From: Escherichia coli
GTDB taxonomy: Bacteria; Pseudomonadota; Gammaproteobacteria; Enterobacterales; Enterobacteriaceae
Assembly (NCBI RefSeq): GCF_044324785.1
Contig: NZ_CP172129.1
Direction: 5' to 3' (one strand)
Length of the DNA stretch: 64,000 bases
This document shows positions 1 to 64,000 of this stretch, piece by piece (positions within the stretch are counted from its first letter, which is position 1; each line of letters starts with the position of its first letter). The notes under the pieces are model-generated. The model made no database searches and was not told where the DNA came from. It saw nothing but the letters and a program-made list of their open reading frames with translations. The position numbers were made by a program, and so were the translations under genes.

Positions 1-978
1 GTGGATAAGTCCTCCGGTGAGCTGGTGACACTGACACCAAACAATAACAACACCGTACAACCTGTGGCGCTGATGCGTCTGGGCGTTTTTGTACCGACCC
101 TTAAATCACTGAAGAACAGTAAAAAAAATACACTGTCACGTACTGATGCCACGGAAGAGCTGACACGTCTTTCCCTGGCCCGTGCTGAGGGATTCGATAA
201 GGTTGAGATCACCGGCCCCCGCCTGGATATGGATAATGATTTCAAGACCTGGGTGGGGATCATTCATTCCTTTGCCCGCCATAACGTGATTGGTGACAAA
301 GTTGAACTGCCTTTTGTTGAGTTTGCAAAACTGTGTGGTATACCTTCAAGCCAGTCATCCCGCAGGCTGCGTGAGCGCATCAGCCCTTCCCTGAAGCGCA
401 TTGCCGGTACCGTGATTTCGTTTTCCCGTACCGATGAGAAGCACACCCGGGAATATATCACCCATCTGGTACAGTCAGCTTACTACGATACTGAGCGGGA
501 TATTGTGCAGTTACAGGCCGATCCCCGCCTGTTTGAACTGTACCAGTTTGACAGAAAAGTCCTTCTCCAGCTTAAGGCGATTAATGCCCTGAAGCGACGG
601 GAGTCCGCCCAGGCACTCTACACCTTTATAGAGAGCCTGCCCCGGGATCCGGCACCGATATCGCTGGCGCGGCTGCGTGCACGCCTCAATCTGAAGTCTC
701 CTGTATTTTCCCAGAACCAGACGGTCAGACGGGCAATGGAGCAGTTGCGCGAGATTGGATATCTTGATTACACGGAGATCCAGCGGGGGCGGACAAAATT
801 CTTCTGTATTCACTACCGGCGTCCCCGGTTAAAAGCGCCGAATGACGAGAGTAAGGAAAATCCGTTGCAACCTTCACCTGCGGAAAAAGTCAGTCCGGAG
901 ATGGCGGAGAAGCTTGCCCTGCTTGAGAAACTGGGCATCACGCTGGATGACCTGGAAAAACTCTTCAAATCCCGCTGA
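1..978 (+). CDS. repA: RepFIB replication initiator protein RepA (iteron-binding Rep); ORF begins with GTG at the window edge
   Basis: 325-aa translation matches the RepFIB RepA family as I recall it ([17 protein letters not shown]...); followed immediately by an iteron array. Confidence 0.85.
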
Positions 979-980
979 AC

Positions 981-1248
981 ATAAACTGTAGTCAGTGAAG
1001 AGCGCTCCTTTACTGACTACAGCTTATATTAACCGGTGCAGTGAGTGGTCTGCTCACTGCAGTTTATATTCTGTTTCCTGCAGTGCTGTCTGTAGCTGAG
1101 CTGCCATCTGCCTGTCCCTTACGTAAGTGATCCCGTAACCTGATGCTGAGGCATTGCTCCCTTCATAAAACATGACTTACTCACTACAGCTTATATACAT
1201 GCTCCAGCTTATGTTATGTCTGTTCTGCTGACCACAGCTTATATAAGG
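981..1248. repeat. RepFIB iteron cluster: direct repeats with core CAGCTTATAT (cores near 1018, 1058, 1187, 1206, 1236) plus one inverted copy at 981-1000
   Basis: Repeated motif ACTACAGCTTATAT seen directly in sequence downstream of repA; 981-1000 is the reverse complement of the iteron core. Confidence 0.8.
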
Positions 1249-1262
1249 AAGCGCGTATGCCG

Positions 1263-2003
1263 TCACCTCAGGGGAGGCAGTGTACGCAGGATCTCCGCAG
1301 CATCCCCCCCGTCACCTGTGAAAGGCACTGCCAGCGTGGCAGCCATATCCAGTGCAAACACTCTGGTATAAACCTCCATCGAACGTGGATCCCTGTGACC
1401 AGCCAGTGCCTGGATGACTTTCCGGGGCTGGCGGTGATAGAGCATGTGCATGATATAGCTGTGCCGGAAGGTGTGTGGTGTGACCGGAATCGAAAAGTGT
1501 ACTCCGTCAGCTTCGGCCCGTCTGACAGCCTGCTTCAGCCAGTTGCGCATGGTTTCGTCGGTCACGGCCCATAATGGTTCACGACGACGGGGCCGGGTGG
1601 TGATCATCCAGCTTTCCATCTGCCTGACATAGCTTATATCTGTCAGCGGAACCAGGCGCACTTCATCTTTTGGCGGGCGTCCGCGTCGCGCACGCACTTT
1701 TTCGGACAGGATCCGCACAAACGGTCTTACTCCATTCAGGTCAAATGATTCCGGCGTCAGCATCCGGGCTTCGCCAATACGCATTCCGGTATTCCAGAGG
1801 GTGGCGAACAGCATATGGTGACGCTGATCCGGCATATAGAAAAGAAGGGCACTCACTTCCGGGGCCAGCAGGTAGGCCGGTGTGGCCCCCGTGGAAGTGG
1901 CCATTCTTCTCAGGGAGAGCGCTGTTGCAAAATCCACCCCCGGCGCAATGGGTAACAGGGAGACGCGTTCTGGTGAATTCTGCAGGGGAATGACATTGTT
2001 CAT
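1263..2003 (-). CDS. int: Tyrosine site-specific recombinase (phage integrase family), RepFIB-associated int
   Basis: 246-aa ORF with the C-terminal catalytic region typical of tyrosine recombinases (HTFRHSY...LAGHRD...Y). Confidence 0.8.
1625..1645. repeat. Additional isolated iteron-like copy (GACATAGCTTATATCTG) lying inside the int coding region
   Basis: Same core motif as the iteron array. Confidence 0.5.
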
Positions 2004-2685
2004 GAGTTATTTTTCACGTAGCACACGCACTGTTTATGGATACAGGTATTCTGACCTGAACGCCCGGATCCTTCCACGACAATAAATCGCAGCGCGCGGA
2101 TCCTTTTGTTTGATTATCACGCATTATTGCGGGTAAAACCAAATACGTAAAGGCGCATTTTGCCGCTGGGATCCCGTCTTAAGCCAGTCATGGTGCGGGC
2201 TGAGGGCTGGTTTACTGTTTTTGGGAGAATTGGGGTAATGCCAGGACAGGCAGAAACGGAGAAAAAATCCTGCAGACGCCCTTAAAAGACAACTGAAAAT
2301 TTCTGACTCCATATTCCTCTGGTTTCAGACTGCTTAATCACATCATCAACCTGATACATAACAAACAGATTCTGTTCACAGAATGAACAATTAAGTAAAT
2401 GGTTAGATTATGCGAAAAAGTACAGATATTTCTCACCATCGTTATTGAATAATATGTCTTCACACAAACAATATTAATATTTTGAGTGTAAGCCCTGACT
2501 CAAAGAAAGAAATGTCTGTTTTCGGAATCAAAAATATATAGTTATCAAAATACATTAATTTCAAATTTGAAATTAATGTAAAACGATTTAGTAAATGTTA
2601 TGATATTATAAATCTACTCCTCCATGTTTAGAGGAGTATTTGCAGACTGGACGCTCTTATATAGTTACTTACCTTTATACATATT

Positions 2686-3594
2686 CTAACATAAGCATTT
2701 ACCAACCTTACAGGGAACAGACCATAGTAGTTTATATTTCCATTCAGGTCTGAATGCACCGATAGAATATATCATCTTTTTATTATTATCCTGACAATAC
2801 CTTCGCGCTTTATCTATATTCAGCCACATAAGGACACTTCCCGGACTTAGTTTCATGCAATTCTCATCATTCAGAACTGCACCATTTGGAACGTCATAAT
2901 AAACATTACATGAGCTTTCAGATTTCAGTACTATATCAATAGCACACGGTTTATTATCCCAGAATAGCACATGGCCAAACATAAGTTCTCGTAAGTGAGA
3001 AATAAACATTAACAGATTATCATATTCGTAGCAAGGTAGGGTACCTCCAAACCGGGAATGAAAAAGTGATATATAAGAGCTGGATATTTCTTTATCGGAT
3101 AACTGGCTTATACACTTAATCTCTCCGCCATTCCTGATAAATCGCTGGATTTCATTTCGGCGAGTTTTTTCAAATTTAGGTGAAAAAGATTCCTTTATAA
3201 TACAATTTTGTTTTTTTCTGGCTATTTTCCATGTTGCATTGATAATATTTTGTTTATTTATAATTGATAATTTATTAGTTTTATCCGGAAAAAAACATCT
3301 TGCATGTGGGGAAAAAGGAATTAATACCTCATCAGATGAAAGAGGATAAGACCTTCTTGCCATTATCCCAATTTGTTTTCCATTGCACAGAAAATATGAG
3401 CCTTTGATATCACCATCTTTTTCATAGTGAAAAAAATCAAACTTCCAGTCATGATGTATCATAAAGTATGAAACAACATCCGGATGCATGTTTACACTAC
3501 CACCGTATTTTTCAAAAGTTTTTTTGTACGTTTCGAATGTAGATGGTTTCCAGGCCGTAATAATGCGCTTTATATTTTTAATTGACAAAGTCAT
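2686..3594 (-). CDS. mig-14: Mig-14 family protein
   Basis: 302-aa AT-rich ORF; position next to hlyF-ompT matches the ColV-plasmid mig-14 arrangement; sequence resembles the Mig-14 family as I recall it. Confidence 0.65.
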   Translation of the reverse strand: MTLSIKNIKRIITAWKPSTFETYKKTFEKYGGSVNMHPDVVSYFMIHHDWKFDFFHYEKDGDIKGSYFLCNGKQIGIMARRSYPLSSDEVLIPFSPHARCFFPDKTNKLSIINKQNIINATWKIARKKQNCIIKESFSPKFEKTRRNEIQRFIRNGGEIKCISQLSDKEISSSYISLFHSRFGGTLPCYEYDNLLMFISHLRELMFGHVLFWDNKPCAIDIVLKSESSCNVYYDVPNGAVLNDENCMKLSPGSVLMWLNIDKARRYCQDNNKKMIYSIGAFRPEWKYKLLWSVPCKVGKCLC

Positions 3595-3656
3595 ATCCTC
3601 GGCGTTTTTATATATTATGAGTGCAACACCAACAATAATTCTGATTATGATAAATA

Positions 3657-4766
3657 TTATTTAAAATCAACTTCCATTTGTTGTTGAATTGAAAGGTGTT
3701 TTGTCGTTTCTATACAGTATTTAATATAATCAGTAAACTTTGGCGGTTTAGGCATTCCGATACTCAGTAGCTTGTCGTTACTGAAACAAACATTGAGCAT
3801 ACTGAACGCTCCATATAAACGAATGGCTTTTAACATAAGGCGTTCGTTACAGGGACCAAAAATATTTTTAAAATCATGACGGCTCATTGCCAGTATGTCA
3901 TAACTGACTTTAGTATATCTGTCTCCAACAGGATCACAGTTCAAAGCACGGGCTACAGCTTCGTCAATAGCAGAGAACGTCACACTACTTTCTTTACCTG
4001 CTGATATATGAACAATCTCACCATTAATTAACGAGCTTTCAAGCAACATTAGCAATGCATCAGCACAATAATCTACAGGGATAACATCTATTTTATCATC
4101 CAGAGAGCACATAAATTTTTGCAACATTAACCCCATTCTGAATACCCAGAAAATACTGGTTGAAGGTAAGCACCCTAAACGACTGTGGCCAACAATAATT
4201 GATGGTCGGGCAACCAACAAAGGTAAATCAGGACACTGCTTACGCATCAGATATTCTATTGTTGCTTTTGAATGCGTATACTCCACTAAATGTTCACCTG
4301 TTTCTGATGAAGCAGACTCTTCCTTAACTAGCGACCCCGTATGAGGTGTACAAGACATAGCAGTACCAACATGAAGGAAGCGTTTCAGTCCTGCCACTTT
4401 TGCCATTCTTCTTGCAAAAGCAAGTGTACCTGTAACATTCACATTCCATATAAAAGGATTATTACCAAAAGAAGCTATAGCCGCACAGTTTATAACATGA
4501 GTGACTTCATCAAGACGAGGATCCATGAGAAAGGCTTCCGGATTATTTAGATCCCCAGGCAAGATGTTATCATTAGTTAATGCATGCAACCTTTCCTCAC
4601 AAACATTAAATTTACGCATATTTTCTTTAATTCTTTCCAGTCCCGCTTGTGGAGTAGGTGCTCGTACTAAAAGTAGCAAATTTATATTATTACAGTTATC
4701 CAGCAGCTTATCCAGGACCGCGCCACCAAGAAATCCTGTTGCACCTGTAAGTAATAATAATTTCAT
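3657..4766 (-). CDS. hlyF: HlyF, SDR-family NAD(P)-dependent epimerase/dehydratase-like protein
   Basis: 369-aa ORF with N-terminal Rossmann motif TGATGFLG; matches ColV-plasmid HlyF. Confidence 0.85.
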   Translation of the reverse strand: MKLLLLTGATGFLGGAVLDKLLDNCNNINLLLLVRAPTPQAGLERIKENMRKFNVCEERLHALTNDNILPGDLNNPEAFLMDPRLDEVTHVINCAAIASFGNNPFIWNVNVTGTLAFARRMAKVAGLKRFLHVGTAMSCTPHTGSLVKEESASSETGEHLVEYTHSKATIEYLMRKQCPDLPLLVARPSIIVGHSRLGCLPSTSIFWVFRMGLMLQKFMCSLDDKIDVIPVDYCADALLMLLESSLINGEIVHISAGKESSVTFSAIDEAVARALNCDPVGDRYTKVSYDILAMSRHDFKNIFGPCNERLMLKAIRLYGAFSMLNVCFSNDKLLSIGMPKPPKFTDYIKYCIETTKHLSIQQQMEVDFK

Positions 4767-5198
4767 ATCTAACCTCTTTTGTTTTCATGTGATCATTATA
4801 AAAATAAATTATCTTACATAAACAATGATTAAACAAAATCAAGAGAGATTAAATGTAAAAACAATGTTTATTTTTATACGGCAGAATCCTTCAGGTTATT
4901 GCGTGTGTTTTTATTGGATGGTCTTCTTATTATTGACGAGTAATAGAATTATAATAAAGTTCATATTGTTAACATCGCTTATCAATTATTTTTATGTCGA
5001 TAACACTGTGTCGTTATGCATGAAGAGTGGCAGGGCAGCATCTTTAAAAATACAAGAGTTAACAGAAACACTTTTATCGTTGAGCACATATACCCTCCAC
5101 ATATTATAAAAAATCAAAAGACCACCATCAGAAGTGCTGGCCTTTTGTTTATCATATTTAAAGTGTCATGAAAAAGTTAAAAACAGGCATGCTTCAGG

Positions 5199-6158
5199 TT
5201 AAAAATAATACTTCAGACCAGCTGTGGTCATAAAGTTATAGCTTTCAATGCCTGCACCATTTTTGGTGTGATCAGATATATTCAAATTTCTGGAGTACAG
5301 AGAAGTATCACCTTTCTTATTAGTAATACGGTTCCATGTTCCTTCGACATAAACTTTAGCTGCAGGTGTAATATAATAACCAGCATGTAGTGAGACAGAG
5401 TAATAGTTCTGATTATTTACATCGCTACGATAGGTGATCCTTTTCTCAGGGTTGTAATGCTCATCATTATCCGATGCCTTCACCCATCCGCTATATTTGA
5501 AACTCCCCCCGAACTCAAAGCTATCATACCGATAATTACCGGTTAACCCTATATAGGGCATTTTAAAGTGTTGTTTGTAGCCTATAGCTCTTTCACCATC
5601 TGGAAATGATCCCGTTTCATCCCGGAAGCCTCCCTCACTACTATAGATATAAGAGCCTCCTTTTGCTGTAAAGCTATAACGATTTTCCTGGTAACCAGCC
5701 ATAAGACCTAACTGATAGTCTGGTTGATTCAGGAGCCATCCCTTAATATTCAGGTCGAATTCATTAGCAAAATTTAGACGGGTATTCGGATGTTTACTCT
5801 CATCAGTCCAGGTTCCGGGATTGCTCGTATCCAGCCAGTCCCTGTCCACCATATTGCCTCCACGACCAGCTAATGTTGTCCACCCTGAGGCACCGACAGA
5901 TACTCTGGGTAACAGATCCCAGTTAAATGCCCCCTTGACAATTGGCGCATTACTGTATTTCCAGTCCAGCTGGCTGGCTTTGCGCCCTTTTTCTTCAGGC
6001 AGATAAACCCGTTCTTTGGCCTTGCCACTTAAAGTGCCAAAATCAATCTCCGTACTGATTTTCTCCGGTGTAAAAGAAAGCCCAGTATCAGAAGCCAGTG
6101 CAGCAAACGCTACAGGAGCTGAGAGTGCAGTAGCAAGAATCTTTAAGTACATAGACAA
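5199..6158 (-). CDS. ompT: Plasmid-borne omptin outer-membrane protease (OmpT-like)
   Basis: 319-aa ORF with signal peptide and strong similarity to the omptin family (…NMVDRDWLDTSNPGTWTDES…AGLKYYF). Confidence 0.85.
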   Translation of the reverse strand: MSMYLKILATALSAPVAFAALASDTGLSFTPEKISTEIDFGTLSGKAKERVYLPEEKGRKASQLDWKYSNAPIVKGAFNWDLLPRVSVGASGWTTLAGRGGNMVDRDWLDTSNPGTWTDESKHPNTRLNFANEFDLNIKGWLLNQPDYQLGLMAGYQENRYSFTAKGGSYIYSSEGGFRDETGSFPDGERAIGYKQHFKMPYIGLTGNYRYDSFEFGGSFKYSGWVKASDNDEHYNPEKRITYRSDVNNQNYYSVSLHAGYYITPAAKVYVEGTWNRITNKKGDTSLYSRNLNISDHTKNGAGIESYNFMTTAGLKYYF

Positions 6159-6246
6159 GTTAACTCCATTCCACTCGTTTGTTTTTGATAAATATTTTTT
6201 TATTTACTCGTAGTAGTCAACTGAAAAATGCTGTTTTGTTTAACGT

Positions 6247-6645
6247 TTGTTTACAATGTGGCCACATGTCGCTTTATTTATTCCCTTTTATGTCAGAATA
6301 TCAGGGGAGTCAGTCAAACCCGGTATGATTACTGCCCCGGTCATCCATGTTCCAGAAAATATCAGGGCATACAGGGCGCTGGTAACTGCGAATAAGGCCC
6401 TGGTCGGACACTTTATGCCGGGAACGTCTGTAACGTGGAAACCGGTACCTTCTTCCTGGGGTTATTTTGTTAACTCTTATCTAAAGGGAGACAAAATGGC
6501 CAAATCCTGCGATTATGAAGCAATCAGGGTCTTTATTAGCGTTAATGTCGGCAAATATACCAATAACGCCATTACAGTTAATTATTCAGATAGCGTTTGT
6601 GCGACAAGACATTACCATTCGACGAAAATAAACTCAGGTGGTTGA
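6247..6645 (+). CDS. Hypothetical protein, divergent from ompT
   Basis: 132-aa ORF with no recognisable family; low coding confidence. Confidence 0.25.
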   Translation: MFTMWPHVALFIPFYVRISGESVKPGMITAPVIHVPENIRAYRALVTANKALVGHFMPGTSVTWKPVPSSWGYFVNSYLKGDKMAKSCDYEAIRVFISVNVGKYTNNAITVNYSDSVCATRHYHSTKINSGG

Positions 6646-7439
6646 TATCAGAAATCAACCGTGGCTCCACCTACAAAAAAAGTTGCTGGTTTATAAATCC
6701 CTCCTTTCTGATTAATAAGAAAACTAATAACATATGAGTGTGATTACTTGTTCAGATAAGTTAATTATCTTAGTGATTGATATTTATTTTGTTTCAGTGA
6801 AAATGATGCTTTTATTAGAAAATTTATAAATACCAAGTCGGTGGTGTTTATTAGTGTAATGGAGGGGAGTGCGTAAATCGTTCATGTAACACTTCCTTCC
6901 AATAATACTTTATAAATCAATAGATGTATGATTACTTATTTCCTGAAATATCATATATATTGCTATATTTCTTAACGAGATATTCTTATTTTATTGATAA
7001 TTGCATCTCTTTTATTTAATGTAAAGCTTTCTTATTAATCTTCTAATGTATTGCAAAATGGTAGATGCTGAGTAATCAACAGACTTGTATGTAAAGTCAA
7101 GATTAACGTTGCTAAAGCACGCATCAATTTTCTGATAAAAGGATGGGGTTGTTTTTTTCGATAAAAAAAATTCTTGTCTAACCACTGGTGAAATAAGATT
7201 ATTATTACCCCGAATTAATACTGAGCCTAACAATAGAATACAAAAAAAACAAAATGCTTTAAATAAGGGGAGCACTATAAGTTATCCTCTTTACTTTATG
7301 CTTACCAACTCATTTATGTTACTTTATAACATAACCCATCTTGCGTTGTAAACAGACTCGTTTTAGTTCCATGCACCTTTTGAGATCGTGACCAAATAAT
7401 GGCGTTAGTGATGTTCTTCCAGTGTCATATGGTTAAGTA

Positions 7440-7712
7440 GTTGATATGGCGTTCACTGTTATATTCTGACAACCAGTTTGCCGCCAGTTCCCGCTTTTCA
7501 TCCAGCGTTCTGAACAGACAAAAACCGAGTATTTTTGTTCGGTATGTCCGGTTAAAACTCTCGATAAAAGCGTTCTGCGCCAACTTACCTGATTGGGTAA
7601 TCTCCAGTTTTACTACATGTTTTTCTGCGCATTACGTCCGTGTTGGATAAAAAAAATCCTGGCCATAATCTATGCGAATCATAGCTGGATAGACATGGTT
7701 TTCCGCAATCCT
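7440..7712 (-). pseudogene. C-terminal fragment of an IS3-family transposase OrfB, cut by the IS629 insertion
   Basis: Minus-strand translation gives …AFIESFNRTYRT…NWLSEYNSERH…, a typical IS3-family OrfB C-terminus; abuts the IS629 left inverted repeat. Confidence 0.5.
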
Positions 7713-7766
7713 TGAACCGCCCCGGGAATCCTGGAGACTAAACTCCCTGAGAAAGAGGTAAACAGG

Positions 7767-8093
7767 ATGACTAAAAATACTCGTTTTTCCCCCGAAGTCC
7801 GTCAGAGGGCGATTCGTATGGTTCTGGAAAGTCAGGGCGAATATGACTCACAGTGGGCGGCAATTTGTTCCATTGCCCCAAAGATTGGCTGTACACCGGA
7901 GACTCTGCGTGTCTGGGTACGCCAGCATGAGCGGGATACCGGAGGCGGTGATGGCGGGCTCACCACCGCTGAACGTCAGCGTCTGAAAGAGCTGGAACGT
8001 GAAAATCGTGAACTGCGCCGCAGTAACGATATCCTTCGCCAGGCTTCCGCTTATTTTGCGAAGGCGGAGTTCGACCGCCTCTGGAAAAAATGA
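7767..8093 (+). CDS. IS629 transposase OrfA
   Basis: 108-aa HTH protein [19 protein letters not shown]… matching IS629/IS1203 OrfA. Confidence 0.85.
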
Positions 8094-8980
8094 TGCCACT
8101 GCTGGATAAGCTGCGTGAGCAGTACGGGGTCGGACCGCTATGCAGCGAACTGCATATTGCCCCGTCAACGTATTACCACTGTCAGCAACAGCGACATCAT
8201 CCGGATAAACGCAGTGCCCGTGCGCAGCGCGATGACTGGCTGAAGAAAGAGATACAGCGCGTATACGATGAAAATCACAAGGTATACGGTGTGCGTAAAG
8301 TCTGGCGTCAGTTGTTACGGGAAGGTATCAGAGTGGCCAGATGCACTGTGGCACGTCTCATGGCGGTTATGGGACTTGCCGGTGTTCTCCGTGGTAAAAA
8401 GGTCCGTACGACCATCAGCCGGAAAGCCGTTGTCGCAGGCGACCGCGTAAACCGTCAGTTCGTGGCAGAACGTCCTGACCAGTTGTGGGTGGCTGATTCT
8501 ACTTACGTCAGCACATGGCAGGGGGTCGTCTATGTGGCGTTCATCATTGATGTGTTTGCCGGATACATCGTGGGGTGGCGGGTCTCATCGTCTATGGAAA
8601 CGACATTCGTGCTGGATGCTCTGGAGCAGGCGTTATGGGCCCGTCGACCGTCCGGCACAGTCCATCACAGTGATAAAGGTTCTCAGTATGTATCGTTGGC
8701 CTACACACAGCGGCTTAAGGAAGCCGGATTACTGGCATCAACAGGAAGTACAGGCGACTCGTATGACAACGCGATGGCGGAGAGCATCAATGGCCTTTAC
8801 AAAGCGGAGGTAATACACCGTAAGAGCTGGAAAAACCGTGCAGAAGTGGAACTGGCCACACTCACGTGGGTGGACTGGTATAACAATCGACGATTGCTGG
8901 AAAGGCTGGGCCATACTCCTCCGGCAGAAGCAGAAAAAGCTTATTATGCTTCCATCGGAAACGATGATCTGGCAGCCTGA
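8090..8980 (+). CDS. IS629 transposase OrfB (DDE integrase-core domain)
   Basis: 296-aa ORF overlapping orfA by 4 bp; DDE region …[10 protein letters not shown]…[15 protein letters not shown]…. Confidence 0.85.
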
Positions 8981-9117
8981 GTTCACAGATAAAACACTCT
9001 CCAGGAAACCCGGGGCGGTTCACCTACAGAGTACCGCTACCACTTGTGAAGCTGGCAGATTCAGATTGTTTTCAATCGACAACGCCTCATAGTTAAAGTC
9101 ATCAACGACATTGAACG

Positions 9118-9835
<718 letters not shown>

Positions 9836-10412
9836 TTGATGGAGATATAAATGGCTCACTTTTTATCGGTTGTTGACGATACGTTTATCAAGTATACATG
9901 AAAATTTCTTCATACCAGCTATATGAGACGTTAAGACTAATAATCTTACTCCCAAAATGACTATGTTGTTGCAGTTTGGTTTATTGACTCTTGTCTATAG
10001 TTCACCGAATGCCAAGATGAGGGAGCGAGGAACTTTACTGTCTACGCCTCTCTTCCTGGTTACAAAGACAAGCGTAAAACTCACCATCCATTAGAACTAA
10101 AGGCACTTTCCTGAGCAGAGTTTTCATCTGCAAGATAAAAGCTATTTTACAGCCGTAAAGTCCAGTGAAACGAAAGAGAGGTTAGTGAATTAATTACTTG
10201 ATGTATTAAAGTATAATGGGCGTAGATAACACCTTAATACGAAATCTTGTCAGGCTTTCCCGGTAATTAGTAATACTGTTGAAACAAAGCGAGAGGGGGT
10301 TAGCCCAATTTACGCAAATAAATAATAATCTTGATTATGATTAATTCCAAATAAGTATATTTTTCCAGTAGATGCTGGGCATTAACTAAGAAAACCCAGA
10401 ATACCACTTTCA

Positions 10413-11621
10413 TTGTTATGGAAAACATGGACAATGTTAATGAAATATATTTCTCACCGCGCCATCATTTGTACCTTGACACTGTTGATCATTATTATCA
10501 CCGTTTTGTTCACCTTTCTGAGAAGCTCTGATGTGCCAGAATATATTACTGCCCCGGTGCGCAAAGGCGATATAGAAAATTCTGTTCTGGCGACAGGCCG
10601 TATTGATGCAATTGAACGGGTAAACGTAGGGGCACAGGTATCAGGGCAATTAAAATCACTGAAAGTGAAACAGGGCGACCATGTGACTAAAGGGCAGTTG
10701 ATTGCCGAAATTGACGACCTACCTCAGTGTAACGATTTGCGTAATGCCGAAGCTGCACTCAACGAAGTGAAAGCAGAACTTCAATCCAAGCAGGCGCTCC
10801 TGAAACAGGCTGAACTGCGTTTTAAACGCCAGCTCCGGATGCTAAGAGAAAATGCCAGCTCACACGAAGATTTTGAGTCTGCGGAGGCAATGCTTGCGAC
10901 CACTCGCGCTGAATTACATTCTCTGAATGCCAAACTGGTCCAGGCACAGATAGAAGTAGATAAGAAAAAGCTTGCCCTTGAATATACGCGAGTCGTAGCG
11001 CCAATGGATGGAATTGTTATTGCCATTGTCACTCAGCAAGGGCAAACCGTTAACTCAAACCAGAGTGCCCCAACAATTATTAAACTCGCTCGTCTGGATG
11101 TCATGACCATTAAAGCACAGATCTCCGAGGCTGATATAACCCGTATTTCTGTGGGGCAAAAAGCCCGCTTCTCTATCTTCTCCGAACCGGACAAGCACTA
11201 CAGCGCAACACTGCGTGCCGTTGAACTGGCACCAGAATCGGTAATGAAAGATGACTCTCTCGCCAGCAACACTTCAGCATCAGGCTCCGGAACTTCAAAT
11301 GCGTCCGTTTATTACAATGCTCTATTCGATGTGCCTAACCCAGAAAATCGACTTCGTATTGCCATGACTGCTCAGGTTACCCTGATTACTGATGAAGCCC
11401 AAAATACACTGCTGGTACCCATTCAGGCAGTGCACAGAAATGAGGGGAAGAAGCAACAGGTCCTGGTGCTGCCAGCAGATGGCAGGCTGGAACCCCGGAA
11501 TGTGAAAACTGGTATCACGAACAGCGTGGATATTCAGATCCTCGAAGGTTTAAATGTCGGAGAAAATGTCGTGCTGTCGCTGCCGGATAAGAAAGAGCCC
11601 GAAGAAAGGATTATGCTGTGA
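10413..11621 (+). CDS. etsA: EtsA, MacA-like periplasmic adaptor (HlyD/membrane-fusion family) of an ABC efflux system
   Basis: 402-aa ORF with N-terminal TM segment and coiled-coil adaptor architecture; first gene of a three-gene operon with 4-bp overlap to etsB. Confidence 0.8.
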   Translation: MLWKTWTMLMKYISHRAIICTLTLLIIIITVLFTFLRSSDVPEYITAPVRKGDIENSVLATGRIDAIERVNVGAQVSGQLKSLKVKQGDHVTKGQLIAEIDDLPQCNDLRNAEAALNEVKAELQSKQALLKQAELRFKRQLRMLRENASSHEDFESAEAMLATTRAELHSLNAKLVQAQIEVDKKKLALEYTRVVAPMDGIVIAIVTQQGQTVNSNQSAPTIIKLARLDVMTIKAQISEADITRISVGQKARFSIFSEPDKHYSATLRAVELAPESVMKDDSLASNTSASGSGTSNASVYYNALFDVPNPENRLRIAMTAQVTLITDEAQNTLLVPIQAVHRNEGKKQQVLVLPADGRLEPRNVKTGITNSVDIQILEGLNVGENVVLSLPDKKEPEERIML

Positions 11622-13558
11622 AAAAACTTATTGAGTTAAAAGGGGTTAGCCGAACTTATGGCAACGGAGATCAAACGCGGACCGTCCTGAAAAATGTCGA
11701 TTTGACAATCGTTGCTGGAGAAATGGTGGCAATCATTGGAGTCTCTGGCTCAGGCAAATCAACCTTAATGAACATAATGGGTTGCCTTGACGTACCCAAT
11801 AGAGGTGATTACTACATCGACGGACAAAATGCCGCCTGTCTTTCACCCGATGAGCTGGCTAGAGTGCGCCGGGAACACATTGGCTTTATATTCCAGCGCT
11901 ACCATTTGATACCTGATCTTAGCGCACTTGGTAACGTGGAGATCCCGGCCATTTACGCCAACAGCGAACGCGACAGCCGTCGGCAACGTGCAACGGCGTT
12001 GCTGGGCAGACTGGGACTGGAAGGACGTGAGCATCATAAACCTTGCGAACTTTCAGGCGGTCAGCAGCAACGCGTCAGTATTGCCCGAGCACTGATCAAC
12101 GGTGGAAAGATAATTTTGGCGGATGAGCCAACTGGTGCTCTGGATTCGCAATCCGGGCAAGAAGTGTTAGCCATTCTGAATGAACTTAATCGACGTGGTC
12201 ATACTGTAGTAATGGTGACCCACGATATGAAGGTCGCCCGGCACGCAAAGCGAATCATTGAGCTGTGTGATGGCGAAATCATCGCTGATAGTGGAGGTTG
12301 CGTATCTGCGACGGAAACACTACCAAAAACCAACAGAATCCGGCAAAGCTATTGGAAAACACTGCTCGATCGAACGCGTGAATCGATGCAAATGGCGCTA
12401 AAAGCGATGAAGACGCATCGCTTACGCACCACGCTTACCATGATCGGGATTGTTTTTGGTATCGCCTCCGTTGTCACTGTTGTGGCATTGGGTGAAGGAG
12501 CCAGGCAAGAAACACTGGAAGAGATTAAAAGTCTGGGGACAAACGTGGTCAGCATTTATCCCGGGCAGGATTTGTTCGATGACAGCATTGAGAGTATTAG
12601 AACATTGGTACCTGCTGACGCAAATGCACTGGCGAAGCAAGGGTTTATCGATAGCGTCAGCCCGGAAGTTAGCGCTTCAGACAACATTCGTTTTCTGGGT
12701 AAATCTGCGATAGCGTCCATTAACGGCGTTGGGCGGGAACATTTCCGGGTAAAAGGTATTGAGTTGTTGCAAGGGACTACTTTTAGAGACGATCGCAACG
12801 CTCTACAGGAAGTTATTATCGATGAGAATACTCGTAAGGCCATTTTCGACAACACAGGGTTACAGGCTCTGGGGCAAATAGTCTTTCTTGGTTCTGTACC
12901 AGCACGAGTGGTTGGCATCGCTAAAAGTAACAACCGTAGTGATGCATCAAATCGCATTACTGTGTGGATGCCTTACAGCACGGTGATGTACCGTATTGTG
13001 GGTAAACCAGTTCTGACCGGTATTAGCGTCAGGCTAAAAGACAATGTGGATAACGAGGCTGCAATCAGCGCTATCTCCCAACTATTAACCCGGCGTCACG
13101 GCATAAAAGACTTCCAGCTTTATAACTTTGAACAAATAAGAAAGTCTATCGAACACACCTCAATGACCTTCAGTATTTTAATTCTTATGGTCGCATGTAT
13201 CTCACTAATGATCGGCAGTATCGGGGTGATGAACATCATGTTGATTTCTGTAACGGAACGAACTCATGAAATTGGCGTACGAATGGCGGTTGGCGCGAGA
13301 CGCAGCGACATTATGCAACAGTTTATTATTGAGGCCGTATTGGTTTGCCTGATTGGTGGCGCACTCGGTATTGCACTGTCGTATATCACAGGTGCGCTCT
13401 TTAACGCTCTGGCGGACGGGATATTCGCAGCTATATATTCGTGGCAGGCTGCTGTTGCTGCATTTTTTTGCTCAACCTTAATCGGCATAATCTTCGGGTA
13501 TCTCCCAGCCCGCAAGGCAGCAAGGATGGACCCGGTTATTTCACTGGCCAGCGAATAA
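11618..13558 (+). CDS. etsB: EtsB, MacB-like ABC transporter (N-terminal ATPase fused to permease)
   Basis: 646-aa ORF with Walker A GVSGSGKST, ABC signature LSGGQQQR and C-terminal FtsX-like permease region. Confidence 0.85.
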   Translation: MKKLIELKGVSRTYGNGDQTRTVLKNVDLTIVAGEMVAIIGVSGSGKSTLMNIMGCLDVPNRGDYYIDGQNAACLSPDELARVRREHIGFIFQRYHLIPDLSALGNVEIPAIYANSERDSRRQRATALLGRLGLEGREHHKPCELSGGQQQRVSIARALINGGKIILADEPTGALDSQSGQEVLAILNELNRRGHTVVMVTHDMKVARHAKRIIELCDGEIIADSGGCVSATETLPKTNRIRQSYWKTLLDRTRESMQMALKAMKTHRLRTTLTMIGIVFGIASVVTVVALGEGARQETLEEIKSLGTNVVSIYPGQDLFDDSIESIRTLVPADANALAKQGFIDSVSPEVSASDNIRFLGKSAIASINGVGREHFRVKGIELLQGTTFRDDRNALQEVIIDENTRKAIFDNTGLQALGQIVFLGSVPARVVGIAKSNNRSDASNRITVWMPYSTVMYRIVGKPVLTGISVRLKDNVDNEAAISAISQLLTRRHGIKDFQLYNFEQIRKSIEHTSMTFSILILMVACISLMIGSIGVMNIMLISVTERTHEIGVRMAVGARRSDIMQQFIIEAVLVCLIGGALGIALSYITGALFNALADGIFAAIYSWQAAVAAFFCSTLIGIIFGYLPARKAARMDPVISLASE

Positions 13559-13561
13559 TAT

Positions 13562-14932
13562 ATGAAAATTTTATCATCGTTGACTTTATGCCTTATCACC
13601 GCACTCTGTTCAGGTTGCACAAACGTGCTGAAAAGTGACTATCGCGCTCCCGAAGTGAACTATCCCATCAACTGGACCAAGGGCGATGTGGACGGAAATA
13701 CATCCCCGTTTGACTGGGAAGAATTTAACGATCCTAATCTCGATAACTGGCTTCACCTGGTGATGACAAGTAATAACGACATAGCTATAGCTGCACTGCG
13801 GATACATCGGGCGCAGCTGGATGCGGAAAGAACAGGTATCACCAATACTCCTGCACTAAAGGCGGCACTGAGTATGGACGGAAAAAAACAGCTGAATAAC
13901 TCGTCCGGCTGGGCAAAAAGCGGTTCTGCCAGCCTTGGCACCAGCTATGAGCTGGATCTCTGGGGAAAAATTGCCCGTCAGCGTGATGTTGCTGAGTGGG
14001 CAGTCCATGCCAGTGAAGAAGATTTTCGCTCCGCGCGCCTGATGCTGCTTTCAGAGGCCAGCAATAATTACTGGCGTATCGGTTTTGTAAATCAACAAAT
14101 TACCACCCTCCAGCAGAGTATTGACTATGCAAAAGAGACGCTGCGTCTGGCCGAGGTTCGCTATCGTGCAGGAAATATCTCGTCGCTGGATGTGATTGAC
14201 GCGCAGCAAAACCTGCTCACGCAAGAGAACCAGCTTACAGGGCTACAACGAGAACATTCACAGCTACTCAATCAGCAGGCCGTTTTGCTCGGCACCGTGC
14301 CCGGTTGCCAGATAGTCGAGCCCACAACGCTGCCAAAAGGAAGCCTGCCTAAGGTCAATGCGAATATTCCTGCCAGCATACTGATGCGCCGGCCTGACAT
14401 AAGTGCTAAAGAGTGGCAGTTGCGTGAGGCGCTAGCTACGGTTGATATCAAGCGTAGCGAATATTACCCCACCTTCAACCTGACAGGCGCTTTGGGTACC
14501 AGCAGCGCTTCGCTACTGGCATTACTGCATAATCCGGTCGGTTCCGTAGGCGCTAACCTGACGCTACCGTTCCTGGAGTGGCGACAGCGGGACATAGAGG
14601 TAAAAATTGCCCGTAACGATTACGAACAGCGAGTGCTGGAGTTTAAACAGCTACTTTATAAGGCAATGAGCAGTATAGAGGACGCGCTTTCATTTCGTAA
14701 CCAGTTGCTGCTTCAGGAGACAAGACTCAGGGAAGAACTGGAACTTGCACGTAAGTCAGAGTGGTTAAACGAAGTTCGTTACCGGCATGGTGCAGTACGT
14801 ATTTCATTCTGGCTTGATGCTCAGGAAAAACGTCGTCAGGCGGAGCTGCGACTGGATGAAAACCGCTTCAATCAGTTGCAGAATCTAGCAAAAATTTATC
14901 TTGAGTTTGGCGGGGCATCAACCTTTCCTTAA
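13562..14932 (+). CDS. etsC: EtsC, TolC-family outer-membrane efflux protein
   Basis: 456-aa ORF with lipoprotein-like signal (…LCSGC…) and outer-membrane factor repeats. Confidence 0.8.
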   Translation: MKILSSLTLCLITALCSGCTNVLKSDYRAPEVNYPINWTKGDVDGNTSPFDWEEFNDPNLDNWLHLVMTSNNDIAIAALRIHRAQLDAERTGITNTPALKAALSMDGKKQLNNSSGWAKSGSASLGTSYELDLWGKIARQRDVAEWAVHASEEDFRSARLMLLSEASNNYWRIGFVNQQITTLQQSIDYAKETLRLAEVRYRAGNISSLDVIDAQQNLLTQENQLTGLQREHSQLLNQQAVLLGTVPGCQIVEPTTLPKGSLPKVNANIPASILMRRPDISAKEWQLREALATVDIKRSEYYPTFNLTGALGTSSASLLALLHNPVGSVGANLTLPFLEWRQRDIEVKIARNDYEQRVLEFKQLLYKAMSSIEDALSFRNQLLLQETRLREELELARKSEWLNEVRYRHGAVRISFWLDAQEKRRQAELRLDENRFNQLQNLAKIYLEFGGASTFP

Positions 14933-15254
14933 GTCTAATTGGGGACAACCAGGAGCAATAAGGAGTGAAAAATAGCCACAGCTGAAAACACCATAGCCAT
15001 TGACATTTGAGCTTTACCTGCTCTTGAAAACAAAAAATCACTGTTAAGCGCAATGCTATTCACTTCAGCAGAGCAGTATTGCGTGTCACGAGCATGTTTA
15101 CCATTCTGTGTAAATATCTTTTCTTAAAAGTGATCATCAAAGCAGTCATCAAACTCGATAAATATCCACCGGCATAGCGTAATGCCGAGCAATTAAGGAT
15201 CAATTGACCGCTCCTTAAACTGCGGCACTATAACGGCTTCTACAACAGGGAGCC

Positions 15255-15633
15255 GTTTTCTTGTGCATAGAAAACCCCCAGCTAGGCTGGGGGTTCCGGA
15301 AAGCTTTCAGCTTTGAGCCAGTTATTAAAACCCCTTTTGATTTGTTAAAACACCTTGCGGTCTGGCAACTGCAAGTGTCAAACAAGAAATCAAAAGGGGG
15401 TCCCAATGGGGAACGAAAAGAGCTTAGCGCACACCCGATGGAACTGTAAATATCACATAGTATTTGCGCCAAAATACCGAAGACAGGTGTTCTACAGAGA
15501 GAAGCGTAGAGCAATAGGCTGTATTTTGAGAAAGCTGTGTGAGTGGAAAAGTGTACGGATTCTGGAAGCTGAATGCTGTGCAGATCATATCCATATGCTA
15601 CAATGTTTGTCAAAGCTCAGTGAAAATGTCTAA
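15255..15633 (+). mobile_element. IS200 remnant: left-end hairpin plus the first ~75 codons of tnpA (15406-15633), 3' truncated
   Basis: Hairpin CCCCCAGCTAGGCTGGGGG followed by an ORF MGNEKSLAHTRWNCKYHIVFAPKYRR… matching IS200 TnpA, which diverges after …ADHIHML. Confidence 0.75.
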
Positions 15634-15728
15634 TCACTGGCTCATTATAAATGTCCATATATTGAAAAGGCCGCTGCGAAAATCCCTCCCGCAGCGGCCT
15701 CTTTAGCATAACGTCATTATGCGAACCA

Positions 15729-16670
15729 TCACTTAATGTTCTTCTCGCATTTTAAGAGAAATAGTAAATTTGTAGCAGTAAGATGAAGCATATAGCTTAC
15801 CAATTCTTCCGGAACCTCTTTAATATCAGCTCCTTGCCCATGACCTGCATTTTTGTTTCTGATGGTTGGAATTCCTGTTTCCAGCATTGTTTTCAGACTT
15901 GTGAACTGGCTTTGTAAATATGCCGGAATTAAATTTTGACTTAAACAGCTATTTATTAGTTTTGATGCTGTATCATTAGGACTATATTTCCAGTTATTCT
16001 TATCATGTATTGCTTTCATTATACTTTCAAATGATTTCAGACAATCATTTAGACATTCTTTATAACGCTTATGCCTGTAATGCTCATGCGCAGCAAGGAA
16101 TTCATCATTGGCGCCTTCAAACAAGGGTTCTCCACTTAAAAGAATCAGGGTTGGCTTTACGACATCAGCATGAATCAATTGAGAGTCTATCCTTATTATC
16201 TCTTCAGATTCAAACTGATAACCAACCCCATGTTCTCTAAACCTTTCATTTAGTTCAATAACTGCATCTCCAGGACTTTGACTTGTTATGTCTTTGAATT
16301 CATAATGGTTTTTCGCAACGTGGCTCACTAGTATCTGGAAGCATATTTCTATGAAATCTAGGCATTTCTCTGTATTTCTCTCTTTAAGGAAAAAGTCGAC
16401 AAGAGCGTCAAAGTCATTCTTTGCAAATTCCTTCAAAGAAAAAACACCATATTCCTTAGAAAGTATCTCATGGATATATGCATATACTTTGTCAGCTTCA
16501 TTTCTATACGATGTGTAGCGTTCATTAGAAGAGGGGAAGCCGATAGAATCAGTTATTATTTTAATTATTTGCACCCTGAGTGCATGTGGAATATTGTTAT
16601 ATTGATATACGTCATTTACTTCGCCACGAATTTTTCTTTGTCTCTTAGAATAAATATTAATAATTGCCAT
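15729..16670 (-). CDS. AbiJ-like protein with a C-terminal HEPN-type motif; candidate abortive-infection/defence gene
   Basis: 313-aa AT-rich ORF; C-terminal R-x5-H motif (IRNKNAGHG) typical of HEPN RNase domains; sits between IS remnants. Confidence 0.5.
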   Translation of the reverse strand: MAIINIYSKRQRKIRGEVNDVYQYNNIPHALRVQIIKIITDSIGFPSSNERYTSYRNEADKVYAYIHEILSKEYGVFSLKEFAKNDFDALVDFFLKERNTEKCLDFIEICFQILVSHVAKNHYEFKDITSQSPGDAVIELNERFREHGVGYQFESEEIIRIDSQLIHADVVKPTLILLSGEPLFEGANDEFLAAHEHYRHKRYKECLNDCLKSFESIMKAIHDKNNWKYSPNDTASKLINSCLSQNLIPAYLQSQFTSLKTMLETGIPTIRNKNAGHGQGADIKEVPEELVSYMLHLTATNLLFLLKCEKNIK

Positions 16671-16904
16671 GAAATAGCCTCAAGATTTTTTTACATGCTG
16701 TTCTGTGATACTTGCTGTTTGGCTCTTTGCACCGCGAAGCGGTTCGGGGTTCTGTGACACCCGAATTTTACCTCGGTTTCCTTTGTATATAATATCATTG
16801 AAGTTATTTGCATTTCTCAGAAATCTTCTCTGGCTTTGATTGCAATAGCCGAAAGATAGCGCACACATCGCCGTTGGTCAGTTAGTACGAGGTTTCCGCC
16901 AAGT

Positions 16905-18294
16905 TCACCTTTTACCAAAGATGGCCTCAGAGCTTCCCTGAAGCTTTATCATGGCTTCAAGTAGGTCATCTTCGTTCAGTGAGCGCTGAGATTTGTTGAT
17001 GCTAGGGGCGTGCCGTCTGCGGGAAGGCTCATCACCAGAACAAGGTAACGATTGTGAGCGATTATTGTCCCGTTTTCTCTGGACCTGACGGGCAACATCC
17101 AACACATGGCCAAGTCTCTTGTTATCTACAATGGCGACGGGATCAACCTCAGAAAGCCGGTCATAGGTGGAGTAGGGCAGCAGCACGCCATTTAGTCGCA
17201 GCTCCTTATGTCCGTCAGGATAATGCCAGACATCAATATACTTGCCGATGGCTCTTCGACTGTACTCGTTGTCCTCAATCAGATAGAGCATTTTATCGTA
17301 TTGTACAGTCAGATTTTTTGATACCCGGCGAGGCTCTCGCTAGGTAAATTCTGCATCAAGGTCATCGTCTAATGCCTGCGGCCGGTGCGCGTTAAAATCA
17401 TGCAAGGGTTCTTTGGCAAAGCGCCGGTTATAATCCTTCTGCAAATGCATTGGCCGCTTCTATTGTACAGATCCCCTTAAGCCTGAGCTCCTTAACGAGT
17501 CGGTCCTGAAGTGTCAAATGAGCACGTTCAACGCGGCCTTTTGCCTGGCTGGTTTCAGCACACAAAGGAGTAATATTAAGGCAGCGCATGGCCCTGGCAA
17601 ACTGGGTTTCGCCGGGGCCGGTGGTGGCGTGCTTATTATTGACTCTGAATACGCTGGCTTTATCGCTGTAGAGGATCATCGGTTTACCGTATTTCTCGAT
17701 ATAGCCACGTGTAGCTTCAAAATAGGTAAATGTGGACTCAGATTTCACAAACAGCAGGTGCATCAGGCGACTGGTGGCATCGTCAACATAGACCAGGGCA
17801 GAACAGGGTCGACCCCGGTTTTCAAACCAGTGGTGGTCGCAGCCATCAATTTGTATCAGCTCGCCAGTACAAGGACGCCGGTAACGAGGCTGATGAATTT
17901 TCGGTGCGCGTTGTCTGCGGGGAATCCAGAGTCCGGCCTTTATCATGAGACGTCGGATGGTTTCCTTTCCAAGGACCAGACCGTGAACTTCCTCCAGCTT
18001 TTCCCGCGCTAGCGTGGGGCCAAAATCACGGTAGTGCTCCCGGATTATACTGAGTGCCTGATCTGTCAGTGACGCTGGCAACAGACGGTTACCAGTGCGG
18101 CCACGACTCTGGTTGTTCATGCCAAGCGGCCCATACTGGCGATAACGTTTGAGCAGACGGCTGCAATGACGTGGCGTGATGCCCAGCATTTCGGCAGCCT
18201 GTCCAGGACGGATATTGCGATCGATGACATCCTGAAGGATTTTGAGGCGATTGATTTCTTTCACGGTGAACATTCCGGCGTCATTTATAGCCAT
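16905..18294 (-). pseudogene. DDE transposase (HTH plus integrase-core rve domain, IS481/ISNCY-like), split into two ORFs
   Basis: ORF 17428-18294 carries the HTH and DDE core (…LIQIDGCDHHWF…YSDKASVF…); ORF 16905-17291 is the C-terminal continuation in another frame. Confidence 0.55.
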
Positions 18295-18589
18295 AGAAAA
18301 CTCCTCATCAGGAAAAAGTGAGTCGTTGTCTAGACATAGGGATCTGAGAAACTATAGCCTGGACATTCCTAATGAGCCACAAATAGACATTAGCATTGAG
18401 CCTCTACAATGTTTGTGCGCACAATCTATCTTATGTTAAATAACATTGAATATTAACTTACTTCATGAAGCTTACTGCTTCTATTTCCACTTCTTTTTCT
18501 TATTAATCGCTCCCCTAATCCACGCATTCATCTGCTCTACAGGCTCTAAAATATTTTTTCTGAGTACTGAGCACAAACTGCTCCATAAA

Positions 18590-18800
18590 AAACAGACCAC
18601 AAGTTTGGGCATGATACTGATGTAGTCACGTTTTATTGTTTTCATGAAGCTCTCTGCTATTCCATTACTCACCGGACTCCGCACCGCCGTGTTCTTCGAT
18701 TTAAGTCCCAACATCCGAGCGAACTGGCGTGTTTCATTAACCCGGTAGTCAGAGTCAGCGGTCGAAAGACCTCCCAGGTAGCTACTCTGCATACCCACTA
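18590..18800 (-). mobile_element. IS2 fragment (3' part of insD)
   Basis: Minus-strand translation …[45 protein letters not shown]… matches IS2 InsD; DNA near-identical to 21510-21700. Confidence 0.7.
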
Positions 18801-18930
18801 TAATGCAACTATTCTCGTGACGTGTGTTTCAGCTCTCCCCCGGCTATGATACGAGATGGTATGGAGAGCCCTTCTGGGGCCACTGCCTGCACCAGATGCA
18901 ACAGGAAGCCTGATATGAATGCAATTTCTG

Positions 18931-20124
18931 TCAGGACAGGCGGGTAACTTTCTGTGGCCATGGATCAGGGAATACTCCACCCGACATCCACCACTGAATT
19001 TCTTCTTCAGTCAACAAGCAAAGGGATAAGGCATGTGTAAAATCATTAACTTCAGTGGCATTGCCAATGATAGTCAACTGACAGCAGCGATCGCCAAATC
19101 GCCCAGAGGCTGTGTCGATGTGTCGCTGTAGCGCTGAACGTTCTTCACGAGTTAAATTATTGTCAGTATGTTCCAGTACTCCAGCTTTCCAGTAGCCAAT
19201 GAGCGCCAGACTGATGCTTCCTGCTGACTGATTCCAGAGCAGGGCAAGATCATCTCTCCCGGGGAGCCAAAAAAAACCTTTACTGCGATAAACGCCCATG
19301 CCCATAAAGCGGTGACAGGTATCCCATAATCTTTGCGGATGGAATGGCCTGTCGTCCCTGATGACGCGCCATATAAGTTCCTCATTGTTGCACGGAGTAT
19401 CCATGTTTCCTACAAGTGCTTCCAGTTCACTGATGAGTAACTCAACACGGTCAAAATTGTAGTCCGGGATCGCCAGTAATGTGCTCAGTTCAATATTTCC
19501 CCATGATACCGCGAGCACATCCACGGAGGGGTTAAGTGGGTGTATGGCTTTTGCCACAGCGGAGATAATGTCAAAGGGCAGGCGGTCATTTCTGGTCAGC
19601 AGCAGCCTGTTGCAGAACATGATTTGCTCGGCCAGCAAATTCTCCAGGCCGCGTTTGTTATGCCGGAGATTTTCCTGAAGAGTGGGGATCAGTTTTTTCC
19701 CATCATTGTAATCTTCATGGAGCATGACAGTATCAACGAGTGTTAAAAACGCCTTCAGGCGTACACGTGAATGGCGACGCAGGTATTTGACCAGAGGAAG
19801 CGGATGACTGCTTCCGGAGGTTTCAATCAGCATCACATCCGGCTTGTTGTGATCAAGCAGGTGGTTAATTGCGAGATCCATCTTTTTGAGGCCTGCGGGG
19901 CTGCTGATGCTGTCTGCGGTGATACTTACGAAATTATTGTCTTTTGCATCTACAATATCTGTGTTGGCGATCAGCACGCCGTCCACATCCAGTTCGCTCA
20001 TGTCATTGACTATGACAGAGACTGAAAGCTGTTTTTCGTGTGCCTGTATGAGCAGGTTTTTCAGCAGAGTGGTTTTCCCTGCGCCGAGGAAGCCATTGAG
20101 AATGATGACAGATGTTGTTTCCAT
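18931..20124 (-). CDS. CobW/COG0523-family G3E GTPase (putative metallochaperone)
   Basis: P-loop GFLGAGKTT near the N-terminus (start taken at METTSVIILNG…) plus a CobW-like C-terminal domain; the 435-aa ORF in the track has an N-terminal extension unlikely to be translated. Confidence 0.65.
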   Translation of the reverse strand: METTSVIILNGFLGAGKTTLLKNLLIQAHEKQLSVSVIVNDMSELDVDGVLIANTDIVDAKDNNFVSITADSISSPAGLKKMDLAINHLLDHNKPDVMLIETSGSSHPLPLVKYLRRHSRVRLKAFLTLVDTVMLHEDYNDGKKLIPTLQENLRHNKRGLENLLAEQIMFCNRLLLTRNDRLPFDIISAVAKAIHPLNPSVDVLAVSWGNIELSTLLAIPDYNFDRVELLISELEALVGNMDTPCNNEELIWRVIRDDRPFHPQRLWDTCHRFMGMGVYRSKGFFWLPGRDDLALLWNQSAGSISLALIGYWKAGVLEHTDNNLTREERSALQRHIDTASGRFGDRCCQLTIIGNATEVNDFTHALSLCLLTEEEIQWWMSGGVFPDPWPQKVTRLS

Positions 20125-20869
20125 ATCAGCAGTACACCAGTTAGTTAGCGAGGAAGGCGCTTGGTGGTACAAAGAGCATCCGGATTGAATCGCATAACGT
20201 CGACGGGAGTTGTTGTCGTTTTTCCTGTGAGGTCTCAACCTGCCACAGAACGCACCGGACTTATTGGTATTTAGTCTCCATCAGCATAATTATCACCATT
20301 TTTATCTCCGGGGGAAGATTTGTTCTGAACAGGAGTGGGAGGTGTGACCTCCTGAAAGTAATTACAGATTGCTAGTTGTTGTATTTTTATTCGAATATGT
20401 CTCTTCGTATCAGTGATAGCACCTAGATAAAGTATATTCCGGGAGCGTTATCTGTTCTAGATATCAGAGAGTCAGTCATTTGTAAAAAAGAGAGCTGCAT
20501 CATTCTATTTTTCCTGTCTATTCACCCTGTTGTCGTATCTAAAAGACATCCGTTCCGAGGATGTCGGGCACCCGTTCTGTACTAAGATACATAGCTTTTG
20601 GGTCTGCACTATTTGGAACCGACAGAAGTCTGTCTGTGATATCCGCATTTTTCTGTGTGCGATATATTCCGAAAAACTTCAAACCACTTAAAAGAGGTGT
20701 TTCCGGAGGATAAGTTCGACCAGGGAATAGTGTTTCCTGGTAAGTGTGGCGGAGCCAGTTCACCAGGAGTATCTTTCTTATCCAGTTATACTGGATTTTA
20801 TTAGATGATCACCCTACCCTGCAGCAGTACGCTGACGGTGTTTTTTTGGGAGAACCATTATGAATAACG

Positions 20870-21336
20870 TCATCTTTGATTGGTATTTATCTAGGCAAAA
20901 ATTCATTCAACGTCCACTGCCAAGATGCAACAGGCAGAGTCCTTAACTGTCAGAATCCAAGTGCTCGAAATTATTCGAATTCCTTACTAATTCCTCCTAC
21001 ACAACTATTGTTATGGAAGCTTGCGAAGATGCTCACTATATGGCACGGAAATTTTCGGAAATGCGTCATAAAACAAAGCTAATACCTCCTCATTTTGTCC
21101 AACCCTTCGTTAAAATTAATAAAAATGATTTCTTTGAGGCTGAAACCATATGTGAAGTTACATCAAGCCATCAATGAGATTTGTAGCATTAGGAGCTGAA
21201 TCCCAGCAGAGGATTCCACTTTTCATCCGTCGTTGACAATGGCCTTGAAAAACGCCGTTACTCACCGTTCTCCTTCACGGTAATACGCAGTTATAGTTGC
21301 AGAGCAATGTAATGGATCTTTTATATTAAGAAATTG
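20870..21336 (+). pseudogene. IS110-family transposase N-terminal fragment, frameshifted and cut by IS2
   Basis: Frames give MNNVIFDWYLSR…/…GIYLGKNSFNVHCQDATGRVL…/…KLIPPHFVQPFVKINKNDFFEAE… resembling the N-terminal domain of IS110-family transposases; ends at the IS2 terminus. Confidence 0.4.
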
Positions 21337-21347
21337 TGGATTTGCCC

Positions 21348-22253
21348 CTATATTTCCAGACATCTGTTATCACTTAACCCATTACAAGCCCGCTGCCGCA
21401 GATATTCCCGTGGCGAGCGATAACCCAGCGCACTATGCGGATGCCATTCGTTATAATGCTCGAACGCCTCTGCAAGGTTCTTTGCTGCCGTTAACCCGTC
21501 TGGTTTGGGCATGATACTGATGTAGTCACGCTTTATCGTTTTCACGAAGCTCTCTGCTATTCCGTTACTCTCCGGACTCCGCACCGCCGTGTTCTTCGGT
21601 TCAAGCCCCAACATCCGGGCAAACTGCCGTGTTTCATTAGCCCGGTAGCATGAACCATTATCCGTCAGCCACTCTACTGGAGACGCCGGAAGCTCGTTGC
21701 CGAAGCGGCGTTCCACCGCTCCCAGCATGACGTCCTGTACTGTTTCACTGTTGAAGCCGCCCGTAGTAACCGCCCAGTGCAGTGCCTCACGGTCACAGCA
21801 GTCCAGCGCGAACGTGACTCGCAGTTTTTCTCCGTTATCACAGCGGAACTCGAACCCGTCAGAGCACCATCGTTGATTGCTTTCTTTCACGGCCACTTTG
21901 CCAGTATGTGCCCGTTTCGATGGCGGTACAGCGGTTTTTCGCTCAAGCAACAGCGCATTCTGGCGCATGATCCGGTAAACACGTTTGGCATTGATCGCAG
22001 GCATACCATCAAGTTCGGCCTGTCTGCGAAGCAGCGCCCATACCCGACGATAACCATACGTGGGCAGCTCTCCGATAACATGGTGTATACGGAGAAGCAC
22101 ATCCGTATCATCTGAGTGACGGCTGCGGCGACCATCTTTCCAGTCATCGGTTCGTCTGAGAATTACGTGCAACTGCGCACGCGACACCCGGAGACAACGG
22201 CTGACTAAGCTTACTCCCCATCCCCGGGCAATAAGGGCGCGTGCGCTATCCAC
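21348..22253 (-). CDS. insD: IS2 transposase InsD
   Basis: 301-aa ORF matching IS2 InsD ([30 protein letters not shown]…). Confidence 0.9.
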
Positions 22254-22576
22254 TTTTTTGCCCGTCCATATTCAACGGCTTCTTTGAGGAGTTCATTTTC
22301 CATCGTTTTCTTGCCGAGCAGGCGCTGGAGTTCTTTAATCTGCTTCATGGCGGCAGCAAGTTCAGAGGCAGGAACAACCTGTTCTCCGGCGGCGACAGCA
22401 GTAAGACTTCCTTCCTGGTATTGCTTACGCCAGAGAAATAACTGGCTGGCTGCTACACCATGTTGCCGGGCAACGAGGGAGACCGTCATCCCCGGTTCAA
22501 AGCTCTGCTGAACAATTGCGATCTTTTCCTGTGTGGTACGCCGTCTGCGTTTCTCCGGCCCTAAGACATCAATCAT
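22211..22576 (-). CDS. insC: IS2 InsC (HTH transposase-associated protein)
   Basis: [30 protein letters not shown]… matches IS2 InsC; the track ORF includes an upstream extension. Confidence 0.85.
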
Positions 22577-23187
22577 CTGTTCTCCAATGACTAGTCTAAA
22601 AACTAGTATTAAGACTATCACTTATTTAAGTGATACTGGTTGTCTGGAGATTCAGGGGGCCAGTCTAAGGTGCACGAATCCTAGAGGCAGAATGTTTCTC
22701 CACATGCTTGTGGAGAAACCGCCGCATTTTGCCCGTTCTGTACGATACACCGTAGCCAGAGATAAGATATTCTGTTGCTGTATGCTACATACATTACACT
22801 ATACGAAATCAGGTCTGTTCAATCAGTAAGGAAATAAACGGACAAACGTTATGTAACCCAGACAGAGATATATTGTCTGGGAAAATAGTGGCTTTTGTGG
22901 CGAAAACTAGTAAAACAGCAACCCGAACCACTTGATGTGCATCGTTTTTGATTATTCCCGTATACTCTTGCAGAAGGAGTTCTCCGTCGGGCTACTGTCA
23001 TGGTTAATGCGGGGAATATGGCGACAATACAACACACCTAAAAGAGTAATGGACAGATGAAGCGGTTTATTCATTTCCCATGATTCTGAGTACCTACCAA
23101 GTCTGAGTAACCACTTTTATACTTTTAATTTTCGTTCATTTAGCTATCGTTTAATTATTATCACATAGGATTCTGCCGTTTTTAACA

Positions 23188-23496
23188 ATGCAGGATAATA
23201 AGATGAAAAAAATGTTATTTTCTGCCGCTCTGGCAATGCTTATTACAGGATGTGCTCAACAAACGTTTACTGTTGGAAACAAACCGACAGCAGTAACACC
23301 AAAGGAAACCATCACTCATCATTTCTTCGTTTCGGGAATTGGACAAGAGAAAACTGTTGATGCAGCCAAAATTTGTGGCGGTGCAGAAAATGTTGTTAAA
23401 ACAGAAACTCAGCAAACATTCGTAAATGGATTGCTCGGTTTTATCACTTTTGGCATCTATACTCCGCTGGAAGCCCGGGTATATTGCTCACAATAG
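23188..23496 (+). CDS. iss: Iss (increased serum survival) lipoprotein, Bor family
   Basis: ORF MQDNKMKKMLFSAALAMLITGCAQQ… with lipobox; matches Iss/Bor; start may be the MKKML methionine at 23203. Confidence 0.9.
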   Translation: MQDNKMKKMLFSAALAMLITGCAQQTFTVGNKPTAVTPKETITHHFFVSGIGQEKTVDAAKICGGAENVVKTETQQTFVNGLLGFITFGIYTPLEARVYCSQ

Positions 23497-23533
23497 TTGC
23501 CCATCGATATGGGGAGCTCATCTGCACTGTTCA

Positions 23534-23792
23534 TTAATATACTTCTGGGCTCCCTACAGTTGTTTTTGCATAGTGATAAGCCTCTCTCTGAGGGAGGAAA
23601 TAATCCTGTTCAGCGATGTCTGCCAGTCGGGGGGGCTGCATTATCCACGCCCGAGGCGGTGGTGGCTTCACGCGGGGATGGGCAGATTGATCTGATATGC
23701 AACCGACGACGACCAGCGGCAACATCATCACGCAGAGCTTCATTTTCAGATTTGGGCCACCTTTTGATTTCTCGTTTAACTTTTGCAGTCAC
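23534..23792 (-). pseudogene. Lambda-type lysis-cassette remnant: Rz (i-spanin) C-terminal fragment with embedded Rz1 (o-spanin) lipoprotein ORF
   Basis: Minus-strand ORFs …GRRRLHIRSICPSPREATTASGVDNAA… (Rz-like) and MKLCVMMLPLVVVGC…KPPPP…WIMQPP… (Rz1-like, proline-rich lipoprotein) in overlapping frames, as in lambda. Confidence 0.65.
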
Positions 23793-24355
23793 CAGACTGT
23801 GATTTATTTTAACAAATCAATAGCTTTCATAAAATTCTCGAAGCTGAAAGCTTAACTGAACCAACCAGCCTGGCTGGTGTTTTCTAAAGACAAAAAGGCC
23901 ATCAGCAAAACACTGATAGTCTGAATCACCTTTATCAATCATGTATGAAGAAAATATGCGCAATTAGTTGACAGTGATTATCATTTTCATTAAAAAGAGC
24001 GCGTAGCATTCTTATTTCATGAGGAAATTTACCCGCCAACAACCTGAGTAGCGAAAGCTGTTCATCCCCAATATTTTTGCTGGCGGGTTCTTTTTTCTAC
24101 TGTCCTCCTCCCCAGAGGAAGCATTCCCATTAATCATTACTGGCGAGGAGGCAAGAGAAAAAGTCGGTTCTTTGTCCCTAAATAACAGCATCATTTCAGT
24201 CCATGCAAAATCTGATTTACCAGCTCACATAATAACCTGATGATACACAGTGTAAGTTCACAGAGATATTGCAATTGCCTCCGGATAAGTAAGGGGAGAT
24301 TGCACTATGCAAATGCAGCACCTGAGGTTGGCTATCCTAAGCAGCCGATTATGCG

Positions 24356-25406
24356 TTGAGGCTTTCAGTGATGGCTGATATAGCAACAATGAGAATGAAG
24401 GCTCTGCACTTCTGGGATAAACACGGTATTTCTGCAGCTTCTGAAGCCTTTGGCGTATCCTGCCGCACGCTTTACTGGTGGCGTCAGTTACTGATCAAGG
24501 GAGGACCTGAGGGGCTAATCCCGCACAGTAAGGCACCTCTGGTGCGACGAAAAAAGCACTGGCATCCCGATGTGCTGAAAGAGATTCGACGCCTCAGGAC
24601 AGAGCTGCCGAACCTCGGTAAAGAGCAGATTTTTGTTCGCCTGAAGCCCTGGTGCGCATAACGCCATCAGACCTGCCCGAGTGTTTCCACCATCGGCAGA
24701 ATGATCGCCACCGCACACGATAAAATGCGGATGATACCAGTACGTCTGAGCTCGCGGGGTAAGGCTCTGCTTGTCAAAAAGCGAACCACCACCCCCCCGC
24801 AGGCCAAAGCACTACCGTCCGGTAAAGACAGGAGAGCTCATTGGGATGGACGCCATTGAGCTCAGAATGGGTGAAATGCGTCGCTATATCATTACCATGA
24901 TCGACGAACACAGCGATTATGTACTGGCGCTGGCTGTGCCGTCGCTCAACAGTGATATCGTCAATCACTTTTTCAGCCGTGCAGCCCGGCTGTTCCCTGT
25001 CGGTATCAGCCAGATCATCACAGATAACGGGAAAGAGTTCCTGGGAAGCTTTGACAAAACGCTGCAGGAAGCCGCCATCAAACACCTCTGGACCTATCCC
25101 TACACGCCAAAAATGAACGCTATCTGTGAACGTTTTAACCGGGCATTAAGAGAGCAATTCATTGAATTTAATGAAATTTTACTCTTTGAGGATCTGGCGT
25201 TGTTTAACCTGAAACTGGCGGAATATCTGGCGCTGTATAACAGCAAAAGACTCCACAAGGCGCTCGCACTAACGACGCCCGTGGAATATATTTTAAAAGA
25301 GAACAAAAATTGCAATATGTGGTGGACCCATACACAGCAAACGCACAGGCCGCCCCGGTTGGGTAGATATGTGGGATGGCTGGTTCAGACTTCAGGATAT
25401 GGTTGA
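24356..25406 (+). pseudogene. Integrase-core (DDE) transposase, IS481-family-like, interrupted
   Basis: N-terminal HTH ORF 24356-24661 and DDE-domain ORF 24771-25406 (…ITDNGKEF…YTPKMNAICERFNRAL…) separated by a frame break. Confidence 0.55.
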
Positions 25407-26171
25407 GGCTGGTGATGAAGTCTCTTTATCAGGAGATCTGATCAAGAGACAGCCGCGCAGGGGGATTCACTATGCTGGATTCTTTTAACAAATTCTCCGC
25501 TAACCAAAAAATAGACTTTTTGCATTCGTAAATGCGTTAAGAGATAATTTTTAAAGTTCCATCAATCTCCCGGCCAGTTCGTCTCGCGGCATTACTCACT
25601 ATCCGCACAACTTCAGTAAGATCATGACTTTTTCAATCGTTATCTGTTGACCAAGCTTTGAAACCACTAGCGTCCCGTCAACCTGACCTGGAATCGTCTA
25701 GAACCGCCCATAGTTGTGAATTGGCTAGAGTGTGATGGAAAGCAACGCTAAACGACCTAGTCACACATTCTCTTTTCCCTAACAATGACCATTTAGTGAA
25801 ATAACGTATCCAAAATGATGACGTGAAAGCCTGATACTGGCAGCGAAAAGCCGAAAAAACTCACCTGGTCAGGAGCAAAAATCGGATTATTCGCCAACAG
25901 CGTAATATCAGCAGTAGTTCTCGACACGCTTGCGCTATAGACAGAGGATGAAACGCTGCTGGTCGGAGTTCTCTATACATTTTTGGCGACGGCAGAACCG
26001 CTCACCAATGCCTTAACGTCTATCAGCCTTCCGGTGAGTTGGAACAGCATGCTCAGCGTTTGCAAGATATTCTCCACGGTCTGTAGCAGCGTAGGTTTCA
26101 ATTTAAATATCCCCAGATAGCCCTCTGGGAGCTTCCCTTTTTATTAAGTTTTAATTACCGTTGCAATAGTT

Positions 26172-26200
26172 AAATGATATTGGTAATTATTATCATTAGC
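26172..26200. promoter_or_regulatory. Possible Fur box upstream of iroB
   Basis: AAATGATATTGGTAATTATTATCATTAGC resembles the Fur consensus GATAATGATAATCATTATC; about 440 bp from the iroB start, so weak. Confidence 0.3.
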
Positions 26201-26641
26201 ATTTGTGTCTGTGTTGTTTCTGGTAAGGCTGAAAGGGAACAAACATCGCCTGTACAACGGCGTTTTTACTTACAGACCAGCGAAGGCGAGACTATCAGGA
26301 TGATGCATCGTGTGTCTAAGAAATCACGGTTCTTTCCAGATTCGTTGTTCGGTCTAACACTGCACAAATGCGTCAGAACATCCCGGCGTAGCTGTCCGAC
26401 GCCATTTGGGCTGTTCAACAGGACAATGGCGCGTAAGCGTTAATGGAAGTGGGGATACGGAGTTCCCTGTTCACCTGTGTATGTCACGGAAAAGTCTCTG
26501 ACTGAGCTGTCCATAACGCTGGTGAAGCACAAATGGCGCAGCATCTGGTAAAGCAGGTTTAACGAAAAGTCGTGTCCTGCTGCTGGCATATGAGTGCGTC
26601 GACTGCCTGATTTAGATCGTCAAGCGGAGAGGGATTTTCTC

Positions 26642-27757
26642 ATGCGTATTTTGTTTGTAGGCCCGCCTCTCTATGGGCTGTTGTATCCTGTGCTGTCTCT
26701 GGCGCAGGCATTTCGCGTTAACGGTCATGAAGTGCTGATCGCCAGTGGAGGACAATTCGCACAAAAAGCGGCAGAGGCCGGGTTGGTGGTGTTTGACGCC
26801 GCACCCGGTCTGGATTCCGAAGCTGGTTACCGCCACCATGAGGCACAGCGGAAAAAAAGTAATATCGGAACCCAAATGGGCAACTTCTCATTCTTCAGCG
26901 AAGAAATGGCCGACCATCTGGTGGAGTTTGCCGGACACTGGCGGCCTGACCTCATCATCTACCCTCCGCTCGGAGTCATCGGGCCGCTGATTGCCGCCAA
27001 ATATGATATACCGGTCGTGATGCAAACCGTAGGCTTCGGCCATACCCCCTGGCATATCAAGGGTGTAACGCGTTCGCTCACGGACGCCTATCGTCGCCAC
27101 AATGTGGGGGCCACACCACGTGATATGGCCTGGATCGACGTAACACCGCCGAGTATGAGCATTCTGGAAAACGACGGTGAACCCATTATTCCGATGCAGT
27201 ACGTCCCGTATAACGGTGGCGCGGTGTGGGAACCATGGTGGGAGAGAAGGCCCGAGCGTAAACGTCTGCTGGTGAGTCTCGGCACTGTCAAACCGATGGT
27301 TGACGGCCTTGATCTAATCGCCTGGGTTATGGATTCTGCCAGTGAGGTCGATGCCGAGATCATCCTGCATATTTCAGCCAATGCGCGGTCCGATTTGCGC
27401 TCGCTGCCGTCAAATGTTCGCCTGGTTGACTGGATACCCATGGGTGTCTTCCTCAACGGCGCAGATGGTTTCATTCATCATGGCGGAGCAGGCAATACCC
27501 TGACAGCGCTACACGCTGGTATTCCACAAATCGTCTTCGGCCAGGGAGCCGATCGCCCGGTAAATGCCCGCGTTGTTGCCGAACGCGGCTGCGGGATTAT
27601 CCCTGGCGACGTCGGCCTGTCGAGTAACATGATCAATGCTTTCCTCAACAATCGCTCACTTCGCAAAGCCTCTGAAGAGGTAGCAGCGGAAATGGCGGCG
27701 CAACCCTGCCCAGGTGAAGTGGCGAAAAGCCTGATCACAATGGTACAGAAAGGGTAA
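26642..27757 (+). CDS. iroB: IroB, enterobactin C-glucosyltransferase (salmochelin synthesis)
   Basis: GT1-family glycosyltransferase (MRILFVGPPLYG… HHGGAGNT); first gene of the iroBCDE operon; start taken at MRILFVG. Confidence 0.9.
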   Translation: MRILFVGPPLYGLLYPVLSLAQAFRVNGHEVLIASGGQFAQKAAEAGLVVFDAAPGLDSEAGYRHHEAQRKKSNIGTQMGNFSFFSEEMADHLVEFAGHWRPDLIIYPPLGVIGPLIAAKYDIPVVMQTVGFGHTPWHIKGVTRSLTDAYRRHNVGATPRDMAWIDVTPPSMSILENDGEPIIPMQYVPYNGGAVWEPWWERRPERKRLLVSLGTVKPMVDGLDLIAWVMDSASEVDAEIILHISANARSDLRSLPSNVRLVDWIPMGVFLNGADGFIHHGGAGNTLTALHAGIPQIVFGQGADRPVNARVVAERGCGIIPGDVGLSSNMINAFLNNRSLRKASEEVAAEMAAQPCPGEVAKSLITMVQKG

Positions 27758-27770
27758 CCACTACACCTTC

Positions 27771-30700
27771 ATGATAATCATATGCCAGCACCCATCCAGG
27801 AGTCATGCATCCATAACAATGCGGGACCGGAGCGTGCTGGCTTTTTTGCGGAACGATCCGGCCAGTGGATCGTATTTTACAGACGGAGGAGGCTTAATGC
27901 CTGCGAATCACACTCCCACACCGGCTCAGTCATGGATAGTTCGCCTAGCGCGCGTGTGCTGGGAACGTAAGAAACTTAGTGTCATCGTGGTGGTAGCGTC
28001 AGTATCGACTATTTTGCTGGCTGCGCTGACGCCACTGCTGACAAGACAGGCTGTGAATGACGCACTGGCGGGCAATCCGGCCCGCCTGCCGTGGCTGGCC
28101 TGCGGGTTACTGTTGATCGCTTTTTTTGATTTCATCGGTAACTATGTGCGCCGTGGTTATGCCGGGATGCTCTCACTCTGGGTGCAGCATACCCTCAGAG
28201 GACGGGTATTCGACAGTATTCAGAAACTTGACGGCGCAGGCCAGGATGCGCTGCGCACCGGGCAGGTGATTTCACGGACCAACAGCGATCTGCAGCAGGT
28301 GCATACCCTGCTGCAGATGTGCCCGGTGCCGCTGGCAGTGTTCACTTATTACATTGCCGGCATTGCCGTGATGCTGTGGATGTCCCCTGCCATGACGCTT
28401 ATCGTCGTGTGCGTACTGGTATGCCTGGCGATCACCGCGCTTCGTGCGCGTCGTAGGGTCTTCGCGCAAACCGGGCTGGCCTCGGACCAACTGGCGAATC
28501 TCACCGAACATATACGCGAGGTGCTGGCACAGATCTCAGTGGTAAAATCCTGTGTGGCAGAGATGCGTGAAACGCACTGGCTCGATAGGCAGTCGCGGCA
28601 GATTGTGCGTGTACGCATCGGTGCGGTTATCTCGCAGGCGATGCCTGGGGCCACCATGCTGGCGCTACCGGTGCTCGGGCAAATCGTCCTGCTGTGCTAC
28701 GGCGGGTGGTCGGTCATGCACGGGCGGATCGATCTCGGTACCTTCGTTGCATTCGCCAGCTTCCTCGCGATGCTGACCGGGCCAACCCGCGTACTGGCAT
28801 CGTTTCTGGTTATCGCACAGCGCACTCAGGCGTCCGTGGAGCGGGTGTTTGCACTGATCGACACCCGTTCACAGATGGAGGACGGGACGGAGTCGATTAA
28901 CAGTCAGGTTGTCGGACTGGAACTGGAGAATATGAGCTTTGACTACCACCATGGCGACAGACATATCCTCAGCAATATCTCCTTTTCCCTGCGCGCCGGT
29001 GAAACCGTGGCGGTGGTGGGCGCATCGGGTTCAGGAAAATCGACCCTGTTGATGCTACTGGCGCGTTTTTATGATCCCTGCTCCGGAAAGATATGGCTCA
29101 ACACCAGCGAAGGCCGACAAAATCTTCGCGATATCAGACTGGAGGCGCTTCGTCGCCGGGTAGGCATCGTATTTGAAGATGCTTTTCTGTTTGCCGGTAC
29201 GGTGGCGGAAAATATCGCCTATGGCCACCCTCAGGCAACGGCGGACGACATTCGCCGTGCGGCAGCTGCTGCAGGAGCCAGCGATTTTATTAACGCCCTG
29301 CCGAAAGGCTTCGATAGCCTGTTAACCGAACGGGGTACGAATCTTTCCGGCGGGCAGAGGCAGCGAATAGCGCTGGCGCGGGCGCTCATTACTGCACCGG
29401 ACGTGTTAATCCTGGATGATACTACCTCAGCGGTTGATGCTGTTACGGAAGCGGAGATTAATACCGCGCTGGGTCGCTATGCTGACGAAGGGCATATGCT
29501 GCTGGTGATTGCCCGACGGCGTTCAACACTTCAGCTAGCCAGCCGGGTTGTGGTGCTGGATAAGGGCCGTATGGTGGATACCGGAACCCCGGCAGAACTT
29601 GAAGCGCGCTGTCCGGCGTTCCGCGCACTGATGACCGGCGACAGCGATTTTCTGGCCACGTCCCACAATAGCCACAACGAATTGTGGCCGGCTGAACCAG
29701 CGACACAAGACGATGTAACGGATACGGGGGATAAAGGTTTTGTCGCCCGTATGACCCGCGTACCGGAAAATGCAGTACAGCAGGCGCTGGCCGGTAAAGG
29801 TCGCAAAGTCACGTCACTACTGAAGCCTGTGGCGTGGATGTTCGTCATCGCCGCTCTGCTGATCGCACTCGATTCTGCGGCAGGCGTAGGGGTACTGATA
29901 CTGTTGCAGCACGGCATTGACTCCGGTGTCGCCGCAGGCGATATGTCGATCATCGGCCTCTGTGCCCTGCTCGCCCTGTGCCTGGTCATTGTGGGCTGGT
30001 GCAGTTATTCTCTGCAGACGGTCTTCGCCGCCAGAGCGGCGGAATCAGTTCAGCATTCGGTGCGCTTGCGCAGCTTCGGCCATATGCTGCGTCTTGGACT
30101 CCCCTGGCATGAAAAGCATGCCGATTCGCGTCTTACCCGCATGACCGTTGATGTGGACTCTCTCGCCCGCTTTCTGCAAAACGGCCTTGCCGGTGCGGCC
30201 ACCAGTCTGGTGACGATGTTCGCAATCGCCGCCACCATGTTCTGGCTCGACCCGTTCCTGGCGCTGACGGCATTAAGCGCAGTGCCAGTGGCCGCACTGG
30301 CAACCATGATTTATCGCCGCCTCAGTACCCCTGCTTATGCACAGGCACGGCTGGAAATAGGCAAAGTCAACAGCACCCTGCAGGAAAAAGTCTCTGGCCT
30401 GCGTGTCGTGCAATCGCATGGTCAGCAGGAACTGGAGGGCGCCCGGCTGCGCGCGTTATCGGAGCGTTTCCGCGCAACCCGTGTGCGAGCACAAAAATAC
30501 CTTGCAGTCTATTTTCCGTTCCTGACATTCTGCACCGAGGCCTCCTATGCCGCTGTTCTGTTAGTGGGAGCTTCGCAGGTCGCCGCTGGAGAAATGACTG
30601 CCGGGGTACTGGCGGCTTTCTTCCTGTTGCTGGGGCAATTCTATGGGCCAGTGCAGCAGTTATCAGGGATTGTCGACGCCTGGCAGCAGGCGACAGCCAG

Positions 30701-31556
30701 CGGCAAACATATTGATGAACTACTGGCGACAGAAGGCACTGAGAACCTCGGGTCCTCTTCGGTCCTCCCTGTCACCGGTGCACTGCATCTTGATGAGGTC
30801 ACGTTCAGTTATCCCGACAGTCACGAGCCAGCTCTGAACAAACTTACCCTGACGATCCCAGAGGGAATGGTTGTCGCGGTCGTCGGTCGCAGCGGTGCGG
30901 GTAAGTCGACGCTGATTAAGCTGATTGCCGGGTTGTATTTCCCCACGCACGGCAACATCAGAATCGGTGTGCAAATGCTCGATGATGCCTCGCTCACTGA
31001 GTATCGTCGCCAGATTGGGCTTGTCGATCAGGATGTAGCACTGTTTAGTAGTGATATTGCAGAAAACATTCGTTATTCACGGCCATCCGCCACCAATGAA
31101 GACGTTGAAATTGCCTCACAGCGGGCAGGGCTGTATGAGATGGTGTGCAATCTGCCGCAGGGATTCCGGACACCGGTGAATAACGGCGGAGCCGATCTGC
31201 CCGCAGGTCAGCGCCAGTTGATTGCGCTGGCCCGCGCGCAACTGGCGAATGCCCACATCCTGCTGCTCGACGAAGCCACGTCATGTCTGGATCGCACATC
31301 CGAAGAACGACTGATGTCATCGTTAACAGATGTCGTGCATGCCGGGAAGCACTCGGCGCTGATTGTTGCACATCGTCTGACCACCGCGCAACGCTGCGAT
31401 CTGATTGCCGTTATTGATAAGGGGTTACTTGCGGAATACGGAACCCACGAACAGCTGTTATCTGCGGGCGGCCTCTATACCCGCTTATGGCATGACAGCG
31501 TCAGCAGTACTGCTCTCCATCGCCAGCACAACATGAAGGAGGAAACCCCGGGATAG
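27771..31556 (+). CDS. iroC: IroC, ABC exporter with two fused transmembrane/ATPase halves (salmochelin export)
   Basis: Two Walker A motifs (GASGSGKST, GRSGAGKST) and two ABC signatures (LSGGQRQR, LPAGQRQL); an alternative start at MPANHTP (27897) is possible. Confidence 0.9.
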   Translation: MIIICQHPSRSHASITMRDRSVLAFLRNDPASGSYFTDGGGLMPANHTPTPAQSWIVRLARVCWERKKLSVIVVVASVSTILLAALTPLLTRQAVNDALAGNPARLPWLACGLLLIAFFDFIGNYVRRGYAGMLSLWVQHTLRGRVFDSIQKLDGAGQDALRTGQVISRTNSDLQQVHTLLQMCPVPLAVFTYYIAGIAVMLWMSPAMTLIVVCVLVCLAITALRARRRVFAQTGLASDQLANLTEHIREVLAQISVVKSCVAEMRETHWLDRQSRQIVRVRIGAVISQAMPGATMLALPVLGQIVLLCYGGWSVMHGRIDLGTFVAFASFLAMLTGPTRVLASFLVIAQRTQASVERVFALIDTRSQMEDGTESINSQVVGLELENMSFDYHHGDRHILSNISFSLRAGETVAVVGASGSGKSTLLMLLARFYDPCSGKIWLNTSEGRQNLRDIRLEALRRRVGIVFEDAFLFAGTVAENIAYGHPQATADDIRRAAAAAGASDFINALPKGFDSLLTERGTNLSGGQRQRIALARALITAPDVLILDDTTSAVDAVTEAEINTALGRYADEGHMLLVIARRRSTLQLASRVVVLDKGRMVDTGTPAELEARCPAFRALMTGDSDFLATSHNSHNELWPAEPATQDDVTDTGDKGFVARMTRVPENAVQQALAGKGRKVTSLLKPVAWMFVIAALLIALDSAAGVGVLILLQHGIDSGVAAGDMSIIGLCALLALCLVIVGWCSYSLQTVFAARAAESVQHSVRLRSFGHMLRLGLPWHEKHADSRLTRMTVDVDSLARFLQNGLAGAATSLVTMFAIAATMFWLDPFLALTALSAVPVAALATMIYRRLSTPAYAQARLEIGKVNSTLQEKVSGLRVVQSHGQQELEGARLRALSERFRATRVRAQKYLAVYFPFLTFCTEASYAAVLLVGASQVAAGEMTAGVLAAFFLLLGQFYGPVQQLSGIVDAWQQATASGKHIDELLATEGTENLGSSSVLPVTGALHLDEVTFSYPDSHEPALNKLTLTIPEGMVVAVVGRSGAGKSTLIKLIAGLYFPTHGNIRIGVQMLDDASLTEYRRQIGLVDQDVALFSSDIAENIRYSRPSATNEDVEIASQRAGLYEMVCNLPQGFRTPVNNGGADLPAGQRQLIALARAQLANAHILLLDEATSCLDRTSEERLMSSLTDVVHAGKHSALIVAHRLTTAQRCDLIAVIDKGLLAEYGTHEQLLSAGGLYTRLWHDSVSSTALHRQHNMKEETPG

Positions 31557-31659
31557 TTACTGGACACGTAATGTATTAAAAACACAGTCAGAAGCGGCGG
31601 TACCGTGAATAGCCGCTTTAATTATTTATACTGACATCCTTAATTTTTAAAGAGTATGA

Positions 31660-32889
31660 ATGCTGAACATGCAACAACATCTCTCTGCTATCGCCAGCCT
31701 GCGCAACCAACTGGCAGCGGGCCACATTGCTAACCTTACTGACTTCTGGCGCGAAGCTGAGTCGCTGAATGTTCCTCTTGTGACGCCAGTCGAAGGAGCG
31801 GAAGATGAGCGAGAAGTGACCTTTCTGTGGCGCGCCCGACATCCTCTGCAGGGCGTTTATCTGCGTCTGAACCGGGTGACGGATAAAGAGCACGTAGAAA
31901 AAGGAATGATGAGCGCCCTTCCCGAAACGGATATCTGGACACTGACACTGCGTTTACCCGCAAGTTACTGCGGCTCCTATTCGCTGCTGGAAATCCCCCC
32001 CGGCACTACGGCTGAGACGATTGCACTGTCCGGAGGCCGTTTTGCCACCCTTGCCGGAAAGGCCGATCCGCTAAACAAAATGCCGGAGATCAACGTTCGG
32101 GGAAACGCAAAGGAATCAGTGCTGACACTTGATAAAGCTCCCGCCCTGTCGGAATGGAACGGCGGCTTCCACACCGGACAACTGCTTACCTCCATGCGCA
32201 TTATCGCCGGGAAATCTCGCCAGGTTCGGCTCTATATTCCGGATGTTGATATTTCTCAGCCCCTCGGGCTGGTCGTGCTGCCCGATGGTGAAACCTGGTT
32301 TGATCACCTTGGCGTATGCGCGGCAATTGACGCCGCCATAAATAATGGGCGCATCGTGCCCGTGGCTGTACTGGGCATTGACAACATTAATGAACATGAA
32401 CGCACTGAGATACTCGGCGGGCGCAGCAAACTGATAAAGGATATCGCCGGACATCTGCTGCCGATGATTCGCGCTGAACAACCGCAGCGTCAGTGGGCAG
32501 ACCGTTCGCGCACAGTGCTGGCCGGGCAGAGCCTCGGCGGGATCAGTGCGCTAATGGGGGCTCGTTACGCACCGGAAACGTTCGGTCTGGTGCTCAGCCA
32601 CTCTCCTTCAATGTGGTGGACGCCAGAAAGAACCAGTCGACCAGGCTTGTTCAGCGAAACCGATACCTCATGGGTGAGTGAGCATCTGCTTTCTGCCCCA
32701 CCGCAGGGCGTACGTATCAGCCTGTGCGTGGGATCGCTGGAAGGTTCGACAGTGCCTCACGTTCAGCAGCTTCACCAGCGGCTGATTACCGCTGGCGTCG
32801 AAAGCCATTGCGCAATCTACACCGGTGGTCACGATTACGCATGGTGGCGCGGTGCACTGATTGACGGGATTGGTTTACTACAGGGTTGA
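31660..32889 (+). CDS. iroD: IroD, cytoplasmic salmochelin/enterobactin esterase (Fes-like)
   Basis: 409-aa ORF with esterase motif GQSLGG; position within the iro operon. Confidence 0.85.
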   Translation: MLNMQQHLSAIASLRNQLAAGHIANLTDFWREAESLNVPLVTPVEGAEDEREVTFLWRARHPLQGVYLRLNRVTDKEHVEKGMMSALPETDIWTLTLRLPASYCGSYSLLEIPPGTTAETIALSGGRFATLAGKADPLNKMPEINVRGNAKESVLTLDKAPALSEWNGGFHTGQLLTSMRIIAGKSRQVRLYIPDVDISQPLGLVVLPDGETWFDHLGVCAAIDAAINNGRIVPVAVLGIDNINEHERTEILGGRSKLIKDIAGHLLPMIRAEQPQRQWADRSRTVLAGQSLGGISALMGARYAPETFGLVLSHSPSMWWTPERTSRPGLFSETDTSWVSEHLLSAPPQGVRISLCVGSLEGSTVPHVQQLHQRLITAGVESHCAIYTGGHDYAWWRGALIDGIGLLQG

Positions 32890-32973
32890 GTTGACCCACA
32901 AACACTTTCAGGAAACGGTACAGACTTCCTGAATAAATCAAATAGTCACCTGCGGAAAAGGAATAATCATCAG

Positions 32974-33930
32974 ATGTATGCCCGCGAGTATCGCTCAACA
33001 CGCCCGCATAAAGCGATTTTCTTTCATCTTTCTTGCCTCACCCTTATCTGTAGTGCGCAAGTTTATGCGAAGCCGGATATGCGGCCACTGGGGCCGAATA
33101 TAGCCGATAAAGGCTCCGTGTTTTACCATTTCAGCGTCACCTCTTTCGACTCTGTCGATGGCACACGCCATTATCGGGTATGGACGGCCGTGCCGAATAC
33201 AACCGCACCGGCATCGGGTTACCCGATTTTATATATGCTTGACGGTAACGCAGTTATGGATCGCCTGGATGACGAACTGCTCAAACAATTGTCAGAAAAA
33301 ACACCGCCAGTGATCGTGGCTGTCGGGTATCAGACCAACCTCCCTTTCGATCTCAACAGCAGGGCTTACGACTATACGCCAGCAGCAGAAAGCAGAAAAA
33401 CAGATCTCCACTCAGGGCGTTTTAGCCGTAAGAGTGGTGGCAGCAACAACTTCCGCCAGTTACTGGAAACGCGTATTGCCCCAAAAGTGGAACAGGGACT
33501 GAATATCGATCGGCAACGCCGCGGCTTATGGGGGCACTCCTACGGCGGCCTCTTCGTGCTGGATTCCTGGCTGTCCTCCTCTTACTTCCGGTCGTACTAC
33601 AGCGCCAGCCCGTCGTTGGGCAGAGGTTATGATGCTTTGCTAAGCCGCGTTACGGCGGTTGAGCCTCTGCAATTCTGCGCCAAACACCTGGCGATAATGG
33701 AAGGCTCGGCGACACAGGGTGATAACCGGGAAACGCATGCTGTCGGGGTGCTGTCGAAAATTCATACCACCCTCACTATACTGAAAGATAAAGGCGTCAA
33801 TGCCGTATTTTGGGATTTCCCCAACCTAGGACACGGGCCGATGTTCAATGCCTCCTTTCGCCAGGCACTGTTAGATATCAGTGGTGAAAACGCAAATTAC
33901 ACAGCAGGTTGTCATGAGTTAAGCCACTAA
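32974..33930 (+). CDS. iroE: IroE, periplasmic salmochelin esterase
   Basis: 318-aa ORF with signal peptide and esterase motif GHSYGG. Confidence 0.85.
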   Translation: MYAREYRSTRPHKAIFFHLSCLTLICSAQVYAKPDMRPLGPNIADKGSVFYHFSVTSFDSVDGTRHYRVWTAVPNTTAPASGYPILYMLDGNAVMDRLDDELLKQLSEKTPPVIVAVGYQTNLPFDLNSRAYDYTPAAESRKTDLHSGRFSRKSGGSNNFRQLLETRIAPKVEQGLNIDRQRRGLWGHSYGGLFVLDSWLSSSYFRSYYSASPSLGRGYDALLSRVTAVEPLQFCAKHLAIMEGSATQGDNRETHAVGVLSKIHTTLTILKDKGVNAVFWDFPNLGHGPMFNASFRQALLDISGENANYTAGCHELSH

Positions 33931-33974
33931 ACACTGCCCGCTTTTACGCGGGCAGTACGCCTGAAACACTACGA

Positions 33975-36152
33975 TCAGAATGATGCGGTAACTCCGGCAT
34001 AGTAAGCCCGGCCTGGCTCGTTATAGGTATTCGCCCCTTCAGAAGATCGGAAGATCTGTTTATTGAGGATATTACTGACGCCGACATTAAGACGCAGATT
34101 TTTATTAATATCGTAATTGAAGTTCGTCCCCACCAGTGAATAAGCGCCCAGCTCTTTACCTGACAGACCGCCAGTATCTTCACTGCGGGTTTCCGCATGA
34201 GTACGCGGTTTTTGTCTGCCATATAACGTCCAGTTGACGCTGGCAGAAAACGCCTGGGTGATGGTCCAGTTAAGCGAGTTATTGATAGTATATTTCGGGA
34301 TGACCGACAGAGGATTACCGGTGTCTTTTTGCTCCGAAGTGATCATCCATGTGGCATTGGTATTCCAGTTCAGACGATCTTTCACCAGTGGGAAAGACAT
34401 ACTGGCTTCGATACCGTCCACCAGAGCTTTCCCGCCATTCTGCCACTTGAGGATATATGCGCCTGAAGCGGTTTGCCCGATAACGTTATCCCCGGCCACG
34501 ATCTTATTCTGGTAATCATTGCGGAAGTAGGTCACACTTGCGTGGTAATCTTCCCAGGTGAACTCCAGCCCAATTTCTTTATTGACGCTGATTTCCGGAT
34601 CGAGATCTTTATTACCGATCAGGTAGCACCCGCCTGATGTAATATCTTTTGGACAGCCATTGCCTTTCGAGTAGAGCAGATAGCCTTCACTGGATTGATA
34701 CAGGTTTGGGGCTTTAAAGGTTCGGGCAACCCCTGCTTTGACTTTGAAATAATCGCCCAATTCCTGCGAAAGATTCAGACTGGGGCTGAAGTTCCCGCCG
34801 GAGTCGCTGAGATAATCAAAGCGCAGGCCGGGAATGATATTCGTGCCAGGAACCGGCTCAATGTTATCTTCAATATACAGCGCACTGATTTGAGAATGAT
34901 TTTTACTGCTGCGATCCGCAGCAGAGCCAGAAATACCGCTGATATCACTGTCATTCACCGTCAGGCTGGTAGAGGAAGGATCATCGAGCTTATCGCGGTT
35001 CCACTCTGCACCAACGGTCAGCGTTTGATCAACCATCACATTCAAAGGAATATTAAGCTCGCCGCTGGTTCGCCAGGAACTCAGGCGATTGGTCGTAAAC
35101 TTTTCACCCGCTAAAATACGCCCTTCACCACCGCCGGATAATCCTTCATTCATGCGGGTATTATTGGTTTTCTCGTAATAAACACCAAAGCGACTTTGTC
35201 CCCAGTCCCAGATACCATTATGCGTAATGCCATAATTCTGTCGGTACAGGCGGTTCGTCTCTTTGCCGGATTTTGCCAGGCTTTCGGTAACTGCACTGGA
35301 AGAACTGTTTTGCGTATCGCCCGCATAGATATTCCCCTGGCGGCTATATCCGGCTTCGAAATCGAGAATCTGCTGCGGATTTAATTTCCACGAGACAACG
35401 CCGTTAATATCTTTGTTACGTACCCCTTCATGCCCGGCTGCGTTTTTCGTACCGACCGGAGAATTAATATCCCAACTGTCAGCATCCGTTTTATTCAGGT
35501 TACCATACAAACGCGTGGTAAGAGCATTACCAGCCAGAGGCCCACTAAGGCTGAAATTGGCGCGACGCGTAGCGCCCTCATCGCTACTTTCCGGCTGATT
35601 GGTGTATAACGACAGCGAACCGTGCCAGTCGTTGGTGGGACGTTTGGTAATGATGTTCACCACCCCCCCGGCTGCCCCCGAACCGTAGCGCGCCGCCGCA
35701 GGGCCGCGGATCACTTCAATACGCTCAACCTGTTCCGGTGGCACCCAGTTGGTGTCACCGCGGGTATCACGCTCTCCACGCCAGCTATAACGCACGGAGT
35801 TACGTGACGTCACCGGTACACCATCAATTAAAATTAAGGTGTTTTCCGGCCCCATACCACGAATATCGATCTGGCGGTTGTTACCGCGTGTGCCCGAGGC
35901 GCTATTGCCGGTAAGATTGACGCCAGGCATTTTACGAATAATATCTGAAAGGTCGTTTACCGGAGGGGTCTTTTTAATATCCTCGCTGGTAATAACCGAC
36001 ACGCCCGGCTGCTGTTTTAATACCTGCTCAGCGGTGGCTTCCACCACCAGAGTCTCGTCATTATCATCGTCGGAGGATTTGGCTACTGATACCTGGCTAT
36101 TCAACCCAACCAGGAGCACAGTTAGCGACCAGAGGATTTTGTTAATTCTCAT
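33975..36152 (-). CDS. iroN: IroN, TonB-dependent outer-membrane receptor for salmochelin/catecholate siderophores
   Basis: 725-aa ORF with signal peptide, TonB box (…DETLVVEA…), plug and barrel, ending in the terminal aromatic motif …GVTASF. Confidence 0.9.
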   Translation of the reverse strand: MRINKILWSLTVLLVGLNSQVSVAKSSDDDNDETLVVEATAEQVLKQQPGVSVITSEDIKKTPPVNDLSDIIRKMPGVNLTGNSASGTRGNNRQIDIRGMGPENTLILIDGVPVTSRNSVRYSWRGERDTRGDTNWVPPEQVERIEVIRGPAAARYGSGAAGGVVNIITKRPTNDWHGSLSLYTNQPESSDEGATRRANFSLSGPLAGNALTTRLYGNLNKTDADSWDINSPVGTKNAAGHEGVRNKDINGVVSWKLNPQQILDFEAGYSRQGNIYAGDTQNSSSSAVTESLAKSGKETNRLYRQNYGITHNGIWDWGQSRFGVYYEKTNNTRMNEGLSGGGEGRILAGEKFTTNRLSSWRTSGELNIPLNVMVDQTLTVGAEWNRDKLDDPSSTSLTVNDSDISGISGSAADRSSKNHSQISALYIEDNIEPVPGTNIIPGLRFDYLSDSGGNFSPSLNLSQELGDYFKVKAGVARTFKAPNLYQSSEGYLLYSKGNGCPKDITSGGCYLIGNKDLDPEISVNKEIGLEFTWEDYHASVTYFRNDYQNKIVAGDNVIGQTASGAYILKWQNGGKALVDGIEASMSFPLVKDRLNWNTNATWMITSEQKDTGNPLSVIPKYTINNSLNWTITQAFSASVNWTLYGRQKPRTHAETRSEDTGGLSGKELGAYSLVGTNFNYDINKNLRLNVGVSNILNKQIFRSSEGANTYNEPGRAYYAGVTASF

Positions 36153-36247
36153 ACCTATTCCCTAATAAATGCCTAACTTAAAATGTTTGATCGTTAAGCT
36201 CACATCCTTGCCAGATATTTTTTACTGCCATTATTGTTTTTATATAA

Positions 36248-36267
36248 GAATGATAATTAATATCATT
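36248..36267. promoter_or_regulatory. Fur box in the iroN promoter
   Basis: GAATGATAATTAATATCATT, about 100 bp upstream of the iroN start, close match to the Fur consensus. Confidence 0.6.
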
Positions 36268-37006
36268 TAGCAAAAAAAAAAGCAATCCCTCACAAGATAA
36301 ATATATCGATTTTTCATAAATATCAAATTGATATATAACATATGTTTTTTATTTCATTGCACTTGTCGATCATCGGGAATTTTGTCACAATTTCTCACGG
36401 ATAGTGTTCACATTGTTTCTGACCTGCATTTCAGGCGCGGGCGCTGCTTATGTATATAAGGGCCTGTGGTCGACGAATCAGCATAATCAGATCTTCCTGC
36501 GAGCAATTTCTTTCAGCGTATCAGGCAGCACTATCGGATTATCTACGTGCGTTTTTGATTCACATTGTGTGTGAAACTTCATACATCATGATTCGCTTTC
36601 CCTACTCAGTTCTGATGATTGTTTTTTATTCTATTAACACGGAGTTAAGATTCTACCCTCGGTGTCCTCATTATTAATGAGGAATGCTACCTATCTAAAA
36701 ACTGACCGAAACTTTGGGGCATCCCTGGAGGTTTCCAAGGAGAAAAAGGTGACAGTGATAGTGCCACATTGTGAGGAAATTCCTGAGAAACTCCTGGTTC
36801 ACACACATAATTCAGGAGTTTGCCATAGATAGTAACCAATTGTTTTATATTTTAAGACCATTAAATACGCGGCTACGATAGCGCTTTATATAATCATAAA
36901 CTGTAGAGATAAAATATCTGCTTCTCTGATAACACTAATTGAGTGTCTTAAACTAAGTAATTTCATTTTTCCCCCTTTAAAAGCAATATATGTGCAATAG
37001 TTGAAG

Positions 37007-38041
37007 TTAAAGCTGTGCTGCCAGAGTTGATAATAATTGTTCTGTCTGTTGCCATGATATGCATTCATCAGTAACAGACTGACCATACTCTAGCGGAAAA
37101 CTATCGGATTGTTTTCCATCTTGTAAAAAGCTTTCCACCATAATGCCAGCTACATATCCTGGTATTTTTTTCCGATTATCTATAACTTGACGTGCAACGG
37201 AAATTTGCCGTTTAGCCACTTTACCGCTATTACCATGGCTACAATCAATTATCAGACGATGGTTAATACCCTCATCATGCATTAATTTCACTGCCTTAGT
37301 TATATCAGACAAACCATAGTTAGGTTCTCTACCTCCACGTAATATTAGATGTCCATGTGGATTGCCATCGGTTAATAGTGTAGATATACTATTTGTTAAA
37401 GATGTCATATATACAATATGTTGTTCACGGGCTGCAATAATAGCGTCAATAGCTAAGTTAATATTTCCATCAGTACTGTTTTTAAATCCAACTGGACAAT
37501 GTAAACCAGACGCAAGTTGACGATGCGTTTGTGATTCAGTGGTTCTGGCACCAATAGCACCCCAACATATTAAATCAGCAATATAGGGAGTAAGAAAAGG
37601 ATCGAGGAATTCTGTAGCGGTTGCGACACGCATCGTTGTGATTGAAGACAAACACTGGCGAGCATATCGTATCCCTTTCTCAACATCATAACTTCCATTT
37701 AGATCAGGATCGTGCATTATTCCCTTCCAGCCTTTACGGGTTCGAGGTTTCTCAAAATAAGTGCGCATTACAATGTACATTTTCGATAAGTACTTATTCT
37801 GTAATACGAACAATCGCTTCGCATAATCAACTGCGGCCTGAACGTCATGGATTGAGCATGGACCAACAATCACAAGTAAGCGAGGATCTTTTCCCAGCAA
37901 AATATTCGCTATAATATCTCGTTGCAGAGAGATCCATGTTACGGTTTCTTCCGATACTGCGATTTCTTTATGAATCTCGCCCACAGTGGGTAAACTGCCA
38001 AGCAACTTCCCGCGGTAGATTAATTTACTAGCTGACTGCAT
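37007..38041 (-). CDS. Class I 3-deoxy-7-phosphoheptulonate (DAHP) synthase, AroG/AroF/AroH-like
   Basis: 344-aa ORF with DAHP synthase I features (…LLVIVGPCSIHD…IDCSHGNS…). Confidence 0.8.
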   Translation of the reverse strand: MQSASKLIYRGKLLGSLPTVGEIHKEIAVSEETVTWISLQRDIIANILLGKDPRLLVIVGPCSIHDVQAAVDYAKRLFVLQNKYLSKMYIVMRTYFEKPRTRKGWKGIMHDPDLNGSYDVEKGIRYARQCLSSITTMRVATATEFLDPFLTPYIADLICWGAIGARTTESQTHRQLASGLHCPVGFKNSTDGNINLAIDAIIAAREQHIVYMTSLTNSISTLLTDGNPHGHLILRGGREPNYGLSDITKAVKLMHDEGINHRLIIDCSHGNSGKVAKRQISVARQVIDNRKKIPGYVAGIMVESFLQDGKQSDSFPLEYGQSVTDECISWQQTEQLLSTLAAQL

Positions 38042-38244
38042 CTTGTCTCCTAAAAGCGCTATTTCAGACCATCAGTTGCACACAGTAGATGATAATGATA
38101 ATCATTTACTGTATAATTGGCAATATATGGGGATTCATAGTCATTTCTGAGATAATATACGTTAGGCCTTCTCTCCCGTACGGAAATCACTTGTTTTCCG
38201 TAAATTACCTGAATCTTAATCCCTGAGCTGCGGCTAGCTGTGGA

Positions 38245-38582
38245 ACTCACAAAAGCTGACCGGGCCGTGGCACAGCCTCTCTGCTGGCAGAACAGCGTAC
38301 TGCAGAAGTCGTCGTACTGCCGCTGGTCCCGGCATCAGGTCTGCCCGCAGATGGCACTTCTGCCACTGATCTGCCGGTGGAGCTGAACGGCATGACATAT
38401 CAGGCCTGCCGTGGGGATTTTGTGGTGCGCCTCGACGGCAGCACCTGTCTGCAGTTATAGAATAAAGAAGGCGGGGAGGTACGCAGGGAGGGCGATCCGC
38501 TGGAAGTGGCGTAGTGGCTGTAGGCCTGTAATGATGCAGGAATAGAAGTTCGTGTACAGGTTAATGAAAGCATCACCCCGTA
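38245..38582 (+). pseudogene. Decayed copy of the 3' half of the gene at 47720-48310, with in-frame stops
   Basis: DNA aligns with 47955-48310 at high identity but carries stop codons (…CAGTTATAGAATAAA…, …GTGGCGTAGTGGCTGTAGGCC…). Confidence 0.6.
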
Positions 38583-38600
38583 AAAACATGCCGGCACGGT

Positions 38601-38909
38601 TTACACATCATTCCATGGTGGCAGCCGGTTAACTTTCCTGCGCCACCAGTGGAAAGAGGCCATGAGCAGTCCGAACAAAAAACCACTCGTGATACTTATA
38701 ATAATGGCCTCACCTGCTACCATTCCTGACGGCCCCCAGTACATAAACCACATTGCACATCCCCAGGAAATACCCCATAAGCCCCCCATCAGCAGCGTAA
38801 CCTGCCAGAACGGCATAAAGGGCAATGGCGGAAGCCGGATACCCAGCCGCCAGAGAATACGCAGCAGAGGAGGAGCATAATTACTCCGCCACATCTTTTT
38901 GCTGTCCAT
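38601..38909 (-). CDS. Small membrane protein, paralog of 48330-48587
   Basis: 102-aa ORF with hydrophobic segments; 28 aa longer than the paralog at 48330-48587. Confidence 0.45.
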   Translation of the reverse strand: MDSKKMWRSNYAPPLLRILWRLGIRLPPLPFMPFWQVTLLMGGLWGISWGCAMWFMYWGPSGMVAGEAIIISITSGFLFGLLMASFHWWRRKVNRLPPWNDV

Positions 38910-39076
38910 CAGGGCAATTGCCCGGGCTTTTTTTGCTCAAAAGTCACAGGAGCACCTCCGTTCCATGATGTAAACGTGACACAACTTATTGTTATTGATT
39001 ATTATTATCATACCGTGATTATGTTGTCATGCACCTGTACACTGATAAAAGAAAGGGAGAACAGGAGGCTGGCTGA

Positions 39077-39384
39077 ACAACCAATCCGTTCGTCCAGTTC
39101 AATGGCGGCTATCAGGTTCTGCTCCGCAATGTACTCACGAATGCGCTTCCTGTCCTGGCTGGTCAGCATGGTCCAGAATATCTCCATCATTTACCGGCGA
39201 CTTTCCTGCTCATTTCATCCCGCCATGCAGCAGCGGAAGATTCGACCATGTCATGGGGAAGCACATCGCCGCGCTCGAGTTGCTGACGTCCTGCCTCAAC
39301 CTGGTCACGGAACCAGGTATTATGCTGCCGTTCCACGGTCTGGCGCATAAAATCCCGGATTAACTGAGAGCCATTACGGTCCAT
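39077..39384 (-). pseudogene. Remnant of the ParE/RelE-type toxin and RHH antitoxin pair (toxin truncated after ~40 codons; antitoxin frameshifted at its 5' end)
   Basis: DNA aligns with 52190-52580; the toxin ORF runs into unrelated sequence; a 1-bp difference (GCAGGGCCAT versus GCAGCGGCCAT) removes the antitoxin start. Confidence 0.65.
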
Positions 39385-39742
39385 GCTTTTTGCAGGGCCA
39401 TAAAAGCATCCTTCAGTTCAGCGTCAATTCTTAAACTCATATTAACCTGTGCCATTTATCACCCCGTCATTACCACGTATATACACAGTATATAACGATT
39501 CAGATATCGTCACTAGGATATGCCGCGCCAGCGGCATGGAAGGCGGCACTCCGCTGTTTCATATGATACCGCCGAAGCCCGATGTAAGCCGCTACAGTCG
39601 TCCGAAAGTCACCAGCCTCCTCCCCCCTGCCGTCATCCGTGCATCAGCTATGCACTGAGTATGCCTGCCCTTCCCTAGAGAATCCTGCTAGGCTTGCCAC
39701 ACTGATATATCTTGACTTTATGTAAACGATATGACACTTTAA

Positions 39743-39761
39743 CATGATAATGATTACCATT
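39743..39761. promoter_or_regulatory. Fur box upstream of cvaA
   Basis: CATGATAATGATTACCATT in the cvaA promoter region. Confidence 0.5.
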
Positions 39762-40065
39762 CTCTTTTAATATACAGAGAAACTAGGAAATAGATGAATG
39801 AGTTATGTTACTTTAATATTCTCTGACAATAACCTAAATCAGTTAGATTATTGTCATTTAATAAATAATGACATTCTTTCATCATAAATAAAAAGACTAT
39901 TGTTTATAATATTGTTCTCAGCATTATATGATTATTTATCCTGATAACTCTCCTATGCTGTATGTTTATATGATTTTCCTTGAAACATATAATGCAAATT
40001 TTCGATTTATTTTCCATCATTAATCCAGATAAACAACAAACTAATAGTATGCAAGGAGACATTAT

Positions 40066-41340
40066 TTGTTTCGCCAGGATGCTTTAGAAAACAGAAAAAT
40101 GAAGTGGCAGGGACGGGCAATATTACTTCCCGGAATACCACTGTGGTTAATCATGCTGGGAAGCATTGTGTTTATTACGGCATTTCTGATGTTCATTATT
40201 GTTGGTACCTATAGCCGCCGTGTTAATGTCAGTGGTGAGGTCACAACCTGGCCAAGAGCTGTCAATATATATTCAGGTGTACAGGGATTTGTTGTCAGGC
40301 AGTTTGTTCATGAAGGGCAGTTGATAAAAAAAGGGGATCCTGTTTATCTGATTGACATCAGTAAAAGTACACGCAATGGTATTGTCACTGATAATCATCG
40401 CCGGGATATAGAAAACCAGCTGGTTCGTGTGGACAACATTATTTCCCGTCTGGAAGAAAGTAAAAAAATAACGCTAGATACCCTGGAAAAACAACGTCTG
40501 CAATACACAGATGCGTTCCGTCGCTCATCAGACATTATACAGCGTGCAGAGGAAGGGATAAAAATAATGAAAAATAATATGGAGAATTACAGATACTATC
40601 AGTCAAAAGGACTGATTAATAAAGATCAATTAACTAACCAAGTTGCATTATATTATCAACAACAAAACAACCTTCTCAGTCTGAGCGGACAAAATGAACA
40701 AAATGCCCTGCAGATAACCACTCTGGAGAGTCAGATTCAGACTCAGGCAGCAGATTTTGATAATCGTATCTATCAGATGGAACTGCAACGACTCGAATTG
40801 CAGAAAGAACTGGTTAACACTGATGTGGAAGGCGAAATCATTATCCGGGCGTTGTCTGACGGGAAAGTTGACTCCCTGAGTGTCACTGTAGGGCAAATGG
40901 TCAATACCGGAGACAGCCTTCTGCAGGTTATTCCTGAGAACATTGAAAACTATTATCTTATTCTCTGGGTCCCGAATGATGCTGTTCCTTATATTTCGGC
41001 TGGTGACAAAGTGAATATTCGTTATGAAGCCTTCCCCTCAGAAAAATTTGGGCAGTTCTCTGCTACGGTTAAAACTATATCCAGGACTCCTGCGTCAACA
41101 CAGGAAATGTTGACCTATAAGGGAGCACCTCAAAATACGCCGGGTGCCTCTGTTCCCTGGTATAAAGTCATTGCGACGCCTGAAAAGCAGATAATCAGGT
41201 ATGACGAAAAATACCTCCCTCTGGAAAATGGAATGAAAGCCGAAAGTACACTATTTCTGGAAAAAAGGCGTATTTACCAGTGGATGCTTTCTCCTTTCTA
41301 TGACATGAAACACAGTGCAACAGGACCGATCAATGACTAA
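40066..41340 (+). CDS. cvaA: CvaA, colicin V secretion membrane-fusion protein (HlyD family)
   Basis: 424-aa ORF (TTG start as in the track) with N-terminal TM and HlyD-type adaptor; precedes cvaB. Confidence 0.85.
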
Positions 41341-42109
41341 CAGGAATTTCAGACAAATTATAAATCTGCTTGATTTGCGCTGGCAACGTCGTGTTCCGGT
41401 TATTCATCAGACGGAGACCGCTGAATGTGGACTGGCCTGCCTAGCAATGATATGCGGTCATTTTGGTAAGAATATTGACCTGATATATCTTCGCCGGAAG
41501 TTTAATCTCTCTGCCCGTGGAGCAACCCTTGCAGGAATCAATGGAATAGCGGAGCAACTGGGGATGGCCACCCGGGCTCTTTCACTGGAGTTGGATGAAC
41601 TTCGAGTCCTCAAAACGCCGTGTATTCTCCACTGGGATTTCAGTCACTTCGTCGTTCTGGTCAGCGTAAAGCGTAACCGTTATGTACTGCATGATCCGGC
41701 CAGGGGCATAAGATATATCAGCCGGGAGGAAATGAGCCGATATTTTACAGGCGTTGCACTTGAGGTCTGGCCCGGAAGTGAATTCCAGTCGGAAACCCTG
41801 CAGACCCGCATAAGTCTTCGTTCACTGATTAACAGTATTTACGGTATTAAAAGAACGCTGGCGAAAATTTTCTGTCTGTCAGTTGTAATTGAAGCAATCA
41901 ATCTGCTAATGCCGGTGGGGACACAGCTGGTTATGGATCATGCTATTCCTGCGGGGGACAGAGGGCTACTGACGCTAATTTCTGCTGCTCTTATGTTTTT
42001 TATATTACTCAAAGCTGCAACGAGTACGCTGCGCGCATGGTCTTCACTGGTTATGAGCACGCTCATCAATGTACAGTGGCAGTCGGGGCTGTTCGATCAT
42101 CTTCTCAGA
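41333..42109 (+). pseudogene. cvaB: cvaB 5' portion (C39 peptidase domain and first TM segments), interrupted by IS903
   Basis: [20 protein letters not shown]…ETAECGLACLAMI… reading frame ends at the IS903 left end after …LFDHLL. Confidence 0.85.
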
Positions 42110-43166
42110 GGCTTTGTTGAATAAATCGAACTTTTGCTGAGTTGAAGGATCAGATCACGTATCTTCCCGACAACGCAGACCGTTCCGTGGCAAAGCAAAA
42201 GTTCAAAATCACCAACTGGCCCACCTACAATAAAGCCCTCATCAACCGTGGCTCCATAACTTTCTGGCTGGATGATGAAGCTATTCAGGCCTGGTATGAG
42301 TCAGCAACACCTTCTTCACGAGGCAGACCTCAGCGCTATTCTGACCTTGCCATCACTACTGTGCTGGTCATTAAACGCGTATTCAGGCTGACCCTGCGGG
42401 CTGCGCAGGGCTTTATTGATTCCATTTTTTCTCTGATGAACGTTCCGCTACGCTGCCCGGATTACAGCTGTGTCAGCAGGCGGGCAAAGTCGGTTAATGT
42501 CAGTTTCAAAACGCCCACCCGGGGTGAAATCGCACACCTGGTAATTGATTCCACCGGGCTGAAGGTCTTCGGTGAAGGCGAGTGGAAAGTCAAAAAGCAT
42601 GGCCAGGAACGCCGCCGTATCTGGCGTAAGCTGCATCTCGCCGTTGACAGTAAAACACATGAAATCATCTGCGCTGACCTGTCGCTGAACAACGTTACGG
42701 ACTCAGAGGCCTTCCCCGGGTTAATCCGGCAAACCCACCGGAAAATCAGGTCAGCCGCCGCCGATGGCGCTTACGATACCCGGCTATGTCACGATGAACT
42801 GCGGCGTAAGAAAATCAGCGCGCTTATCCCTCCCCGAAAAGGTGCGGGTTACTGGCCCGGTGAATATGCAGACCGTAACCGTGCAGTGGCTAATCAGCGA
42901 ATGACCGGGAGTAATGCGCGGTGGAAATGGACAACAGATTACAACCGTCGCTCGATAGCGGAAACGGCGATGTACCGGGTAAAACAGCTGTTCGGGGGTT
43001 CACTGACGCTGCGTGACTACGATGGTCAGGTTGCGGAGGCTATGGCCCTGGTACGAGCGCTGAACAAAATGACGAAAGCAGGTATGCCTGAAAGCGTGCG
43101 TATTGCCTGAAAACACAACCCGCTACGGGGGAGACTTACCCGAAATCTGATTTATTCAACAAAGCC
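42110..43166 (+). mobile_element. IS903 (IS5 family), 1057 bp, flanked by 9-bp target-site duplication CTTCTCAGA
   Basis: Terminal inverted repeats GGCTTTGTTGAATAAATCG… at 42110 and …TTTATTCAACAAAGCC ending at 43166; direct repeats CTTCTCAGA at 42101-42109 and 43167-43175. Confidence 0.85.
42142..43110 (+). CDS. IS903 transposase
   Basis: 322-aa ORF filling the element; DDE-type transposase. Confidence 0.8.
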   Translation: MKDQITYLPDNADRSVAKQKFKITNWPTYNKALINRGSITFWLDDEAIQAWYESATPSSRGRPQRYSDLAITTVLVIKRVFRLTLRAAQGFIDSIFSLMNVPLRCPDYSCVSRRAKSVNVSFKTPTRGEIAHLVIDSTGLKVFGEGEWKVKKHGQERRRIWRKLHLAVDSKTHEIICADLSLNNVTDSEAFPGLIRQTHRKIRSAAADGAYDTRLCHDELRRKKISALIPPRKGAGYWPGEYADRNRAVANQRMTGSNARWKWTTDYNRRSIAETAMYRVKQLFGGSLTLRDYDGQVAEAMALVRALNKMTKAGMPESVRIA

Positions 43167-44495
43167 CTTCTCAGACTACCGCTGGCGTTTTTTGAACGCC
43201 GAAAATTAGGTGATATCCAGTCACGTTTTGACTCCCTTGACACATTGAGGGCCACATTTACCACCAGTGTGATCGGGTTCATAATGGACAGCATTATGGT
43301 TGTCGGTGTTTGTGTGATGATGCTGTTATACGGAGGATATCTCACCTGGATAGTTCTCTGCTTTACCACAATTTACATTTTTATTCGTCTGGTGACATAC
43401 GGCAATTACCGACAGATATCAGAAGAATGTCTTGTCAGGGAGGCCCGTGCCGCCTCCTATTTTATGGAAACATTATATGGTATTGCCACGGTAAAAATCC
43501 AGGGGATGGTCGGAATTCGGGGGGCACACTGGCTTAATATGAAAATAGATGCGATAAATTCGGGTATTAAGCTAACCAGGATGGATTTGCTCTTCGGAGG
43601 AATAAATACCTTTGTTACCGCCTGTGATCAGATTGTAATTTTATGGCTGGGAGCAGGCCTTGTGATCGATAATCAGATGACAATAGGAATGTTTGTAGCG
43701 TTTAGTTCTTTTCGTGGGCAGTTTTCGGAAAGAGTTGCCTCTCTGACCAGTTTTCTTCTTCAGCTAAGAATAATGAGTCTGCACAATGAGCGCATTGCAG
43801 ATATTGCATTACATGAAAAGGAGGAAAAGAAACCTGAAATTGAAATCGTTGCTGATATGGGGCCAATATCCCTGGAAACCAATGGTTTAAGCTATCGTTA
43901 TGACAGTCAGTCAGCACCGATATTCAGTGCTCTGAGTTTATCTGTAGCTCCGGGGGAAAGTGTGGCTATAACTGGTGCTTCCGGTGCGGGAAAAACCACA
44001 TTAATGAAAGTACTATGTGGACTATTTGAACCTGATAGCGGGAGGGTACTGATAAATGGTATAGATATACGCCAAATTGGAATAAATAATTATCACCGGA
44101 TGATAGCCTGTGTTATGCAGGATGACCGGCTATTTTCAGGCTCAATTCGTGAAAATATCTGTGGTTTTGCAGAGGAAATGGATGAAGAGTGGATGGTAGA
44201 ATGTGCCAGAGCAAGTCATATTCATGATGTTATAATGAATATGCCAATGGGATATGAAACATTAATAGGTGAACTTGGGGAAGGTCTTTCTGGCGGTCAA
44301 AAACAGCGTATATTTATTGCACGAGCCTTATACCGGAAACCAGGAATATTATTTATGGATGAGGCAACCAGTGCTCTTGATTCAGAGAGTGAACATTTCG
44401 TGAATGTTGCCATAAAAAACATGAATATCACCAGGGTAATTATTGCACACAGAGAAACAACGTTGAGAACTGTTGATAGAGTTATTTCTATTTAA
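43167..44495 (+). pseudogene. cvaB: cvaB 3' portion (remaining TM domain and ABC ATPase)
   Basis: Frame resumes …RLPLAFFERRKLGDIQSRF… after the IS903 duplication; Walker A GASGAGKTT, signature LSGGQKQR. Confidence 0.85.
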
Positions 44496-44664
44496 ACCAT
44501 AGAGGAATTACAAGCGTATGAGGAATATTTCTTCCTGTTATAATTCCTCGTTATGCTCAGATATCTGTTGGAGGTGGAATGGAAGATAGACAATCCACCA
44601 AGAAGAAATATCATTCTGTGTGGATTGTCCAATAACTGTTCTTTCTTATATTAAATAATACTAT

Positions 44665-44976
44665 TTATAAACAAACATCACTAAGATTATTTGGACTCCA
44701 ATTACACAATCTTCCCGCAGCATAGTTCCATGCTTCTGAAGGTATCCCTTCGGGTTTTTGCTTAATTGTTCCCCCTAAACCGGATGGAGACATTGCAGGA
44801 TTAGGTTTGTGAGTGGATGCATAGTCATATATTGCACCTCCAGCCACACCCCCAGCAGCTGCTCCAATTCCTCCTGCAACAAATTGCCCGGATAGTGTTC
44901 CTATAGCCATCGCAATATCACGCCCTGAAGCACCACCAGAAACAGAATCTAATTCATTTAGAGTCAGAGTTCTCAT
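44665..44976 (-). CDS. cvaC: CvaC, colicin V (microcin V) precursor with double-glycine leader
   Basis: 103-aa ORF MRTLTLNELDSVSGGASGRD… matching CvaC. Confidence 0.9.
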   Translation of the reverse strand: MRTLTLNELDSVSGGASGRDIAMAIGTLSGQFVAGGIGAAAGGVAGGAIYDYASTHKPNPAMSPSGLGGTIKQKPEGIPSEAWNYAAGRLCNWSPNNLSDVCL

Positions 44977-45190
44977 ATGATCTCCTTTTTATCTTATCGG
45001 ATATTGAATAATAATTATCACCAACAAAGTAACATATTGCAGACATTAATGCAGAGAAGCAAAATGTATGCATGGATAAAAAGTCCTTTCCTCTAAAAAC
45101 ACAATCATATATAGCTAATGCAATATATATTGCGGTGGCATTTATTATAAATGCAAATAACAACTCTAATTTTGTTCTTTTTCTATCCAT
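44954..45190 (-). CDS. cvi: Cvi, colicin V immunity protein
   Basis: 78-aa hydrophobic ORF directly upstream of and overlapping cvaC. Confidence 0.85.
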   Translation of the reverse strand: MDRKRTKLELLFAFIINATAIYIALAIYDCVFRGKDFLSMHTFCFSALMSAICYFVGDNYYSISDKIKRRSYENSDSK

Positions 45191-45237
45191 TACTTTTTAT
45201 CCCATTACTTTCTATCCCATTACCACACAAACACTAA

Positions 45238-45256
45238 CGATAATGATTATCGTTAA
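45238..45256. promoter_or_regulatory. Fur box in the cvi-cvaC promoter
   Basis: CGATAATGATTATCGTTAA about 50 bp upstream of the cvi start. Confidence 0.6.
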
Positions 45257-45308
45257 CATAGTCAAGAGTGAAGGGTAGGAGGCCCTCAACCCCCTATAAG
45301 GGGTCCGC

Positions 45309-46128
45309 TTGGAAAACGGATTTCCCCACGTCAAGAGAATTGATTTGAACGAGTGGCTTCGCTACAAACAGCTCCCGTTTGTGTGTGAAAAACCCCTCTC
45401 AACAGATCTCAACTCTGCACGATATCTACAGGAGATTGCTCCAAAAGGCAGTATCGTGTCTTTTAACTACCGATATAACCCCGTCATCGACATGATAATG
45501 CGTCTGAGAAATGAGAAGAAATTAGGTGAACTGCATTTCTTCTCAGCAGAATTTAATAAAAATTCTGCACTGACCCGCCATCACCTGACCTGGCGAGACT
45601 CCGCACAACAGAGCAAAAGCAGCGGTGCTCTGGGCGATCTATCCTGTCATCTGCTTGATTTATTTTGTTTTATAGGGGAAAGCCCGGTAGTGGTTCATGG
45701 GATCAAAACGGTAAAGGGGACACGTGGGTACAAAATCAGATGGTCAGGTTGAAGTGGATGATAACGGCTATGTAATGGGCAGTTCAGAAAAGGGAGCTTA
45801 TTTCAGAGTTCATGCCAGTAAATCGGAAACAGATCATAATTTGGGACTGCATATACAGCTTGTATTTGAAAATGGTGAAATCAGATATTCAACCCACCAT
45901 GAAAATCGCCTGCTCCTGATTCTATTTAATGATACGAATACGGAAACAATTGGCTTCGACGCTCTGAAACGCTTGCCTGATCCACCACGGGAGCTTCCAT
46001 TCTGGTCTGATTCGTTTATTCATCTTCATGACGACTGGTGTGCTCTTATTAAATATGGTCACTCGTCTCCTAAGCTGGCGGACCTGTCATCCGGCCTTCA
46101 TATACAGGAAATAATTGAGGCATTCTGA
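45309..46128 (+). pseudogene. Gfo/Idh/MocA-family oxidoreductase remnant (lacks N-terminal Rossmann domain, internal frameshift)
   Basis: ORFs 45309-45752 and 45724-46128 in different frames; first contains the conserved EKP motif region (…FVCEKPLS…). Confidence 0.45.
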
Positions 46129-46129
46129 T

Positions 46130-46399
46130 ATGGATACCATTCTTTTAACCGGGCTGTTTGCTGCATTTTTCACAACGTTTGCGTTCGCTCCCCAGAGCAT
46201 AAAAACTATCAGGACACGCAATACCGAAGGTATCTCCGTTGTTATGTATATCATGTTCCTGACAGGTGTAATCTCATGGATAGCGTATGGCATTATGCGA
46301 TCTGATTTTGCCGTACTGATCGCCAATATTGTCACACTGTTTCTGGCTGCACCAGTGCTTGTAATAACACTTATCAACCGCAGGAAAAAACACGTATGA
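46130..46399 (+). CDS. Small membrane protein with a PQ-loop (SemiSWEET-like) motif
   Basis: About 89 aa, three hydrophobic segments and an AFAPQ motif. Confidence 0.4.
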   Translation: MDTILLTGLFAAFFTTFAFAPQSIKTIRTRNTEGISVVMYIMFLTGVISWIAYGIMRSDFAVLIANIVTLFLAAPVLVITLINRRKKHV

Positions 46400-46662
46400 A
46401 TATTGCAATCATCGGCGCGGGTCCTGCCGGCATCATTTCTGCCCGTAATGCGATTAAAGCAGGTCACTCCGTGGTTCTGTTTGAGAAGAATACCCGAATT
46501 GGGGGGATCTGGAACCCCTGGAGTGGTGGCGCTTACCGTAATGCCTGTATGCAGAACTCTCGTTATACATTTCATTATACTGGCTTTCCCCCTGGCGATA
46601 TCGATGAACGAAGTTGGATGCAAATGTCAGATCGTGTGCGCCTGTTAGGGCGCGGCTGGTAA
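46396..46662 (+). pseudogene. N-terminal fragment of an FAD/NAD(P)-binding oxidoreductase
   Basis: Dinucleotide-binding motif IAIIGAGPAG followed by premature termination at 88 aa. Confidence 0.4.
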
Positions 46663-46717
46663 GAGAGCCTTATAGGCGCATTTGAAAAACCTCCGGCTAT
46701 GCCGGAGGATATTTATT

Positions 46718-47170
46718 TCATAATATTCTGAGCAGTCTTGCCGGGTTTCCTGCATAAATGCCTTTGTTCTCAATCGGTTTTACCACAACTGAACCCGCAC
46801 CAATAACAGCTCCGCTGCATATATACGGAGACAGAATAATGGCTCCACTGCCAACAGTAACCGAATCCCCCAGGGTAATGCTGATCCAGTTATCCGGTGA
46901 CGGATCTGGTGCTCCTGAACGAAACAGATCGTTGGCGAACGTCACGTTATGACCAATGAAGCAGTTCTCCCCCAGTGTTACGTTCTCACAAATAAACGTG
47001 TGCGACTGTATCCGGCTTCCACTACCAATGACACAGCCTTTCTGTATCTCAACGAAGGGGCCGACAAACACGTTGTCCCTGAGTTCACATTCATAAATGT
47101 TGACCGGTTTGACAATACGGACATTGGTCCCATAAATCACATCCCGGACAGCACATTCCATAAATTTCAT
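46718..47170 (-). CDS. Hexapeptide-repeat (left-handed beta-helix) acyl/acetyltransferase
   Basis: Repeated [LIV]-G-x-x-x-x hexapeptide pattern through the ORF. Confidence 0.55.
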   Translation of the reverse strand: MKFMECAVRDVIYGTNVRIVKPVNIYECELRDNVFVGPFVEIQKGCVIGSGSRIQSHTFICENVTLGENCFIGHNVTFANDLFRSGAPDPSPDNWISITLGDSVTVGSGAIILSPYICSGAVIGAGSVVVKPIENKGIYAGNPARLLRIL

Positions 47171-47462
47171 ACTCACACGTCCTTTAAATACAGATGACAC
47201 TTGCCGGAATTATACAGCCCAGATTCACTTGCTATGTTTCAGAATAGCTTATAAGCCGCACTTTTACCGATACTCAGCAACAAATCAGGTCTGGATCCAC
47301 TTCAGCCGGAAACCGGATCTGCGCGGCGGGGAACGGGCATACAATATGATAATTAAGCAACTTATATAAAACCATATCTGATATTATTAATAATAAATAA
47401 CACACAAATCATGCGGGATATGATTTTTATTTGTCAGAACATTATCAGATGGAGCGTGCAGG

Positions 47463-47723
47463 ATGGATGAAGAAAGGGTGTTTTCACTCAGCTATGAACA
47501 ACTGACCCGGTTTGCGGAAAAACGCATCCGGGAATGCAATCTGGACAGCCAGGGCGTAACTTATCTCTGCGAGTCAGCCAAAGCCGGAGCTGTGCTGATC
47601 TTCTGGCATGAACTGGCCATAAATGGCTATGCCTCAATGAATGCCATAAAGAGACAGGAGATCATTGACGCCGACCATCAGCGCCTCAGAAAGCTCATCT
47701 GGCCGGAGGATGACTGGAAATGA
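47463..47723 (+). CDS. Hypothetical protein (86 aa), first gene of an overlapping two-gene unit
   Basis: ORF with ATGA stop/start overlap to the next gene. Confidence 0.4.
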   Translation: MDEERVFSLSYEQLTRFAEKRIRECNLDSQGVTYLCESAKAGAVLIFWHELAINGYASMNAIKRQEIIDADHQRLRKLIWPEDDWK

Positions 47724-48310
47724 CTCAGAGCCGCCGACCGTCGCCACTGCAGCGAAGAATGCTGATTGTGCTGGCTGCCCTTGATGAAAAACGGCCAGGA
47801 CCCGTGCTGACGCGGGACATAGAACGGGTGCTGGAGCGAAGCGGGGAAGCCCCAGTCTACGGGCCAAACCTGCGCGCCTCCTGCCGTCGTCTGGAGGATG
47901 CCGGCTGGCTGCGTACCCTGCGCGCTCCGAACCTGCAGCTGGCAGTGGAGCTGACGGACGTCGGCCGGGCCGTGGCACAGCCTCTGCTGCTGGCAGAACA
48001 GGACCGCCTCCGGGCAGAACAGCGTGCGGCAGAAGTCGTCGTACTGCCGCTGGTCCCGGCAGCAGGTCTGCCCGCAGATGGCACTTCTGCCACTGATCTG
48101 GCGGTGCAGCTGAACGGCATAACGTATCAGGCCTGCCGTGGGGATTTTGTGGTGCATCTCGACGGCAGCACCTGTCTGCAGTTATGGAATAAAGAAGGCA
48201 GGGTGGTACGCCGGGAGGGCGATCCGCTGGAAGTGGCGCAGTGGCTGCAGGCCTGTCACGATGCAGGAATGGAGGTTCGCGTACAGATAAATGAAAGTGC
48301 CGCTCCGTAA
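47720..48310 (+). CDS. Hypothetical protein (196 aa), GC-rich
   Basis: Coupled to the upstream ORF; a decayed second copy exists at 38245-38582. Confidence 0.45.
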   Translation: MTQSRRPSPLQRRMLIVLAALDEKRPGPVLTRDIERVLERSGEAPVYGPNLRASCRRLEDAGWLRTLRAPNLQLAVELTDVGRAVAQPLLLAEQDRLRAEQRAAEVVVLPLVPAAGLPADGTSATDLAVQLNGITYQACRGDFVVHLDGSTCLQLWNKEGRVVRREGDPLEVAQWLQACHDAGMEVRVQINESAAP

Positions 48311-48329
48311 GAACACGCCTGTGCACGGT

Positions 48330-48587
48330 TTACACATCATCCCATGGTGGCAGCCGGTTAACTTTCCTGCGCCCCCAGTAGATAAACCACATTGCACATC
48401 CCCAGGAAATGCCCCATAAGCCCCCCGTCAGCACCGTGACCTGCCAGAACGGCATAAAGGGTAATGGCGGAAGCCGGATACCCAGCCGCCAGAGAATACA
48501 CAGAAGAGGAGGGGCATAATTGCTCCGCCACATCTTTTTGCTGTCCATCAGGGCAATGGCCCGGGCTTTTTTCTGCTCAAAGGTCAC
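48330..48587 (-). CDS. Small membrane protein (85 aa), paralog of 38601-38909 with a 28-aa in-frame deletion
   Basis: Hydrophobic ORF; aligns with 38601-38909. Confidence 0.4.
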   Translation of the reverse strand: MTFEQKKARAIALMDSKKMWRSNYAPPLLCILWRLGIRLPPLPFMPFWQVTVLTGGLWGISWGCAMWFIYWGRRKVNRLPPWDDV

Positions 48588-48715
48588 AGGAGCACCTCCG
48601 TTCCATGATGTAAACGTGACACAGCTTATTGTTATTGATTATTATTATCATGCTGTGGTTATGTTGTCATGCATCAGTACACTGACAAAAGTGCAAAAGA
48701 AAGGAAAACAGGCAG

Positions 48716-49051
48716 ATGAACAGAAAATATTATTTTAATAATATGTGGTGGGGATGGGTGACGGGGGGATATATGCTGTATATGTCATGGGATTATGATT
48801 TTAAATACAGATTACTGTTCTGGTGTATTTCTCTCTGCGGAATGGTTTTGTATCCGGTTGCAAAATGGTATATTGAAGATACAGCTCTGAAATTTACCCG
48901 GCCTGATTTCTGGAACAGCGGTTTTTTTGCTGATACACCTGGAAAAATGGGATTGCTTGCTGTTTATACGGGTACTGTTTTCATATTATCTCTTCCGTTA
49001 AGTCTGATATATATTCTTTCTGTTATTATAAAAAGGCTGTCTGTAAGATAG
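48716..49051 (+). CDS. Colicin Ia immunity protein
   Basis: 111-aa membrane protein MNRKYYFNNMWWGWVTGGYMLYMSWDY… matching colicin Ia/Ib immunity; convergent with cia. Confidence 0.85.
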   Translation: MNRKYYFNNMWWGWVTGGYMLYMSWDYDFKYRLLFWCISLCGMVLYPVAKWYIEDTALKFTRPDFWNSGFFADTPGKMGLLAVYTGTVFILSLPLSLIYILSVIIKRLSVR

Positions 49052-49072
49052 ACAGCCTGTCTTATATTTTAT

Positions 49073-50953
49073 TTAAATACCCCAGAACTTATTCGCTTTT
49101 TCCACAAGCGATTCATCAATCAGCGCACCGGTGACAGCCATCAGTAAACCATACCCGATAATGCCTAAAGCGCTTCCGGTAAGAATACTGAAGACCAGTG
49201 CAACAAGAGCCGTTGCGGCATTGCCTGCTATAATGGCTTCTGTTTTAACAAAAAGAGGACGCCAGTTCTCTGTCCGGACACCCTTACCAAACTCAGTGAT
49301 CCAGTCAGCAAGACTTGTAAATTTTCCTGCATATCCCAGTCCCCGACTGAATCTGTTCAGATTAGACGATATATCAGACAGCTTCACTGACTCAAGGGCT
49401 GCGGCAATCGCTGCACGATCTTTTGCATTAATTTTTTTGTTAATGTCAGCCCGGTACTTTTCATACGTTTTTAATGCCTCTTCAACATTACGTATTTTCT
49501 TCCCTTTAGCCTGCCCGGCCATCTCTCTGGCTAACTGCTCAGCTTTTGCACCATATTTTTCTGAAACTGATTTCAGGAACTCTGTTGTGAAATTAATTGC
49601 GTCTTTCGTTGCCTTCAGTTCATCCTGTTTTCTTTTCTCTTCCGCTATCTTCTGATTGATGCCGGCAAGCTGGTTACGGATATTCTCTTTTTCCTTCAAC
49701 AGGGCATTAAGAGCGTCATTTGCATGCTTTTGCTCATTTGTTCTGGCACTGAGGTTATTTCTCGCAGAATTTACCGCAGATTCAGCAGAGGTGATTTTAT
49801 TTCTGGCATCAAGCAATCTTTGCCGTAACTTATCCCATTCAGCAACTTCAGCATTATAAATTTTCTTGTCACCTTCCACATCCTCTGTCACCACCGGATT
49901 CCGGTCATTCAGAATATTGCGTTTATAGTCCAGACCGGAATGGGTCAGAAGATAATTCAGGTTTGCACGGTTATCGATGACTGCGCTGGTTGTGATTTTT
50001 ATCGTACCGGCAAATCTCGGATCACCGCTCACAACAATAGAATGATTTGTTGATGAACGCCCCGGGAATTTTTCAGGGGAAACTATCGTTTTGCCGTCAA
50101 GCGTGTTTTTCTGTTGCGTCAGCTGTTGCTCAGCTCTGGTTAATGCATTACGGGCCGTGTTAAGCGATTCCGTCACTGAACTGAGTTTATTCCGGGCCTC
50201 TGAAATGGCCCTGTCATTCCGTGTCTGCTGCCCGAGCAGACGGGCCTGTTGTGCATCAAGAACGGCAAGGGCTGCCCCGCCATTTTTTTCCAGCTCTGAC
50301 AACCGCGTGTCCAGAATACCTTTTCTGCGCTCGTATTCAGCAAGCATATCAGCGGCCTTCTTGTCTGCGTTCTGCGCATCCTTCTGCCGTTTTTCAGCCT
50401 GTTCGATTAACGACCTGGCCTCCCGGGGAGATATACGAAGAGAATCAGCATCAGCAAAGAGCATCCGGCTCTCTGTATGCAGCCGGAGGGCATCATATCC
50501 GGCGATTTCAGTACGGAATCCGTATTCTCTCAGCTCTGCCTGCAGGAGTCTGAACTCCTGTCGTGTAATATCAGCGGCATCTGCGTTTCCGGCACGGAGT
50601 GTTTTCAGTGTGTTTTCATCTTTTTCCCTTGCAGCAATCGCCGCAGAGAGGCGTTTTGCGGCTTCAGTACGCTTATTCTCATTCTCTTTCTGCTGCGCGC
50701 TGAGCGTCATTTTGTACGCTGTGATTTCCTTGTCCCTTTTTTCGATATCACTTCGGGTTGGGGAATCATCGACCCACTCGTTTCCGCCCCAGATGGTTTT
50801 GTTCCCGAAGGAACTCCATGCAGGCGGGGTACCATGAAAGACATCGACACGTGGAGGGTTTACATAAATATCAACGGCCATAATTTCATGGCCATCTGAA
50901 TCATACCCCAGCGATTCTGCACCGGGATTTGTAATACGTACAGGGTCAGACAT
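49073..50953 (-). CDS. cia: Colicin Ia (pore-forming colicin)
   Basis: 626-aa ORF MSDPVRITNPGAESLGYDSDGHEIMAVDIYVNPPRVDVFHG… with long coiled coil and C-terminal hydrophobic channel domain. Confidence 0.9.
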   Translation of the reverse strand: MSDPVRITNPGAESLGYDSDGHEIMAVDIYVNPPRVDVFHGTPPAWSSFGNKTIWGGNEWVDDSPTRSDIEKRDKEITAYKMTLSAQQKENENKRTEAAKRLSAAIAAREKDENTLKTLRAGNADAADITRQEFRLLQAELREYGFRTEIAGYDALRLHTESRMLFADADSLRISPREARSLIEQAEKRQKDAQNADKKAADMLAEYERRKGILDTRLSELEKNGGAALAVLDAQQARLLGQQTRNDRAISEARNKLSSVTESLNTARNALTRAEQQLTQQKNTLDGKTIVSPEKFPGRSSTNHSIVVSGDPRFAGTIKITTSAVIDNRANLNYLLTHSGLDYKRNILNDRNPVVTEDVEGDKKIYNAEVAEWDKLRQRLLDARNKITSAESAVNSARNNLSARTNEQKHANDALNALLKEKENIRNQLAGINQKIAEEKRKQDELKATKDAINFTTEFLKSVSEKYGAKAEQLAREMAGQAKGKKIRNVEEALKTYEKYRADINKKINAKDRAAIAAALESVKLSDISSNLNRFSRGLGYAGKFTSLADWITEFGKGVRTENWRPLFVKTEAIIAGNAATALVALVFSILTGSALGIIGYGLLMAVTGALIDESLVEKANKFWGI

Positions 50954-50993
50954 TCGGTATCTCCTTCATCCGCTGAGGAAAACAAATGAATTA

Positions 50994-51024
50994 ACTGCTT
51001 ACGTATGTGGATACATATACAGTA
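50994..51024. promoter_or_regulatory. Probable SOS operator (tandem overlapping LexA boxes) in the cia promoter
   Basis: On the cia strand: TTGACA …17 nt… TACTGTATATGTATCCACATACGTAAGCAG, containing CTGT-N8-type half sites. Confidence 0.55.
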
Positions 51025-51138
51025 TTAATTTATTAAGGAGAAAATGGCATGTCAAGATTTAATGATAGTGATTATCATTAACATGAAGTGATTTTACGTC
51101 TGGATAACGTAAATGATTGCGGTATACAGGCCAGGCGG

Positions 51139-51987
51139 TCAGATTTTCAGCCGTGCCTGTTCCTGCAGCAGTTCCAGATGATATGCAGCAATAGCGTTTA
51201 CCACCCCTGCCGTCATCCGTGCGTCGGCGATCGCTGAGTGTGCCTGCCCTTCCCAGGTCAGTCCGGCCTGGCTGGCAGCACAGGCCAGTGAAATCGTGCC
51301 ATAGCGGTTGGTGGCCCCATAATATCCTGCAGCCAGCTCCATCGCACAATATACCGTCAGTTCTTCCAGCCAGTCAGCCGGATCGCTATGTGCGGCAGCA
51401 GTCTGTTTCAGAATGCGGATGTCGAACCGGGCATTAAAGATAATTACTGGTCGGTCCCCGATTGCATGACGCAGTTGCCGCGCCACATCTGTCCATGATG
51501 GTGCGCCGCAGAGAGCCTGCTCGCTGATACCATGCACAGCGGCGGCCTGCGCCCCGATGGCGACCGTGGGCTTCAGCCTGGTTTCAAATACCACCTGACC
51601 GGACGCATCGGTCAGGCCGATTTCCAGAGCTTCCGCGGTATTGTCCAGTCCTGTCGTTTCAGTATCCAGAAAGAGCGGTGCCAGACTCAGCCAGTCATAT
51701 GCCTGCCGTGCCATCCGGCCACTGGTGCTGTTAAGTCTGGATAAAACGGAAAGTCGCTGGCCAGCCAGAAGTTGTTTACTCGTCAGTGGGCGTTTCTCAC
51801 GCATCGGAACACAGTCTGCAATTCGGTATACAGCGAACCTGCCACCATAAGTGTTTTTATACCACTTAACCGGCTCAGCACCGGGGGCTGGCTTCATTCT
51901 GAATTCATCGCGCAGCCGTTCTTTCGAGAAACACCTGTCTTCGGCAATCGCCTGCGCACGTCTGGTGGCCAGCTCATCATTATTCAT
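51139..51987 (-). CDS. DnaQ-like 3'-5' exonuclease (DEDDh) domain protein with an N-terminal extension
   Basis: 282-aa ORF with Exo I motif (…LFLDTETTGLD…) and later H/D motifs (…HSAIADARMTA…). Confidence 0.6.
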   Translation of the reverse strand: MNNDELATRRAQAIAEDRCFSKERLRDEFRMKPAPGAEPVKWYKNTYGGRFAVYRIADCVPMREKRPLTSKQLLAGQRLSVLSRLNSTSGRMARQAYDWLSLAPLFLDTETTGLDNTAEALEIGLTDASGQVVFETRLKPTVAIGAQAAAVHGISEQALCGAPSWTDVARQLRHAIGDRPVIIFNARFDIRILKQTAAAHSDPADWLEELTVYCAMELAAGYYGATNRYGTISLACAASQAGLTWEGQAHSAIADARMTAGVVNAIAAYHLELLQEQARLKI

Positions 51988-52032
51988 GGTTCTTGCATCT
52001 CCGTCAGACCTTTTTATATCCGGACAGCCCCT

Positions 52033-52314
52033 CTATGGCCACTTCTGTGCAGTATGCAATACACGCAGGATATACACTTTTCCCCACTGGCTGTCGACCT
52101 CATAAACCAGAACAAAATGCGGGTGAATAACCAGTTCCCGGGTACCTTCCACACGACCGTTGCGGCCTTTATACGGCTGCCCGGCCAGGCTGCTGGCTGA
52201 ATAACCAATCCGTTCGTCCAGTTCAATGGCGGCCATCAGGTTCTGCTCCGCAATGTACTCACGAATGCGCTTCCTGTCCTGGCTGGCCAGCATGGTCCAG
52301 AATATCTCCATCAT
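52033..52314 (-). CDS. RelE/ParE-superfamily type II toxin
   Basis: 93-aa ORF overlapping the upstream antitoxin by 4 bp; ParE/RelE-like C-terminus (…HPHFVLVYEVDSQWGKVYILRVLH…). Confidence 0.65.
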   Translation of the reverse strand: MMEIFWTMLASQDRKRIREYIAEQNLMAAIELDERIGYSASSLAGQPYKGRNGRVEGTRELVIHPHFVLVYEVDSQWGKVYILRVLHTAQKWP

Positions 52315-52580
52315 TTACCGGCGACTTTCCTGCTCATTTCATCCCGCCATGCAGCAGCGGAAGATTCGACCATGTCATGGGGAAGCACATCGCCGCGCTC
52401 GAGTTGCTGACGTCCTGCCTCAACCTGGTCACGGAACCAGGTATTATGCTGCCGTTCCACGGTCTGGCGCATAAAATCCCGGATTAACTGAGAGCCATTA
52501 CGGTCCATGCTTTTTGCAGCGGCCATAAAAGCATCCTTCAGTTCAGCGTCAATTCTTAAACTCATATTAACCTGTGCCAT
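52311..52580 (-). CDS. Ribbon-helix-helix type II antitoxin
   Basis: 89-aa ORF MAQVNMSLRIDAELKDAF… upstream of the toxin. Confidence 0.6.
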   Translation of the reverse strand: MAQVNMSLRIDAELKDAFMAAAKSMDRNGSQLIRDFMRQTVERQHNTWFRDQVEAGRQQLERGDVLPHDMVESSAAAWRDEMSRKVAGK

Positions 52581-53190
52581 TTATCACCTCGTCATTACTA
52601 CGTATATACACAGTATATAACGATTCAGATATCGTCACCAGAATATGCCGCGTCAGCGGCATGGAAGGCGGCACTCTGTTGTTGCATATGACACAGGAGT
52701 AAAACCGCCGAAGCCCGGCGTAAGCCGGTACGGACTGATAGATTTCACCTTACCCATCCCCAGCCCTGCTAGGCCATATCCGCTTTCAGCCATGATAAAG
52801 CTTCTGTGCGCGGTCGGAGTGGTCCCGACGAGGGTTTACCCGAAGTCGGGGCGTATCTCCGCGTTAGCGGGCCGTCAGGGCCGCTTACGAGCGTGTACTC
52901 AATACTTTCAGCGAGAAGACTGACAGCCATGATGGAGTATAGTTACAACATTCATAATTAAAAGCGACTCTGTTCCGGCCCGAAGGGCCGGGGCGGGGCC
53001 GCTTTTCAGTTATGAGGGAGGGGCTTTGTGGTTTCAGTTCTGCGCTGGTTCGGGGTTTTTCTGGAGGTTGGTTTTGTGTGTTGTAACTAAAGTGGCTCCG
53101 GTTGGGGCCCGCCGTTTACGGTGGGAGGTGCATATCTGTCTGTCCACAGGACAGGCAGTGAATAGGTTTTCTTTTTAAATGAATGTAATT

Positions 53191-53228
53191 GGGGAGCCCG
53201 CAGAATTCGGAAAAAATCGTACGCTAAG
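53191..53228. repeat. 38-bp Tn3-superfamily terminal inverted repeat (GGGGAGCCCGCAGAATTCGGAAAAAATCGTACGCTAAG)
   Basis: GGGG…ACGCTAAG pattern overlapping the tnpA stop. Confidence 0.8.
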
Positions 53229-56190
53229 GTTTTCCGGGCATCCGTAAGGGCCGAAACTTCCCGTCTTCCAGTCTGCGGCTCTGCCGCCAGACGTAATCGC
53301 CGGTTAGGTTGATGTGCTCCCAGCCCAGCGGCGACAGGAATTGCAGCAGCTCGCCGTCCACCGGCTTGCCGGCCTCGACCAACCCCTGGGTGGCGCGTTC
53401 CAGGTACACCGTGTTCCACAGCACGATAGCCGCCGTCACCAGGTTGAGGCCGCTGGCCCGGTAGCGCTGCTGCTCGAAGCTCCGATCCCTGATTTCCCCA
53501 AGGCGGTTGAAGAACACCGCCCTGGCCAGCGAGTTGCGCGCCTCACCTTTGTTCAGGCCGGCATGCACGCGGCGGCGCAGTTCAACACTTTGCAGCCAGT
53601 CCAGGATGAACAGCGTGCGCTCGATCCGGCCCAGCTCGCGCAGGGCCACGGCCAGTCCGTTCTGGCGCGGGTAGCTGCCGAGCTTGCGCAGCATCAGCGA
53701 GGCGGTGACGGTGCCCTGCTTGATCGAGCTGGCCAGGCGCAGGATGTCGTCCCAGTGGGCACGCACGTGCTTGATGTTCAGGGTGCCGCCGATCAGCGGG
53801 CGCAACGTCGGGTAGGCTTGCACGCCCTGCGGCACGTACAGCTTGGTTTCGCCGAGGTCGCGGATGCGCGGCGCGAAGCGGAAGCCTAGCAGGTGCATCA
53901 GGGCAAAGACGTGATCGGTGAAGCCGGCCGTGTCGGTGTAGTGCTCCTCGATCCGCAGGTCGGACTCGTGGTACAGCAGGCCGTCGAGCACATAGGTGGA
54001 ATCGCGGACGCCGACATTCACCACGCGGGTGCTGAACGGCGCGTACTGGTCGGAGATATGGGTATAGAACAGCCGTCCCGGCTCGCTACCGTACTTCGGG
54101 TTGACGTGCCCGGTGCTCTCGCCCCGGCCACCCGCGCGGAAGCGCTGGCCATCGGAGGATGAGGTCGTGCCGTCGCCCCAGTGGGCGGCAAAGGCGTGGC
54201 GATACTGGTGGTTGACCAGCTCGGCCAAGGCCGCCGAATAGGTTTCGTCGCGGATGTGCCAGGCTTGCAGCCAGGACAGCTTGGCGTAGGTCAGGCCGGG
54301 GCTCGACTCGGCCATCTTGGTCAGCCCGAGGTTGATCGCATCACCGAGGATTGCGGACAGCAGCAACGTCCTGTCTTTGGCCTCGGCCCCGTCCTTCAAG
54401 TGGGTGAAGTGGCGGCTGAAGCCCGTCCAGTCGTCCACGTCCATCAGCAGTTCGGTGATCTTGATGCGCGGCAGTAACTGGCTGGTTTGGTCGATCAGCG
54501 CCTGCGCCCGATCCGGCACCGCCGCATCCAGCGGGGTGATTTTCAGCCCTGACTCGGTGAGGATGGCATCGGGCAGCTCGTTGTCCTTGGCCAGGCGGGT
54601 GACGGTGGCCAACTGCTCGTCCAGCAGCTGCAAACGCTCTTCCAGGTACTGGTCGCTGTTCGGGTTGATCGCCAGGGGCAGGGCCTGCTCGCGCTTGAGT
54701 GCGGCGAACTTCTCGGCCGGCAGCAGGTAGTCGTCGAAGTCGCGGAACTGCCGCGAGCCCTTGACCCAGATGTCGCCGGAGCGCAGGGCGTTCTTCAGCT
54801 CGGACAGGGCGCAGATTTCGTAGAATTTCCGGTCGAGGCCTTCCGGGGTGATCACCAGCGGCTTCCAGCGCGGCTTGATGAAGGCCGTGGGTGCATCGGC
54901 CGGCACCTTGCGCAGGTTGTCGGCGTTCATCTCACGCAGGGTCTGCACGGCTGCCAGCACGCCTTGCGCGGCCGGCGCGGCGCGCAGTTCCAGCACCTCC
55001 AGCAAGGCCGGCGTGTAACGGCGCAGGGTGGCGAAGTTCTCGCCGACCAGGTGCAGGTGGTCGAAGCCTTCCGGCCGGGCCAGCAGCTCGGCCTCGCTGA
55101 CGCTCTCGGTGAACTCGTCCCAGGGAATCACCGCCTCGATGGCGGCATAGGGGTCGCTGCCGCTTTCCTTCGCTTCCAGCAGCGCCTGGCCGATCCTGGA
55201 GTACAGGCGCACCTTGTCGTTGATCGCCTTGCCCTGCTTCTGGAACTGCTGCTGATGCTTGTGCTTCGCGCCGCTGAACAGCTTGACCAGGATGCGGTCA
55301 TGCAGATCGACCAGCTCATCGATCACGGTCGCGGTGCTCTCCAGCACCACGGCGGCCAGGGTCGCGTAGCGGCGCTGCGGCTCGAACTTACCGAGGTCTT
55401 TGGGCGTCATCTGCCCACCCTCGCGGGCCAGCTTGAGCAGGCGGTTCTGGTGGATGTGCCGGCCCAGGCCTTCGGGCAAGTCCACCAACTGAAATGTCTT
55501 CAGCCGCTCGATGTGTTCCAGCATGTGCCGAGAGTTGGGTTTCAGCGGTGCCTGGCGCAGCCAGGTCAACCAGGTGATGCTGCTGCCGGCCTTGAGCTTC
55601 AACAGCTCGTCCAGCTTGGCCCGATGCGAGTCCGTGAGTGGTTCGACCAGGGCGCGGTAGACCCGCCGATTGGCTCGCGCAATGGCTTCCGAGCAGGCCC
55701 GGTCAATCACGCTCAGCGCCGGCAGGATGCGTCGTTTCTGCCGTAGGCTCTCCAGGGCCTGACCGGCCAGCAGCAAGCCTTTGTCGGTCTGCTGGGCCAG
55801 CTCGGTTAGCTCGCGCACCAGGGCGCGGAAGTCGGACAGGCCGAACGGGGCCAGTTGCAGGTAGGTGCGCAGTTCCTGGGCATGCTCGCGACGGGTCACG
55901 TCGCGCTCGCCGTACTTTGCCCAGCTCGCCGGCTCGGCCTGGACTTGCTTCGCCACCCACAGGATGACCGGCTCGGGCAGCTCGCTGTCGGTTCCCAGCG
56001 CGTAACCGGGGTAGCGCAGCAGGCAGAGCTGCACGGCGAAGCCGAGGCGGTTGGCGTCGCCGCGTCGCTGGCGGATCAGCGACAGGTCGGAGTCGTTGAA
56101 GGTGTAGTAGCGGATCAGGTCATCCTGGCTTTCCGGCAGCGCAAGCAGGGTGTCCCGCTCCGTGGCCGAGAGGATCAAGCGACGCGGCAT
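53224..56190 (-). CDS. tnpA: Tn21-family transposase TnpA
   Basis: 988-aa ORF with DDE transposase of the Tn3 family. Confidence 0.9.
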
Positions 56191-56193
56191 GTG

Positions 56194-56754
56194 TCAGTCG
56201 TCCGTGCGGAGGTACTGGTAGAGGGTTTCCCGGCTGATGTTGAACTCGCGGGCAAGCTGCGCCTTGGGCTCGCCGGCCGTCGCTCGCTGCCGCAGGGTAG
56301 CAGCCTGCTCATCGGACAGGGCTTTCTTGCGGCCCCGGTACGCGCCACGCTGCTTGGCCAAGGCGATGCCCTCACGCTGCCGCTCGCGGATCAGGGCGCG
56401 CTCGAACTCAGCGAAGGCCCCCATCACCGACAGCATCAGGTTGGCCATCGGCGAGTCCTCGCCAGTGAACACCAGGCCCTCCTTCAGGAACTCGATGCGC
56501 ACGCCGCGCTGAGTCAGCTTCTGTACCAAGCGACGCAGGTCATCGAGGTTGCGGGCCAGCCGATCCATGCTGTGCACCACCACTGTATCGCCTTCGCGGA
56601 CGAAGCTCAGCAGCGCTTCGAGCTGGGGGCGCTGGGTGTCCTTGCCCGATGCCTTGTCGGTGAACACCTTGCTCACCTGGGTTTGTTCCAGCTGGCGTTC
56701 CGGGTTCTGGTCAAAGCTGCTGACCCGGACGTAGCCGATGCGGTGCCCCTGCAC
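56194..56754 (-). CDS. tnpR: Tn21-family resolvase TnpR (serine recombinase)
   Basis: 186-aa ORF MQGHRIGYVRVSSFDQNPERQ… with catalytic serine region and C-terminal HTH. Confidence 0.9.
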   Translation of the reverse strand: MQGHRIGYVRVSSFDQNPERQLEQTQVSKVFTDKASGKDTQRPQLEALLSFVREGDTVVVHSMDRLARNLDDLRRLVQKLTQRGVRIEFLKEGLVFTGEDSPMANLMLSVMGAFAEFERALIRERQREGIALAKQRGAYRGRKKALSDEQAATLRQRATAGEPKAQLAREFNISRETLYQYLRTDD

Positions 56755-56929
56755 GATGTCTCCTTGGTTGAAGGCGGCTTAAGTGCACTTTCTGTTCCGT
56801 TGTGCCTCAAAGCCCATTTCTGTCAGGCTGAAATCTATAACCTTCGCGGGCATGTGTCAAAAAATGGGAAAGCAGACTCTATTCTGACGAAGCGGCGCGG
56901 CCCTGCCTGACATCAAGTTAGGGTATGCC
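56755..56929. promoter_or_regulatory. res (resolution) site region between tnpR and tnpM
   Basis: Position immediately upstream of tnpR as in Tn21; sub-sites not individually mapped. Confidence 0.5.
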
Positions 56930-57280
56930 TCAACCTGACGGCGGCGAATCACAAGCGTCCGGTTTGACGCTGGTTTCGGTCGCAGTGCTGGCCCGCGCCT
57001 GGAAGCGCTGATAGCACTCCAGCCCGCAGAAATGCTCCACGTACTCGGCCCCTTCCGGCGTGAAGGCGGCATCGAGCGGGATTTCCTTGCAGCACACGCA
57101 GCAACTGGTGCTCGGTTCATTGGCGTTCATGGTGGTGTTCCTCCATTGGTTGACGAAGCCGACGAAGGCCGCCGCCGGCATCGGCCTGGCGAACAGGAAA
57201 CCCTGCACCGTGTCGCAACCCGCCTGCCGCAACCACGCAAGGCAGTCGGGTGTTTCCACACCCTCGGCTACCACCTCCAT
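56930..57280 (-). CDS. tnpM: TnpM (urf2M), Tn21 transposition modulator
   Basis: 116-aa ORF starting [19 protein letters not shown]…, ending adjacent to res and beginning at IRi. Confidence 0.7.
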
Positions 57281-57305
57281 TGTCGTTTTCAGAAGACGGC
57301 TGCAC
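57281..57305. repeat. IRi, 25-bp inverted repeat at the intI1 end of the class 1 integron
   Basis: TGTCGTTTTCAGAAGACGGCTGCAC. Confidence 0.8.
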
Positions 57306-57482
57306 TGAACGTCAGAAGCCGACTGCACTATAGCAGCGGAGGGGTTGGATCCATCAGGCAACGACGGGCTGCTGCCGGCCATCAGCGGACGCAGGGAGGA
57401 CTTTCCGCAACCGGCCGTTCGATGCGGCACCGATGGCCTTCGCGCAGGGGTAGTGAATCCGCCAGGATTGACTTGCGCTGCC

Positions 57483-58496
57483 CTACCTCTCACTAGTGAG
57501 GGGCGGCAGCGCATCAAGCGGTGAGCGCACTCCGGCACCGCCAACTTTCAGCACATGCGTGTAAATCATCGTCGTAGAGACGTCGGAATGGCCGAGCAGA
57601 TCCTGCACGGTTCGAATGTCGTAACCGCTGCGGAGCAAGGCCGTCGCGAACGAGTGGCGGAGGGTGTGCGGTGTGGCGGGCTTCGTGATGCCTGCTTGTT
57701 CTACGGCACGTTTGAAGGCGCGCTGAAAGGTCTGGTCATACATGTGATGGCGACGCACGACACCGCTCCGTGGATCGGTCGAATGCGTGTGCTGCGCAAA
57801 AACCCAGAACCACGGCCAGGAATGCCCGGCGCGCGGATACTTCCGCTCAAGGGCGTCGGGAAGCGCAACGCCGCTGCGGCCCTCGGCCTGGTCCTTCAGC
57901 CACCATGCCCGTGCACGCGACAGCTGCTCGCGCAGGCTGGGTGCCAAGCTCTCGGGTAACATCAAGGCCCGATCCTTGGAGCCCTTGCCCTCCCGCACGA
58001 TGATCGTGCCGTGATCGAAATCCAGATCCTTGACCCGCAGTTGCAAACCCTCACTGATCCGCATGCCCGTTCCATACAGAAGCTGGGCGAACAAACGATG
58101 CTCGCCTTCCAGAAAACCGAGGATGCGAACCACTTCATCCGGGGTCAGCACCACCGGCAAGCGCCGCGACGGCCGAGGTCTTCCGATCTCCTGAAGCCAG
58201 GGCAGATCCGTGCACAGCACCTTGCCGTAGAAGAACAGCAAGGCCGCCAATGCCTGACGATGCGTGGAGACCGAAACCTTGCGCTCGTTCGCCAGCCAGG
58301 ACAGAAATGCCTCGACTTCGCTGCTGCCCAAGGTTGCCGGGTGACGCACACCGTGGAAACGGATGAAGGCACGAACCCAGTGGACATAAGCCTGTTCGGT
58401 TCGTAAGCTGTAATGCAAGTAGCGTATGCGCTCACGCAACTGGTCCAGAACCTTGACCGAACGCAGCGGTGGTAACGGCGCAGTGGCGGTTTTCAT
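57483..58496 (-). CDS. intI1: Class 1 integron integrase IntI1
   Basis: 337-aa [52 protein letters not shown]…. Confidence 0.95.
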
Positions 58497-58651
58497 GGCT
58501 TGTTATGACTGTTTTTTTGTACAGTCTATGCCTCGGGCATCCAAGCAGCAAGCGCGTTACGCCGTGGGTCGATGTTTGATGTTATGGAGCAGCAACGATG
58601 TTACGCAGCAGGGCAGTCGCCCTAAAACAAAGTTAACCCGGAACCAAAATT
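58497..58651. other. attI1 recombination site and cassette promoter region (5'-conserved segment)
   Basis: …GCCCTAAAACAAAGTTA… junction immediately before the first cassette. Confidence 0.7.
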
Positions 58652-59125
58652 GTGAAAGTATCATTAATGGCTGCAAAAGCGAAAAACGGAGTGATTGGTT
58701 GCGGTCCACACATACCCTGGTCCGCGAAAGGAGAGCAGCTACTCTTTAAAGCCTTGACGTACAACCAGTGGCTTTTGGTGGGCCGCAAGACGTTCGAATC
58801 TATGGGAGCACTCCCTAATAGGAAATACGCGGTCGTTACTCGCTCAGCCTGGACGGCCGATAATGACAACGTAATAGTATTCCCGTCGATCGAAGAGGCC
58901 ATGTACGGGCTGGCTGAACTCACCGATCACGTTATAGTGTCTGGTGGCGGGGAGATTTACAGAGAAACATTGCCCATGGCCTCTACGCTCCATATATCGA
59001 CGATTGATATTGAGCCGGAAGGAGATGTTTTCTTTCCGAATATTCCCAATACCTTCGAAGTTGTTTTTGAGCAACACTTTAGCTCAAACATTAACTATTG
59101 CTATCAAATTTGGCAAAAGGGTTAA
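58652..59125 (+). CDS. dfrA5: Trimethoprim-resistant dihydrofolate reductase cassette, DfrA5-like (possibly DfrA14)
   Basis: 157-aa ORF with GTG start, [40 protein letters not shown]…; first cassette after attI1. Confidence 0.8.
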
Positions 59126-59202
59126 CAAAGCTATGCAATTGACGGTAAAAAGCTTCGTTCGCTTCGCTTGCTACGCTTCTTACCGCAATTGATAACGGCG
59201 TT
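59126..59202. other. attC (59-base element) of the dfrA cassette, followed by about 21 bp of 3'-conserved segment before IS26
   Basis: Imperfect palindrome ending in core GTTAGAT; then GCACTAAGCACATAATTG (start of 3'-CS) abutting the IS26 end. Confidence 0.6.
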
Positions 59203-59223
59203 AGATGCACTAAGCACATAATT

Positions 59224-60383
<1,160 letters not shown>

Positions 60384-60553
60384 TACGCCTATTTTTATAG
60401 GTTAATGTCATGATAATAATGGTTTCTTAGACGTCAGGTGGCACTTTTCGGGGAAATGTGCGCGGAACCCCTATTTGTTTATTTTTCTAAATACATTCAA
60501 ATATGTATCCGCTCATGAGACAATAACCCTGGTAAATGCTTCAATAATATTGA

Positions 60554-61426
<873 letters not shown>

Positions 61427-61535
61427 CTGTCAGACCAAGTTTACTCATATATACTTTAGATTGATTTAAAACTTCATTTTTAATTTAAAAGGATCTAGGT
61501 GAAGATCCTTTTTGATAATCTCATGACCAAAATCC

Positions 61536-61573
61536 CTTAACGTGAGTTTTCGTTCCACTGAGCGTCAGACCCC
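61536..61573. repeat. 38-bp terminal inverted repeat of Tn2/Tn3 (bla end)
   Basis: CTTAACGTGAGTTTTCGTTCCACTGAGCGTCAGACCCC. Confidence 0.9.
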
Positions 61574-61575
61574 TT

Positions 61576-61960
61576 ATGGCAGAGCAGGGAAAGGAATTGC
61601 CGGGCTATGTGCAACGGGAATTTGAAGAATTTCTCCAATGCGGGCGGCTGGAGCATGGCTTTCTACGGGTTCGCTGCGAGTCTTGCCACGCCGAGCACCT
61701 GGTCGCTTTCAGCTGTAAGCGTCGCGGTTTCTGCCCGAGCTGTGGGGCGCGGCGGATGGCCGAAAGTGCCGCCTTGCTGGTTGATGAAGTACTGCCTGAA
61801 CAACCCATGCGTCAGTGGGTGTTGAGCTTCCCGTTTCAGCTGCGTTTCCTGTTTGGGGTCGTTTGCGGGAAGGGGCGGAATCCTACGCTAAGGCTTTGGC
61901 CAGCGATATTCTCCGGTGAGATTGATGTGTTCCCAGGGGATAGGAGAAGTCGCTTGATAT
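61576..61960 (+). pseudogene. N-terminal fragment of an IS91-family-like transposase (zinc-ribbon domain), truncated by IS26
   Basis: ORF …GRLEHGFLRVRCESCHAEHLVAFSCKRRGFCPSCGARRMAESAALLVDE… with Cys/His cluster typical of IS91-family N-termini; ends at the IS26 terminus. Confidence 0.5.
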
Positions 61961-62780
61961 GGCACTGTTGCAAATAGTCGGTGGTGATAAACTTATCATC
62001 CCCTTTTGCTGATGGAGCTGCACATGAACCCATTCAAAGGCCGGCATTTTCAGCGTGACATCATTCTGTGGGCCGTACGCTGGTACTGCAAATACGGCAT
62101 CAGTTACCGTGAGCTGCAGGAGATGCTGGCTGAACGCGGAGTGAATGTCGATCACTCCACGATTTACCGCTGGGTTCAGCGTTATGCGCCTGAAATGGAA
62201 AAACGGCTGCGCTGGTACTGGCGTAACCCTTCCGATCTTTGCCCGTGGCACATGGATGAAACCTACGTGAAGGTCAATGGCCGCTGGGCGTATCTGTACC
62301 GGGCCGTCGACAGCCGGGGCCGCACTGTCGATTTTTATCTCTCCTCCCGTCGTAACAGCAAAGCTGCATACCGGTTTCTGGGTAAAATCCTCAACAACGT
62401 GAAGAAGTGGCAGATCCCGCGATTCATCAACACGGATAAAGCGCCCGCCTATGGTCGCGCGCTTGCTCTGCTCAAACGCGAAGGCCGGTGCCCGTCTGAC
62501 GTTGAACACCGACAGATTAAGTACCGGAACAACGTGATTGAATGCGATCATGGCAAACTGAAACGGATAATCGGCGCCACGCTGGGATTTAAATCCATGA
62601 AGACGGCTTACGCCACCATCAAAGGTATTGAGGTGATGCGTGCACTACGCAAAGGCCAGGCCTCAGCATTTTATTATGGTGATCCCCTGGGCGAAATGCG
62701 CCTGGTAAGCAGAGTTTTTGAAATGTAAGGCCTTTGAATAAGACAAAAGGCTGCCTCATCGCTAACTTTGCAACAGTGCC
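61961..62780 (+). mobile_element. IS26 (820 bp), copy 2, inverted relative to copy 1
   Basis: GGCACTGTTGCAAA at 61961 and TTTGCAACAGTGCC at 62767-62780. Confidence 0.95.
62024..62728 (+). CDS. tnp26: IS26 transposase Tnp26
   Basis: Protein sequence identical to copy 1. Confidence 0.95.
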   Translation: MNPFKGRHFQRDIILWAVRWYCKYGISYRELQEMLAERGVNVDHSTIYRWVQRYAPEMEKRLRWYWRNPSDLCPWHMDETYVKVNGRWAYLYRAVDSRGRTVDFYLSSRRNSKAAYRFLGKILNNVKKWQIPRFINTDKAPAYGRALALLKREGRCPSDVEHRQIKYRNNVIECDHGKLKRIIGATLGFKSMKTAYATIKGIEVMRALRKGQASAFYYGDPLGEMRLVSRVFEM

Positions 62781-63238
62781 CTCTTGTCCTCGTCCGGTAA
62801 GAAGTCGGGATTGACGGCATTGCGGGACACCACATCAACGGCGCGTCCGAACATTCGCGACAGCCTGCGCTCAAACGGACATTGATCAACCGATAGGCTG
62901 TGAACAGCGCCAAGTTGCTGCCCCATTGACGGCCACGCTTTGAGCAAATCCGCTCCAGACAGATCAGCCGCCGGTACTCCCGGAATTGCCGTTATCACCA
63001 AGCATGCACCCTCCTGTTCCTCCTGCCAGTTGATGACCTCGGGGCAAGCCACACCTCGACCTTTGAGCCAAATGAGGCGGTCACGCTCTCCAGCGAGCTC
63101 ACCGCGGCGGGAAGCAGGTGCGATTTTCGCGAAGGCATGCCCGTCACCACGTCGAAAAACAAAATCACCAGATTCTCCGCCTCTGACAGGCAACCAGTCA
63201 GAATGCGATTCACCAAAAAAAATATTAGTTCGATTCAA
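62781..63238 (-). pseudogene. strA: strA / aph(3'')-Ib, 5' portion only (about 153 codons), 3' end removed by IS26
   Basis: MNRTNIFFGESHSDWLPVRGGESGDFVFRRGDGHAFAKIAPASRRGELAGERDRLIWLKG… then …DEDK fused to IS26 sequence. Confidence 0.9.
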
Positions 63239-63298
63239 TGGAGGTTCCTTCAGTTTTCTGATGAAGCGCGAATATAGAGAAATATCCCGAATGTGCAG

Positions 63299-64000
63299 TT
63301 AACGAATTCTTGCGGTTTCTTTTAGCGCCGCCAATACCGCCAGCCCGTCGCGCAAGGGGCGCGGCTCGTGTGTGCGGATGAAGTCAGCTCCACCTGCGGC
63401 GGCGGCAAGCTCTGCAGCGAGTGTCGCGGCCCCGACATCCCCCGGACCACGGCCTGTGAGCGCGCGCAGAAAGGATTTGCGCGAAACAGACAGAAGCACC
63501 GGCAAATCGAAGCGCAGCCGCAATTCATCGAACCGCGCCAGCACCGAGAGCGAGGTTTCGGGAGCAGCCCCCAGAAAAAACCCCATGCCGGGATCAAGGA
63601 CAAGGCGGTTGCGTTTGATACCGGCACCCGTCAGCGCCGCGATGCGCGCGTCAAAGAACGCCGCAATGTGATCCATGATGTCGCCAGCGGGTGCCTCGCG
63701 CCGATCTGCCTGCCCGTCTTGCACCGAATGCATAACGACGAGTTTGGCAGATGATTTCGCCAATTGCGGATAGAACGCAGCGTCTGGAAAACCGCGAATA
63801 TCATTGAGATAGGCCACACCACGCGACAAGGCATAGGCTTGCGTCGCGGGTTGATAACTGTCGAGCGAGACGGGAATGCCATCTGCCTTGAGCGCGTCCA
63901 GCACCGGCGCGATACGCTCGATTTCTGTGTCGGACGAAACAGGCGCGGCGTCGGGGTTGCTGGATGCCGGACCGAGGTCGATCACATCTGCCCCCTCGGC
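63299..64000 (-). CDS. sul2: Sul2 sulfonamide-resistant dihydropteroate synthase; 5' end lies beyond the window
   Basis: …DLGPASSNPDAAPVSSDTEIERIAPVLDALKADGIPVSLDSYQPATQAYALSRGVAYLNDIRGFP…; the reading frame continues to the window edge. Confidence 0.9.
   Translation of the reverse strand, partial: AEGADVIDLGPASSNPDAAPVSSDTEIERIAPVLDALKADGIPVSLDSYQPATQAYALSRGVAYLNDIRGFPDAAFYPQLAKSSAKLVVMHSVQDGQADRREAPAGDIMDHIAAFFDARIAALTGAGIKRNRLVLDPGMGFFLGAAPETSLSVLARFDELRLRFDLPVLLSVSRKSFLRALTGRGPGDVGAATLAAELAAAAGGADFIRTHEPRPLRDGLAVLAALKETARIR

Follow-up and report, generated by a model that had tools for sequence, protein, structure and literature searches.

A probable fossil of the yacABC-ybaA backbone segment beside the colicin V genes of an Escherichia coli ColV-ColIa plasmid

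We have found that the DNA between the DAHP synthase gene and the colicin V genes of a large pS88-type ColV-ColIa virulence plasmid (IncF) from E. coli holds a decayed second version of the module that flanks the colicin Ia locus. The window (the whole 64,000-nucleotide stretch that was analysed) is part of this plasmid and reads, in order, iroBCDEN, the DAHP synthase gene (37007-38041), the decayed copy, referred to here as the relic, cvaA-cvaB-cvaC-cvi, remnants of metabolic genes, the segment from ydfA to yacA (47463-52731) and a Tn3-family transposon; gene names follow the annotation of pS88 (PMC3438092). The relic extends from 38228 to 39704 and is probably a non-functional fossil of a ydfA-ydeA-ybaA-(variable slot)-yacC-yacB-yacA backbone segment, belonging to a diverged lineage that we call R, lodged between the iro/DAHP-synthase island and the ColV cassette and bearing a 1,833-bp deletion flanked by repeats. 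We found no explicit description of the relic in the literature; its sequence and pseudogene annotation are already public in hundreds of records, and the mechanisms involved are textbook ones. Its parts are as follows.

38228-38600, plus strand: ydeA', a pseudogene made of the 3' 125 codons of a 196-aa backbone gene (BLASTN and codon walk)
38601-38909, minus strand: ybaA, relic allele, encoding a DUF6404 membrane protein (Pfam and alignments)
38910-39067, no strand assigned: region upstream of ybaA, with the leader and Shine-Dalgarno sequence of a colicin-I immunity gene ('stub' allele, GAAAGGGAGAACAGGAG...)
39062-39187, minus strand: yacB', the first 42 of the 93 codons of a ParE/RelE-fold toxin gene
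39068-39076, no strand assigned: deletion junction, with the single surviving copy of GCTGGCTGA
39187-39455, minus strand: yacA', an antitoxin pseudogene (PGAP and alignment)
39456-39630, no strand assigned: P', the yacA promoter/operator region and sequence upstream of it, from the diverged R lineage (alignments)
39624-39704, minus strand: yacC stump, left from the 3' part of a diverged exonuclease gene and joined both to P' and to AT-rich DNA upstream of cvaA

A BLASTN comparison of positions 38000-39900 with the whole window returned four matches: 38228-38653 with 47933-48382 (84.9 % identity, E 3e-147), 38732-39051 with 48371-48691 (93.8 %, E 5e-139), 39062-39595 with 52186-52731 (94.7 %, E 0, with a core at 39080-39460 of about 99 %) and 39624-39675 with 51204-51254 (88 %, E 5e-12). 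Together with base-level alignment these establish 38228-39595 as a decayed homologue, 85-95 % identical, of the ColIa-flanking ydeA-ybaA...yacB-yacA module (47.9-52.7 kb), as the first-pass annotation had proposed; the region it delimited is real, but the edges lie at 38228 and 39704 rather than at 38245 and 39665. RefSeq PGAP already calls the relic genes pseudogenes (for ybaA, see below). That annotation had also named two ways in which it could be wrong, namely similarity limited to low-complexity stretches and an artefact of assembly. None of the four matches is in low-complexity sequence, and E-values from 1e-139 to 0 are obtained over non-repetitive DNA. The 2.1 kb surrounding the relic is 100 % identical across many complete plasmids whose assemblies are independent and come from various hosts and laboratories (in NZ_CP026940.2 even at the same coordinates as in the window). 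Because about 320 PLSDB records carry the whole relic, neither chance similarity nor assembly collapse is tenable, and we give this explanation practically no weight.

The intact counterpart of the relic in the window has the canonical order.

47463-47723: ydfA
47720-48310: ydeA
48330-48587, minus strand: ybaA
48716-49051: imm
49073-50953, minus strand: cia
51139-51987, minus strand: yacC, whose product is predicted to be a DnaQ-like 3'-5' exonuclease
52033-52314, minus strand: yacB
52311-52580, minus strand: yacA, with the promoter region reaching to 52731

In IncF plasmids yacA-yacB(-yacC) lies directly beside the RepFII replicon, with yacA nearest to it. The slot beyond yacC is occupied by cia-imm in the window and by a 160-aa ORF following an imm stub of about 7 codons in three other loci (L011, L012 and L014), and is empty in pLH13-b-A, where ybaA lies 85 bp from yacB; beyond the slot come ybaA, ydeA and ydfA. 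In IncI-type plasmids the neighbour of ybaA is cib-imm (IncI-gamma/K1) or other cargo (IncK2/Z), and the IncI-gamma/K1 record has yagA, not yacC, beyond the colicin gene, sharing only the part from ydfA to the colicin. This variation of the slot among plasmids indicates that the segment is ordinary plasmid backbone with a plastic middle. No Pfam or NCBIfam match was found for ydeA (196 aa), ydfA or the 160-aa ORF. We note that in two IncFIB/FIC loci, L012 (NZ_PP215914.1, 1-3781) and L014 (NZ_CP148987.1, 1960-5781), ydeA is interrupted elsewhere, by an island with a gene for a 1,270-aa 'anti-phage transmembrane ATPase', which is another cargo insertion into the same backbone segment. We also note that from 53191 onward a TnAs1-like Tn3-family transposon with tet(A) sits just upstream of the ColIa-side yacA promoter, between that promoter and the RepFII replicon; the end of this transposon is found within yacA itself in L012 and L014.

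The left arm of the relic combines a dead gene with a comparatively well-kept one. The ydeA' pseudogene, placed by PGAP at 38222-38523, is cut at codon ~72, where the iro/DAHP-synthase island starts, and in the codon walk its frame is shifted by the loss of 22 nt at codons 89-96 and interrupted by amber stops at codons 156, 174 and 177. Between 38458 and 38523, new amber codons (TAG, from TGG or CAG) account for three of some 14 substitutions specific to the lineage, a mild excess (p ~0.02 by a rough binomial estimate) that is compatible with pseudogene decay. The relic ybaA encodes 102 aa (97 aa in PGAP, where it is called intact), having lost the first ~13 codons of the 115-aa reference through a 1-bp deletion at ~38933, and its product matches Pfam DUF6404 (PF19942) with an E-value of 4.9e-31 over model positions 14-114 of 115. 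The ColIa-side ybaA has suffered a 90-bp in-frame deletion between GCC(A/C)CCAGT repeats that leaves 85 aa; the 90 bp are still present in the relic, which is thus the better preserved of the two, and reference plasmids encode the full 115 aa. The in-frame stops first reported in the 196-aa homologue are therefore real, but the ColIa-side membrane protein gene, taken then to be intact, is the more damaged copy. The roughly 30 residues missing from its product include a predicted membrane segment that is kept in IncI and other IncF references.

In the right arm both genes of the toxin-antitoxin pair are broken, in the way first described. Homology to yacB ends after codon 42; the Pfam ParE_toxin domain (PF05016) covers residues 4-92 of intact YacB, and the relic, which keeps residues 1-42, has no complete toxin ORF. 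Nor does it have a complete antitoxin ORF, as a 1-bp deletion at ~39395 loses the yacA' frame after codon ~20. What is left is a 65-aa ORF (39187-39384) corresponding to the C-terminal part of YacA, with weak similarity to RelB antitoxins and no obvious Shine-Dalgarno sequence ahead of its internal ATG; intact YacA itself has a weak match to RHH/RelB-type antitoxins. With the toxin truncated and the antitoxin frameshifted, addiction is impossible. Upstream, P' has lost 11 bp and shows ~82 % identity to the promoter region on the ColIa side; its stretch 39456-39566 aligns with the promoter region of intact copies, the TATATACACAGTATATAAC palindrome included, so that a promoter/operator appears to be retained here.

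The internal junction of the relic can be understood by reference to a full-length allele that occupies the same position in pVM01 (NC_010409.1), pNIT-HK (NZ_MF474175.1) and pMS15052A (NZ_CP082098.1). There the order is DAHP synthase, ydeA', 115-aa ybaA, imm stub, 160-aa ORF, yacC, yacB, yacA, P', yacC stump, IS2 and cvaA. The full allele shares with the relic its site between the DAHP synthase gene and cvaA, the truncation and stops of ydeA' and the junction of P' with the yacC stump, and differs from it in having 1,833 additional bp, an intact yacA, a complete yacB, the 115-aa ybaA and IS2 upstream of cvaA; its alleles up to ~330 bp from the junction are the consensus ones and not those private to the relic. 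The 1,833 bp that are gone from the relic comprise the imm stub, the 160-aa gene, yacC and the 3' half of yacB. In the full allele the 9-bp repeat GCTGGCTGA occurs twice, at an interval of exactly 1,833 bp (positions 7834 and 9667 of locus L013), the left copy ending at the imm start codon and the right one lying within yacB codon ~42, and the repeat extends to a match at 13 of 15 positions (CAGGnnGCTGGCTGA). The relic has one copy only, at the point where its two homology arms overlap by 15 bp. With two repeats in the undeleted allele, one in the relic and an exact fit of the length, the simplest reading of these alignments is that a module without a colicin lost the DNA between two short direct repeats through a slipped-strand or illegitimate event.

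The ColIa locus of the window does not offer the same substrate: the left copy of GCTGGCTGA is absent from it; its imm leader reads AACAGGCAGATG. The relic imm leader agrees base for base with the stub allele (that of L012 and of the full allele) and not with the ColIa allele. Of a colicin Ia/Ib operon only the imm leader and Shine-Dalgarno sequence (39043-39076) are left in the relic, and the closest full allele has an imm stub of ~7 codons, then a hairpin, and no colicin ORF; the stub shows that a colicin-I operon was present at a still earlier time. The first-pass annotation had seen here a recombination scar from which ~3.5 kb is absent. The scar is genuine and the figure holds for a comparison with the ColIa locus, but the gap is 1,833 bp when the most similar full-length allele in this position is the reference, and cia was not removed, the 9-bp repeat existing only in the colicin-less allele. 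Comparison with other plasmids, suggested then as a way to tell which arrangement is ancestral, yielded the full-length allele; the true progenitor we can only infer, since we found no undeleted module with relic-private alleles around the junction. We note that IS2, ~185 bp upstream of cvaA (equivalent to window 39881-39885), is found in the full-allele loci L013, L015 and L016 and not in relic plasmids; IS2 and the full-length allele appear to be linked and usable for lineage typing.

The distribution of the relic follows the ColV cassette and not the ColIa locus. In PLSDB, with the whole relic defined by at least 80 % query coverage, cvaA is found in 393 records, the whole relic in 319 and a complete ColIa locus in at most 113, and ColIa is missing from roughly two in three of the relic-bearing ColV plasmids; direct inspection of NZ_CP010147.1 and pEND_Eco 123-1 showed the relic present and ColIa absent. 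The relic is thus part of the ColV cassette, with a fixed place beside cvaA, and would be older than the association with the window's ColIa locus. It had been proposed instead that the relic is a paralogue made within the plasmid from the ColIa-flanking module, having lost 3.5 kb (imm, cia, yacC and the 3' half of yacB) through recombination that linked the ColV and ColIa regions. In both arms the alignment to the ColIa locus does keep order and orientation, and the yacB'-yacA core shows ~99 % identity with its ColIa-side counterpart, but the arms outside this core are only 85-94 % identical (a divergence of 5-15 % over the relic as a whole), ColV plasmids without ColIa carry the relic, GCTGGCTGA before the imm ATG and the imm leader itself are those of the pVM01/L012-type stub allele, and the 90-bp deletion of the ColIa-side ybaA is not in the relic. 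We therefore regard an origin within the plasmid as highly improbable and do not retain that claim. Gene conversion between the two toxin-antitoxin cores was also considered; identity of ~99 % is seen in the full allele and other lineages too, and is not diagnostic.

The exonuclease fragment at the right end has a history of its own. Its match runs to 39675 with the window's own yacC and reaches 39704 with more distant yacC alleles. The junction in which yacA promoter fragment, yacC 3' stump and cvaA upstream region follow one another (39540-39800) is present in 381 of the 393 cvaA records in PLSDB, including small IncF ColV plasmids (pRM10466-2, pEA13_1 and CP059926.1) that retain only the promoter fragment (from ~39466 or ~39511) and the stump and have nothing of the relic to the left of that fragment; this junction is therefore separate from the internal scar, and older. 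The 88 % match to the exonuclease 3' end had been counted as part of the scar, which it is not, although the match is real. In the same small plasmids the stump is followed by cvaA...cvi, then by the first 8 nt of yacC and then by yacB-yacA-RepFII, an arrangement that weakly suggests that the P'-stump junction arose when the cva cassette inserted into yacC. The suggestion stays weak because only those 8 nt of the yacC 5' end are kept, the adjoining 228 bp are not yacC, and the left stump is far more diverged than the right side. In the relic, 28 bp that may be filler or native upstream sequence separate P' from the stump, and weak matches in other plasmids extend to ~39627-39630.

Two observations concern the genes near this junction. 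A gene for a CPBP-family intramembrane protease lies directly 3' of the yacA promoter fragment in the small ColV plasmid CP059926.1 (locus L007, 4103-4756) and in the same place in locus L008; such proteases are often of the bacteriocin self-immunity type, and the leftover yacA promoter may drive this gene in small ColV plasmids. In the window, cvaB, which encodes the colicin V exporter, is broken by a copy of IS903 (42110-43166) with canonical GGCTTTGTTGAATAAATCG inverted repeats and a 9-bp target duplication, CTTCTCAGA, at 42101-42109 and 43167-43175. As cvaB is intact in other ColV plasmids, the window plasmid has probably lost colicin V export.

Differences between the relic and the full allele are unevenly spread, with 0-1 in 38235-38932, 12 in 38933-39395 and ~1-2 in 39396-39885; the 12 lie within ~330 bp of the junction, compared with ~3 in the outer ~1.2 kb. 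In one of the two alleles, then, sequence must have been exchanged by recombination or mutations must have built up in a local burst. From L012 and L014 the full allele diverges by 5.5 % in its initial ~535 bp and by 0.3 % in the 2.1 kb that follow, with the switch of lineage falling between 38919 and 38933, and the relic is ~5.5 % diverged from L012 all along to the junction. A single recombination breakpoint would explain both this switch and the start of the relic-private alleles (of which 11 of 12 are fixed in all relics examined), and for this reason we think it more likely that an L012-like sequence has replaced the middle of the full allele than that mutations clustered in the relic. 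Flank markers conflict, as the left flank groups the full allele with window-type relics and the right flank groups it with small ColV plasmids, and by these markers the relic and the full allele look like sister lineages rather than nested ones.

This bears on whether the allele of pVM01 and pNIT-HK is the unaltered direct ancestor of the relic, whose 11-12 private changes would then have come with or after the deletion, through error-prone repair or drift. The outer flanks are identical, the stops are the same and the exact repeats are present in the full allele; moreover, its cva-side alleles are common to small ColV plasmids, while relic plasmids form a clade of their own (39738, 41181 and 41992). 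Yet a count of 12 differences within 463 bp, when ~855 bp of neutral flank has ~3, is far above drift, the switch at 38919-38933 coincides with the start of the relic-private alleles, for which one breakpoint is simpler, and no graded series of private alleles is seen among relic plasmids. We consider direct descent a possibility, though an unlikely one, and prefer a replacement within the full allele.

Recombination between the two copies does occur. We searched for two chimeric queries representing the products expected from crossover between direct repeats. The first (relic ybaA joined to imm) was matched end to end, at 99.5 %, by one record, pEc673-1, ordinary ColIa plasmids reaching at most 96.6 %. 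The map of pEc673-1 reads iro-DAHPS-ydeA'-ybaA(relic)-imm-cia-yacC-yacB-yacA-TnAs1, without cva, and the crossover lies in 38943-38983, every informative site being relic-type up to 38942 and ColIa-type from 38984. The second (relic joined to ColIa-side promoter and flank) was also matched by one record, pEND_Eco 14033-1 (99.9 %), in which the relic joins RepFII repA-finO-traI directly and the crossover, which links the relic to the RepFII-side promoter, lies in 39396-39463, with relic alleles up to 39395 and non-relic alleles from 39464. The colicin V operon is lost in both. The crossovers in these two natural derivatives are clean and single and fall inside identical stretches of 41-68 bp, suggesting that the relic is a substrate for ordinary, RecA-type homologous recombination between direct repeats. 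That each product is a single record among ~400 indicates that the process is real but rare.

The first-pass annotation had gone further and suggested a recombination hotspot. Recombination between the copies does occur, as pEc673-1 and pEND_Eco 14033-1 show, but we see no dedicated or site-specific mechanism. The break points in the segment (38228; the L012/L014 equivalent of 38398; 48657/52016 in L022; 39068-39076; 39624-39630) belong to independent rearrangements with different end points, attributable to IS or Tn elements, microhomology or plain homology; they share no common core site of the res, Xer or att type, and no recombinase gene, cognate or otherwise, is found beside the relic. 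With break points that all differ and no adjacent recombinase gene, a mechanistic hotspot is not supported. A further role for the arms, which we put forward as speculative and rather doubtful, is as portable homology for RecA-mediated integration of the iro-ColV block beside the yacAB/ybaA segments of other IncF or IncI-type backbones. A 2007 study by Jeziorowski and Gordon, cited in PMC6920910, is said to have found ColV repeatedly linked to a non-random subset of ColIa plasmids. Portable homology, if real, would help to explain that pattern and would account for the mosaic full-length allele of pVM01-type plasmids.

Might the relic have been kept for a function? The 65-aa C-terminal YacA fragment could be expressed from P' and neutralise the YacB of competing plasmids (anti-addiction), or the 102-aa YbaA could be functional. 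The promoter/operator sequence and the RelB-like ORF survive, the ybaA ORF is intact according to PGAP, and the sequence is invariant across hundreds of plasmids. This invariance, however, reflects recent spread of one cassette, the flanking non-coding DNA being equally invariant; the internal ATG has no obvious ribosome-binding sequence before it, natural derivatives drop either arm with no obvious penalty, and the full allele coexists within the same plasmid family. Retention for function is thus very unlikely. By itself the relic is probably inert today, its only visible effect being occasional recombination with the intact copy that deletes the colicin V genes.

The anatomy of the relic, its deletion between repeats as measured against the full allele, its distribution and the natural crossover products are all directly shown. 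We infer the following order of events, with replication slippage as the mechanism of deletion. An R-lineage module would have been trapped between two blocks of cargo, the iro/DAHP-synthase island cutting ydeA at codon 72 and the colicin V cassette becoming fused upstream of the yacA promoter via the yacC stump. Decay of ydeA' would have preceded the 1,833-bp deletion, a RecA-independent event between the GCTGGCTGA copies that took out the colicin-immunity stub, the 160-aa gene, yacC and the 3' half of yacB, and the antitoxin frame would have been lost after it. The relic would then have spread along with the ColV cassette before joining the window's ColIa locus. Its arms (~0.8 kb and ~0.5 kb) would since have acted as direct repeats of the intact module, homologous recombination occasionally deleting the cva operon, with or without ColIa, and would also exchange alleles with the modules of other plasmids. 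For annotators and plasmid typers, a second 'yacAB/ybaA' match in a ColV plasmid is a remnant, in all likelihood dead, that belongs to the ColV cassette and not to the ColIa locus; the relic defines two alleles, deleted and full-length, that can serve as lineage markers, and its crossover with the intact module gives a documented example of how ColV-ColIa plasmids come to lose the colicin V operon. None of this challenges the present view of plasmid evolution, and the reconstruction is of local interest.

Lastly, the relic can be compared with known systems. IncF ColV-Ia plasmids of the pS88 type carry a yacABC-cia-imm-ybaA-ydeA-ydfA segment (PMC3438092) with the same gene order and orientation, to which the relic arms are 85-99 % identical; the relic differs in having lost the middle (slot cargo, yacC and half of yacB), in being cut at both outer ends, in its diverged lineage and in lying away from the replicon. 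The relic derives from an operon of the YacAB type II toxin-antitoxin system and retains its promoter region but, unlike that system, has both genes disabled and does not act as an addiction module; YacAB on the Shigella plasmid pINV has itself been reported to be inactive (PMC9455713). Deletions between short direct repeats (microhomology) and RecA-dependent deletions between long ones are both textbook mechanisms in plasmids. The 9-bp repeat at the internal junction resembles the former, and the clean single crossovers of the two natural derivatives resemble the latter; compared with these textbook cases the relic shows nothing unusual and no site-specific element.

Follow-up and report, generated by a model that had tools for sequence, protein, structure and literature searches.

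The question raised by this locus is whether cvaB, the gene encoding the colicin V ABC exporter, was interrupted by one simple transposition event, and what such an event would leave of colicin V export and immunity. The window (i.e. the whole stretch of 64,000 nucleotides of Escherichia coli DNA that was analysed) carries the ColV operon of an IncFIB ColV-type plasmid. In all likelihood, a single copy of IS903B was inserted into cvaB after codon 259 by simple insertion; judged by the domains that are left, export would be lost and immunity kept.

The element and its target were compared letter by letter with the preliminary description, which had reported an exact 1057-bp IS903 between identical direct repeats, and all coordinates given there proved exact (see the table). 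Both 9-bp repeats read CTTCTCAGA, for which the probability of matching by chance precisely at the two ends of the element is 4^-9 = 3.8e-6, and the element between them ends in perfect inverted repeats (GGCTTTGTTGAATAAATC). It contains a single, uninterrupted transposase gene, the product of which matches the NCBIfam profile NF033579 (IS5 family transposase) with 357.6 bits (cut-off 140) over profile positions 1-289/289; a PGAP-style annotation reads a longer ORF from a TTG at 42142 (322 aa). The reported length and terminal inverted repeats stood, whereas the name had to be changed: the full 1,057 bp are 100% identical to many copies annotated by PGAP as 'IS5-like element IS903B family transposase', versus 95.84% identity (44 mismatches in 1,057 bases and 8 amino acid differences in the transposase) to a copy annotated as IS903. 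On this identity the element is the IS903B isoform and not the prototype IS903, a naming that rests on the comparison with annotated database copies. IS903B is described as an element of 1,057 bp that generates 9-bp direct repeats (PMC10513040); both properties were found here, together with inverted repeats of ~18 bp, an intact transposase and the sequence identity. The window holds one IS903B copy; many E. coli genomes carry several, with a maximum of 47 places per genome in the database search.

Table. Features of the interrupted ColV locus, with positions in the window.
Feature	Position	Strand	Basis
Fur-box-like site, cvaA promoter region (16/19 to GATAATGATAATCATTATC)	39746..39764	+	motif match
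cvaA, HlyD-type membrane fusion protein of the ColV exporter, intact	40066..41340	+	zero mismatches to WP_000489608.1
cvaB 5' fragment, codons 1-259: C39 peptidase domain and predicted TM1-TM2	41333..42109	+	ORF, Pfam
Target-site duplication, left copy, 9 bp	42101..42109		direct sequence comparison
IS903B (IS5 family), 1,057 bp; transposase co-oriented with cvaB	42110..43166	+	100% to IS903B-annotated copies
Left terminal inverted repeat, 18 bp	42110..42127	+	18/18 complementary to 43149-43166
IS903B transposase ORF, 307 aa, GTG start	42187..43110	+	ORF and NCBIfam NF033579
Right terminal inverted repeat, 18 bp	43149..43166	-	complementary to left repeat
Target-site duplication, right copy, 9 bp	43167..43175		direct sequence comparison
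cvaB 3' fragment, codons 260-698 and stop: rest of the cytoplasmic TM2-TM3 segment, TM3-TM6, nucleotide-binding domain	43176..44495	+	100% to pCFS3313-1
cvaC, colicin V / microcin V precursor, 103 aa, double-glycine leader, intact	44665..44976	-	100% block; WP_001259758.1 in pCFS3313-1
cvi, colicin V immunity protein, 78 aa, intact	44954..45190	-	100% block; WP_001323890.1 in pCFS3313-1
Fur-box-like site, cvi-cvaC promoter region (16/19)	45239..45257	+	motif match

The reading frame of cvaB could be followed into the element and across it. Upstream of the element lie 777 nt, i.e. 259 whole codons, in agreement with the split after about codon 259 that had been proposed, and the duplicated triplets correspond to codons 257-259 (L-L-R). 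The 5' frame enters the IS and meets a TAA (42122-42124) in the left inverted repeat, four codons in, so that the product is 263 aa long and ends in ...LLRGFVE. The flanks had been claimed to rejoin in frame, and removal of 42110-43175 in silico followed by translation indeed returned an ORF of 2,097 nt (698 aa and a stop, zero internal stops) that reads ...FDHLLRLPLAFF... and is 100% identical to the intact 2,097-bp cvaB of many ColV plasmids, including the gene for WP_000184924.1 of pCFS3313-1. The perfect 9-bp duplication and the restored frame thus uphold the proposal of a simple insertion. The 3' fragment lacks its own start codon and ribosome-binding site: the in-frame ATG, GTG and TTG triplets between 43245 and 43320 lack a Shine-Dalgarno-like sequence, and they are positioned within or just before predicted TM3. 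A search for an outward promoter or start signal that could serve this fragment gave nothing convincing.

Comparison with sister plasmids leads to the same picture. Window positions 1-42109 equal pCFS3313-1 1-42109 and positions 43167-51066 equal pCFS3313-1 42101-50000; the 9-mer, which occurs once in pCFS3313-1 (42101-42109), is covered by both alignments. The IS903B copy and the 9-bp duplication form the sole structural difference over the first 51 kb, and cvaA and cvaB show zero mismatches. The gene set, order and plasmid coordinates are those of the intact ColV operon of ColV/ColV-Ia plasmids (pCFS3313-1, pS88, pAPEC-1 type), relative to which cvaB has gained 1,066 bp (IS plus duplication); the cvaB of pS88 (NC_011747.1) is 100% identical to both halves.

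The claim that cvaA, cvaC and cvi are intact held, all three being base-for-base identical to the annotated genes of pCFS3313-1 and cvaA also having identical coordinates there. The end of cvaA overlaps the start of cvaB by 8 nt, and CvaA matches HlyD-type adaptor families of NCBIfam with scores under the curated cut-offs. The two Fur-box-like promoter regions are likewise the same as in intact plasmids (zero mismatches to pCFS3313-1 for that of cvaA); the putative sites overlap promoter-like sites (39731-39760 for cvaA and, on the minus strand, 45265-45237 for cvi-cvaC), and only four matches of 16/19 are found on the plus strand across the 64-kb window. Given an IS identical to many other copies, a perfect duplication and flanks that carry no further mutation (100% identical to intact alleles), the insertion appears to be recent, as had been suggested.

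The domain content indicates what was cut off. Restored CvaB contains the Pfam domains PF03412 (Peptidase_C39, 21-149), PF00664 (ABC_membrane, 179-444) and PF00005 (ABC_tran, 511-658), and aligns over residues 17-695 with chains 4ry2 and 8vp3 of the peptidase-containing ABC transporter PCAT1 (E ~1e-86), with which it shares the architecture of C39 domain, six-helix membrane domain and ATPase; a structure of CvaB itself was absent from the PDB matches returned. From the positions of the hydrophobic segments (~174-201, 207-233, 285-336 and 397-424) the insertion site is predicted to lie in a hydrophilic cytoplasmic stretch between TM2 and TM3. The 263-aa product retains the C39 domain, with the protease triad C32, H105 and D121, and the first two predicted helices; TM3-TM6 and the ATP-binding domain are lost. 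Unlike PCAT1, the interrupted cvaB specifies no more than residues 1-259 as one continuous stretch. The domain order of the restored protein, its annotated identity and its position beside cvaA, cvaC and cvi are those of CvaB, and a single uninterrupted frame is what is missing; as read from its sequence, the gene is a pseudogene and not a functional member of the family.

We searched public collections for the same allele. A cvaB with IS903B at codon 259 occurs in none of 72,556 plasmids (PLSDB) and none of 5,426 RefSeq complete E. coli genomes, and a 34-mer over the left junction had zero matches in JGI metagenome contigs. The left junction and the exact 263-aa product were found in one public read-set assembly, in a Logan contig of SRR31073010 that equals window 39524-42138 exactly and reaches 29 nt into the IS; those reads and the window may derive from one isolate and would then be non-independent. 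For the right junction, ten candidate C-terminal products were looked up by exact sequence, and two of the ten are on record, in contigs without the IS that carry frameshift, nonsense or small-deletion alleles of cvaB, or intact cvaB. Three near-full-length matches were rejected as the same allele: the plasmid CP098992.1 has IS903B in cvaC, a second plasmid match concerns an mchF-linked locus, and the chromosomal match NZ_CP042892.1 has an IS903-like element in mchE, so that each represents a different event.

Two explanations would deny that IS903B simply jumped into cvaB. An assembly error that put a copy of a multi-copy IS into cvaB is very improbable: the element does occur in up to 47 places per genome and the allele is missing from the plasmid and genome collections above, but a misplaced repeat would not yield a perfect 9-bp duplication of the expected length exactly at the IS ends, and the left junction is present in the separately built assembly of the SRR31073010 reads. 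Still less probable is a larger IS-mediated rearrangement, in which the junctions would be the end of a composite transposon or the joint of a deletion or inversion. Mobile elements frequently interrupt the ColV operon elsewhere (e.g. a cvaB 1-567 remnant lies beside IS421), and in ColV plasmids of APEC the known division of cvaB into 5' and 3' parts marks the split between the conserved and the variable portion (PMC2270849); here, however, the flanks are contiguous in intact plasmids, only the IS and 9 bp were gained and nothing was lost, a target duplication is present, and the window holds a single IS903B copy. We rejected a composite transposon or rearrangement on the colinearity with pCFS3313-1.

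With simple insertion as the preferred reading, the expected sequence of events is as follows: IS903B would have transposed into cvaB and duplicated the target CTTCTCAGA; translation of cvaB now stops four codons into the IS and gives the 263-aa product; and CvaB deprived of its translocation pathway and ATPase would not export colicin V. Since cvi-cvaC forms a separate, convergent operon, no polarity from the insertion is expected, and pre-ColV and Cvi would still be made, with the toxin not released: an immune non-producer. This predicted phenotype fits published experiments, in which MccV and Cvi in the absence of CvaAB gave no inhibition zone, secretion requiring CvaAB (PMC10231218), and in which the C-terminal nucleotide-binding domain was required for secretion (PMC3335142). 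It is rather unlikely that colicin V is still secreted, either through a host paralogue, be it the MchEF exporter encoded on the microcin H47/M island or a different peptidase-containing ABC transporter, or by reassembly of the two CvaB pieces. Genes of the mchF type share ~90% DNA identity with cvaB and are found in 364 chromosomal places among the 5,426 complete E. coli genomes, a sizeable minority, and in one PLSDB plasmid an exporter annotated as mchF adjoins a gene of the colicin V family. The ColV and MccH47 exporters are reportedly interchangeable (Azpiroz et al. 2001), which speaks for continued secretion; among the papers searched, none names both CvaAB and MchEF. The shared orientation of transposase and cvaB makes read-through transcripts of the 3' fragment possible, but its in-frame starts have the shortcomings given above, and the 64-kb window contains no second exporter of the CvaB type. 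Unless MchEF from the chromosome or a related host exporter takes over, the strain is likely to be immune to colicin V but not to secrete it.

The event resembles other simple insertions of IS903B/IS903, e.g. IS903B in mgrB of Klebsiella, in its 1,057 bp, 18-bp inverted repeats, one transposase gene, 9-bp duplication and knocked-out target (PMC10513040, PMC8796155), whereas mgrB is a chromosomal target with selectable colistin resistance and cvaB lies on a ColV virulence plasmid and has no known selectable phenotype. Other cvaB-null alleles are common: NZ_CP151046.1 carries a different element (ISEc48) in cvaB, public assemblies contain frameshift, nonsense and small-deletion alleles, and partial cvaB remnants occur beside IS421 and elsewhere; none of these, nor the 5'/3' division of cvaB in APEC plasmids, nor the insertions in cvaC and mchE, has the codon-259 junction. 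In such disrupted ColV/microcin export loci the function of exporter or toxin is lost and the remaining locus is kept, as appears to be the case here. Selected loss would be consistent with the large number of independent cvaB-null alleles in public assemblies, but these do not demonstrate selection.

The codon-259 insertion is therefore a new allele of an ordinary, well-understood type of gene knockout. It raises no new biological question, and adds to the independent knockouts of cvaB a seemingly datable event, with a perfect duplication and without decay. We suggest only tentatively, as a possibility that we do not favour, that it is no neutral accident but one case of a recurrent and possibly selected loss of ColV secretion, in which an 'immune cheater' would shed the cost of export and keep immunity, and in which the membrane-anchored C39 protease fragment (CvaB 1-259) might still act on pre-ColV, by binding or cleavage, or disturb a resident MchEF exporter. 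A recent knockout of cvaB fits the published view that ColV plasmids do not need colicin V production for their virulence functions, a cvaB deletion mutant having shown unchanged lethality in chick embryos (PMC2270849). For annotation and typing the allele is relevant in that gene-presence screens for ColV plasmids would score as 'cvaABC/cvi positive' a plasmid that, very probably, is a non-producer.

The cvaB gene, which starts at 41333 and shares 8 nt with the 3' end of cvaA, is interrupted by an insertion sequence with perfect inverted repeats of 18 bases at its termini (GGCTTTGTTGAATAAATC). As reported in the preliminary description, it is bracketed by identical 9-mers (CTTCTCAGA; 42101-42109 and 43167-43175), an identity at exactly both boundaries that has a chance probability of 3.8e-6. 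The cvaB sequence ahead of the element measures exactly 777 nt (259 codons), which agrees with the proposed split after codon ~259, and the duplicated 9-mer therefore represents codons 257-259 (Leu-Leu-Arg). In-silico removal of 42110-43175 yielded an uninterrupted reading frame of 2,097 nt (698 codons and a stop; joint ...FDHLLRLPLAFFERRKLGD...), so that the claimed coordinates, repeats, frame restoration and restored sequence all proved correct. A search for a second copy of the element ends across the 64-kb window found none.

Many ColV plasmids (PLSDB and RefSeq complete E. coli genomes) carry an uninterrupted cvaB of exactly 2,097 bp that is 100% identical to both flanks, and several place it at the same plasmid coordinate (41333-43429), e.g. 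pCFS3313-1 (NZ_CP026940.2). Positions 1-42109 of the window align to 1-42109 of this plasmid with 22 substitutions (none in cvaA or cvaB) and no gaps, and 43167-51066 is 100% identical to its 42101-50000. Because the flanks are colinear and the 9-mer at 42101-42109 of pCFS3313-1 is used by both alignments, the sole structural difference over 51 kb is the element plus the duplicated 9-mer. Such a pattern is characteristic of simple transposition, as had been claimed, and rules out a rearrangement joint. Of the substitutions, 19 are grouped in 21561-22429 (~870 bp), coinciding with an IS2 copy, which points to another variant of IS2 or to gene conversion. The resistance region at 51067-64000 is unlike that of pCFS3313-1: it lacks the tet(A)/tetR module that sits between two copies of the TnAs1 transposase, retains TnAs1, intI1, dfrA5, IS26, TEM-1 and IS26, and carries the sul2/aph(3'')-Ib piece in inverted orientation (63179-64000).

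The element had been described as an exact 1057-bp IS903 with terminal inverted repeats, of which the length and the repeats stand and the name does not. It differs at 44 of 1,057 positions (95.84% identity; 8 transposase residues) from a full IS903-annotated copy (L005), whereas many chromosomal and plasmid copies labelled by PGAP 'IS5-like element IS903B family transposase' are 100% identical over all 1,057 bp; judged by sequence, the element is therefore the IS903B isoform and not prototype IS903. The IS903 test query, the first 227 bases of Tn903-type IS903, matched elements annotated 'IS903 family' at 100%. The published IS903B has the same length and generates 9-bp direct repeats (PMC10513040). 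The transposase matches NCBIfam NF033579 (IS5-family transposase) end to end (357.6 bits; cut-off 140); read mechanically from a TTG at 42142, its ORF would span 322 aa.

Features of the ColV locus in the window, and IS-free cvaB-null alleles in unrelated public assemblies (L006-L018; cvaB nucleotide numbering)
Feature	Position	Strand	Remarks
Fur-box-like site upstream of cvaA	39746-39764		16/19; overlaps promoter-like site
cvaA	40066-41340	+	identical to annotated intact gene of pCFS3313-1
Insertion sequence in cvaB	42110-43166	+	1,057 bp
Transposase ORF	42187-43110	+	307 aa from GTG; sole long ORF in element
cvaC	44665-44976	minus	identical to annotated intact gene of pCFS3313-1
cvi	44954-45190	minus	identical to annotated intact gene of pCFS3313-1
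Fur-box-like site upstream of cvi	45239-45257		16/19; overlaps promoter-like site
cvaB 1-bp deletions	nt 756, 831, 853; 625 + 633		last two in one assembly
cvaB larger deletions	nt 859-865; 776-862		7-bp; 87-bp
cvaB 1-bp insertions	nt 668, 839		
cvaB nonsense changes	G747A; C742T		G747A in two samples

The remainder of the locus is intact, as previously described. The Fur-box-like sites at both ColV operon promoters are in keeping with iron regulation, and transcripts reading through from the iron-regulated promoter of cvaA would run into IS903B in the same direction as its transposase. The genes cvi and cvaC form an operon of their own that converges with cvaAB, which precludes polar effects of the insertion on them. 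A DUF6404 gene region upstream of the locus (38286-39051) is repeated downstream (48013-48691; 91-93% identity), and a decayed yacAB toxin-antitoxin remnant adjoining cvaA (pCFS3313-1 39062-39566) is 97% identical to an intact-looking copy at 52186-52691; similar repeats thus bracket each of the two modules, ColV and colicin Ia.

Neither the 72,556 plasmids and 5,426 complete E. coli genomes searched nor the JGI metagenome contigs contained the cvaB-IS junction. The exact truncated product was recorded once, in the Logan assembly of SRR31073010, on a contig identical to 39524-42138 that ends 29 nt inside the IS; short-read contigs typically stop at repeats, and the read set may come from the isolate that carries the window. 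Further disruptions of the locus involve a different element in the same gene (ISEc48, NZ_CP151046.1 51241-54688), the same element in the neighbouring gene (IS903B in cvaC, CP098992.1; L001 5267-6858) and cvaB remnants adjoining IS421, and in NZ_CP042892.1 a frameshifted IS903-like element splits chromosomal mchE just upstream of mchF (L019 1840-4178). The many independent IS-free null alleles lie within cvaB nt 625-865, a clustering partly due to their recovery via a shared C-terminal ORF, and some may be sequencing errors. In APEC ColV plasmids the conserved/variable split falls inside cvaB, and cvaB deletion leaves embryo lethality unchanged (PMC2270849).

The interrupted frame continues into the element as GGC TTT GTT GAA TAA, and the present product is therefore 263 aa long, ending ...LLRGFVE. 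Restored CvaB contains Peptidase_C39 (21-149), ABC_membrane (179-444) and ABC_tran (511-658) Pfam domains, and its residues 17-695 align with PCAT1, a bacteriocin exporter of known structure (E ~1e-86). A hydropathy scan gave hydrophobic segments at ~174-201, 207-233, 285-336 (two helices) and 397-424; as these flank residue 259, it falls in a hydrophilic cytoplasmic stretch between predicted helices 2 and 3. The product retains the catalytic triad Cys32, His105 and Asp121 (defined in PMC3335142 and PMC10233263) and lacks 4 of 6 helices (TM3-6) and the entire ATPase domain. On the 3' side, the reading frame of cvaB is open from 43092 onwards; no Shine-Dalgarno-like sequence was found at the first in-frame TTG/GTG/ATG codons (43245-43320), which fall in or just before predicted helix 3, and a search for an outward promoter from the element gave nothing convincing.

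Colicin V export requires CvaA, CvaB and TolC (PMC2626276, PMC3335142) and cells with MccV and Cvi that lack CvaAB give no inhibition zone (PMC10231218), so that the truncated CvaB, without TM3-6 and ATPase, should not export colicin V. The retained fragment might, speculatively, still cleave pre-ColV, because the isolated N-terminal domain is proteolytically active in vitro (PMC3335142). Another exporter of the host could take over export: mchF-type genes, with ~90% DNA identity to cvaB, occur at 364 chromosomal places among the 5,426 complete genomes, and a 2001 study by Azpiroz et al. is said to have found the ColV and MccH47 (mchF-type) exporters interchangeable. The preliminary observation is confirmed and its interpretation supported, with the element renamed: cvaB, a well-known gene, was knocked out by the recent, simple insertion of an equally well-known element. 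Knockouts of this locus were already known and the codon-259 insertion is a previously uncatalogued allele of a familiar type, with which the host cell would keep Cvi immunity and release no toxin.

Follow-up and report, generated by a model that had tools for sequence, protein, structure and literature searches.

We analyzed a 64,000-nt stretch of Escherichia coli DNA from contig NZ_CP172129.1 (hereafter the window) around the colicin V genes cvi and cvaC. The two genes overlap by 23 nt and lie on the minus strand (Table 1), as they also do in >600 public records. Cvi begins MDRKRTKLE..., and RefSeq records likewise start cvi at the ATG of the unit denoted c below. The downstream gene cvaC has a strong Shine–Dalgarno (SD) sequence of its own (−8.7 kcal/mol). 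A 68-aa ORF that crosses the region on the plus strand (45072-45278) was dismissed, as it is antisense to cvi and without support.

Table 1. Features of the cvi-cvaC locus, in window coordinates
Feature	Position	Strand	Source
cvi, colicin V immunity protein, 78 aa	44954..45190	-	ORF list; 100% identity to cvi-annotated records
cvaC, colicin V precursor, 103 aa	44665..44976	-	ORF list; annotated in relatives
-35 TTGACT, cvi-cvaC promoter	45260..45265	-	consensus scan
-10 TATCGT	45237..45242	-	consensus scan
Fur operator, perfect palindrome TAACGATAAT-G-ATTATCGTTA (45235-45255); best 19-mer 45239-45257 (17/19)	45235..45257	.	consensus and palindrome scans
Unit a GTAATGGGATAGAAA, with mini-ORF ATG GGA TAG (45220-45212)	45209..45223	-	TRF, minus-strand reading
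Unit b GTAATGGGATAAAAA, with mini-ORF ATG GGA TAA (45205-45197)	45194..45208	-	minus-strand reading
Unit c GTAATGGATAGAAA, 14 nt, with cvi start codon (45190-45188) and codons 2-4	45180..45193	-	TRF, ORF list

The candidate promoter, TTGACT-17-TATCGT, has 9/12 consensus matches and a spacer of 17 bp in the window. A first-pass annotation of this DNA had placed a Fur box beside a short repeat tract, and the box was readily recovered, with 17 out of 19 consensus positions and a perfect 10-1-10 palindrome. The operator overlaps the −10, as expected of a Fur-repressed promoter. In all 46 sequences compared, the segment from −35 through −10 has a constant length and differs by SNPs only. The 21-bp Fur palindrome is unchanged in 46/46 sequences, which for the metagenome loci among them holds by construction because the palindrome served as the search anchor.

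On the minus strand, the order is −35, Fur palindrome overlapping the −10, and units a, b, and c, with unit c forming the cvi start. A 13-nt stretch (45236-45224), the first two bases of which belong to the palindrome, lies between the −10 and unit a, and the −10 geometry predicts a transcription start at ∼45228-45232. Because both genes are read from the minus strand, the tract makes up the predicted transcribed leader plus the first cvi codons and is not upstream of the promoter. The earlier placement of the tract 5′ of the Fur box is correct on the plus strand only; in the cvi orientation, the tract is downstream of both the Fur box and the −10.

Published work fits this layout. A review passage citing Boyer and Tai (1998) locates the cvi promoter at the Fur site, ∼50 bp before cvi, consistent with the 47-52 nt between the −10 and the cvi ATG in the window. 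A 781-bp fragment has been cloned as the cvi-cvaC operon (PMC11465617); in window coordinates it runs from 45282 to 44502, with its start 92 nt before the cvi ATG. It is exactly as long as the corresponding interval in the three-copy window, which implies that the laboratory strain carried three units.

A tandem array made of the cvi start

The string quoted in the first-pass annotation was found on the plus strand at 45185-45225, and the three imperfect copies seen there correspond to a tandem array that Tandem Repeats Finder (TRF) reports at 45180-45223 (period 15, 3.0 copies, 90% matches, score 74). This was the top TRF score in the 64-kb window (the runner-up scored 43). Among 100 dinucleotide-preserving shuffles of the window, no array with a period of ≥7 scored ≥74 (maximum, 63), and the 15-nt unit GTAATGGGATARAAA had no second location in the 64-kb window. 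The top score, the shuffles, and the uniqueness of the unit together indicate that the repeat is genuine and more than a chance match. By TRF and the shuffles, these are head-to-tail copies beyond chance, as in a minisatellite. A core of 10-11 nt, close to the ∼11-bp unit first proposed, does exist; the real unit is 15 nt, namely, the core plus a TTTYT spacer, and the true period is 15/14 nt, with a last copy of 14 nt and the others of 15 nt. None of 12 GenBank/RefSeq records examined annotates the cvi tract as a repeat feature, and our literature search found no description of a repeat at cvi.

Compared with unit c, units a and b each have one extra G, which turns them into two-codon mini-ORFs (AUG-GGA-stop). 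These mini-ORFs are in the cvi frame, 15 nt (five codons) before the next AUG, and have the form of a two-codon minigene: an AUG, one sense codon, and a stop. GGA is also a feature of cvaC, where this rare codon encodes seven out of 17 glycines. Rare codons occur in cvi as well, with AGA at positions 3 and 5 (ATG GAT AGA AAA AGA; 45190-45176).

Copy-number alleles and recurrent length change

A 261-nt query recovered the locus from 667 plasmid records and from 724 of 5,426 complete E. coli genomes, with alignment lengths that hinted at indels. Alleles were then scored using fetched examples, synthetic allele queries, and core-only queries. Among ∼702 E. coli records, we counted ∼621 with three units (88%), ∼62-70 with two (9%-10%), seven with four (∼1%), and one with six (∼0.1%), counts that are approximate because partial and split alignments fall within the BLAST identity bands. 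The plasmid of E. coli ATCC 11775 has the three-unit allele. Independently, 34 metagenome contigs were sampled through the invariant 28-nt Fur/−10 anchor that they carry; 26 of these loci had three units, seven had two, and one had four. The dominance of three copies may have a simple explanation in the clonal spread of ColV plasmids.

The two-unit alleles (a-c) are exact 15-nt deletions that lack unit b, and one of them (H93/L011) matches a synthetic two-unit version of the window sequence at 100%. Unit a is the amplified unit in the four- and six-copy alleles; two four-unit alleles match a synthetic a-a-b-c at 100%, and the six-unit allele, a-a-a-a-b-c, comes from one record (L007). The array a-c-c (L004, L039) reflects another event, in which 14 nt of the start unit were duplicated. 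Gain or loss of units alters neither the frame nor the promoter. A synthetic query for a cvi start in GGG form (a "cvi-off" allele) found none in ∼700 records, with best matches to the normal allele at 99.3%.

Three of the 26 three-unit metagenome loci were variant: in two, the middle unit had an ATG>GTG change or a +C insertion, respectively, and the third had the array a-c-c. The two point variants of the middle unit come from one metagenome contig each (L026/L023), for which assembly error is possible. The +C insertion (GGGATCAAAAA) carries the mini-ORF past the cvi ATG in a different frame, and ATG>GTG alters the mini-ORF start.

We grouped the loci by their flanks, defined as the 51 nt that precede the tract and the 300 nt that follow it. 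The window haplotype was found with the arrays a-b-c, a-a-b-c, and a-c; a second haplotype with a-b-c, a-a-b-c, a-b-b-c, and a-a-a-a-b-c; and a third with a-b-c and a-a-b-c. The lineage with the Cvi substitution E9D carried a-c, a-c-c, and a-a'-c. Differing arrays on one flanking haplotype are the homoplasy characteristic of a variable-number tandem repeat (VNTR), and they imply no fewer than nine independent changes in length among alleles of cvi ≤6 substitutions apart in 237 nt. Given alleles of two to six units and recurrent changes on identical haplotypes, the tract is slippage-prone and not invariant. The comparison across ColV plasmids that the first-pass annotation had proposed thus upholds its suggestion of a slippage-prone tract, and the alternative outcome that it had named, an invariant tract, is contradicted by the alleles of two, three, four, and six units. 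What lies between the Fur-controlled promoter and cvi is a slippage-generated VNTR of the duplicated cvi start region.

The most divergent cvi alleles all have the array a-c, which suggests that two units are probably the ancestral state and that a-b-c is derived. When plasmids were searched by tblastn with Cvi, hits under 95% identity were nearly absent.

In extraintestinal E. coli of birds and humans, ColV plasmids are among the major virulence plasmids, and the cvi-cvaC cassette finds wide reuse as a secretion and immunity module. In an otherwise near-invariant locus, the sole length-variable element lies in the leader of the immunity gene and is built from the gene's own start and recurrently mutating. 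Copy number can serve as a simple typing marker for ColV plasmids, and caution is warranted when a "native" cvi upstream region is cloned, as it may hold two to six units depending on the source strain. The alleles with two, three, four, and six units also form a natural series for asking whether tandem two-codon mini-ORFs tune translation.

The leader as RNA

Judging from sequence features, a role of the leader at the RNA level is more plausible than a DNA-level array or a change of promoter spacing, and the putative effect of copy number would most likely be on Cvi translation. On balance, we favor the view that the array is a VNTR of cvi's own translation-initiation region, placed in the leader of the Fur-repressed cvi-cvaC mRNA, and that it modestly tunes the translation of Cvi. 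Each unit comprises a spacer, an AUG, and the first codons; the last unit (c) is the real cvi start, and each upstream unit, as AUG-GGA-stop, would act as a decoy start. Replication slippage or unequal recombination would add or remove units, altering leader length and the number of decoy starts and leaving untouched the promoter, the Fur operator, and the distance from the cvi AUG to the preceding unit. In the presumably transcribed tract, the unit adjoining cvi would supply a weak SD-like UGGGA that aids initiation, and extra units would lengthen a C-poor, unstructured, purine-rich leader. The SD-like unit and the longer open leader could together allow copy number to modestly tune how much immunity protein is translated relative to toxin, whose gene has a strong SD.

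Several properties of the predicted RNA bear on this proposal. The leader plus 20 nt has the composition A26 G17 U13 C1 and is thus purine-rich and nearly C-free, and the leader alone is predicted to be unstructured (−1.2 kcal/mol, z = −0.03). The sole SD-like element for cvi is the UGGGA of unit b, 9 nt upstream of the cvi ATG. Predicted duplexes with the anti-SD reach −4.0 kcal/mol for AUGs preceded by a unit (including ATG2) and −2.8 kcal/mol for the first AUG. Since 24% of random 20-mers from the window reach −4.0 kcal/mol as well, the UGGGA is weak evidence for an SD. Equilibrium folding allows the units to pair with AU-rich coding sequence. The probability that bases around the cvi AUG are unpaired is predicted to be lowest at one copy and generally to rise with copies for seven out of seven 3′ boundaries; with 100 nt of coding sequence, the model gives 0.38, 0.51, 0.67, 0.82, and 0.80 for one, two, three, four, and six units, respectively. 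Because the folding is at equilibrium and involves long-range AU-rich pairs, this trend may be inapplicable to a translated mRNA.

The closest structural precedent, as summarized in PMC4679880, is the 5′ UTR of Moraxella catarrhalis uspA2, where the copy number of AGAT repeats affects expression (Attia and Hansen 2006). At uspA2, as at cvi by our prediction, a strain-variable tandem repeat sits in the transcribed 5′ leader and not in the promoter or the coding region. The unit is 15 nt at cvi versus 4 nt at uspA2, and copies number 2-6 versus 6-23. Unlike the AGAT repeats described there, the cvi units carry start and stop codons, and the effect on expression at cvi is putative. The cvi array is a modest addition to the known leader VNTRs, unusual in that each unit is a two-codon copy of the start of the gene that follows.

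The main rival to the tuning of Cvi translation is neutral tolerance. The tract would then be a minisatellite, a tolerated duplication of the cvi start region with no measurable effect on Cvi or ColV expression. We regard this as a serious possibility, albeit not the favored one. Copies range from two to six on identical backgrounds with cvi and cvaC intact, and such free variation is equally compatible with no function. The frequency of equally good SD-like pairing in random sequence, the lack of RNA structure, and the lack of any Rfam match at E ≤ 1 across 44600-45500 all fit neutrality. So do the mini-ORFs: the unit unavoidably has stops in two frames, and short ORFs therefore arise automatically. 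Three observations weigh weakly against neutrality. No one-unit allele was found in ∼700 E. coli records (full-length synthetic query) or in the 34 metagenome loci, although slippage could make one; the most divergent cvi lineages keep an upstream unit; and the predicted accessibility of the start site depends on copy number. If copy number is without effect, the tract is an ordinary minisatellite.

A bolder version of the translational reading casts the array as a heritable, rapidly mutable rheostat for self-immunity that works through tandem minigenes, which we consider unlikely. Each translated mini-ORF would relay ribosomes to the cvi start or free that start from pairing, and through slippage a single Fur-controlled promoter would come to serve subpopulations that differ in their Cvi:ColV ratio. 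Such a mechanism would be of the contingency type, operating by way of leader minigenes and not by promoter spacing or frame shifts. As the units are recent duplicates, their retained ATG and stop codons are uninformative about selection.

Two systems with two-codon minigenes invite comparison. Phage lambda bar minigenes are two-codon ORFs that cause peptidyl-tRNA drop-off, and their toxicity requires strong expression and Pth limitation. They share with the cvi units the arrangement of an AUG, one sense codon, and a stop on a natural transcript, which in the case of cvi is predicted. The cvi units differ in their weak SD and Fur-repressed message, and we see no sign of sequestration of tRNA-Gly(GGA). 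The drop-off mechanism of two-codon minigenes is summarized in PMC8708949, which also describes the closest functional precedent, the axe-txe leader. There, translation of the two-codon minigene mg2 raises translation of the downstream toxin in cis in a distance-dependent manner. In the axe-txe leader, as in the predicted cvi leader, a mini-ORF of the form AUG-sense-stop precedes the regulated start in a toxin/antidote-type operon by a few codons. The mini-ORF at cvi, the role of which is putative, differs in being a tandem, copy-variable duplicate of the downstream gene's own start. The SD is weaker at cvi (−4.0 kcal/mol) than at axe-txe, and the stop-to-start distance is 6 nt at cvi versus 15 nt at axe-txe.

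The GGA-containing units could instead be an RNA-binding array, with sites for CsrA, another RNA-binding factor, or an sRNA that occludes the cvi start, and with the number of sites setting the degree of repression. Leaders of CsrA targets usually hold several GGA motifs, and at cvi, units a and b each match 8/12 positions of the SELEX consensus RUACARGGAUGU with a GGAU core, 15 nt apart and beside the start codon. Matches of this grade are, however, common (191 in 128 kb over both strands, or about one per 670 nt) and carry little weight, and the second site is owed to duplication alone. The GGA motifs are also not presented in hairpin loops, the leader is predicted to be unstructured, and our literature search found no link between Csr and colicin V. 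We consider such an array improbable.

DNA-level readings and the surroundings of the locus

The first-pass annotation had also raised two possibilities at the level of DNA, which fare worse still. One was a binding array for another regulator, which could take the form of sites for a second transcription factor or of extended Fur polymerization, acting as a roadblock just past the promoter. Three direct repeats in AT-rich DNA 12-15 bp from the Fur palindrome would suit such an array, and Fur spreads from strong sites at some promoters. Against this, the best match to the Fur consensus inside the tract is 9/19 versus 17/19 at the true box, on which basis we rejected an extension of the Fur site into the tract. 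The 15/14-bp period is out of helical phase, no dyad or inverted-repeat symmetry was found in the units, and unit number varies freely from two to six without compensating change. A DNA-binding array thus appears highly improbable.

The other possibility, that slippage alters promoter spacing as in phase-variation-type volume control, is compatible with the variable copy number and is otherwise refuted, as the whole tract is downstream of the −10, the −35-to-−10 length is equal in all 46 sequences (with a 17-bp spacer in the window), and a consensus scan found no alternative promoter-like site with the tract as its spacer. Promoter-spacer contingency repeats, such as the TA repeats of Haemophilus hif, are located upstream of the −35 and −10 or between them and alter the geometry of the promoter. 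They resemble the cvi tract in their slippage-driven length polymorphism beside a promoter; at cvi, by contrast, the tract follows the −10, and the promoter stays the same. The cvi tract is neither a promoter-spacer contingency repeat nor part of the Fur box.

The DNA immediately before the −35 is a G+C-rich palindromic stretch (45270-45310; minus strand GGACCCCTTATAGGGGGTTGAGGGCCTCC), the part of the alignment most polymorphic in SNPs and indels (GGGGG[T/G/-]TGAGGGC[C/T][C/G/T]CC). Two loci have insertions upstream of the cvi −35, an IS481-family element at ∼3 bp (L005; CP104511) and IS421 at ∼30 bp (L007; JBRBPX010000003), and in both the promoter, Fur box, repeat, and cvi are intact. Farther upstream of the cvi promoter, the window holds a frameshifted, N-terminally truncated pseudogene of a Gfo/Idh/MocA oxidoreductase (45309-46128), followed by an intact SemiSWEET transporter gene (46115-46399; NCBIfam NF037968, 96.7 bits).

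On the other side of the locus, cvaB is truncated (43245-44495), with residues 283-698 of the 698-aa CvaB left (415/416 identical), and is preceded by an IS5-family transposase gene (42142-43110; region 42142-43245). As cvaA is absent as well, the plasmid keeps cvi and cvaC without the ColV exporter.

Other strong Fur-box-like sites, matching GATAATGATAATCATTATC at 16-17 out of 19 positions, occur at 38091-38109, 39746-39764, 51064-51082, and 26176-26200 and presumably belong to other iron-regulated plasmid operons. Finally, we noted a nearly identical Fur-like 19-mer at 38991-39009 and 48631-48649, ∼9.7 kb apart, together with near-identical short TRF arrays at 38505-38523 and 48232-48250 (unit AGTGGCTGT vs. 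AGTGGCTGC), recurrences that suggest duplication of a segment or a mobile element present twice.

Follow-up and report, generated by a model that had tools for sequence, protein, structure and literature searches.

A decayed remnant, probably of a kanosamine-type aminosugar cluster, between the colicin V and colicin Ia genes of an Escherichia coli plasmid

What are the broken and whole genes between the colicin V and colicin Ia regions of an Escherichia coli plasmid left over from, and do the whole ones still serve a function? The window analysed here is a stretch of 64,000 nucleotides of contig NZ_CP172129.1, in which positions 45356-47170 hold a Gfo/Idh/MocA pseudogene, an intact SemiSWEET, a flavin-monooxygenase stub and an intact hexapeptide acyltransferase. 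A first-pass annotation had taken them for pieces of a single sugar-modifying gene set, decayed on the plasmid, which an intact six-gene counterpart bears out, and had likened the set to a nucleotide-sugar modification or polysaccharide locus, which the same counterpart does not support. We conclude that the remnant is very probably what decay has left of the 3' part of a conserved kanosamine-type aminosugar cluster of six genes, on a colicin V/Ia plasmid. Its features and neighbours are as follows.

44665-45190: cvaC/cvi, left neighbours of the remnant
45200..45355, no strand assigned: flank of the colicin V immunity gene, ending at the left junction 45355/45356
45356..46128, + strand: pseudogene of a KabC/NtdC-like glucose-6-phosphate 3-dehydrogenase (Gfo/Idh/MocA), codons 81-338
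46130..46399, + strand: SemiSWEET transporter, 89 aa, intact, identical to PDB 4X5M/4X5N
46396..46608, + strand: FMO-type flavin monooxygenase, reduced to a stub (codons 1-71; 510 when intact), with an FAD-binding GAGPAG motif
46609..46715, no strand assigned: IS200 3'-end remnant of about 105 bp, no transposase gene
46718..47170, - strand: left-handed beta-helix (hexapeptide) acyltransferase, 150 aa, intact, Pfam Hexapep
48716-50953: colicin Ia immunity gene and cia, right neighbours of the remnant

The remnant in the window

The four elements adjoin one another, as had been noted; profile searches gave each of them a family match, with support far above chance level. Their site between the colicin V and colicin Ia regions was likewise confirmed by cvaC/cvi at 44665-45190 and the cia side at 48716-50953. 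The left edge is sharp: ColV and ColBM plasmids without the cluster share the sequence of 45200-45356 and diverge exactly there. At this point the window reads GAACGAGTG followed by GCTTCGC and the intact allele GAAGAAGTG followed by CTTCGC, a short microhomology. Here illegitimate recombination joined the cluster to the cvi flank, and the aminotransferase and phosphatase genes were lost together with 80 codons from the start of the dehydrogenase gene. A 120-bp probe across the junction has matches on 288 PLSDB plasmids and, among 5,426 complete E. coli genomes, in 340. E. coli S88 (pECOS88) and ATCC 11775 are among the strains with this remnant.

The dehydrogenase had been described as a Gfo/Idh/MocA gene that lacks its N-terminus and is frameshifted, and both defects are real. 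The ORF at 45309-45752 (TTG start) matches PF22725 (6.8e-08) and PF02894, and its opening 15 residues are unrelated flank sequence; in alignment with the 338-aa allele of plasmid pRM13752, homology begins only at 45356, which is codon 81, so that the N-terminal Rossmann part has been lost. A 2-bp deletion (GG) between 45723 and 45724 divides what is left into the frames 45356-45752 and 45724-46128. The pseudogene is 99.5% identical to positions 8004-8778 of L002 (pRM13752), where the intact allele matches PF01408, PF22725 and PF02894. Annotation pipelines treat the pseudogene pieces of this locus as genes in their own right, under the names "oxidoreductase", "hypothetical" and "FAD-dependent oxidoreductase".

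The SemiSWEET-like small membrane protein of the first-pass annotation is EcSemiSWEET itself, 100% identical over 89 residues to PDB 4X5M/4X5N. It scores 96.7 bits on NCBIfam SemiSWEET_2 (cut-off 80) and lies above the cut-offs of PF04193 and PF03083, and P21, Q22, W50, Y53, D59 and N66 are invariant across the Erwinia, Rodentibacter and Zooshikella orthologues. It thereby shows the three-helix length, the PQ motif (P21, Q22) and the pocket Trp and Asn (W50, N66) expected of these PQ-loop/MtN3 uniporters. Its ATG stands 1 nt past the dehydrogenase stop codon with GAGG upstream, and a TTG at 46115 would extend the ORF upstream. A promoter scan of 44900-47500 returned 5 sites against 6.7 expected, none of them a convincing SemiSWEET promoter, a count that says nothing on expression of the gene.

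The element described as the N-terminal stub of an FAD-oxidoreductase is indeed a stub, of 71 codons, and its class is that of an FMO-type monooxygenase. Alignment with pRM13752 stops at 46608, and the final 17 codons of the ORF 46396-46662 come from the IS200 remnant; the window thus holds residues 1-71 with the FAD motif only, not a full-length FMO fold. The intact 510-aa allele matches PF00743 (FMO-like, 8.6e-45) and carries both cofactor motifs, for FAD (GAGPAG) and NADPH (GGGVSG), as in class B flavin-containing monooxygenases. Its best solved relative is 8ODW (4e-63), named a "polyketide synthase modules-related protein", which we take to be an amine-oxidising (oxime-forming) PKS domain; a literature search on 8ODW yielded nothing but isotope papers, and one on oxime-forming PKS oxygenases only background.

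The sequence that truncates the stub, 46609-46715, is missing from the intact cluster of pRM13752. Its counterpart in an IncI plasmid (L003) is the stretch immediately 3' of tnpA in an intact IS200 that occupies the same place beside the acyltransferase, and plasmids of E. coli, Yersinia and Xenorhabdus have matching copies of the IS200 family. No tnpA ORF is present in 46609-46715, and in contrast to an intact IS200, with tnpA and both ends, the window copy is an end fragment that is not mobile. It contains a perfect 8-bp hairpin at 46690-46708 (-21.1 kcal/mol, z = -2.9) flanked by T-runs on both strands, which scores as terminator-like on both strands and, placed between two convergent genes, resembles a two-way terminator. 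An Rfam scan of 44500-48800 gave only a weak Ysr202 match on this fragment (30.8 bits; gathering score 315), which is not a member of that family.

The hexapeptide assignment of the acyltransferase stood, with a Pfam Hexapep (PF00132) match of 1.4e-15 and 56.6 bits against a cut-off of 27. A GTG at 47200 would add 10 residues that the RefSeq annotation does not use. The nearest solved structures, at about 1e-10, are WxcM-like 4MZU, QdtC 3FS8 and WlbB 3MQG, and the sugar N-acetyltransferases QdtC, WlbB, WxcM/FdtD-type and VioB as a set match at 1e-10 to 2e-09; the window protein, at 150 aa, is far shorter than these and lacks an N-terminal domain that binds nucleotide sugars. On the NeuD/PglB/VioB subfamily model TIGR03570 it reaches 60.3 bits against a cut-off of 160.8, with the C-terminal repeats alone matching. 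A single nucleotide separates the gene from its counterpart in the intact cluster, and the protein is 81% identical to that of E. amylovora. We considered whether it is instead a flank gene of colicin Ia and rejected this: the gene keeps its convergent position in Erwinia, Pantoea and Photobacterium, where no colicin genes adjoin it, and the IncI plasmid L003 has IS200 exactly at the operon site.

The intact six-gene cluster and its distribution

The intact cluster is carried by pRM13752 and 59 PLSDB plasmids and is 99.5% identical to the window over the part they have in common; pAPEC-O1-ColBM (NC_009837.1) is another plasmid on which it is whole. Its aminotransferase, phosphatase, dehydrogenase, SemiSWEET and FMO genes follow one another in this order and in the same direction, and the acyltransferase gene is convergent. 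The two leading genes, with their positions in L002 (pRM13752), are:

5710-6948: PLP aminotransferase, intact allele
6932-7759: HAD-IIB phosphatase, intact allele

Alignment with this cluster showed that the NtdA/KabA-type PLP aminotransferase and the HAD-IIB NtdB/KabB-type phosphatase are absent from the window, in which the NtdC/KabC-type dehydrogenase is present as a non-functional pseudogene only. Compared with ntdABC/kabABC, the window retains just the 3' part of C among the core genes A-B-C, a frameshifted two-thirds of the dehydrogenase. With two of the genes absent and the third broken, kanosamine-type biosynthesis from the remnant is dead.

The intact operon was found in 66 of 5,426 complete E. 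coli genomes, compared to 340 with the left-junction remnant. Beyond E. coli, the arrangement A-B-C-SemiSWEET-FMO, with or without the convergent acyltransferase, occurs on the chromosomes of E. amylovora and Pantoea ananatis, on an Erwinia sp. plasmid, in Photobacterium and in Rodentibacter (55% identity). Genes A-B-C stand side by side and co-directional in E. coli plasmids, Erwinia, Pantoea, Rodentibacter, Vibrio, Zooshikella, Elizabethkingia and Staphylococcus. In each of the close homologues examined, SemiSWEET comes fourth in the kanosamine-type operon, and the gene of EcSemiSWEET was almost always plasmid-borne (566 of 570 places). On pRM13752 the intact cluster adjoins ccdAB; in the 30-66 kb region of the classical F plasmid no cluster lies beside ccdAB. 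Decay of the cluster is repeated and independent, as seen from pG12a, in which 326 monooxygenase codons are kept and the right end is cut by an IS66 element instead, from the IncI plasmid L003, in which IS200 has replaced the whole operon, and from the 340 against 66 genomes.

Kinship with the ntd and kab pathways

The families and the gene order of the core genes point to the kanosamine pathways of Bacillus. NtdABC and KabABC follow a sugar-phosphate route from glucose-6-phosphate to free kanosamine (PMC8788734, summarising Vetter et al. 2013; Prasertanan & Palmer 2019), and in the B. subtilis ntdABC-glcP operon a transporter gene comes directly after the dehydrogenase (PMC5730154). The best solved relatives of the intact aminotransferase are KabA 7KZ3 (1e-90) and NtdA 4K2B (7e-88), followed by WbpE at 6e-50; that of the phosphatase is NtdB 3GYG (5e-46), with the next at 1e-06. 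Homologues of the dehydrogenase bear the source names NtdC or glucose-6-phosphate 3-dehydrogenase, and the intact allele shares 33% identity (E 1e-52) with a KabC orthologue from a genome of the Bacillus cereus group; the aminotransferase fragment of the same locus is near-identical to KabA over 214 residues (E 6e-129). The three enzyme families and their order are the same as in B. subtilis ntdABC(-glcP) and B. cereus kabABC, and a sugar transporter gene again stands directly after the dehydrogenase: SemiSWEET in the intact cluster, the MFS protein GlcP in B. subtilis. An MFS transporter gene also lies directly 3' of the dehydrogenase in Staphylococcus. The differences from Bacillus are a conserved FMO-type monooxygenase and a convergent hexapeptide acyltransferase, which the ntd/kab pathway does not have, the absence of an adjacent LacI-type NtdR, and a Gammaproteobacterial, mostly plasmid-borne setting.

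Judging from 33-40% homology and from synteny, the intact cluster most likely makes and exports kanosamine or a derivative. The KabC/NtdC-like dehydrogenase would oxidise glucose-6-phosphate at C3, and transfer of an amino group to the oxidised sugar phosphate, followed by removal of the phosphate, would give kanosamine (3-amino-3-deoxy-D-glucose). The FMO, the acyltransferase or both could then modify the 3-amino group, and SemiSWEET would be the exit route of the product from the cell. The final product may be other than kanosamine itself.

Two other accounts of the ancestral cluster were weighed. The polysaccharide reading, that the remnant consists of fragments of a nucleotide-sugar modification or O-antigen/capsule locus, draws on how often such loci contain DegT-family aminotransferases, Gfo/Idh/MocA dehydrogenases and hexapeptide acetyltransferases, and the weaker NCBIfam and PDB matches do include PseC, ArnB, WbpE, QdtC and WlbB. 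However, the intact cluster contains no nucleotidyltransferase, NDP-sugar dehydratase, glycosyltransferase, flippase or polymerase, and neither these nor Wzx/Wzy or ABC export genes were present in it or in the conserved regions beside it, whether in E. coli plasmids, Erwinia, Pantoea or Rodentibacter. It includes instead a sugar-phosphate phosphatase closest to NtdB, and its aminotransferase matches KabA/NtdA some 40 orders of magnitude better than any NDP-sugar enzyme. The full-length syntenic clusters that the first-pass annotation had proposed to look for in O-antigen or capsule loci were found, but none of them in such loci; the chromosomal copies sit among central-metabolism genes. We rejected this reading once the intact cluster had been located and consider it extremely improbable.

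Scarcely more probable is a catabolic origin, in which SemiSWEET would import a sugar or aminosugar to be degraded by the dehydrogenase and a reverse-running aminotransferase. SemiSWEETs are bidirectional uniporters (PMC4309421), and the PDB relatives of the dehydrogenase include catabolic C3-oxidising enzymes such as levoglucosan dehydrogenase. Yet the cluster has a phosphatase and no kinase, its A-B-C order and best matches lead to ntd and kab, which are biosynthetic operons, and its conserved neighbourhood includes neither a regulator nor downstream catabolic genes.

EcSemiSWEET and the fate of the surviving genes

The biosynthetic reading bears directly on the role of EcSemiSWEET. The paper that described its structure reported only slow, non-saturable uptake of sucrose and doubted sucrose as its physiological substrate (Lee et al. 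2015, PMC4309421). The window protein does not differ in sequence from PDB 4X5M/4X5N; what is added here is the gene context, which suggests export of a kanosamine-type product. In the literature library searched, no paper combines SemiSWEET with kanosamine, a search on kanosamine in Erwinia, Pantoea and related taxa found nothing relevant, and a published survey of SemiSWEET gene contexts does not mention aminotransferases, Erwinia or Pantoea.

In the window itself, the 2-bp frameshift added to the damage to the dehydrogenase, and the monooxygenase was cut past codon 71 and fused to the IS200 end. The first-pass annotation had allowed that the membrane protein and the acyltransferase still function, and as far as reading frames go both ORFs are still whole. 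Most likely, these two genes are young leftovers, not yet degraded and outside any working system. Both ORFs are whole in most of the plasmids sampled, which could reflect selection instead of youth, divergence being too low to decide.

Selection is the premise of a third alternative, in which SemiSWEET, the acyltransferase or both are maintained as an orphan tolerance module, through export or 3-amino N-acetylation, against the kanosamine-type compounds of competitors that carry the intact cluster. Such a module would be analogous to orphan bacteriocin immunity genes. Two ORFs are whole where every biosynthetic gene is broken, and the surrounding colicin and immunity genes fit a role in competition. 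About 344 plasmids, among them IncI plasmids whose operon IS200 has replaced, have kept the acyltransferase at an identity of at least 90%, and its nearest solved relatives acetylate sugar amino groups. On the other hand, no SemiSWEET promoter stands out once the 5' end of the operon is lost, many truncated SemiSWEET variants occur in E. coli, both genes offer small targets, and identity of 99.5% with the intact allele marks a young remnant. The dN/dS of the acyltransferase is about 0.2, and the acyltransferase and a neighbouring 196-aa ORF span about 0.2-0.3, values that cannot prove selection with so few differences (8-9 for the acyltransferase). We regard such a module as rather unlikely, though more likely than the polysaccharide and catabolic readings.

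The remnant is in itself ordinary and of little weight; its value is as a pointer to the intact cluster and as a lead to the substrate of a transporter. EcSemiSWEET is the structurally best-known bacterial SemiSWEET and has been without a known physiological substrate since 2015, and its place in the operon gives a testable substrate hypothesis. We tentatively propose, as a possibility of somewhat less than even standing, that its role is to let out kanosamine, or a derivative of it that is N-oxidised or N-acetylated, made by a mobile, previously uncharacterised six-gene antibiotic cluster of the Enterobacterales, that ColV plasmids hold the wreck of this cluster, and that the surviving acyltransferase and SemiSWEET may be orphan self-protection genes in plasmid competition alongside colicins. 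The conserved FMO and acyltransferase would imply 3-amino-group chemistry beyond the known Bacillus pathway. An intact and apparently unstudied kanosamine-type cluster is present in about 1% of complete E. coli genomes and on Erwinia and Pantoea chromosomes, and the location of the intact E. coli cluster on mobile DNA beside colicin genes suggests a small-molecule weapon within bacteriocin competition islands.

The remnant and its intact counterpart

The window comes from a ColV/ColIa plasmid, with the remnant lying between the colicin V and colicin Ia genes:

44665-45190, minus: cvaC/cvi, left border of the region
45309-45752, plus: first Gfo/Idh/MocA pseudogene piece (Gfo/Idh/MocA C-terminal domains by profile search)
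45724-46128, plus: second dehydrogenase pseudogene piece (no profile match)
46115/46130-46399, plus: SemiSWEET ORF (NCBIfam SemiSWEET_2, 96.7 bits against a cut-off of 80)
46396-46662, plus: FAD-oxidoreductase stub ORF (bare FAD/NAD(P) Rossmann motif only by profile search)
46718-47170/47200, minus: acyltransferase ORF (hexapeptide repeats by profile search)
48716-50953: colicin Ia immunity and cia genes, right border of the region

The profile searches bore out the families named in the first-pass annotation (Gfo/Idh/MocA, SemiSWEET, FAD, hexapeptide). Many plasmids of E. coli and Salmonella carry the 2.25-kb arrangement at 100% identity, and in a spread of plasmid matches some records carried the window DNA interrupted by ~1.3 kb of extra sequence. 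A full-length syntenic cluster, which that annotation had suggested seeking in chromosomal O-antigen or capsule loci, was found on plasmids and in Erwinia and Pantoea. On pRM13752 the cluster is compact:

Intact cluster on plasmid pRM13752
DegT-family aminotransferase, 412 aa
HAD-IIB hydrolase, 275 aa
Gfo/Idh/MocA oxidoreductase, 338 aa
SemiSWEET, 89 aa
Flavoprotein, 510 aa
Acyltransferase, 150 aa, convergent

At least 80% of this 5.6-kb six-gene cluster was present on ~59 PLSDB plasmids, including pAPEC-O1-ColBM and plasmids of E. albertii, E. fergusonii, Klebsiella and Salmonella. Among 5,426 complete E. coli genomes, the five-gene operon was intact (at least 80% covered) in 66 and present in some part in 540, with 566 of 570 operon-matching places plasmid-borne; the operon was missing from the part of the classical F plasmid that was examined (30-66 kb).

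Damage to the window copy

Alignment to the pRM13752 region (L002) showed that window 45356-46608 corresponds to L002 8004-9258 at 99.5% identity, and window 46716-48382 to L002 10608-12306 at 94%. On the left, homology to the dehydrogenase begins at codon 81, and the cvi flank is common to ColBM-type plasmids up to exactly 45356, where they diverge; the microhomology of only a few bases at this junction indicates illegitimate recombination. Loss of 2 bp between 45723 and 45724 shifts the dehydrogenase frame. On the right, the match to the flavoprotein gene ends after codon 71 (46608), and the following ~105 bp match sequence just downstream of an intact IS200 tnpA on an IncI plasmid (L003), in which IS200 adjoins the same acyltransferase and wholly replaces the five-gene operon. 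A sister lineage, pG12a, has the left junction and frameshift in common with the window, with 326 flavoprotein codons kept and a cut by IS66. The left truncation and frameshift are common to the lineages, and the right-hand damage arose independently more than once. A left-junction probe matched 288 PLSDB plasmids and 340 of the 5,426 E. coli genomes, and the right junction of the window type was found on 116 PLSDB plasmids. Three RefSeq proteins are artefacts of this decay: WP_001323891.1 ("Gfo/Idh/MocA family oxidoreductase") and WP_001389361.1 ("hypothetical protein") for the dehydrogenase pieces, and WP_001017350.1 ("FAD-dependent oxidoreductase"), an 88-aa fusion of the flavoprotein stub to IS200 sequence.

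Within the IS200 remnant, a perfect hairpin of 8 bp at 46690-46708, with T-runs on either strand, lies between the convergent genes and looks like a two-way terminator. Over the remnant, the minus strand at 46685-46774 gave a weak Rfam match to the Yersinia sRNA Ysr202 (30.8 bits against a gathering score of 315), probably because this sRNA family overlaps an IS200/IS1541 end; ~70 plasmids of Yersinia show matches to the same 110 bp.

Several features of the neighbouring sequence were also recorded. First, a diverged direct repeat of ~820 bp occurs at 38228-39051 and 47933-48691, its copies being 79-95% identical and 9.7 kb apart. Between them lie the ColV operon, the remnant, the acyltransferase and two hypothetical genes, which suggests that recombination between two related plasmid backbones gave rise to this block; the repeat could also mediate its deletion. 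The repeat contains the 3' part of the 196-aa ORF described next and a DUF6404 gene (102 aa in the left copy, only 85 aa in the right). Second, overlapping ORFs of 86 and 196 aa at 47463-48310 occupy a stretch with 59-65% G+C (surroundings ~43%), have no Pfam or NCBIfam match and come after the acyltransferase in all four E. coli plasmids examined (the window, L001, L002 and L003); dN/dS of the 196-aa ORF is ~0.3. Lastly, an ORF of 344 aa immediately to the left of the repeat (37007-38041, minus) looks from its sequence like a DAHP synthase, an enzyme of aromatic amino-acid biosynthesis.

Enzyme relatives and the cluster in other taxa

The best solved relatives of the aminotransferase were KabA (7KZ3, 1e-90) and NtdA (4K2B, 7e-88), with the top nucleotide-sugar aminotransferase, WbpE, far behind at 6e-50. 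For the HAD protein it was NtdB (3GYG, 5e-46; runner-up 1e-06). No close relative of the intact-cluster dehydrogenase was found among solved structures; its family is well delimited and carries the source names NtdC or glucose-6-phosphate 3-dehydrogenase, and we anchored the protein through a Bacillus cereus-group member, P0139 (33% identity over 341 residues, E 1e-52). Directly 5' of the P0139 gene are a HAD gene and a fragment of an aminotransferase, the latter nearly identical to KabA across 214 residues (E 6e-129). In the known pathway, KabC/NtdC converts glucose-6-phosphate to 3-oxo-glucose-6-phosphate, KabA/NtdA converts this to kanosamine-6-phosphate, and KabB/NtdB releases kanosamine (PMC8788734). 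By its PF00743 match (8.6e-45), the 510-aa flavoprotein is a class B monooxygenase of the FMO type (best solved relative 8ODW, 4e-63), and the nearest solved relatives of the acyltransferase are the sugar N-acetyltransferases WxcM-like, QdtC, WlbB and VioB (~1e-10).

Judged from these sequence relationships, the window feature is a copy of a kanosamine-type aminosugar cluster that has decayed and no longer functions. The first-pass annotation had proposed a decayed nucleotide-sugar or polysaccharide locus; the decayed sugar-gene set stands, while the polysaccharide reading is rejected in view of the kanosamine-type relatives and of the intact cluster, in which genes for a nucleotidyltransferase, a glycosyltransferase and polysaccharide export are all absent. 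A paper on a plasmid of enteroaggregative E. coli briefly remarks on the resemblance of the plasmid cluster to ntdABC (PMC5320562), and another mentions an ntdA gene on a Salmonella plasmid (PMC3401170).

Gene order in other taxa (A-B-C, Kab/Ntd-like aminotransferase, phosphatase and dehydrogenase; FMO, flavin monooxygenase)
Erwinia amylovora chromosome: A-B-C-SemiSWEET-FMO and convergent acyltransferase; FMO split, acyltransferase shortened
Erwinia sp. E602 plasmid: A-B-C-SemiSWEET-FMO and convergent acyltransferase
Pantoea ananatis chromosome: A-B-C-SemiSWEET-FMO and convergent acyltransferase
Photobacterium leiognathi: same six genes, decaying
Rodentibacter ratti (55% identity): A-B-C-SemiSWEET-FMO, adjoining integrase and relaxase genes
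Zooshikella plasmid: A-B-C-SemiSWEET
Vibrio hepatarius: A-B-C only
Elizabethkingia: A-B-C only
Staphylococcus epidermidis: LacI regulator, A-B-C, then MFS transporter

The Staphylococcus layout mirrors ntdR/ntdABC-glcP of B. subtilis (PMC5730154), making a transporter gene directly after the dehydrogenase a recurrent feature; in Gammaproteobacteria this transporter is the SemiSWEET. SemiSWEET homologues at 59-99% identity occurred in the same taxa as the cluster, many on contigs also carrying the dehydrogenase, and both contexts opened from the SemiSWEET side (Pantoea ananatis and Photobacterium leiognathi) held the same cluster. Decay was also seen in E. amylovora (L004/L005 9289-11300; FMO split into 47 + 481 aa, acyltransferase cut to 130 aa), P. 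leiognathi (L018 3192-6243; aminotransferase truncated, dehydrogenase in three pieces) and Zooshikella (L009 4941-6187; aminotransferase split), suggesting that the cluster is often dispensable or costly.

The surviving SemiSWEET and acyltransferase genes

The window SemiSWEET (46130-46399) is identical to the intact-cluster protein and, residue for residue, to the crystallised EcSemiSWEET (PDB 4X5M/4X5N); its PQ motif, W50 and N66 are kept in orthologues. The acyltransferase differs from the intact-cluster copy by one nucleotide and occurs at ≥90% identity on ~344 plasmids, some of which have lost the operon entirely. The two genes could form an orphan tolerance module. The window SemiSWEET lacks the operon's 5' end, a promoter scan found none that stood out upstream, and truncated SemiSWEET variants are numerous in E. 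coli; the five synonymous and four non-synonymous differences between the window and IncI acyltransferases are too few to prove selection. Most likely, both intact genes are young leftovers.

EcSemiSWEET is reported to take up sucrose slowly and non-saturably, and sucrose may not be its physiological substrate (Lee et al., PMC4309421). Our literature search found no paper linking SemiSWEET to an ntdABC-like cluster. The operon context provides a concrete candidate substrate: kanosamine, or a derivative of it that carries a modification on the 3-amino group. The remnant itself is ordinary; its value lies in pointing to an uncharacterised intact variant of the cluster and in tying that variant to a transporter famous for its structure.

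Follow-up and report, generated by a model that had tools for sequence, protein, structure and literature searches.

The window analysed here, a 64,000-nucleotide stretch of Escherichia coli DNA, represents a pS88-like ColV/ColIa E. coli virulence plasmid and contains two overlapping plus-strand genes, ydfA and ydeA, which are named here, like ybaA, after the ColIb-P9/R64 scheme. ydfA (47463–47723) encodes 86 amino acids and is preceded by the Shine–Dalgarno sequence GGAG at 47451–47454; ydeA (47720–48310) encodes 196 amino acids, and its Shine–Dalgarno sequence (GGAGG, 47705–47709) lies 10 nt before the ATG. On the minus strand, an 85-residue DUF6404 protein is encoded at 48330–48587 (Pfam PF19942, E = 3.7e-24) by the gene called ybaA in pS88 and other plasmids. 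This third gene is convergent with the pair, as the text of an earlier, sequence-only reading of this DNA stated, and not divergent, as its title had it. The window shares with pS88 the order cia, imm, ybaA, ydeA, ydfA, acetyltransferase gene and then cvi (PMC3438092), and the ~1.5 kb around ydfA–ydeA is 100% identical to many IncFIB/IncFIC plasmids. Transcripts of both ydfA and ydeA have been detected in pS88 (PMC3438092). Both genes bear the GenBank/PGAP label ‘hypothetical protein’, and our literature search found no functional work on plasmid ydfA, ydeA or DUF6404. The pair is nonetheless widespread: in PLSDB it occurs in 3,919 of 72,556 plasmids (~5%), near-complete in 2,556 of them, and its carriers include IncF and IncI plasmids with ColV virulence and ESBL resistance genes.

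We found that ydfA and ydeA are real, linked genes. The two frames share the ATGA at 47720–47723, as had been noted from the sequence, and the regional GC content of 0.56–0.67 agrees with their earlier description as GC-rich. Across 19 loci, the median dN/dS was 0.39 for ydfA and 0.26 for ydeA, indicating purifying selection on both, and the suspicion that these frames might lack conservation or coding signal in related plasmids is thereby answered. Between ydeA and a 68%-identical homologue (L006), substitutions numbered 40, 40 and 92 at codon positions 1, 2 and 3, respectively. Sixteen of the 19 loci retain the stop/start overlap (as ATGA, GTGA or TAATG), and the loci span roughly ten genera of Enterobacterales (Escherichia, Citrobacter, Enterobacter, Klebsiella, Raoultella, Buttiauxella, Phytobacter and Pluralibacter, among others). 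Because selection, codon-position bias and a conserved overlap all point the same way, ydfA–ydeA is a true translationally coupled two-gene unit, as the sequence-only reading had proposed. That reading had also raised the alternative that a minus-strand open reading frame at 47634–48326 (230 amino acids) is the real gene. This frame is unconserved: its codon position 2, which is ydeA position 3, is the most variable site; in 14 other loci, among them L004 at 95% identity, one to five stops interrupt it; and a Pfam search with it gave no match. It is a GC-rich shadow of ydeA and not a gene.

The pair sits in the accessory, variable part of Enterobacterales plasmids of the IncF and IncI types. 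We compared neighbourhoods in 23 Enterobacterales genome loci and a few plasmids. Downstream of ydeA are genes for a 350-aa protein and ProQ/FinO in IncFII plasmids, ibfA and a ProQ-like gene in IncI1 plasmids, a 158–164-aa protein family in some loci, and the convergent DUF6404 gene in the colicin-Ia/Ib backbone. In Citrobacter and Enterobacter plasmids, a long form of ydeA is followed by genes for a DUF6884 protein (PADLOC DpdC, 7e-41) and an SNase nuclease, forming an overlapping four-gene operon. The divergent side of ydfA is occupied by genes for RES or HEPN/RES proteins, YobI-like NTPases (1039–1285 aa), DUF3800, CcdB or a methyltransferase, and a ResD-like tyrosine recombinase gene lies 1–7 kb from ydfA–ydeA loci. 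Some of these neighbours are defence-like and many are not, and their orientation varies. According to published comparisons, this stretch is hypervariable among IncI1 plasmids, and ydeA is one of the recombination breakpoints (PMC8004404). In the IncI1 plasmid pUA1135, ydfA, ydeA, ibfA and proQ are co-transcribed, as determined by RT-PCR (PMC12111858). In the window, nothing is co-transcribed after ydeA, because its downstream neighbour is convergent.

Structure prediction suggests that YdeA has a winged helix-turn-helix fold. In the model (pLDDT 86.6), a winged helix (residues 9–78) and a long helix (80–104) are joined by a variable linker to a C-terminal β5-α-β domain (127–190), and N50, L51, R52 and C55 of the putative recognition helix are invariant. 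The C-terminal domain is the most conserved part of the protein and might provide its main activity; by region, dN/dS was 0.24 for the winged helix, 0.65 for the linker and 0.21 for the C-terminal domain. A second model, made with AF2 from paired sequences, was a chimera of YdfA, a linker and the YdeA C-terminal domain. Here YdfA was predicted as a confident three-helix bundle (helices 11–24, 32–55 and 61–79; pLDDT 85–94) and the C-terminal domain folded as in the first model, but their mutual placement lacked confidence (pTM 0.44); contact between YdfA and YdeA thus finds no support in modelling of YdfA with this domain.

Remote-homology searches and structure prediction had been suggested for both soluble proteins on the basis of the sequence. 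Folds could be predicted for both, and no curated family reached threshold for either. YdfA had no match in Pfam, PADLOC, NCBIfam or the PDB. For YdeA, the Pfam matches were all sub-threshold, the best being PaaX (E = 0.008, 16.8 bits against a cut-off of 24.8) and AbiEi_4 (E = 0.025, 15.1 bits against a cut-off of 25), and no NCBIfam family matched. Searches of PADLOC, PHROGs and NCBIfam with both proteins gave nothing informative, yielding weak JetA matches (E = 0.02) and phrog_19460, a family of unknown function. Sequence searches of the PDB gave nothing significant for either protein, and the YdeA C-terminal domain had no significant match there. The YdeA family is small: a set of 1.84 billion proteins contains 213 clusters of it at 50% identity. 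Its commonest architecture is the 190–200-aa form, and distant clades too end naturally after ‘…QINE’. Longer members (303–428 aa) carry an extra helical C-terminal extension, of which the 214-aa IncI1 YdeA retains a short stub. The 350-aa protein downstream of ydeA in IncFII plasmids was considered as a split-off version of this extension, and no similarity was found.

The region upstream of ydfA is also conserved. In an alignment of the 330 bp preceding ydfA from the 19 loci, ~250 bp are conserved despite differing flanking genes. The core of this control region is a 17-bp perfect palindrome, ATCATAT-N3-ATATGAT, up to three copies of which stand at set distances from the ydfA ATG (−129, −93 and −56), spaced by 36–37 bp. 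Its half-sites are 10 bp apart, or one helical turn, as expected of a dimeric winged-helix protein. Allowing up to two mismatches, we counted 35 matches in the 19 × 220 bp upstream and 1 in the remaining 286 kb of these loci, an enrichment of ~2,400-fold. In the 64-kb window, the only matches at this threshold are two operator-like sites: palindrome 2 (47371–47387; ACCATATCTGATATTAT), found at −93 in nearly all loci, and palindrome 3 (47408–47424; ATCATGCGGGATATGAT), found at −56 in many. Most relatives have three palindromes; the window and L027 have lost palindrome 1, the copy at −129, by deletion.

The palindromes coincide with promoter-like elements. A consensus scan identified a candidate sigma-70-like promoter on the plus strand at 47397–47424 (ATAACA, a 16-nt spacer and TATGAT), the −10 element of which sits inside palindrome 3; the −35 element is poorly conserved among loci. 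The right half of palindrome 2 reads TG-a-TATTAT, an extended −10-like element that takes the form TG-n-TAT(G/T)AT across loci. In pUA1135, the start of transcription predicted by BPROM lies 69 nt before ydfA (PMC12111858), which fits palindrome 2 serving as the −10 element with palindrome 3 just downstream of the start. At the outer edge of the control region is a conserved non-coding block (47293–47351), with the pattern TCC(G/A)-N14-CGGATCTG-N3-GGCGGGAAAC…ATATGAT, which is present in 18 of the 19 ydfA loci though the flanking cargo differs. Neither RNA covariation nor excess folding energy was detected in this block and its inverted repeat, and an Rfam search of the region returned no match up to E = 1. 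Inverted repeats built on the same half-site also lie upstream of distant ydeA homologues without a ydfA gene, such as AATCAC-N7-GTGATT in L017 and AATCAT-N3-ATGATT in L014. Because these homologues keep the half-site in the absence of ydfA, YdeA is favoured over YdfA as the binder. The most economical reading of conserved palindromes lying over a promoter is that the operon is autorepressed, as judged from the sequence.

On this basis, we propose that ydfA–ydeA is a self-contained, coupled and autoregulated operon in which YdeA would repress at the palindromes with YdfA as its partner, a reading to which we assign a probability of about 55%. YdeA would be a dimeric winged-helix DNA-binding protein that binds the 17-bp palindromes. 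As these appear to lie over the −35 and −10 elements of the ydfA promoter and the first part of what is transcribed from it, binding would be expected to repress the operon, together with any co-transcribed genes behind it in other plasmids. YdfA, the predicted three-helix bundle, would be supplied in fixed proportion through translational coupling and may serve YdeA as an accessory partner or as a modulator. We infer these three elements, that is, YdeA as the palindrome binder, repression by binding and the role of YdfA.

A broader role is also conceivable, which we consider tentative and rather less likely than autoregulation by itself. Here, ydfA–ydeA would be the regulatory head of a cargo hotspot, a two-protein sensor and repressor that silences flanking defence or competition genes until a signal arrives. 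The signal might be, for example, plasmid entry or phage infection, and the part that receives it could be either the YdeA C-terminal domain or YdfA. The silenced genes would include those for IbfA, the DpdC-like protein and its nuclease, RES/HEPN proteins and the YobI NTPase, as well as colicin-region genes, and the block at 47293–47351 would mark the exchange boundary of the cargo slot.

A small overlapping two-gene operon with palindromic, putatively autoregulatory sites is also what a toxin–antitoxin or addiction module would look like, with YdeA as a DNA-binding antitoxin similar to HigA, MqsA or AbiEi and YdfA as the toxin, or the reverse. The surroundings include toxin–antitoxin and defence genes (ccdB, RES, HEPN/RES and yacAB), YdeA has its weak AbiEi_4 match, and the locus is mosaic relative to L003, in which ydeA is 96% and ydfA 62% identical. 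However, in L043 and L044, in which IS91 or IS26 cuts ydeA, ydfA persists intact with its promoter and all of its family-invariant residues, and ydeA homologues occur without ydfA in L010, L014 and L017. Moreover, the searches of Pfam, PADLOC, NCBIfam and the PDB linked neither protein to a toxin or antitoxin family, and no gene for an AbiEii-type nucleotidyltransferase adjoins the pair. An addiction module is therefore improbable.

The regular 36–37-bp spacing of three palindromes, close to replication, resolution and partition genes, might instead suggest a part in plasmid maintenance, in which YdeA would be a TubR- or ParR-like adaptor, and not mainly a regulator of transcription, assembling on the iterated palindromes, which would form a centromere-like or pairing site. 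We regard this as more improbable still. No conserved NTPase gene (TubZ, ParM or ParA) adjoins ydfA–ydeA in any locus, the sites are few, two or three, and lie across the pair’s own promoter, plasmids with an IS-truncated ydeA exist, and the host plasmids have separate ParM and ParA systems.

The sequence-only reading had grouped the pair with the DUF6404 gene into a conserved functional unit of three genes, which might for example be a membrane toxin controlled by YdfA and YdeA, and had pointed to a duplicate of the whole arrangement at 38245–38909. Part of this duplication holds. Window positions 47933–48382 match 38228–38653 (85%, 24 gap positions) and positions 48371–48691 match 38732–39051 (94%), so that what is repeated is the final 378 bp of ydeA together with the DUF6404 gene and ~100 bp upstream of the latter. 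The window has just one copy of ydfA, of its promoter and control region, and of the 5′ third of ydeA. The second ydeA (38228–38583, plus strand) is indeed a pseudogene, as had been said: only its 3′ part is present, with a deletion and three in-frame stops, and PGAP annotates it as ‘frameshifted; internal stop; missing N-terminus’. By contrast, the statement that the membrane protein gene is intact does not stand, as both copies are damaged relative to the 115-aa full-length DUF6404. Alignment with homologues shows that copy 1 has an in-frame loss of 30 codons (residues 73–102) that covers the second hydrophobic stretch. In copy 2 (38601–38948, minus strand), a 1-bp deletion puts codons 1–13 out of frame, leaving a 102-aa open reading frame at 38601–38909 that starts from an internal ATG. 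Both pass the PF19942 gathering cut-off of 27.6 bits, copy 1 with 85.8 bits over profile positions 1–76 of 115 and copy 2 with 108 bits (E = 4.5e-31) over positions 14–114. Thus, compared with the YbaA/DUF6404 protein of the ColIb-P9 type, both window genes match the family, and neither encodes the full-length form with two hydrophobic segments.

Both copies share the backbone layout ydeA–DUF6404–[cargo]–yacC–yacB–yacA. One carries colicin Ia; the other has decayed beside the ColV operon and has shrunk to ydeA′–DUF6404–yacB′–yacA′, of which pMEI152 has a less decayed version, ydeA′–DUF6404–160-aa gene–yacC–yacB–yacA. Two copies within one backbone layout point to common descent and plasmid recombination rather than to selection for a three-gene unit, and the second copy, at 38.2–39.0 kb, is a decayed relic of this layout left by plasmid recombination. 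The distribution of the genes bears this out. DUF6404 is found in 2,505 PLSDB plasmids, 2,057 of which are near-complete, and ~1,480 plasmids have ydfA, ydeA and DUF6404 contiguously, which, with the partial second form in the window, speaks for a three-gene unit. However, ~1,070 plasmids have ydfA–ydeA without an adjoining DUF6404 gene, and across the 23 loci of other genera DUF6404 never adjoins ydeA. A comparison of neighbourhoods across plasmids, which the sequence-only reading had called for, therefore shows that linkage of ydeA with DUF6404 is common in just a single lineage of closely related backbones. In addition, the DUF6404 gene faces the opposite way and has its own promoter region, copy 2 retains it where the function of ydfA and ydeA has been lost, and copy 1 retains ydfA–ydeA beside a DUF6404 gene that lacks 30 residues. 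A functional unit of three genes is thus very improbable; DUF6404 (ybaA) is a gene in its own right that belongs to the backbone of the colicin-Ia/yacABC segment and lies outside the ydfA–ydeA unit. It is equally hard to credit that the pair is the decaying, truncated head of an ancestral ydfA–long ydeA–DpdC-like–nuclease operon, as the long YdeA forms and four-gene operon in Citrobacter and Enterobacter plasmids, the IncI1 stub and the breakpoint in ydeA might suggest, given that the 190–200-aa form is under purifying selection, is the commonest even in distant clades and is intact in ~2,500 plasmids.

Overall, the ydfA–ydeA pair is genuine and very common among plasmids, and it is most likely of a familiar kind, a winged-helix autoregulator cassette. 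The proposed operator and repressor model gives the pair a specific, testable mechanism. If YdeA controls transcription into the variable slot, the expression of phage-defence genes such as ibfA would be affected, and if the pair does head a cargo hotspot, it would add a new family to the known regulators of defence islands, comparable to BrxR/CapW or CapH–CapP and present on ~5% of sequenced plasmids. The analysis also corrects three possible misreadings, namely the three-gene unit, the antisense open reading frame and a name collision with the chromosomal sugar exporter ydeA. This collision seems to lie behind one study in which a plasmid ‘ydeA’, presumably the gene described here, was read as an arabinose exporter (PMC12987596).

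Several known systems resemble this autoregulator cassette in part. Like the MarR-, PadR- and HxlR-type repressors, YdeA has a predicted winged helix, but it belongs to none of their Pfam families, adds a C-terminal β5-α-β domain that has no relative in the PDB, is encoded downstream of a small, coupled gene for a three-helix partner, and comes from a very small family. AbiEi, the antitoxin of the type IV toxin–antitoxin and abortive-infection system AbiE, autoregulates through inverted repeats in its own promoter. YdeA is similar to it in size (~200 aa) and in combining an N-terminal winged helix with a C-terminal domain, and the weak AbiEi_4 match falls in line with this likeness, albeit below the cut-off. 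Unlike in AbiE, no gene for an AbiEii (DUF1814) nucleotidyltransferase lies beside ydeA in the window or in any related locus, and the partner of ydeA is instead an 86-aa helical protein encoded upstream. BrxR/CapW and CapH–CapP offer another comparison. YdeA differs from BrxR/CapW in having no WYL domain by Pfam, and hence not the WYL and WCX combination; ydfA–ydeA has no protease partner of the CapH–CapP kind; and ydeA in the window has a convergent neighbour. What the cassette shares with both systems is a conserved HTH-type regulator, here in a two-gene form, with inverted repeats in its promoter and interchangeable, in part defence-like cargo beside it, including IbfA, the DpdC-like protein with its SNase nuclease, RES proteins and the YobI NTPase.

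In two natural plasmids, we found that ydeA had been removed by IS91 or IS26, leaving ydfA and its promoter intact (L043, positions 2501-2758; L044, positions 2501-2764). Plasmids of this type are possible natural 'ydeA knock-outs' for studies of derepression. In Edwardsiella hoshinae (locus L028, 7737-7998), the 85-amino-acid ORF overlapping the start of ydeA is unrelated to YdfA; the upstream partner of ydeA may be replaceable. The name ydeA is itself shared by two genes, the plasmid gene, whose 196-amino-acid product is predicted by modelling to be a soluble winged-helix protein, and the chromosomal arabinose exporter of E. coli, which belongs to the MFS. A GWAS study of IncK2 plasmids reads a plasmid gene labelled 'ydeA' as the exporter (PMC12987596).

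The ydfA control region has at its outer edge a conserved non-coding block (47293-47351; TCCG-N14-CGGATCTG-N3-GGCGGGAAAC…ATATGAT), which was found in 18 of the 19 aligned ydfA loci even though the flanking cargo differs. We looked for RNA covariation and excess stability in this block, and neither was seen. Elsewhere in the window, Rfam matches at gathering level fall at 8048-8164, 15273-15396, 23761-23882 and 58586-58658; they comprise an ALIL pseudoknot (an IS3-type frameshift element), two oppositely oriented copies of the STnc490 sRNA and, from a class 1 integron, the attI/AAC_AAD leader.

The intervals 39008-39384 and 51139-52580 hold decayed yacB′/yacA′ remnants, adjoining the second copy of the DUF6404 membrane-protein gene (38601-38948, minus strand), and, beyond the colicin Ia gene, an intact set made up of yacA, yacB, whose product belongs to the ParE toxin family, and yacC, which encodes an RNase_T exonuclease. 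The presence of both the remnants and the intact set shows that the window holds two copies of the same backbone segment. The gene for the colicin V exporter, cvaB, lies in two pieces (41315-42124 and 43245-44495), interrupted by an IS5-family transposase ORF (42142-43110; Pfam DDE_Tnp_1_5, 3e-40). This insert of approximately 1.07 kb is absent from the otherwise identical reference plasmid NZ_CP023363. ColV export is thus probably inactive in the window plasmid.

In Citrobacter and Enterobacter plasmids, ydfA–ydeA heads an overlapping four-gene operon (L006, 7744-10407; also L021 and L023), in which ydfA is followed by a long ydeA (406-419 amino acids), a DUF6884 protein, for which PADLOC gives a DpdC match at 7e-41, and an SNase nuclease. 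Possibly the operon is a defence-like module; the window lacks the DUF6884/SNase four-gene module. At three other loci, very large genes for YobI-like P-loop NTPases (1039-1285 amino acids) diverge from ydfA (L033, 3501-7358; L034 and L035, upstream of ydfA). In phage-type-converting IncI1 plasmids the Col genes are reported to be replaced, 'from within ydeA to rfsF', by a gene of 1273 amino acids (PMC8004404). The YobI-like NTPase genes at these three loci are reminiscent of that gene.

Follow-up and report, generated by a model that had tools for sequence, protein, structure and literature searches.

Two homologous genes of the DUF6404 family lie in the window analysed here, a stretch of 64,000 nucleotides from an Escherichia coli plasmid (contig NZ_CP172129.1), and one of them is shorter than the other by an internal block. 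Did the shorter gene lose that block or did the longer one gain it, what kind of event was responsible, and what is left of either gene? The source is a ColV/ColIa IncF virulence plasmid of pECOS88-type architecture, from a well-sequenced lineage, and the window carries iroN, the microcin V genes cvaA, cvaB, cvaC and cvi, and colicin Ia with its immunity gene, imm. The shorter gene (copy B) stands next to imm in what is referred to below as locus B; the longer one (copy A) belongs to a second, related locus A (Table 1). The answer argued for here is that copy B is very probably a slippage-deletion allele of the plasmid DUF6404 gene beside the colicin Ia immunity gene, having lost 90 bp in frame, and that the second copy, together with its locus, has decayed as well.

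Table 1. Features at and around the two DUF6404 loci (positions are those of the window)
Feature	Coordinates	Strand	Description	Remarks
Copy B, DUF6404 gene	48330..48587	-	85 aa; GTG start after GGAGG; 90-bp in-frame deletion and R30C	pECOS88 WP_000142431.1, 'DUF6404 family protein'
Deletion junction	48371..48379	.	lone retained repeat GCCCCCAGT	45-mer across junction
Proximal direct repeat	38642..38650		GCCACCAGT, as in copy A	also in IncI1 progenitor-like allele
Distal direct repeat	38732..38740		GCCCCCAGT in copy A	90 bp from the proximal one
Copy A, DUF6404 gene	38601..38947	-	347 bp from ancestral GTG to stop	102-aa ORF 38601-38909 restarts at Met14
T7 run	38928..38934	+	marks the 1-bp deletion of copy A
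Fur-box-like 19-mer, locus B	48631..48649	-	GATAATAATAATCAATAAC, 16/19 to consensus	between DUF6404 and imm
Fur-box-like 19-mer, locus A	38991..39009	-	same 19-mer	upstream of copy A
ORF86	47463..47723	+	hypothetical; overlaps ORF196 start (ATGA)	locus B only
ORF196	47720..48310	+	hypothetical; convergent with copy B	intact in locus B
Colicin Ia immunity gene (imm)	48716..49051	+	divergent from copy B	absent from locus A
Colicin Ia gene (cia)	49073..50953	-		absent from locus A
orf196 remnant, locus A	38259..38583	+	5'-truncated; 22-bp deletion; in-frame TAG at 38458, 38512 and 38521	pseudogene in pECOS88
Right flank of locus A	39066..39456	-	truncated yacB fragment and yacA	joined to DUF6404 promoter region
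3-Deoxy-7-phosphoheptulonate synthase gene	37007-38041	minus	plasmid-borne

A deletion between short direct repeats

Both reading frames lie on the minus strand, and their homology, proposed in a first-pass annotation of the sequence, is borne out by the Pfam profile PF19942 (DUF6404; 115 positions, gathering score 27.6 bits), against which copy B scores 85.8 bits and copy A 108 bits, both far above the cut-off. Copy B covers profile positions 1-76 plus a short C-terminal tail, residues 73-102 being absent, and copy A covers positions 14-114, residues 1-13 being out of translation on account of a frameshift described below. The full-length architecture of about 115 aa is thus found in neither.

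Pairwise and three-way DNA alignments place a single internal gap in copy B, and a 471-base query spanning the gene stretches over 561 bases of an IncI1 relative. (The same query is 100% identical to the E. coli plasmid NZ_CP023363.1, which has IncFIA/IncFIB/IncQ1 replicons.) An internal in-frame block is indeed missing, as the first-pass annotation had it, but the size given there, 84 bp or 28 aa, is too small: counted between the repeat starts at 38642 and 38732, the block is 90 bp, or 30 codons. In the same way, the deletion does end at short direct repeats, but not at the pair CCCAGT...CCCAGT that had been proposed, since CCCAGT is found in the second repeat alone and the first reads ACCAGT. 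In copy A and in the IncI1 allele the repeats GCCACCAGT and GCCCCCAGT are 9 bp long, agree at 8 of 9 positions and lie 90 bp apart (ACTGGTGGC and ACTGGGGGC are the coding-strand form of GCCACCAGT and GCCCCCAGT). Copy B retains a single GCCCCCAGT, so that it has the anatomy of a short-homology deletion, with a repeat at both endpoints and one repeat left. By our own arithmetic, the chance of an 8/9 match exactly at both endpoints is ~28/4^9, or roughly 1e-4. Because the retained repeat is the distal variant, the crossover is placed within the first three bases (GCC).

The starting point would have been a progenitor gene with two 9-bp direct repeats 90 bp apart, from which slipped-strand mispairing in replication, or some other short-homology illegitimate recombination, may have removed one repeat with the intervening DNA; it is the anatomy of the junction that points this way. 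Deletion by this slipped-strand or short-homology process is RecA-independent. The classical deletion hotspots of lacI are deletions between short direct repeats by slipped-strand mispairing, and the DUF6404 deletion resembles them in the direct repeats at both progenitor endpoints, the one repeat left at the junction and the short distance (90 bp) between the two. It differs from them in that the repeat is imperfect (8/9) and that it is the distal variant that has been retained.

An artefact of assembly or sequencing in the record that contains the window can be dismissed. A 45-mer that spans the junction, and of which neither half can seed a match by itself, is present in 117 independently assembled plasmids in PLSDB (101 from Escherichia and 16 from Salmonella, among them pECOS88 and the plasmid of ATCC 11775). 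It is likewise present in 114 of the 5,426 complete E. coli genomes, and 2,058 plasmids carry the undeleted left boundary. At least 1,000 contigs carry the exact 85-aa product and at least 1,000 the exact 102-aa product of copy A; both products have UniRef entries, and the identical junction comes from several sources.

Loss in copy B or gain in copy A

That copy B lost sequence, and that the difference in length is not due to an insertion in copy A, had been proposed from the window itself and is upheld by the relatives. The closest of these, the IncI1 ColIa plasmid pU12A_B (L002), carries a 348-bp gene encoding 115 aa at the same position beside imm. Its allele has both repeats, and over ~830 aligned bases locus B departs from it by the 90-bp gap and two SNPs only, one of the two being R30C. 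An exhaustive HMMER search recovered 702 family representatives at E <= 0.001; of the distant ones, nearly all have a length of 114-125 aa and align over residues 1-114. In a 59-sequence alignment the deleted block holds a conserved AGxLFGLxMA motif with a nearly invariant G93.

The converse reading is that the longer copy gained a 90-bp insertion, by duplication for example, and that the 85-aa form is ancestral. The one hint of it is a weak sequence resemblance between the two transmembrane segments, TM1 and TM2 (LTGG/ITGG, YWG/HWW), which could suggest an ancient internal duplication. Against this, the segment is contained in homologues at 30-60% identity (Klebsiella, Serratia, Xenorhabdus), in hundreds of distant clusters 114-125 aa in length, in the Pfam profile with its 115 positions and in pU12A_B, the closest relative of locus B at a distance of two SNPs. 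An insertion is extremely improbable, and the difference is treated as a deletion in what follows.

Deposited records do not give the gene one name. Some IncI1 and IncF records label it ybaA, and in one the deleted allele is ybaA_2; in another deposited record the two names under the match are ybaA and ydeA.

The second copy is frameshifted

It is tempting to see in the two loci reciprocal lesions that leave one good part in each, with copy A as the full-length gene; so the first-pass annotation had described them. Copy A does not fit that description. Compared with copy B and the IncI1 allele, its codon 5 has a 1-bp deletion (GAG CAG AAA AAA GCC has become GAGCAAAAAAAGCC). The ancestral GTG, at 38947, has GGAGG seven bases upstream, and the shifted frame stops after 12 codons at a TGA (38911-38909). 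This TGA overlaps the ATG of Met14 at 38909-38907 (TGATG), and no Shine-Dalgarno sequence precedes that ATG. The 102-aa reading frame thus represents an internal Met14 start of the 115-aa ancestral protein, and its product would be possible only by reinitiation at Met14 through the TGATG overlap. The intact 115-aa counterpart of the copy A allele (P0136) is found on about 1,000 contigs.

The prevalence given above for the copy A allele is based on exact-protein look-ups; a 45-mer for the frameshift allele gave no match, and the T7 run is suspected of having been masked by the low-complexity filter. In the RefSeq record of pECOS88 both DUF6404 reading frames are listed as ordinary CDS. Both copies are damaged all the same, and the window is without any intact DUF6404 gene.

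What the deletion does to the protein

An AlphaFold2 model of the 115-aa form, made on the 59-sequence alignment, has a mean pLDDT of 97 and helices at residues 3-16, 21-24, 27-34, 47-71 and 78-106. The layout is that of a positively charged N-terminal helix and short interfacial helices, followed by TM1 (47-71), a six-residue turn, TM2 (78-106) and a tail. There are nine Lys/Arg before TM1, the turn (72-77) is uncharged and the tail begins RRKVNR. Because of this distribution of charge (the positive-inside rule) the protein is read as a hairpin whose two ends would face the cytoplasm. A Foldseek search of the model against the PDB found nothing at E below 3, and rows for ExbB/TolQ and AhlB were set aside as noise.

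Residues 73-102, the ones absent from copy B, make up the turn and almost all of TM2, including AGxLFGLxMA, and their loss fuses TM1 to the charged tail. The two-helix hairpin with its motif is retained by copy A and lost from copy B. Judged by the model, the 85-aa product would be unable to form the hairpin or the family fold, and it is most likely non-functional.

Could the 85-aa single-helix product nevertheless be a functional, selected variant that has taken on a new function or modulates full-length DUF6404 proteins in a dominant way? Its allele keeps the start codon, the ribosome-binding site, a promoter-like site and an open frame, and RefSeq annotates it in pECOS88 as a normal CDS, not as a pseudogene. 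The deletion is in frame, and the allele is widespread, on several haplotypes and in several contexts that include IncI1 ColIb-type plasmids. The in-frame status, however, follows automatically from a repeat spacing of 90 bp. Two SNPs separate the allele from its progenitor, R30C being a non-synonymous one, and at so young an age the absence of further decay says little. In addition, the conserved motif and an entire transmembrane helix are gone, and the many other truncations and frameshifts of the same gene in public data fit dispensability. A selected variant is accordingly improbable, and loss of function is the preferred reading of the 85-aa allele.

One deletion or several

The deletion may have happened once, as an old allele since spread by descent and recombination, or it may be a recurrent hotspot event with several independent origins at the same repeats. 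Short repeats abound in the gene (22 pairs of near-identical 9-mers, where shuffles give 7.5 +/- 4.1) and other slippage alleles of it exist: in-frame deletions of 3, 14, 25, 33 and 34 aa are found in public data, and the endpoints of the 33-aa deletion (P0036) coincide with a second repeat pair 99 bp apart. The 90-bp junction occurs on at least three haplotypes, one with C30/T54 and two with R30/M54 (the latter protein is P0127) that are told apart by CTC and CTA. Its left flank varies too, being an Ia-type imm in some cases, an Ib-type imm of 115 aa in an IncI1 ColIb-type plasmid with impCAB, and on one contig a sequence with no colicin genes. The window allele, for its part, is otherwise identical to a full-length T54 allele. 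All of this speaks for recurrence, but a single deletion allele could have come by its different flanks and SNPs just as well through homologous recombination between IncI1 and IncF plasmids that share a host. Recurrence is to be taken seriously, and we are inclined to doubt it.

Two versions of one colicin module

The genes of locus B stand in the canonical order of the IncI1 type: yacA, yacB, exonuclease, cia, imm, DUF6404, orf196, orf86. The exonuclease is a neighbouring 282-aa gene of the DEDDh type. Apart from copy B the locus is intact, as originally claimed, ORF86, ORF196, imm and cia having the lengths of their IncI1 and pECOS88 relatives save for one extra codon in ORF86. ORF86 and ORF196 overlap at ATGA and are translationally coupled. 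Neither has been assigned to a family, and both are conserved beside DUF6404 in IncI1 and ColV plasmids.

Locus A is missing ~3.5 kb that comprises imm, cia, the DEDDh exonuclease and the 3' end of yacB; orf86 is absent as well. At the junction (39036-39100), which lies close to a short similarity of CAGG, the DUF6404 promoter region is followed directly by the 5' part of yacB. The yacA gene of locus A has a 1-bp deletion near 39396 (GCAGCGGCC to GCAGGGCC) that is shared with NZ_CP023363.1 and is not in pECOS88; yacA is an antitoxin gene, and the toxin gene adjoining it is already truncated. The orf196 remnant has three in-frame TAG codons inside 66 bp, and between CTGCTGGCAGAACAG-like repeats it has lost 22 bp. 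Its differences from the locus B gene include 19 G>A against 6 A>G, an unpolarised count. Targeted mutation was entertained for the three TAGs and rejected: on a rough estimate ~1.4 stop-creating changes are expected from ~30 substitutions, and three are unremarkable. In the RefSeq record of pECOS88 the locus A remnants of orf196 and yacB are marked as pseudogenes. With these losses and stops, and with lesions in both DUF6404 copies, it is correct that locus A is decayed and that neither locus is ancestral. Locus A is a colicin-less relic of the colicin Ia/Ib module.

How did two such loci come to lie in one plasmid? The first-pass annotation implied a recent duplication, and that part of it does not survive the comparison. 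Of about 830 sites in the alignment of A with B, 57 (~7%) are different, dS between A-type and B-type DUF6404 alleles is about 0.15, and each allele has an intact counterpart on other plasmids. The two loci are better read, from these sequences, as separately inherited, divergent versions of one IncI1-type module. With a dS of 0.15, the dN/dS of 0.22 between the two allele types argues that the gene was under purifying selection before it acquired its lesions.

The arrangement is an established one. In both loci the identity to pECOS88 (NC_011747.1), a neonatal-meningitis plasmid, is 99.7% or higher. The two-locus layout of the window recurs in pECOS88 and in related ColV/ColIa IncF virulence plasmids from Salmonella and from E. 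coli that is extra-intestinal or avian pathogenic. The 90-bp deletion allele is common to pECOS88 and the window, as is the frameshifted A allele (WP_000269327.1). In contrast, the 1-bp deletion in the yacA gene of locus A and an insertion sequence within cvaB distinguish the window plasmid; neither is in pECOS88. A 322-aa transposase ORF (42142-43110) splits cvaB, which is intact in pECOS88, into 41315-42124 and 43245-44495, and microcin V export is probably disabled in the window plasmid by this interruption.

A separate observation concerns the plasmid-borne 3-deoxy-7-phosphoheptulonate synthase gene, which has a near-consensus Fur box with two mismatches (38091-38109) directly upstream of its start codon (38041). 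The box suggests an iron-regulated supply of aromatic precursors beside the iro genes. An Rfam scan of 36000-53000 yielded no RNA family.

Function and regulation of DUF6404

We know of no role for DUF6404 in colicin production, release or immunity, and a literature search for DUF6404 found no papers. PADLOC and NCBIfam scans of DUF6404, ORF196 and ORF86 gave nothing meaningful; ORF196 drew a sub-threshold match to AbiEi_4 (a winged-helix family in Pfam) and JetA rows in PADLOC, both of which were discarded. The gene neighbourhoods of six DUF6404 homologues have no conserved partner. The contexts of homologues include a Klebsiella chromosome and a Xenorhabdus prophage, both without colicin genes, and assorted metagenomic contigs.

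In the Xenorhabdus prophage (L008:4096-6116) the DUF6404 homologue lies between, on the one side, genes for an SLT-domain protein (an injection-type transglycosylase) and an Mrr-like nuclease and, on the other, arc/ant-type immunity genes. This position is the one at which P22-like phages carry the superinfection-exclusion gene sieA. In two metagenomic contigs (L016:244-877 and L017:180-813) an ORF of 98 aa, for which Pfam has no match, shares 11 bp with the start of a DUF6404 gene that is 44% identical. That ORF could be a partner gene of DUF6404, and the plasmid loci appear to have no such partner.

Two divergent promoter-like sites lie between DUF6404 and imm; the Fur-box-like 19-mer of locus B overlaps the -10 hexamer of each and is conserved in IncI1 relatives. 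In the window as a whole there are 13 Fur-like matches, against 0.03 expected. A better Fur-box match, with two mismatches, lies at 51064-51082, ~110 bp upstream of the colicin Ia start codon. Colicin Ib is under Fur and LexA control (PMC3879352), and the box at 51064-51082 fits the published regulation of the IncI1 colicin Ia/Ib module (PMC3879352). In IncI1 plasmids, as in locus B, DUF6404 is divergent beside imm. In contrast with the regulation described for that module, the Fur-like box between imm and DUF6404 is a consensus match only, and iron regulation of DUF6404 would at this point be a lead, not a finding.

A more ambitious account can be put together from these elements. DUF6404 would be an accessory membrane protein that belongs to the colicin Ia/Ib module and is controlled by Fur, its inactivation time and again through frameshifts, truncations and slippage at unusually dense internal repeats would reflect selection against the gene in particular host or plasmid backgrounds, the 90-bp deletion would be recurrent, and the sieA-like position in the prophage would fit a function in entry exclusion. 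We give this account little credence, and return to the plainer one, of decay by slippage deletion.

Meaning for the plasmid lineage

The lesion in copy B is genuine but it is ordinary decay of a known type, already in the databases many times over. The repeated loss of the gene is of interest only if a role of DUF6404 in colicin biology or entry exclusion should prove true. There are practical consequences nonetheless. The 85-aa and 97/102-aa 'DUF6404 family proteins' that RefSeq lists for ColV/ColIa plasmids are damaged derivatives of a 115-aa gene, and the 45-mer across the deletion junction is a convenient lineage marker for this group of plasmids. The plasmid lineage appears not to need an intact DUF6404 gene: it is without an intact copy, which argues that DUF6404 is dispensable there.
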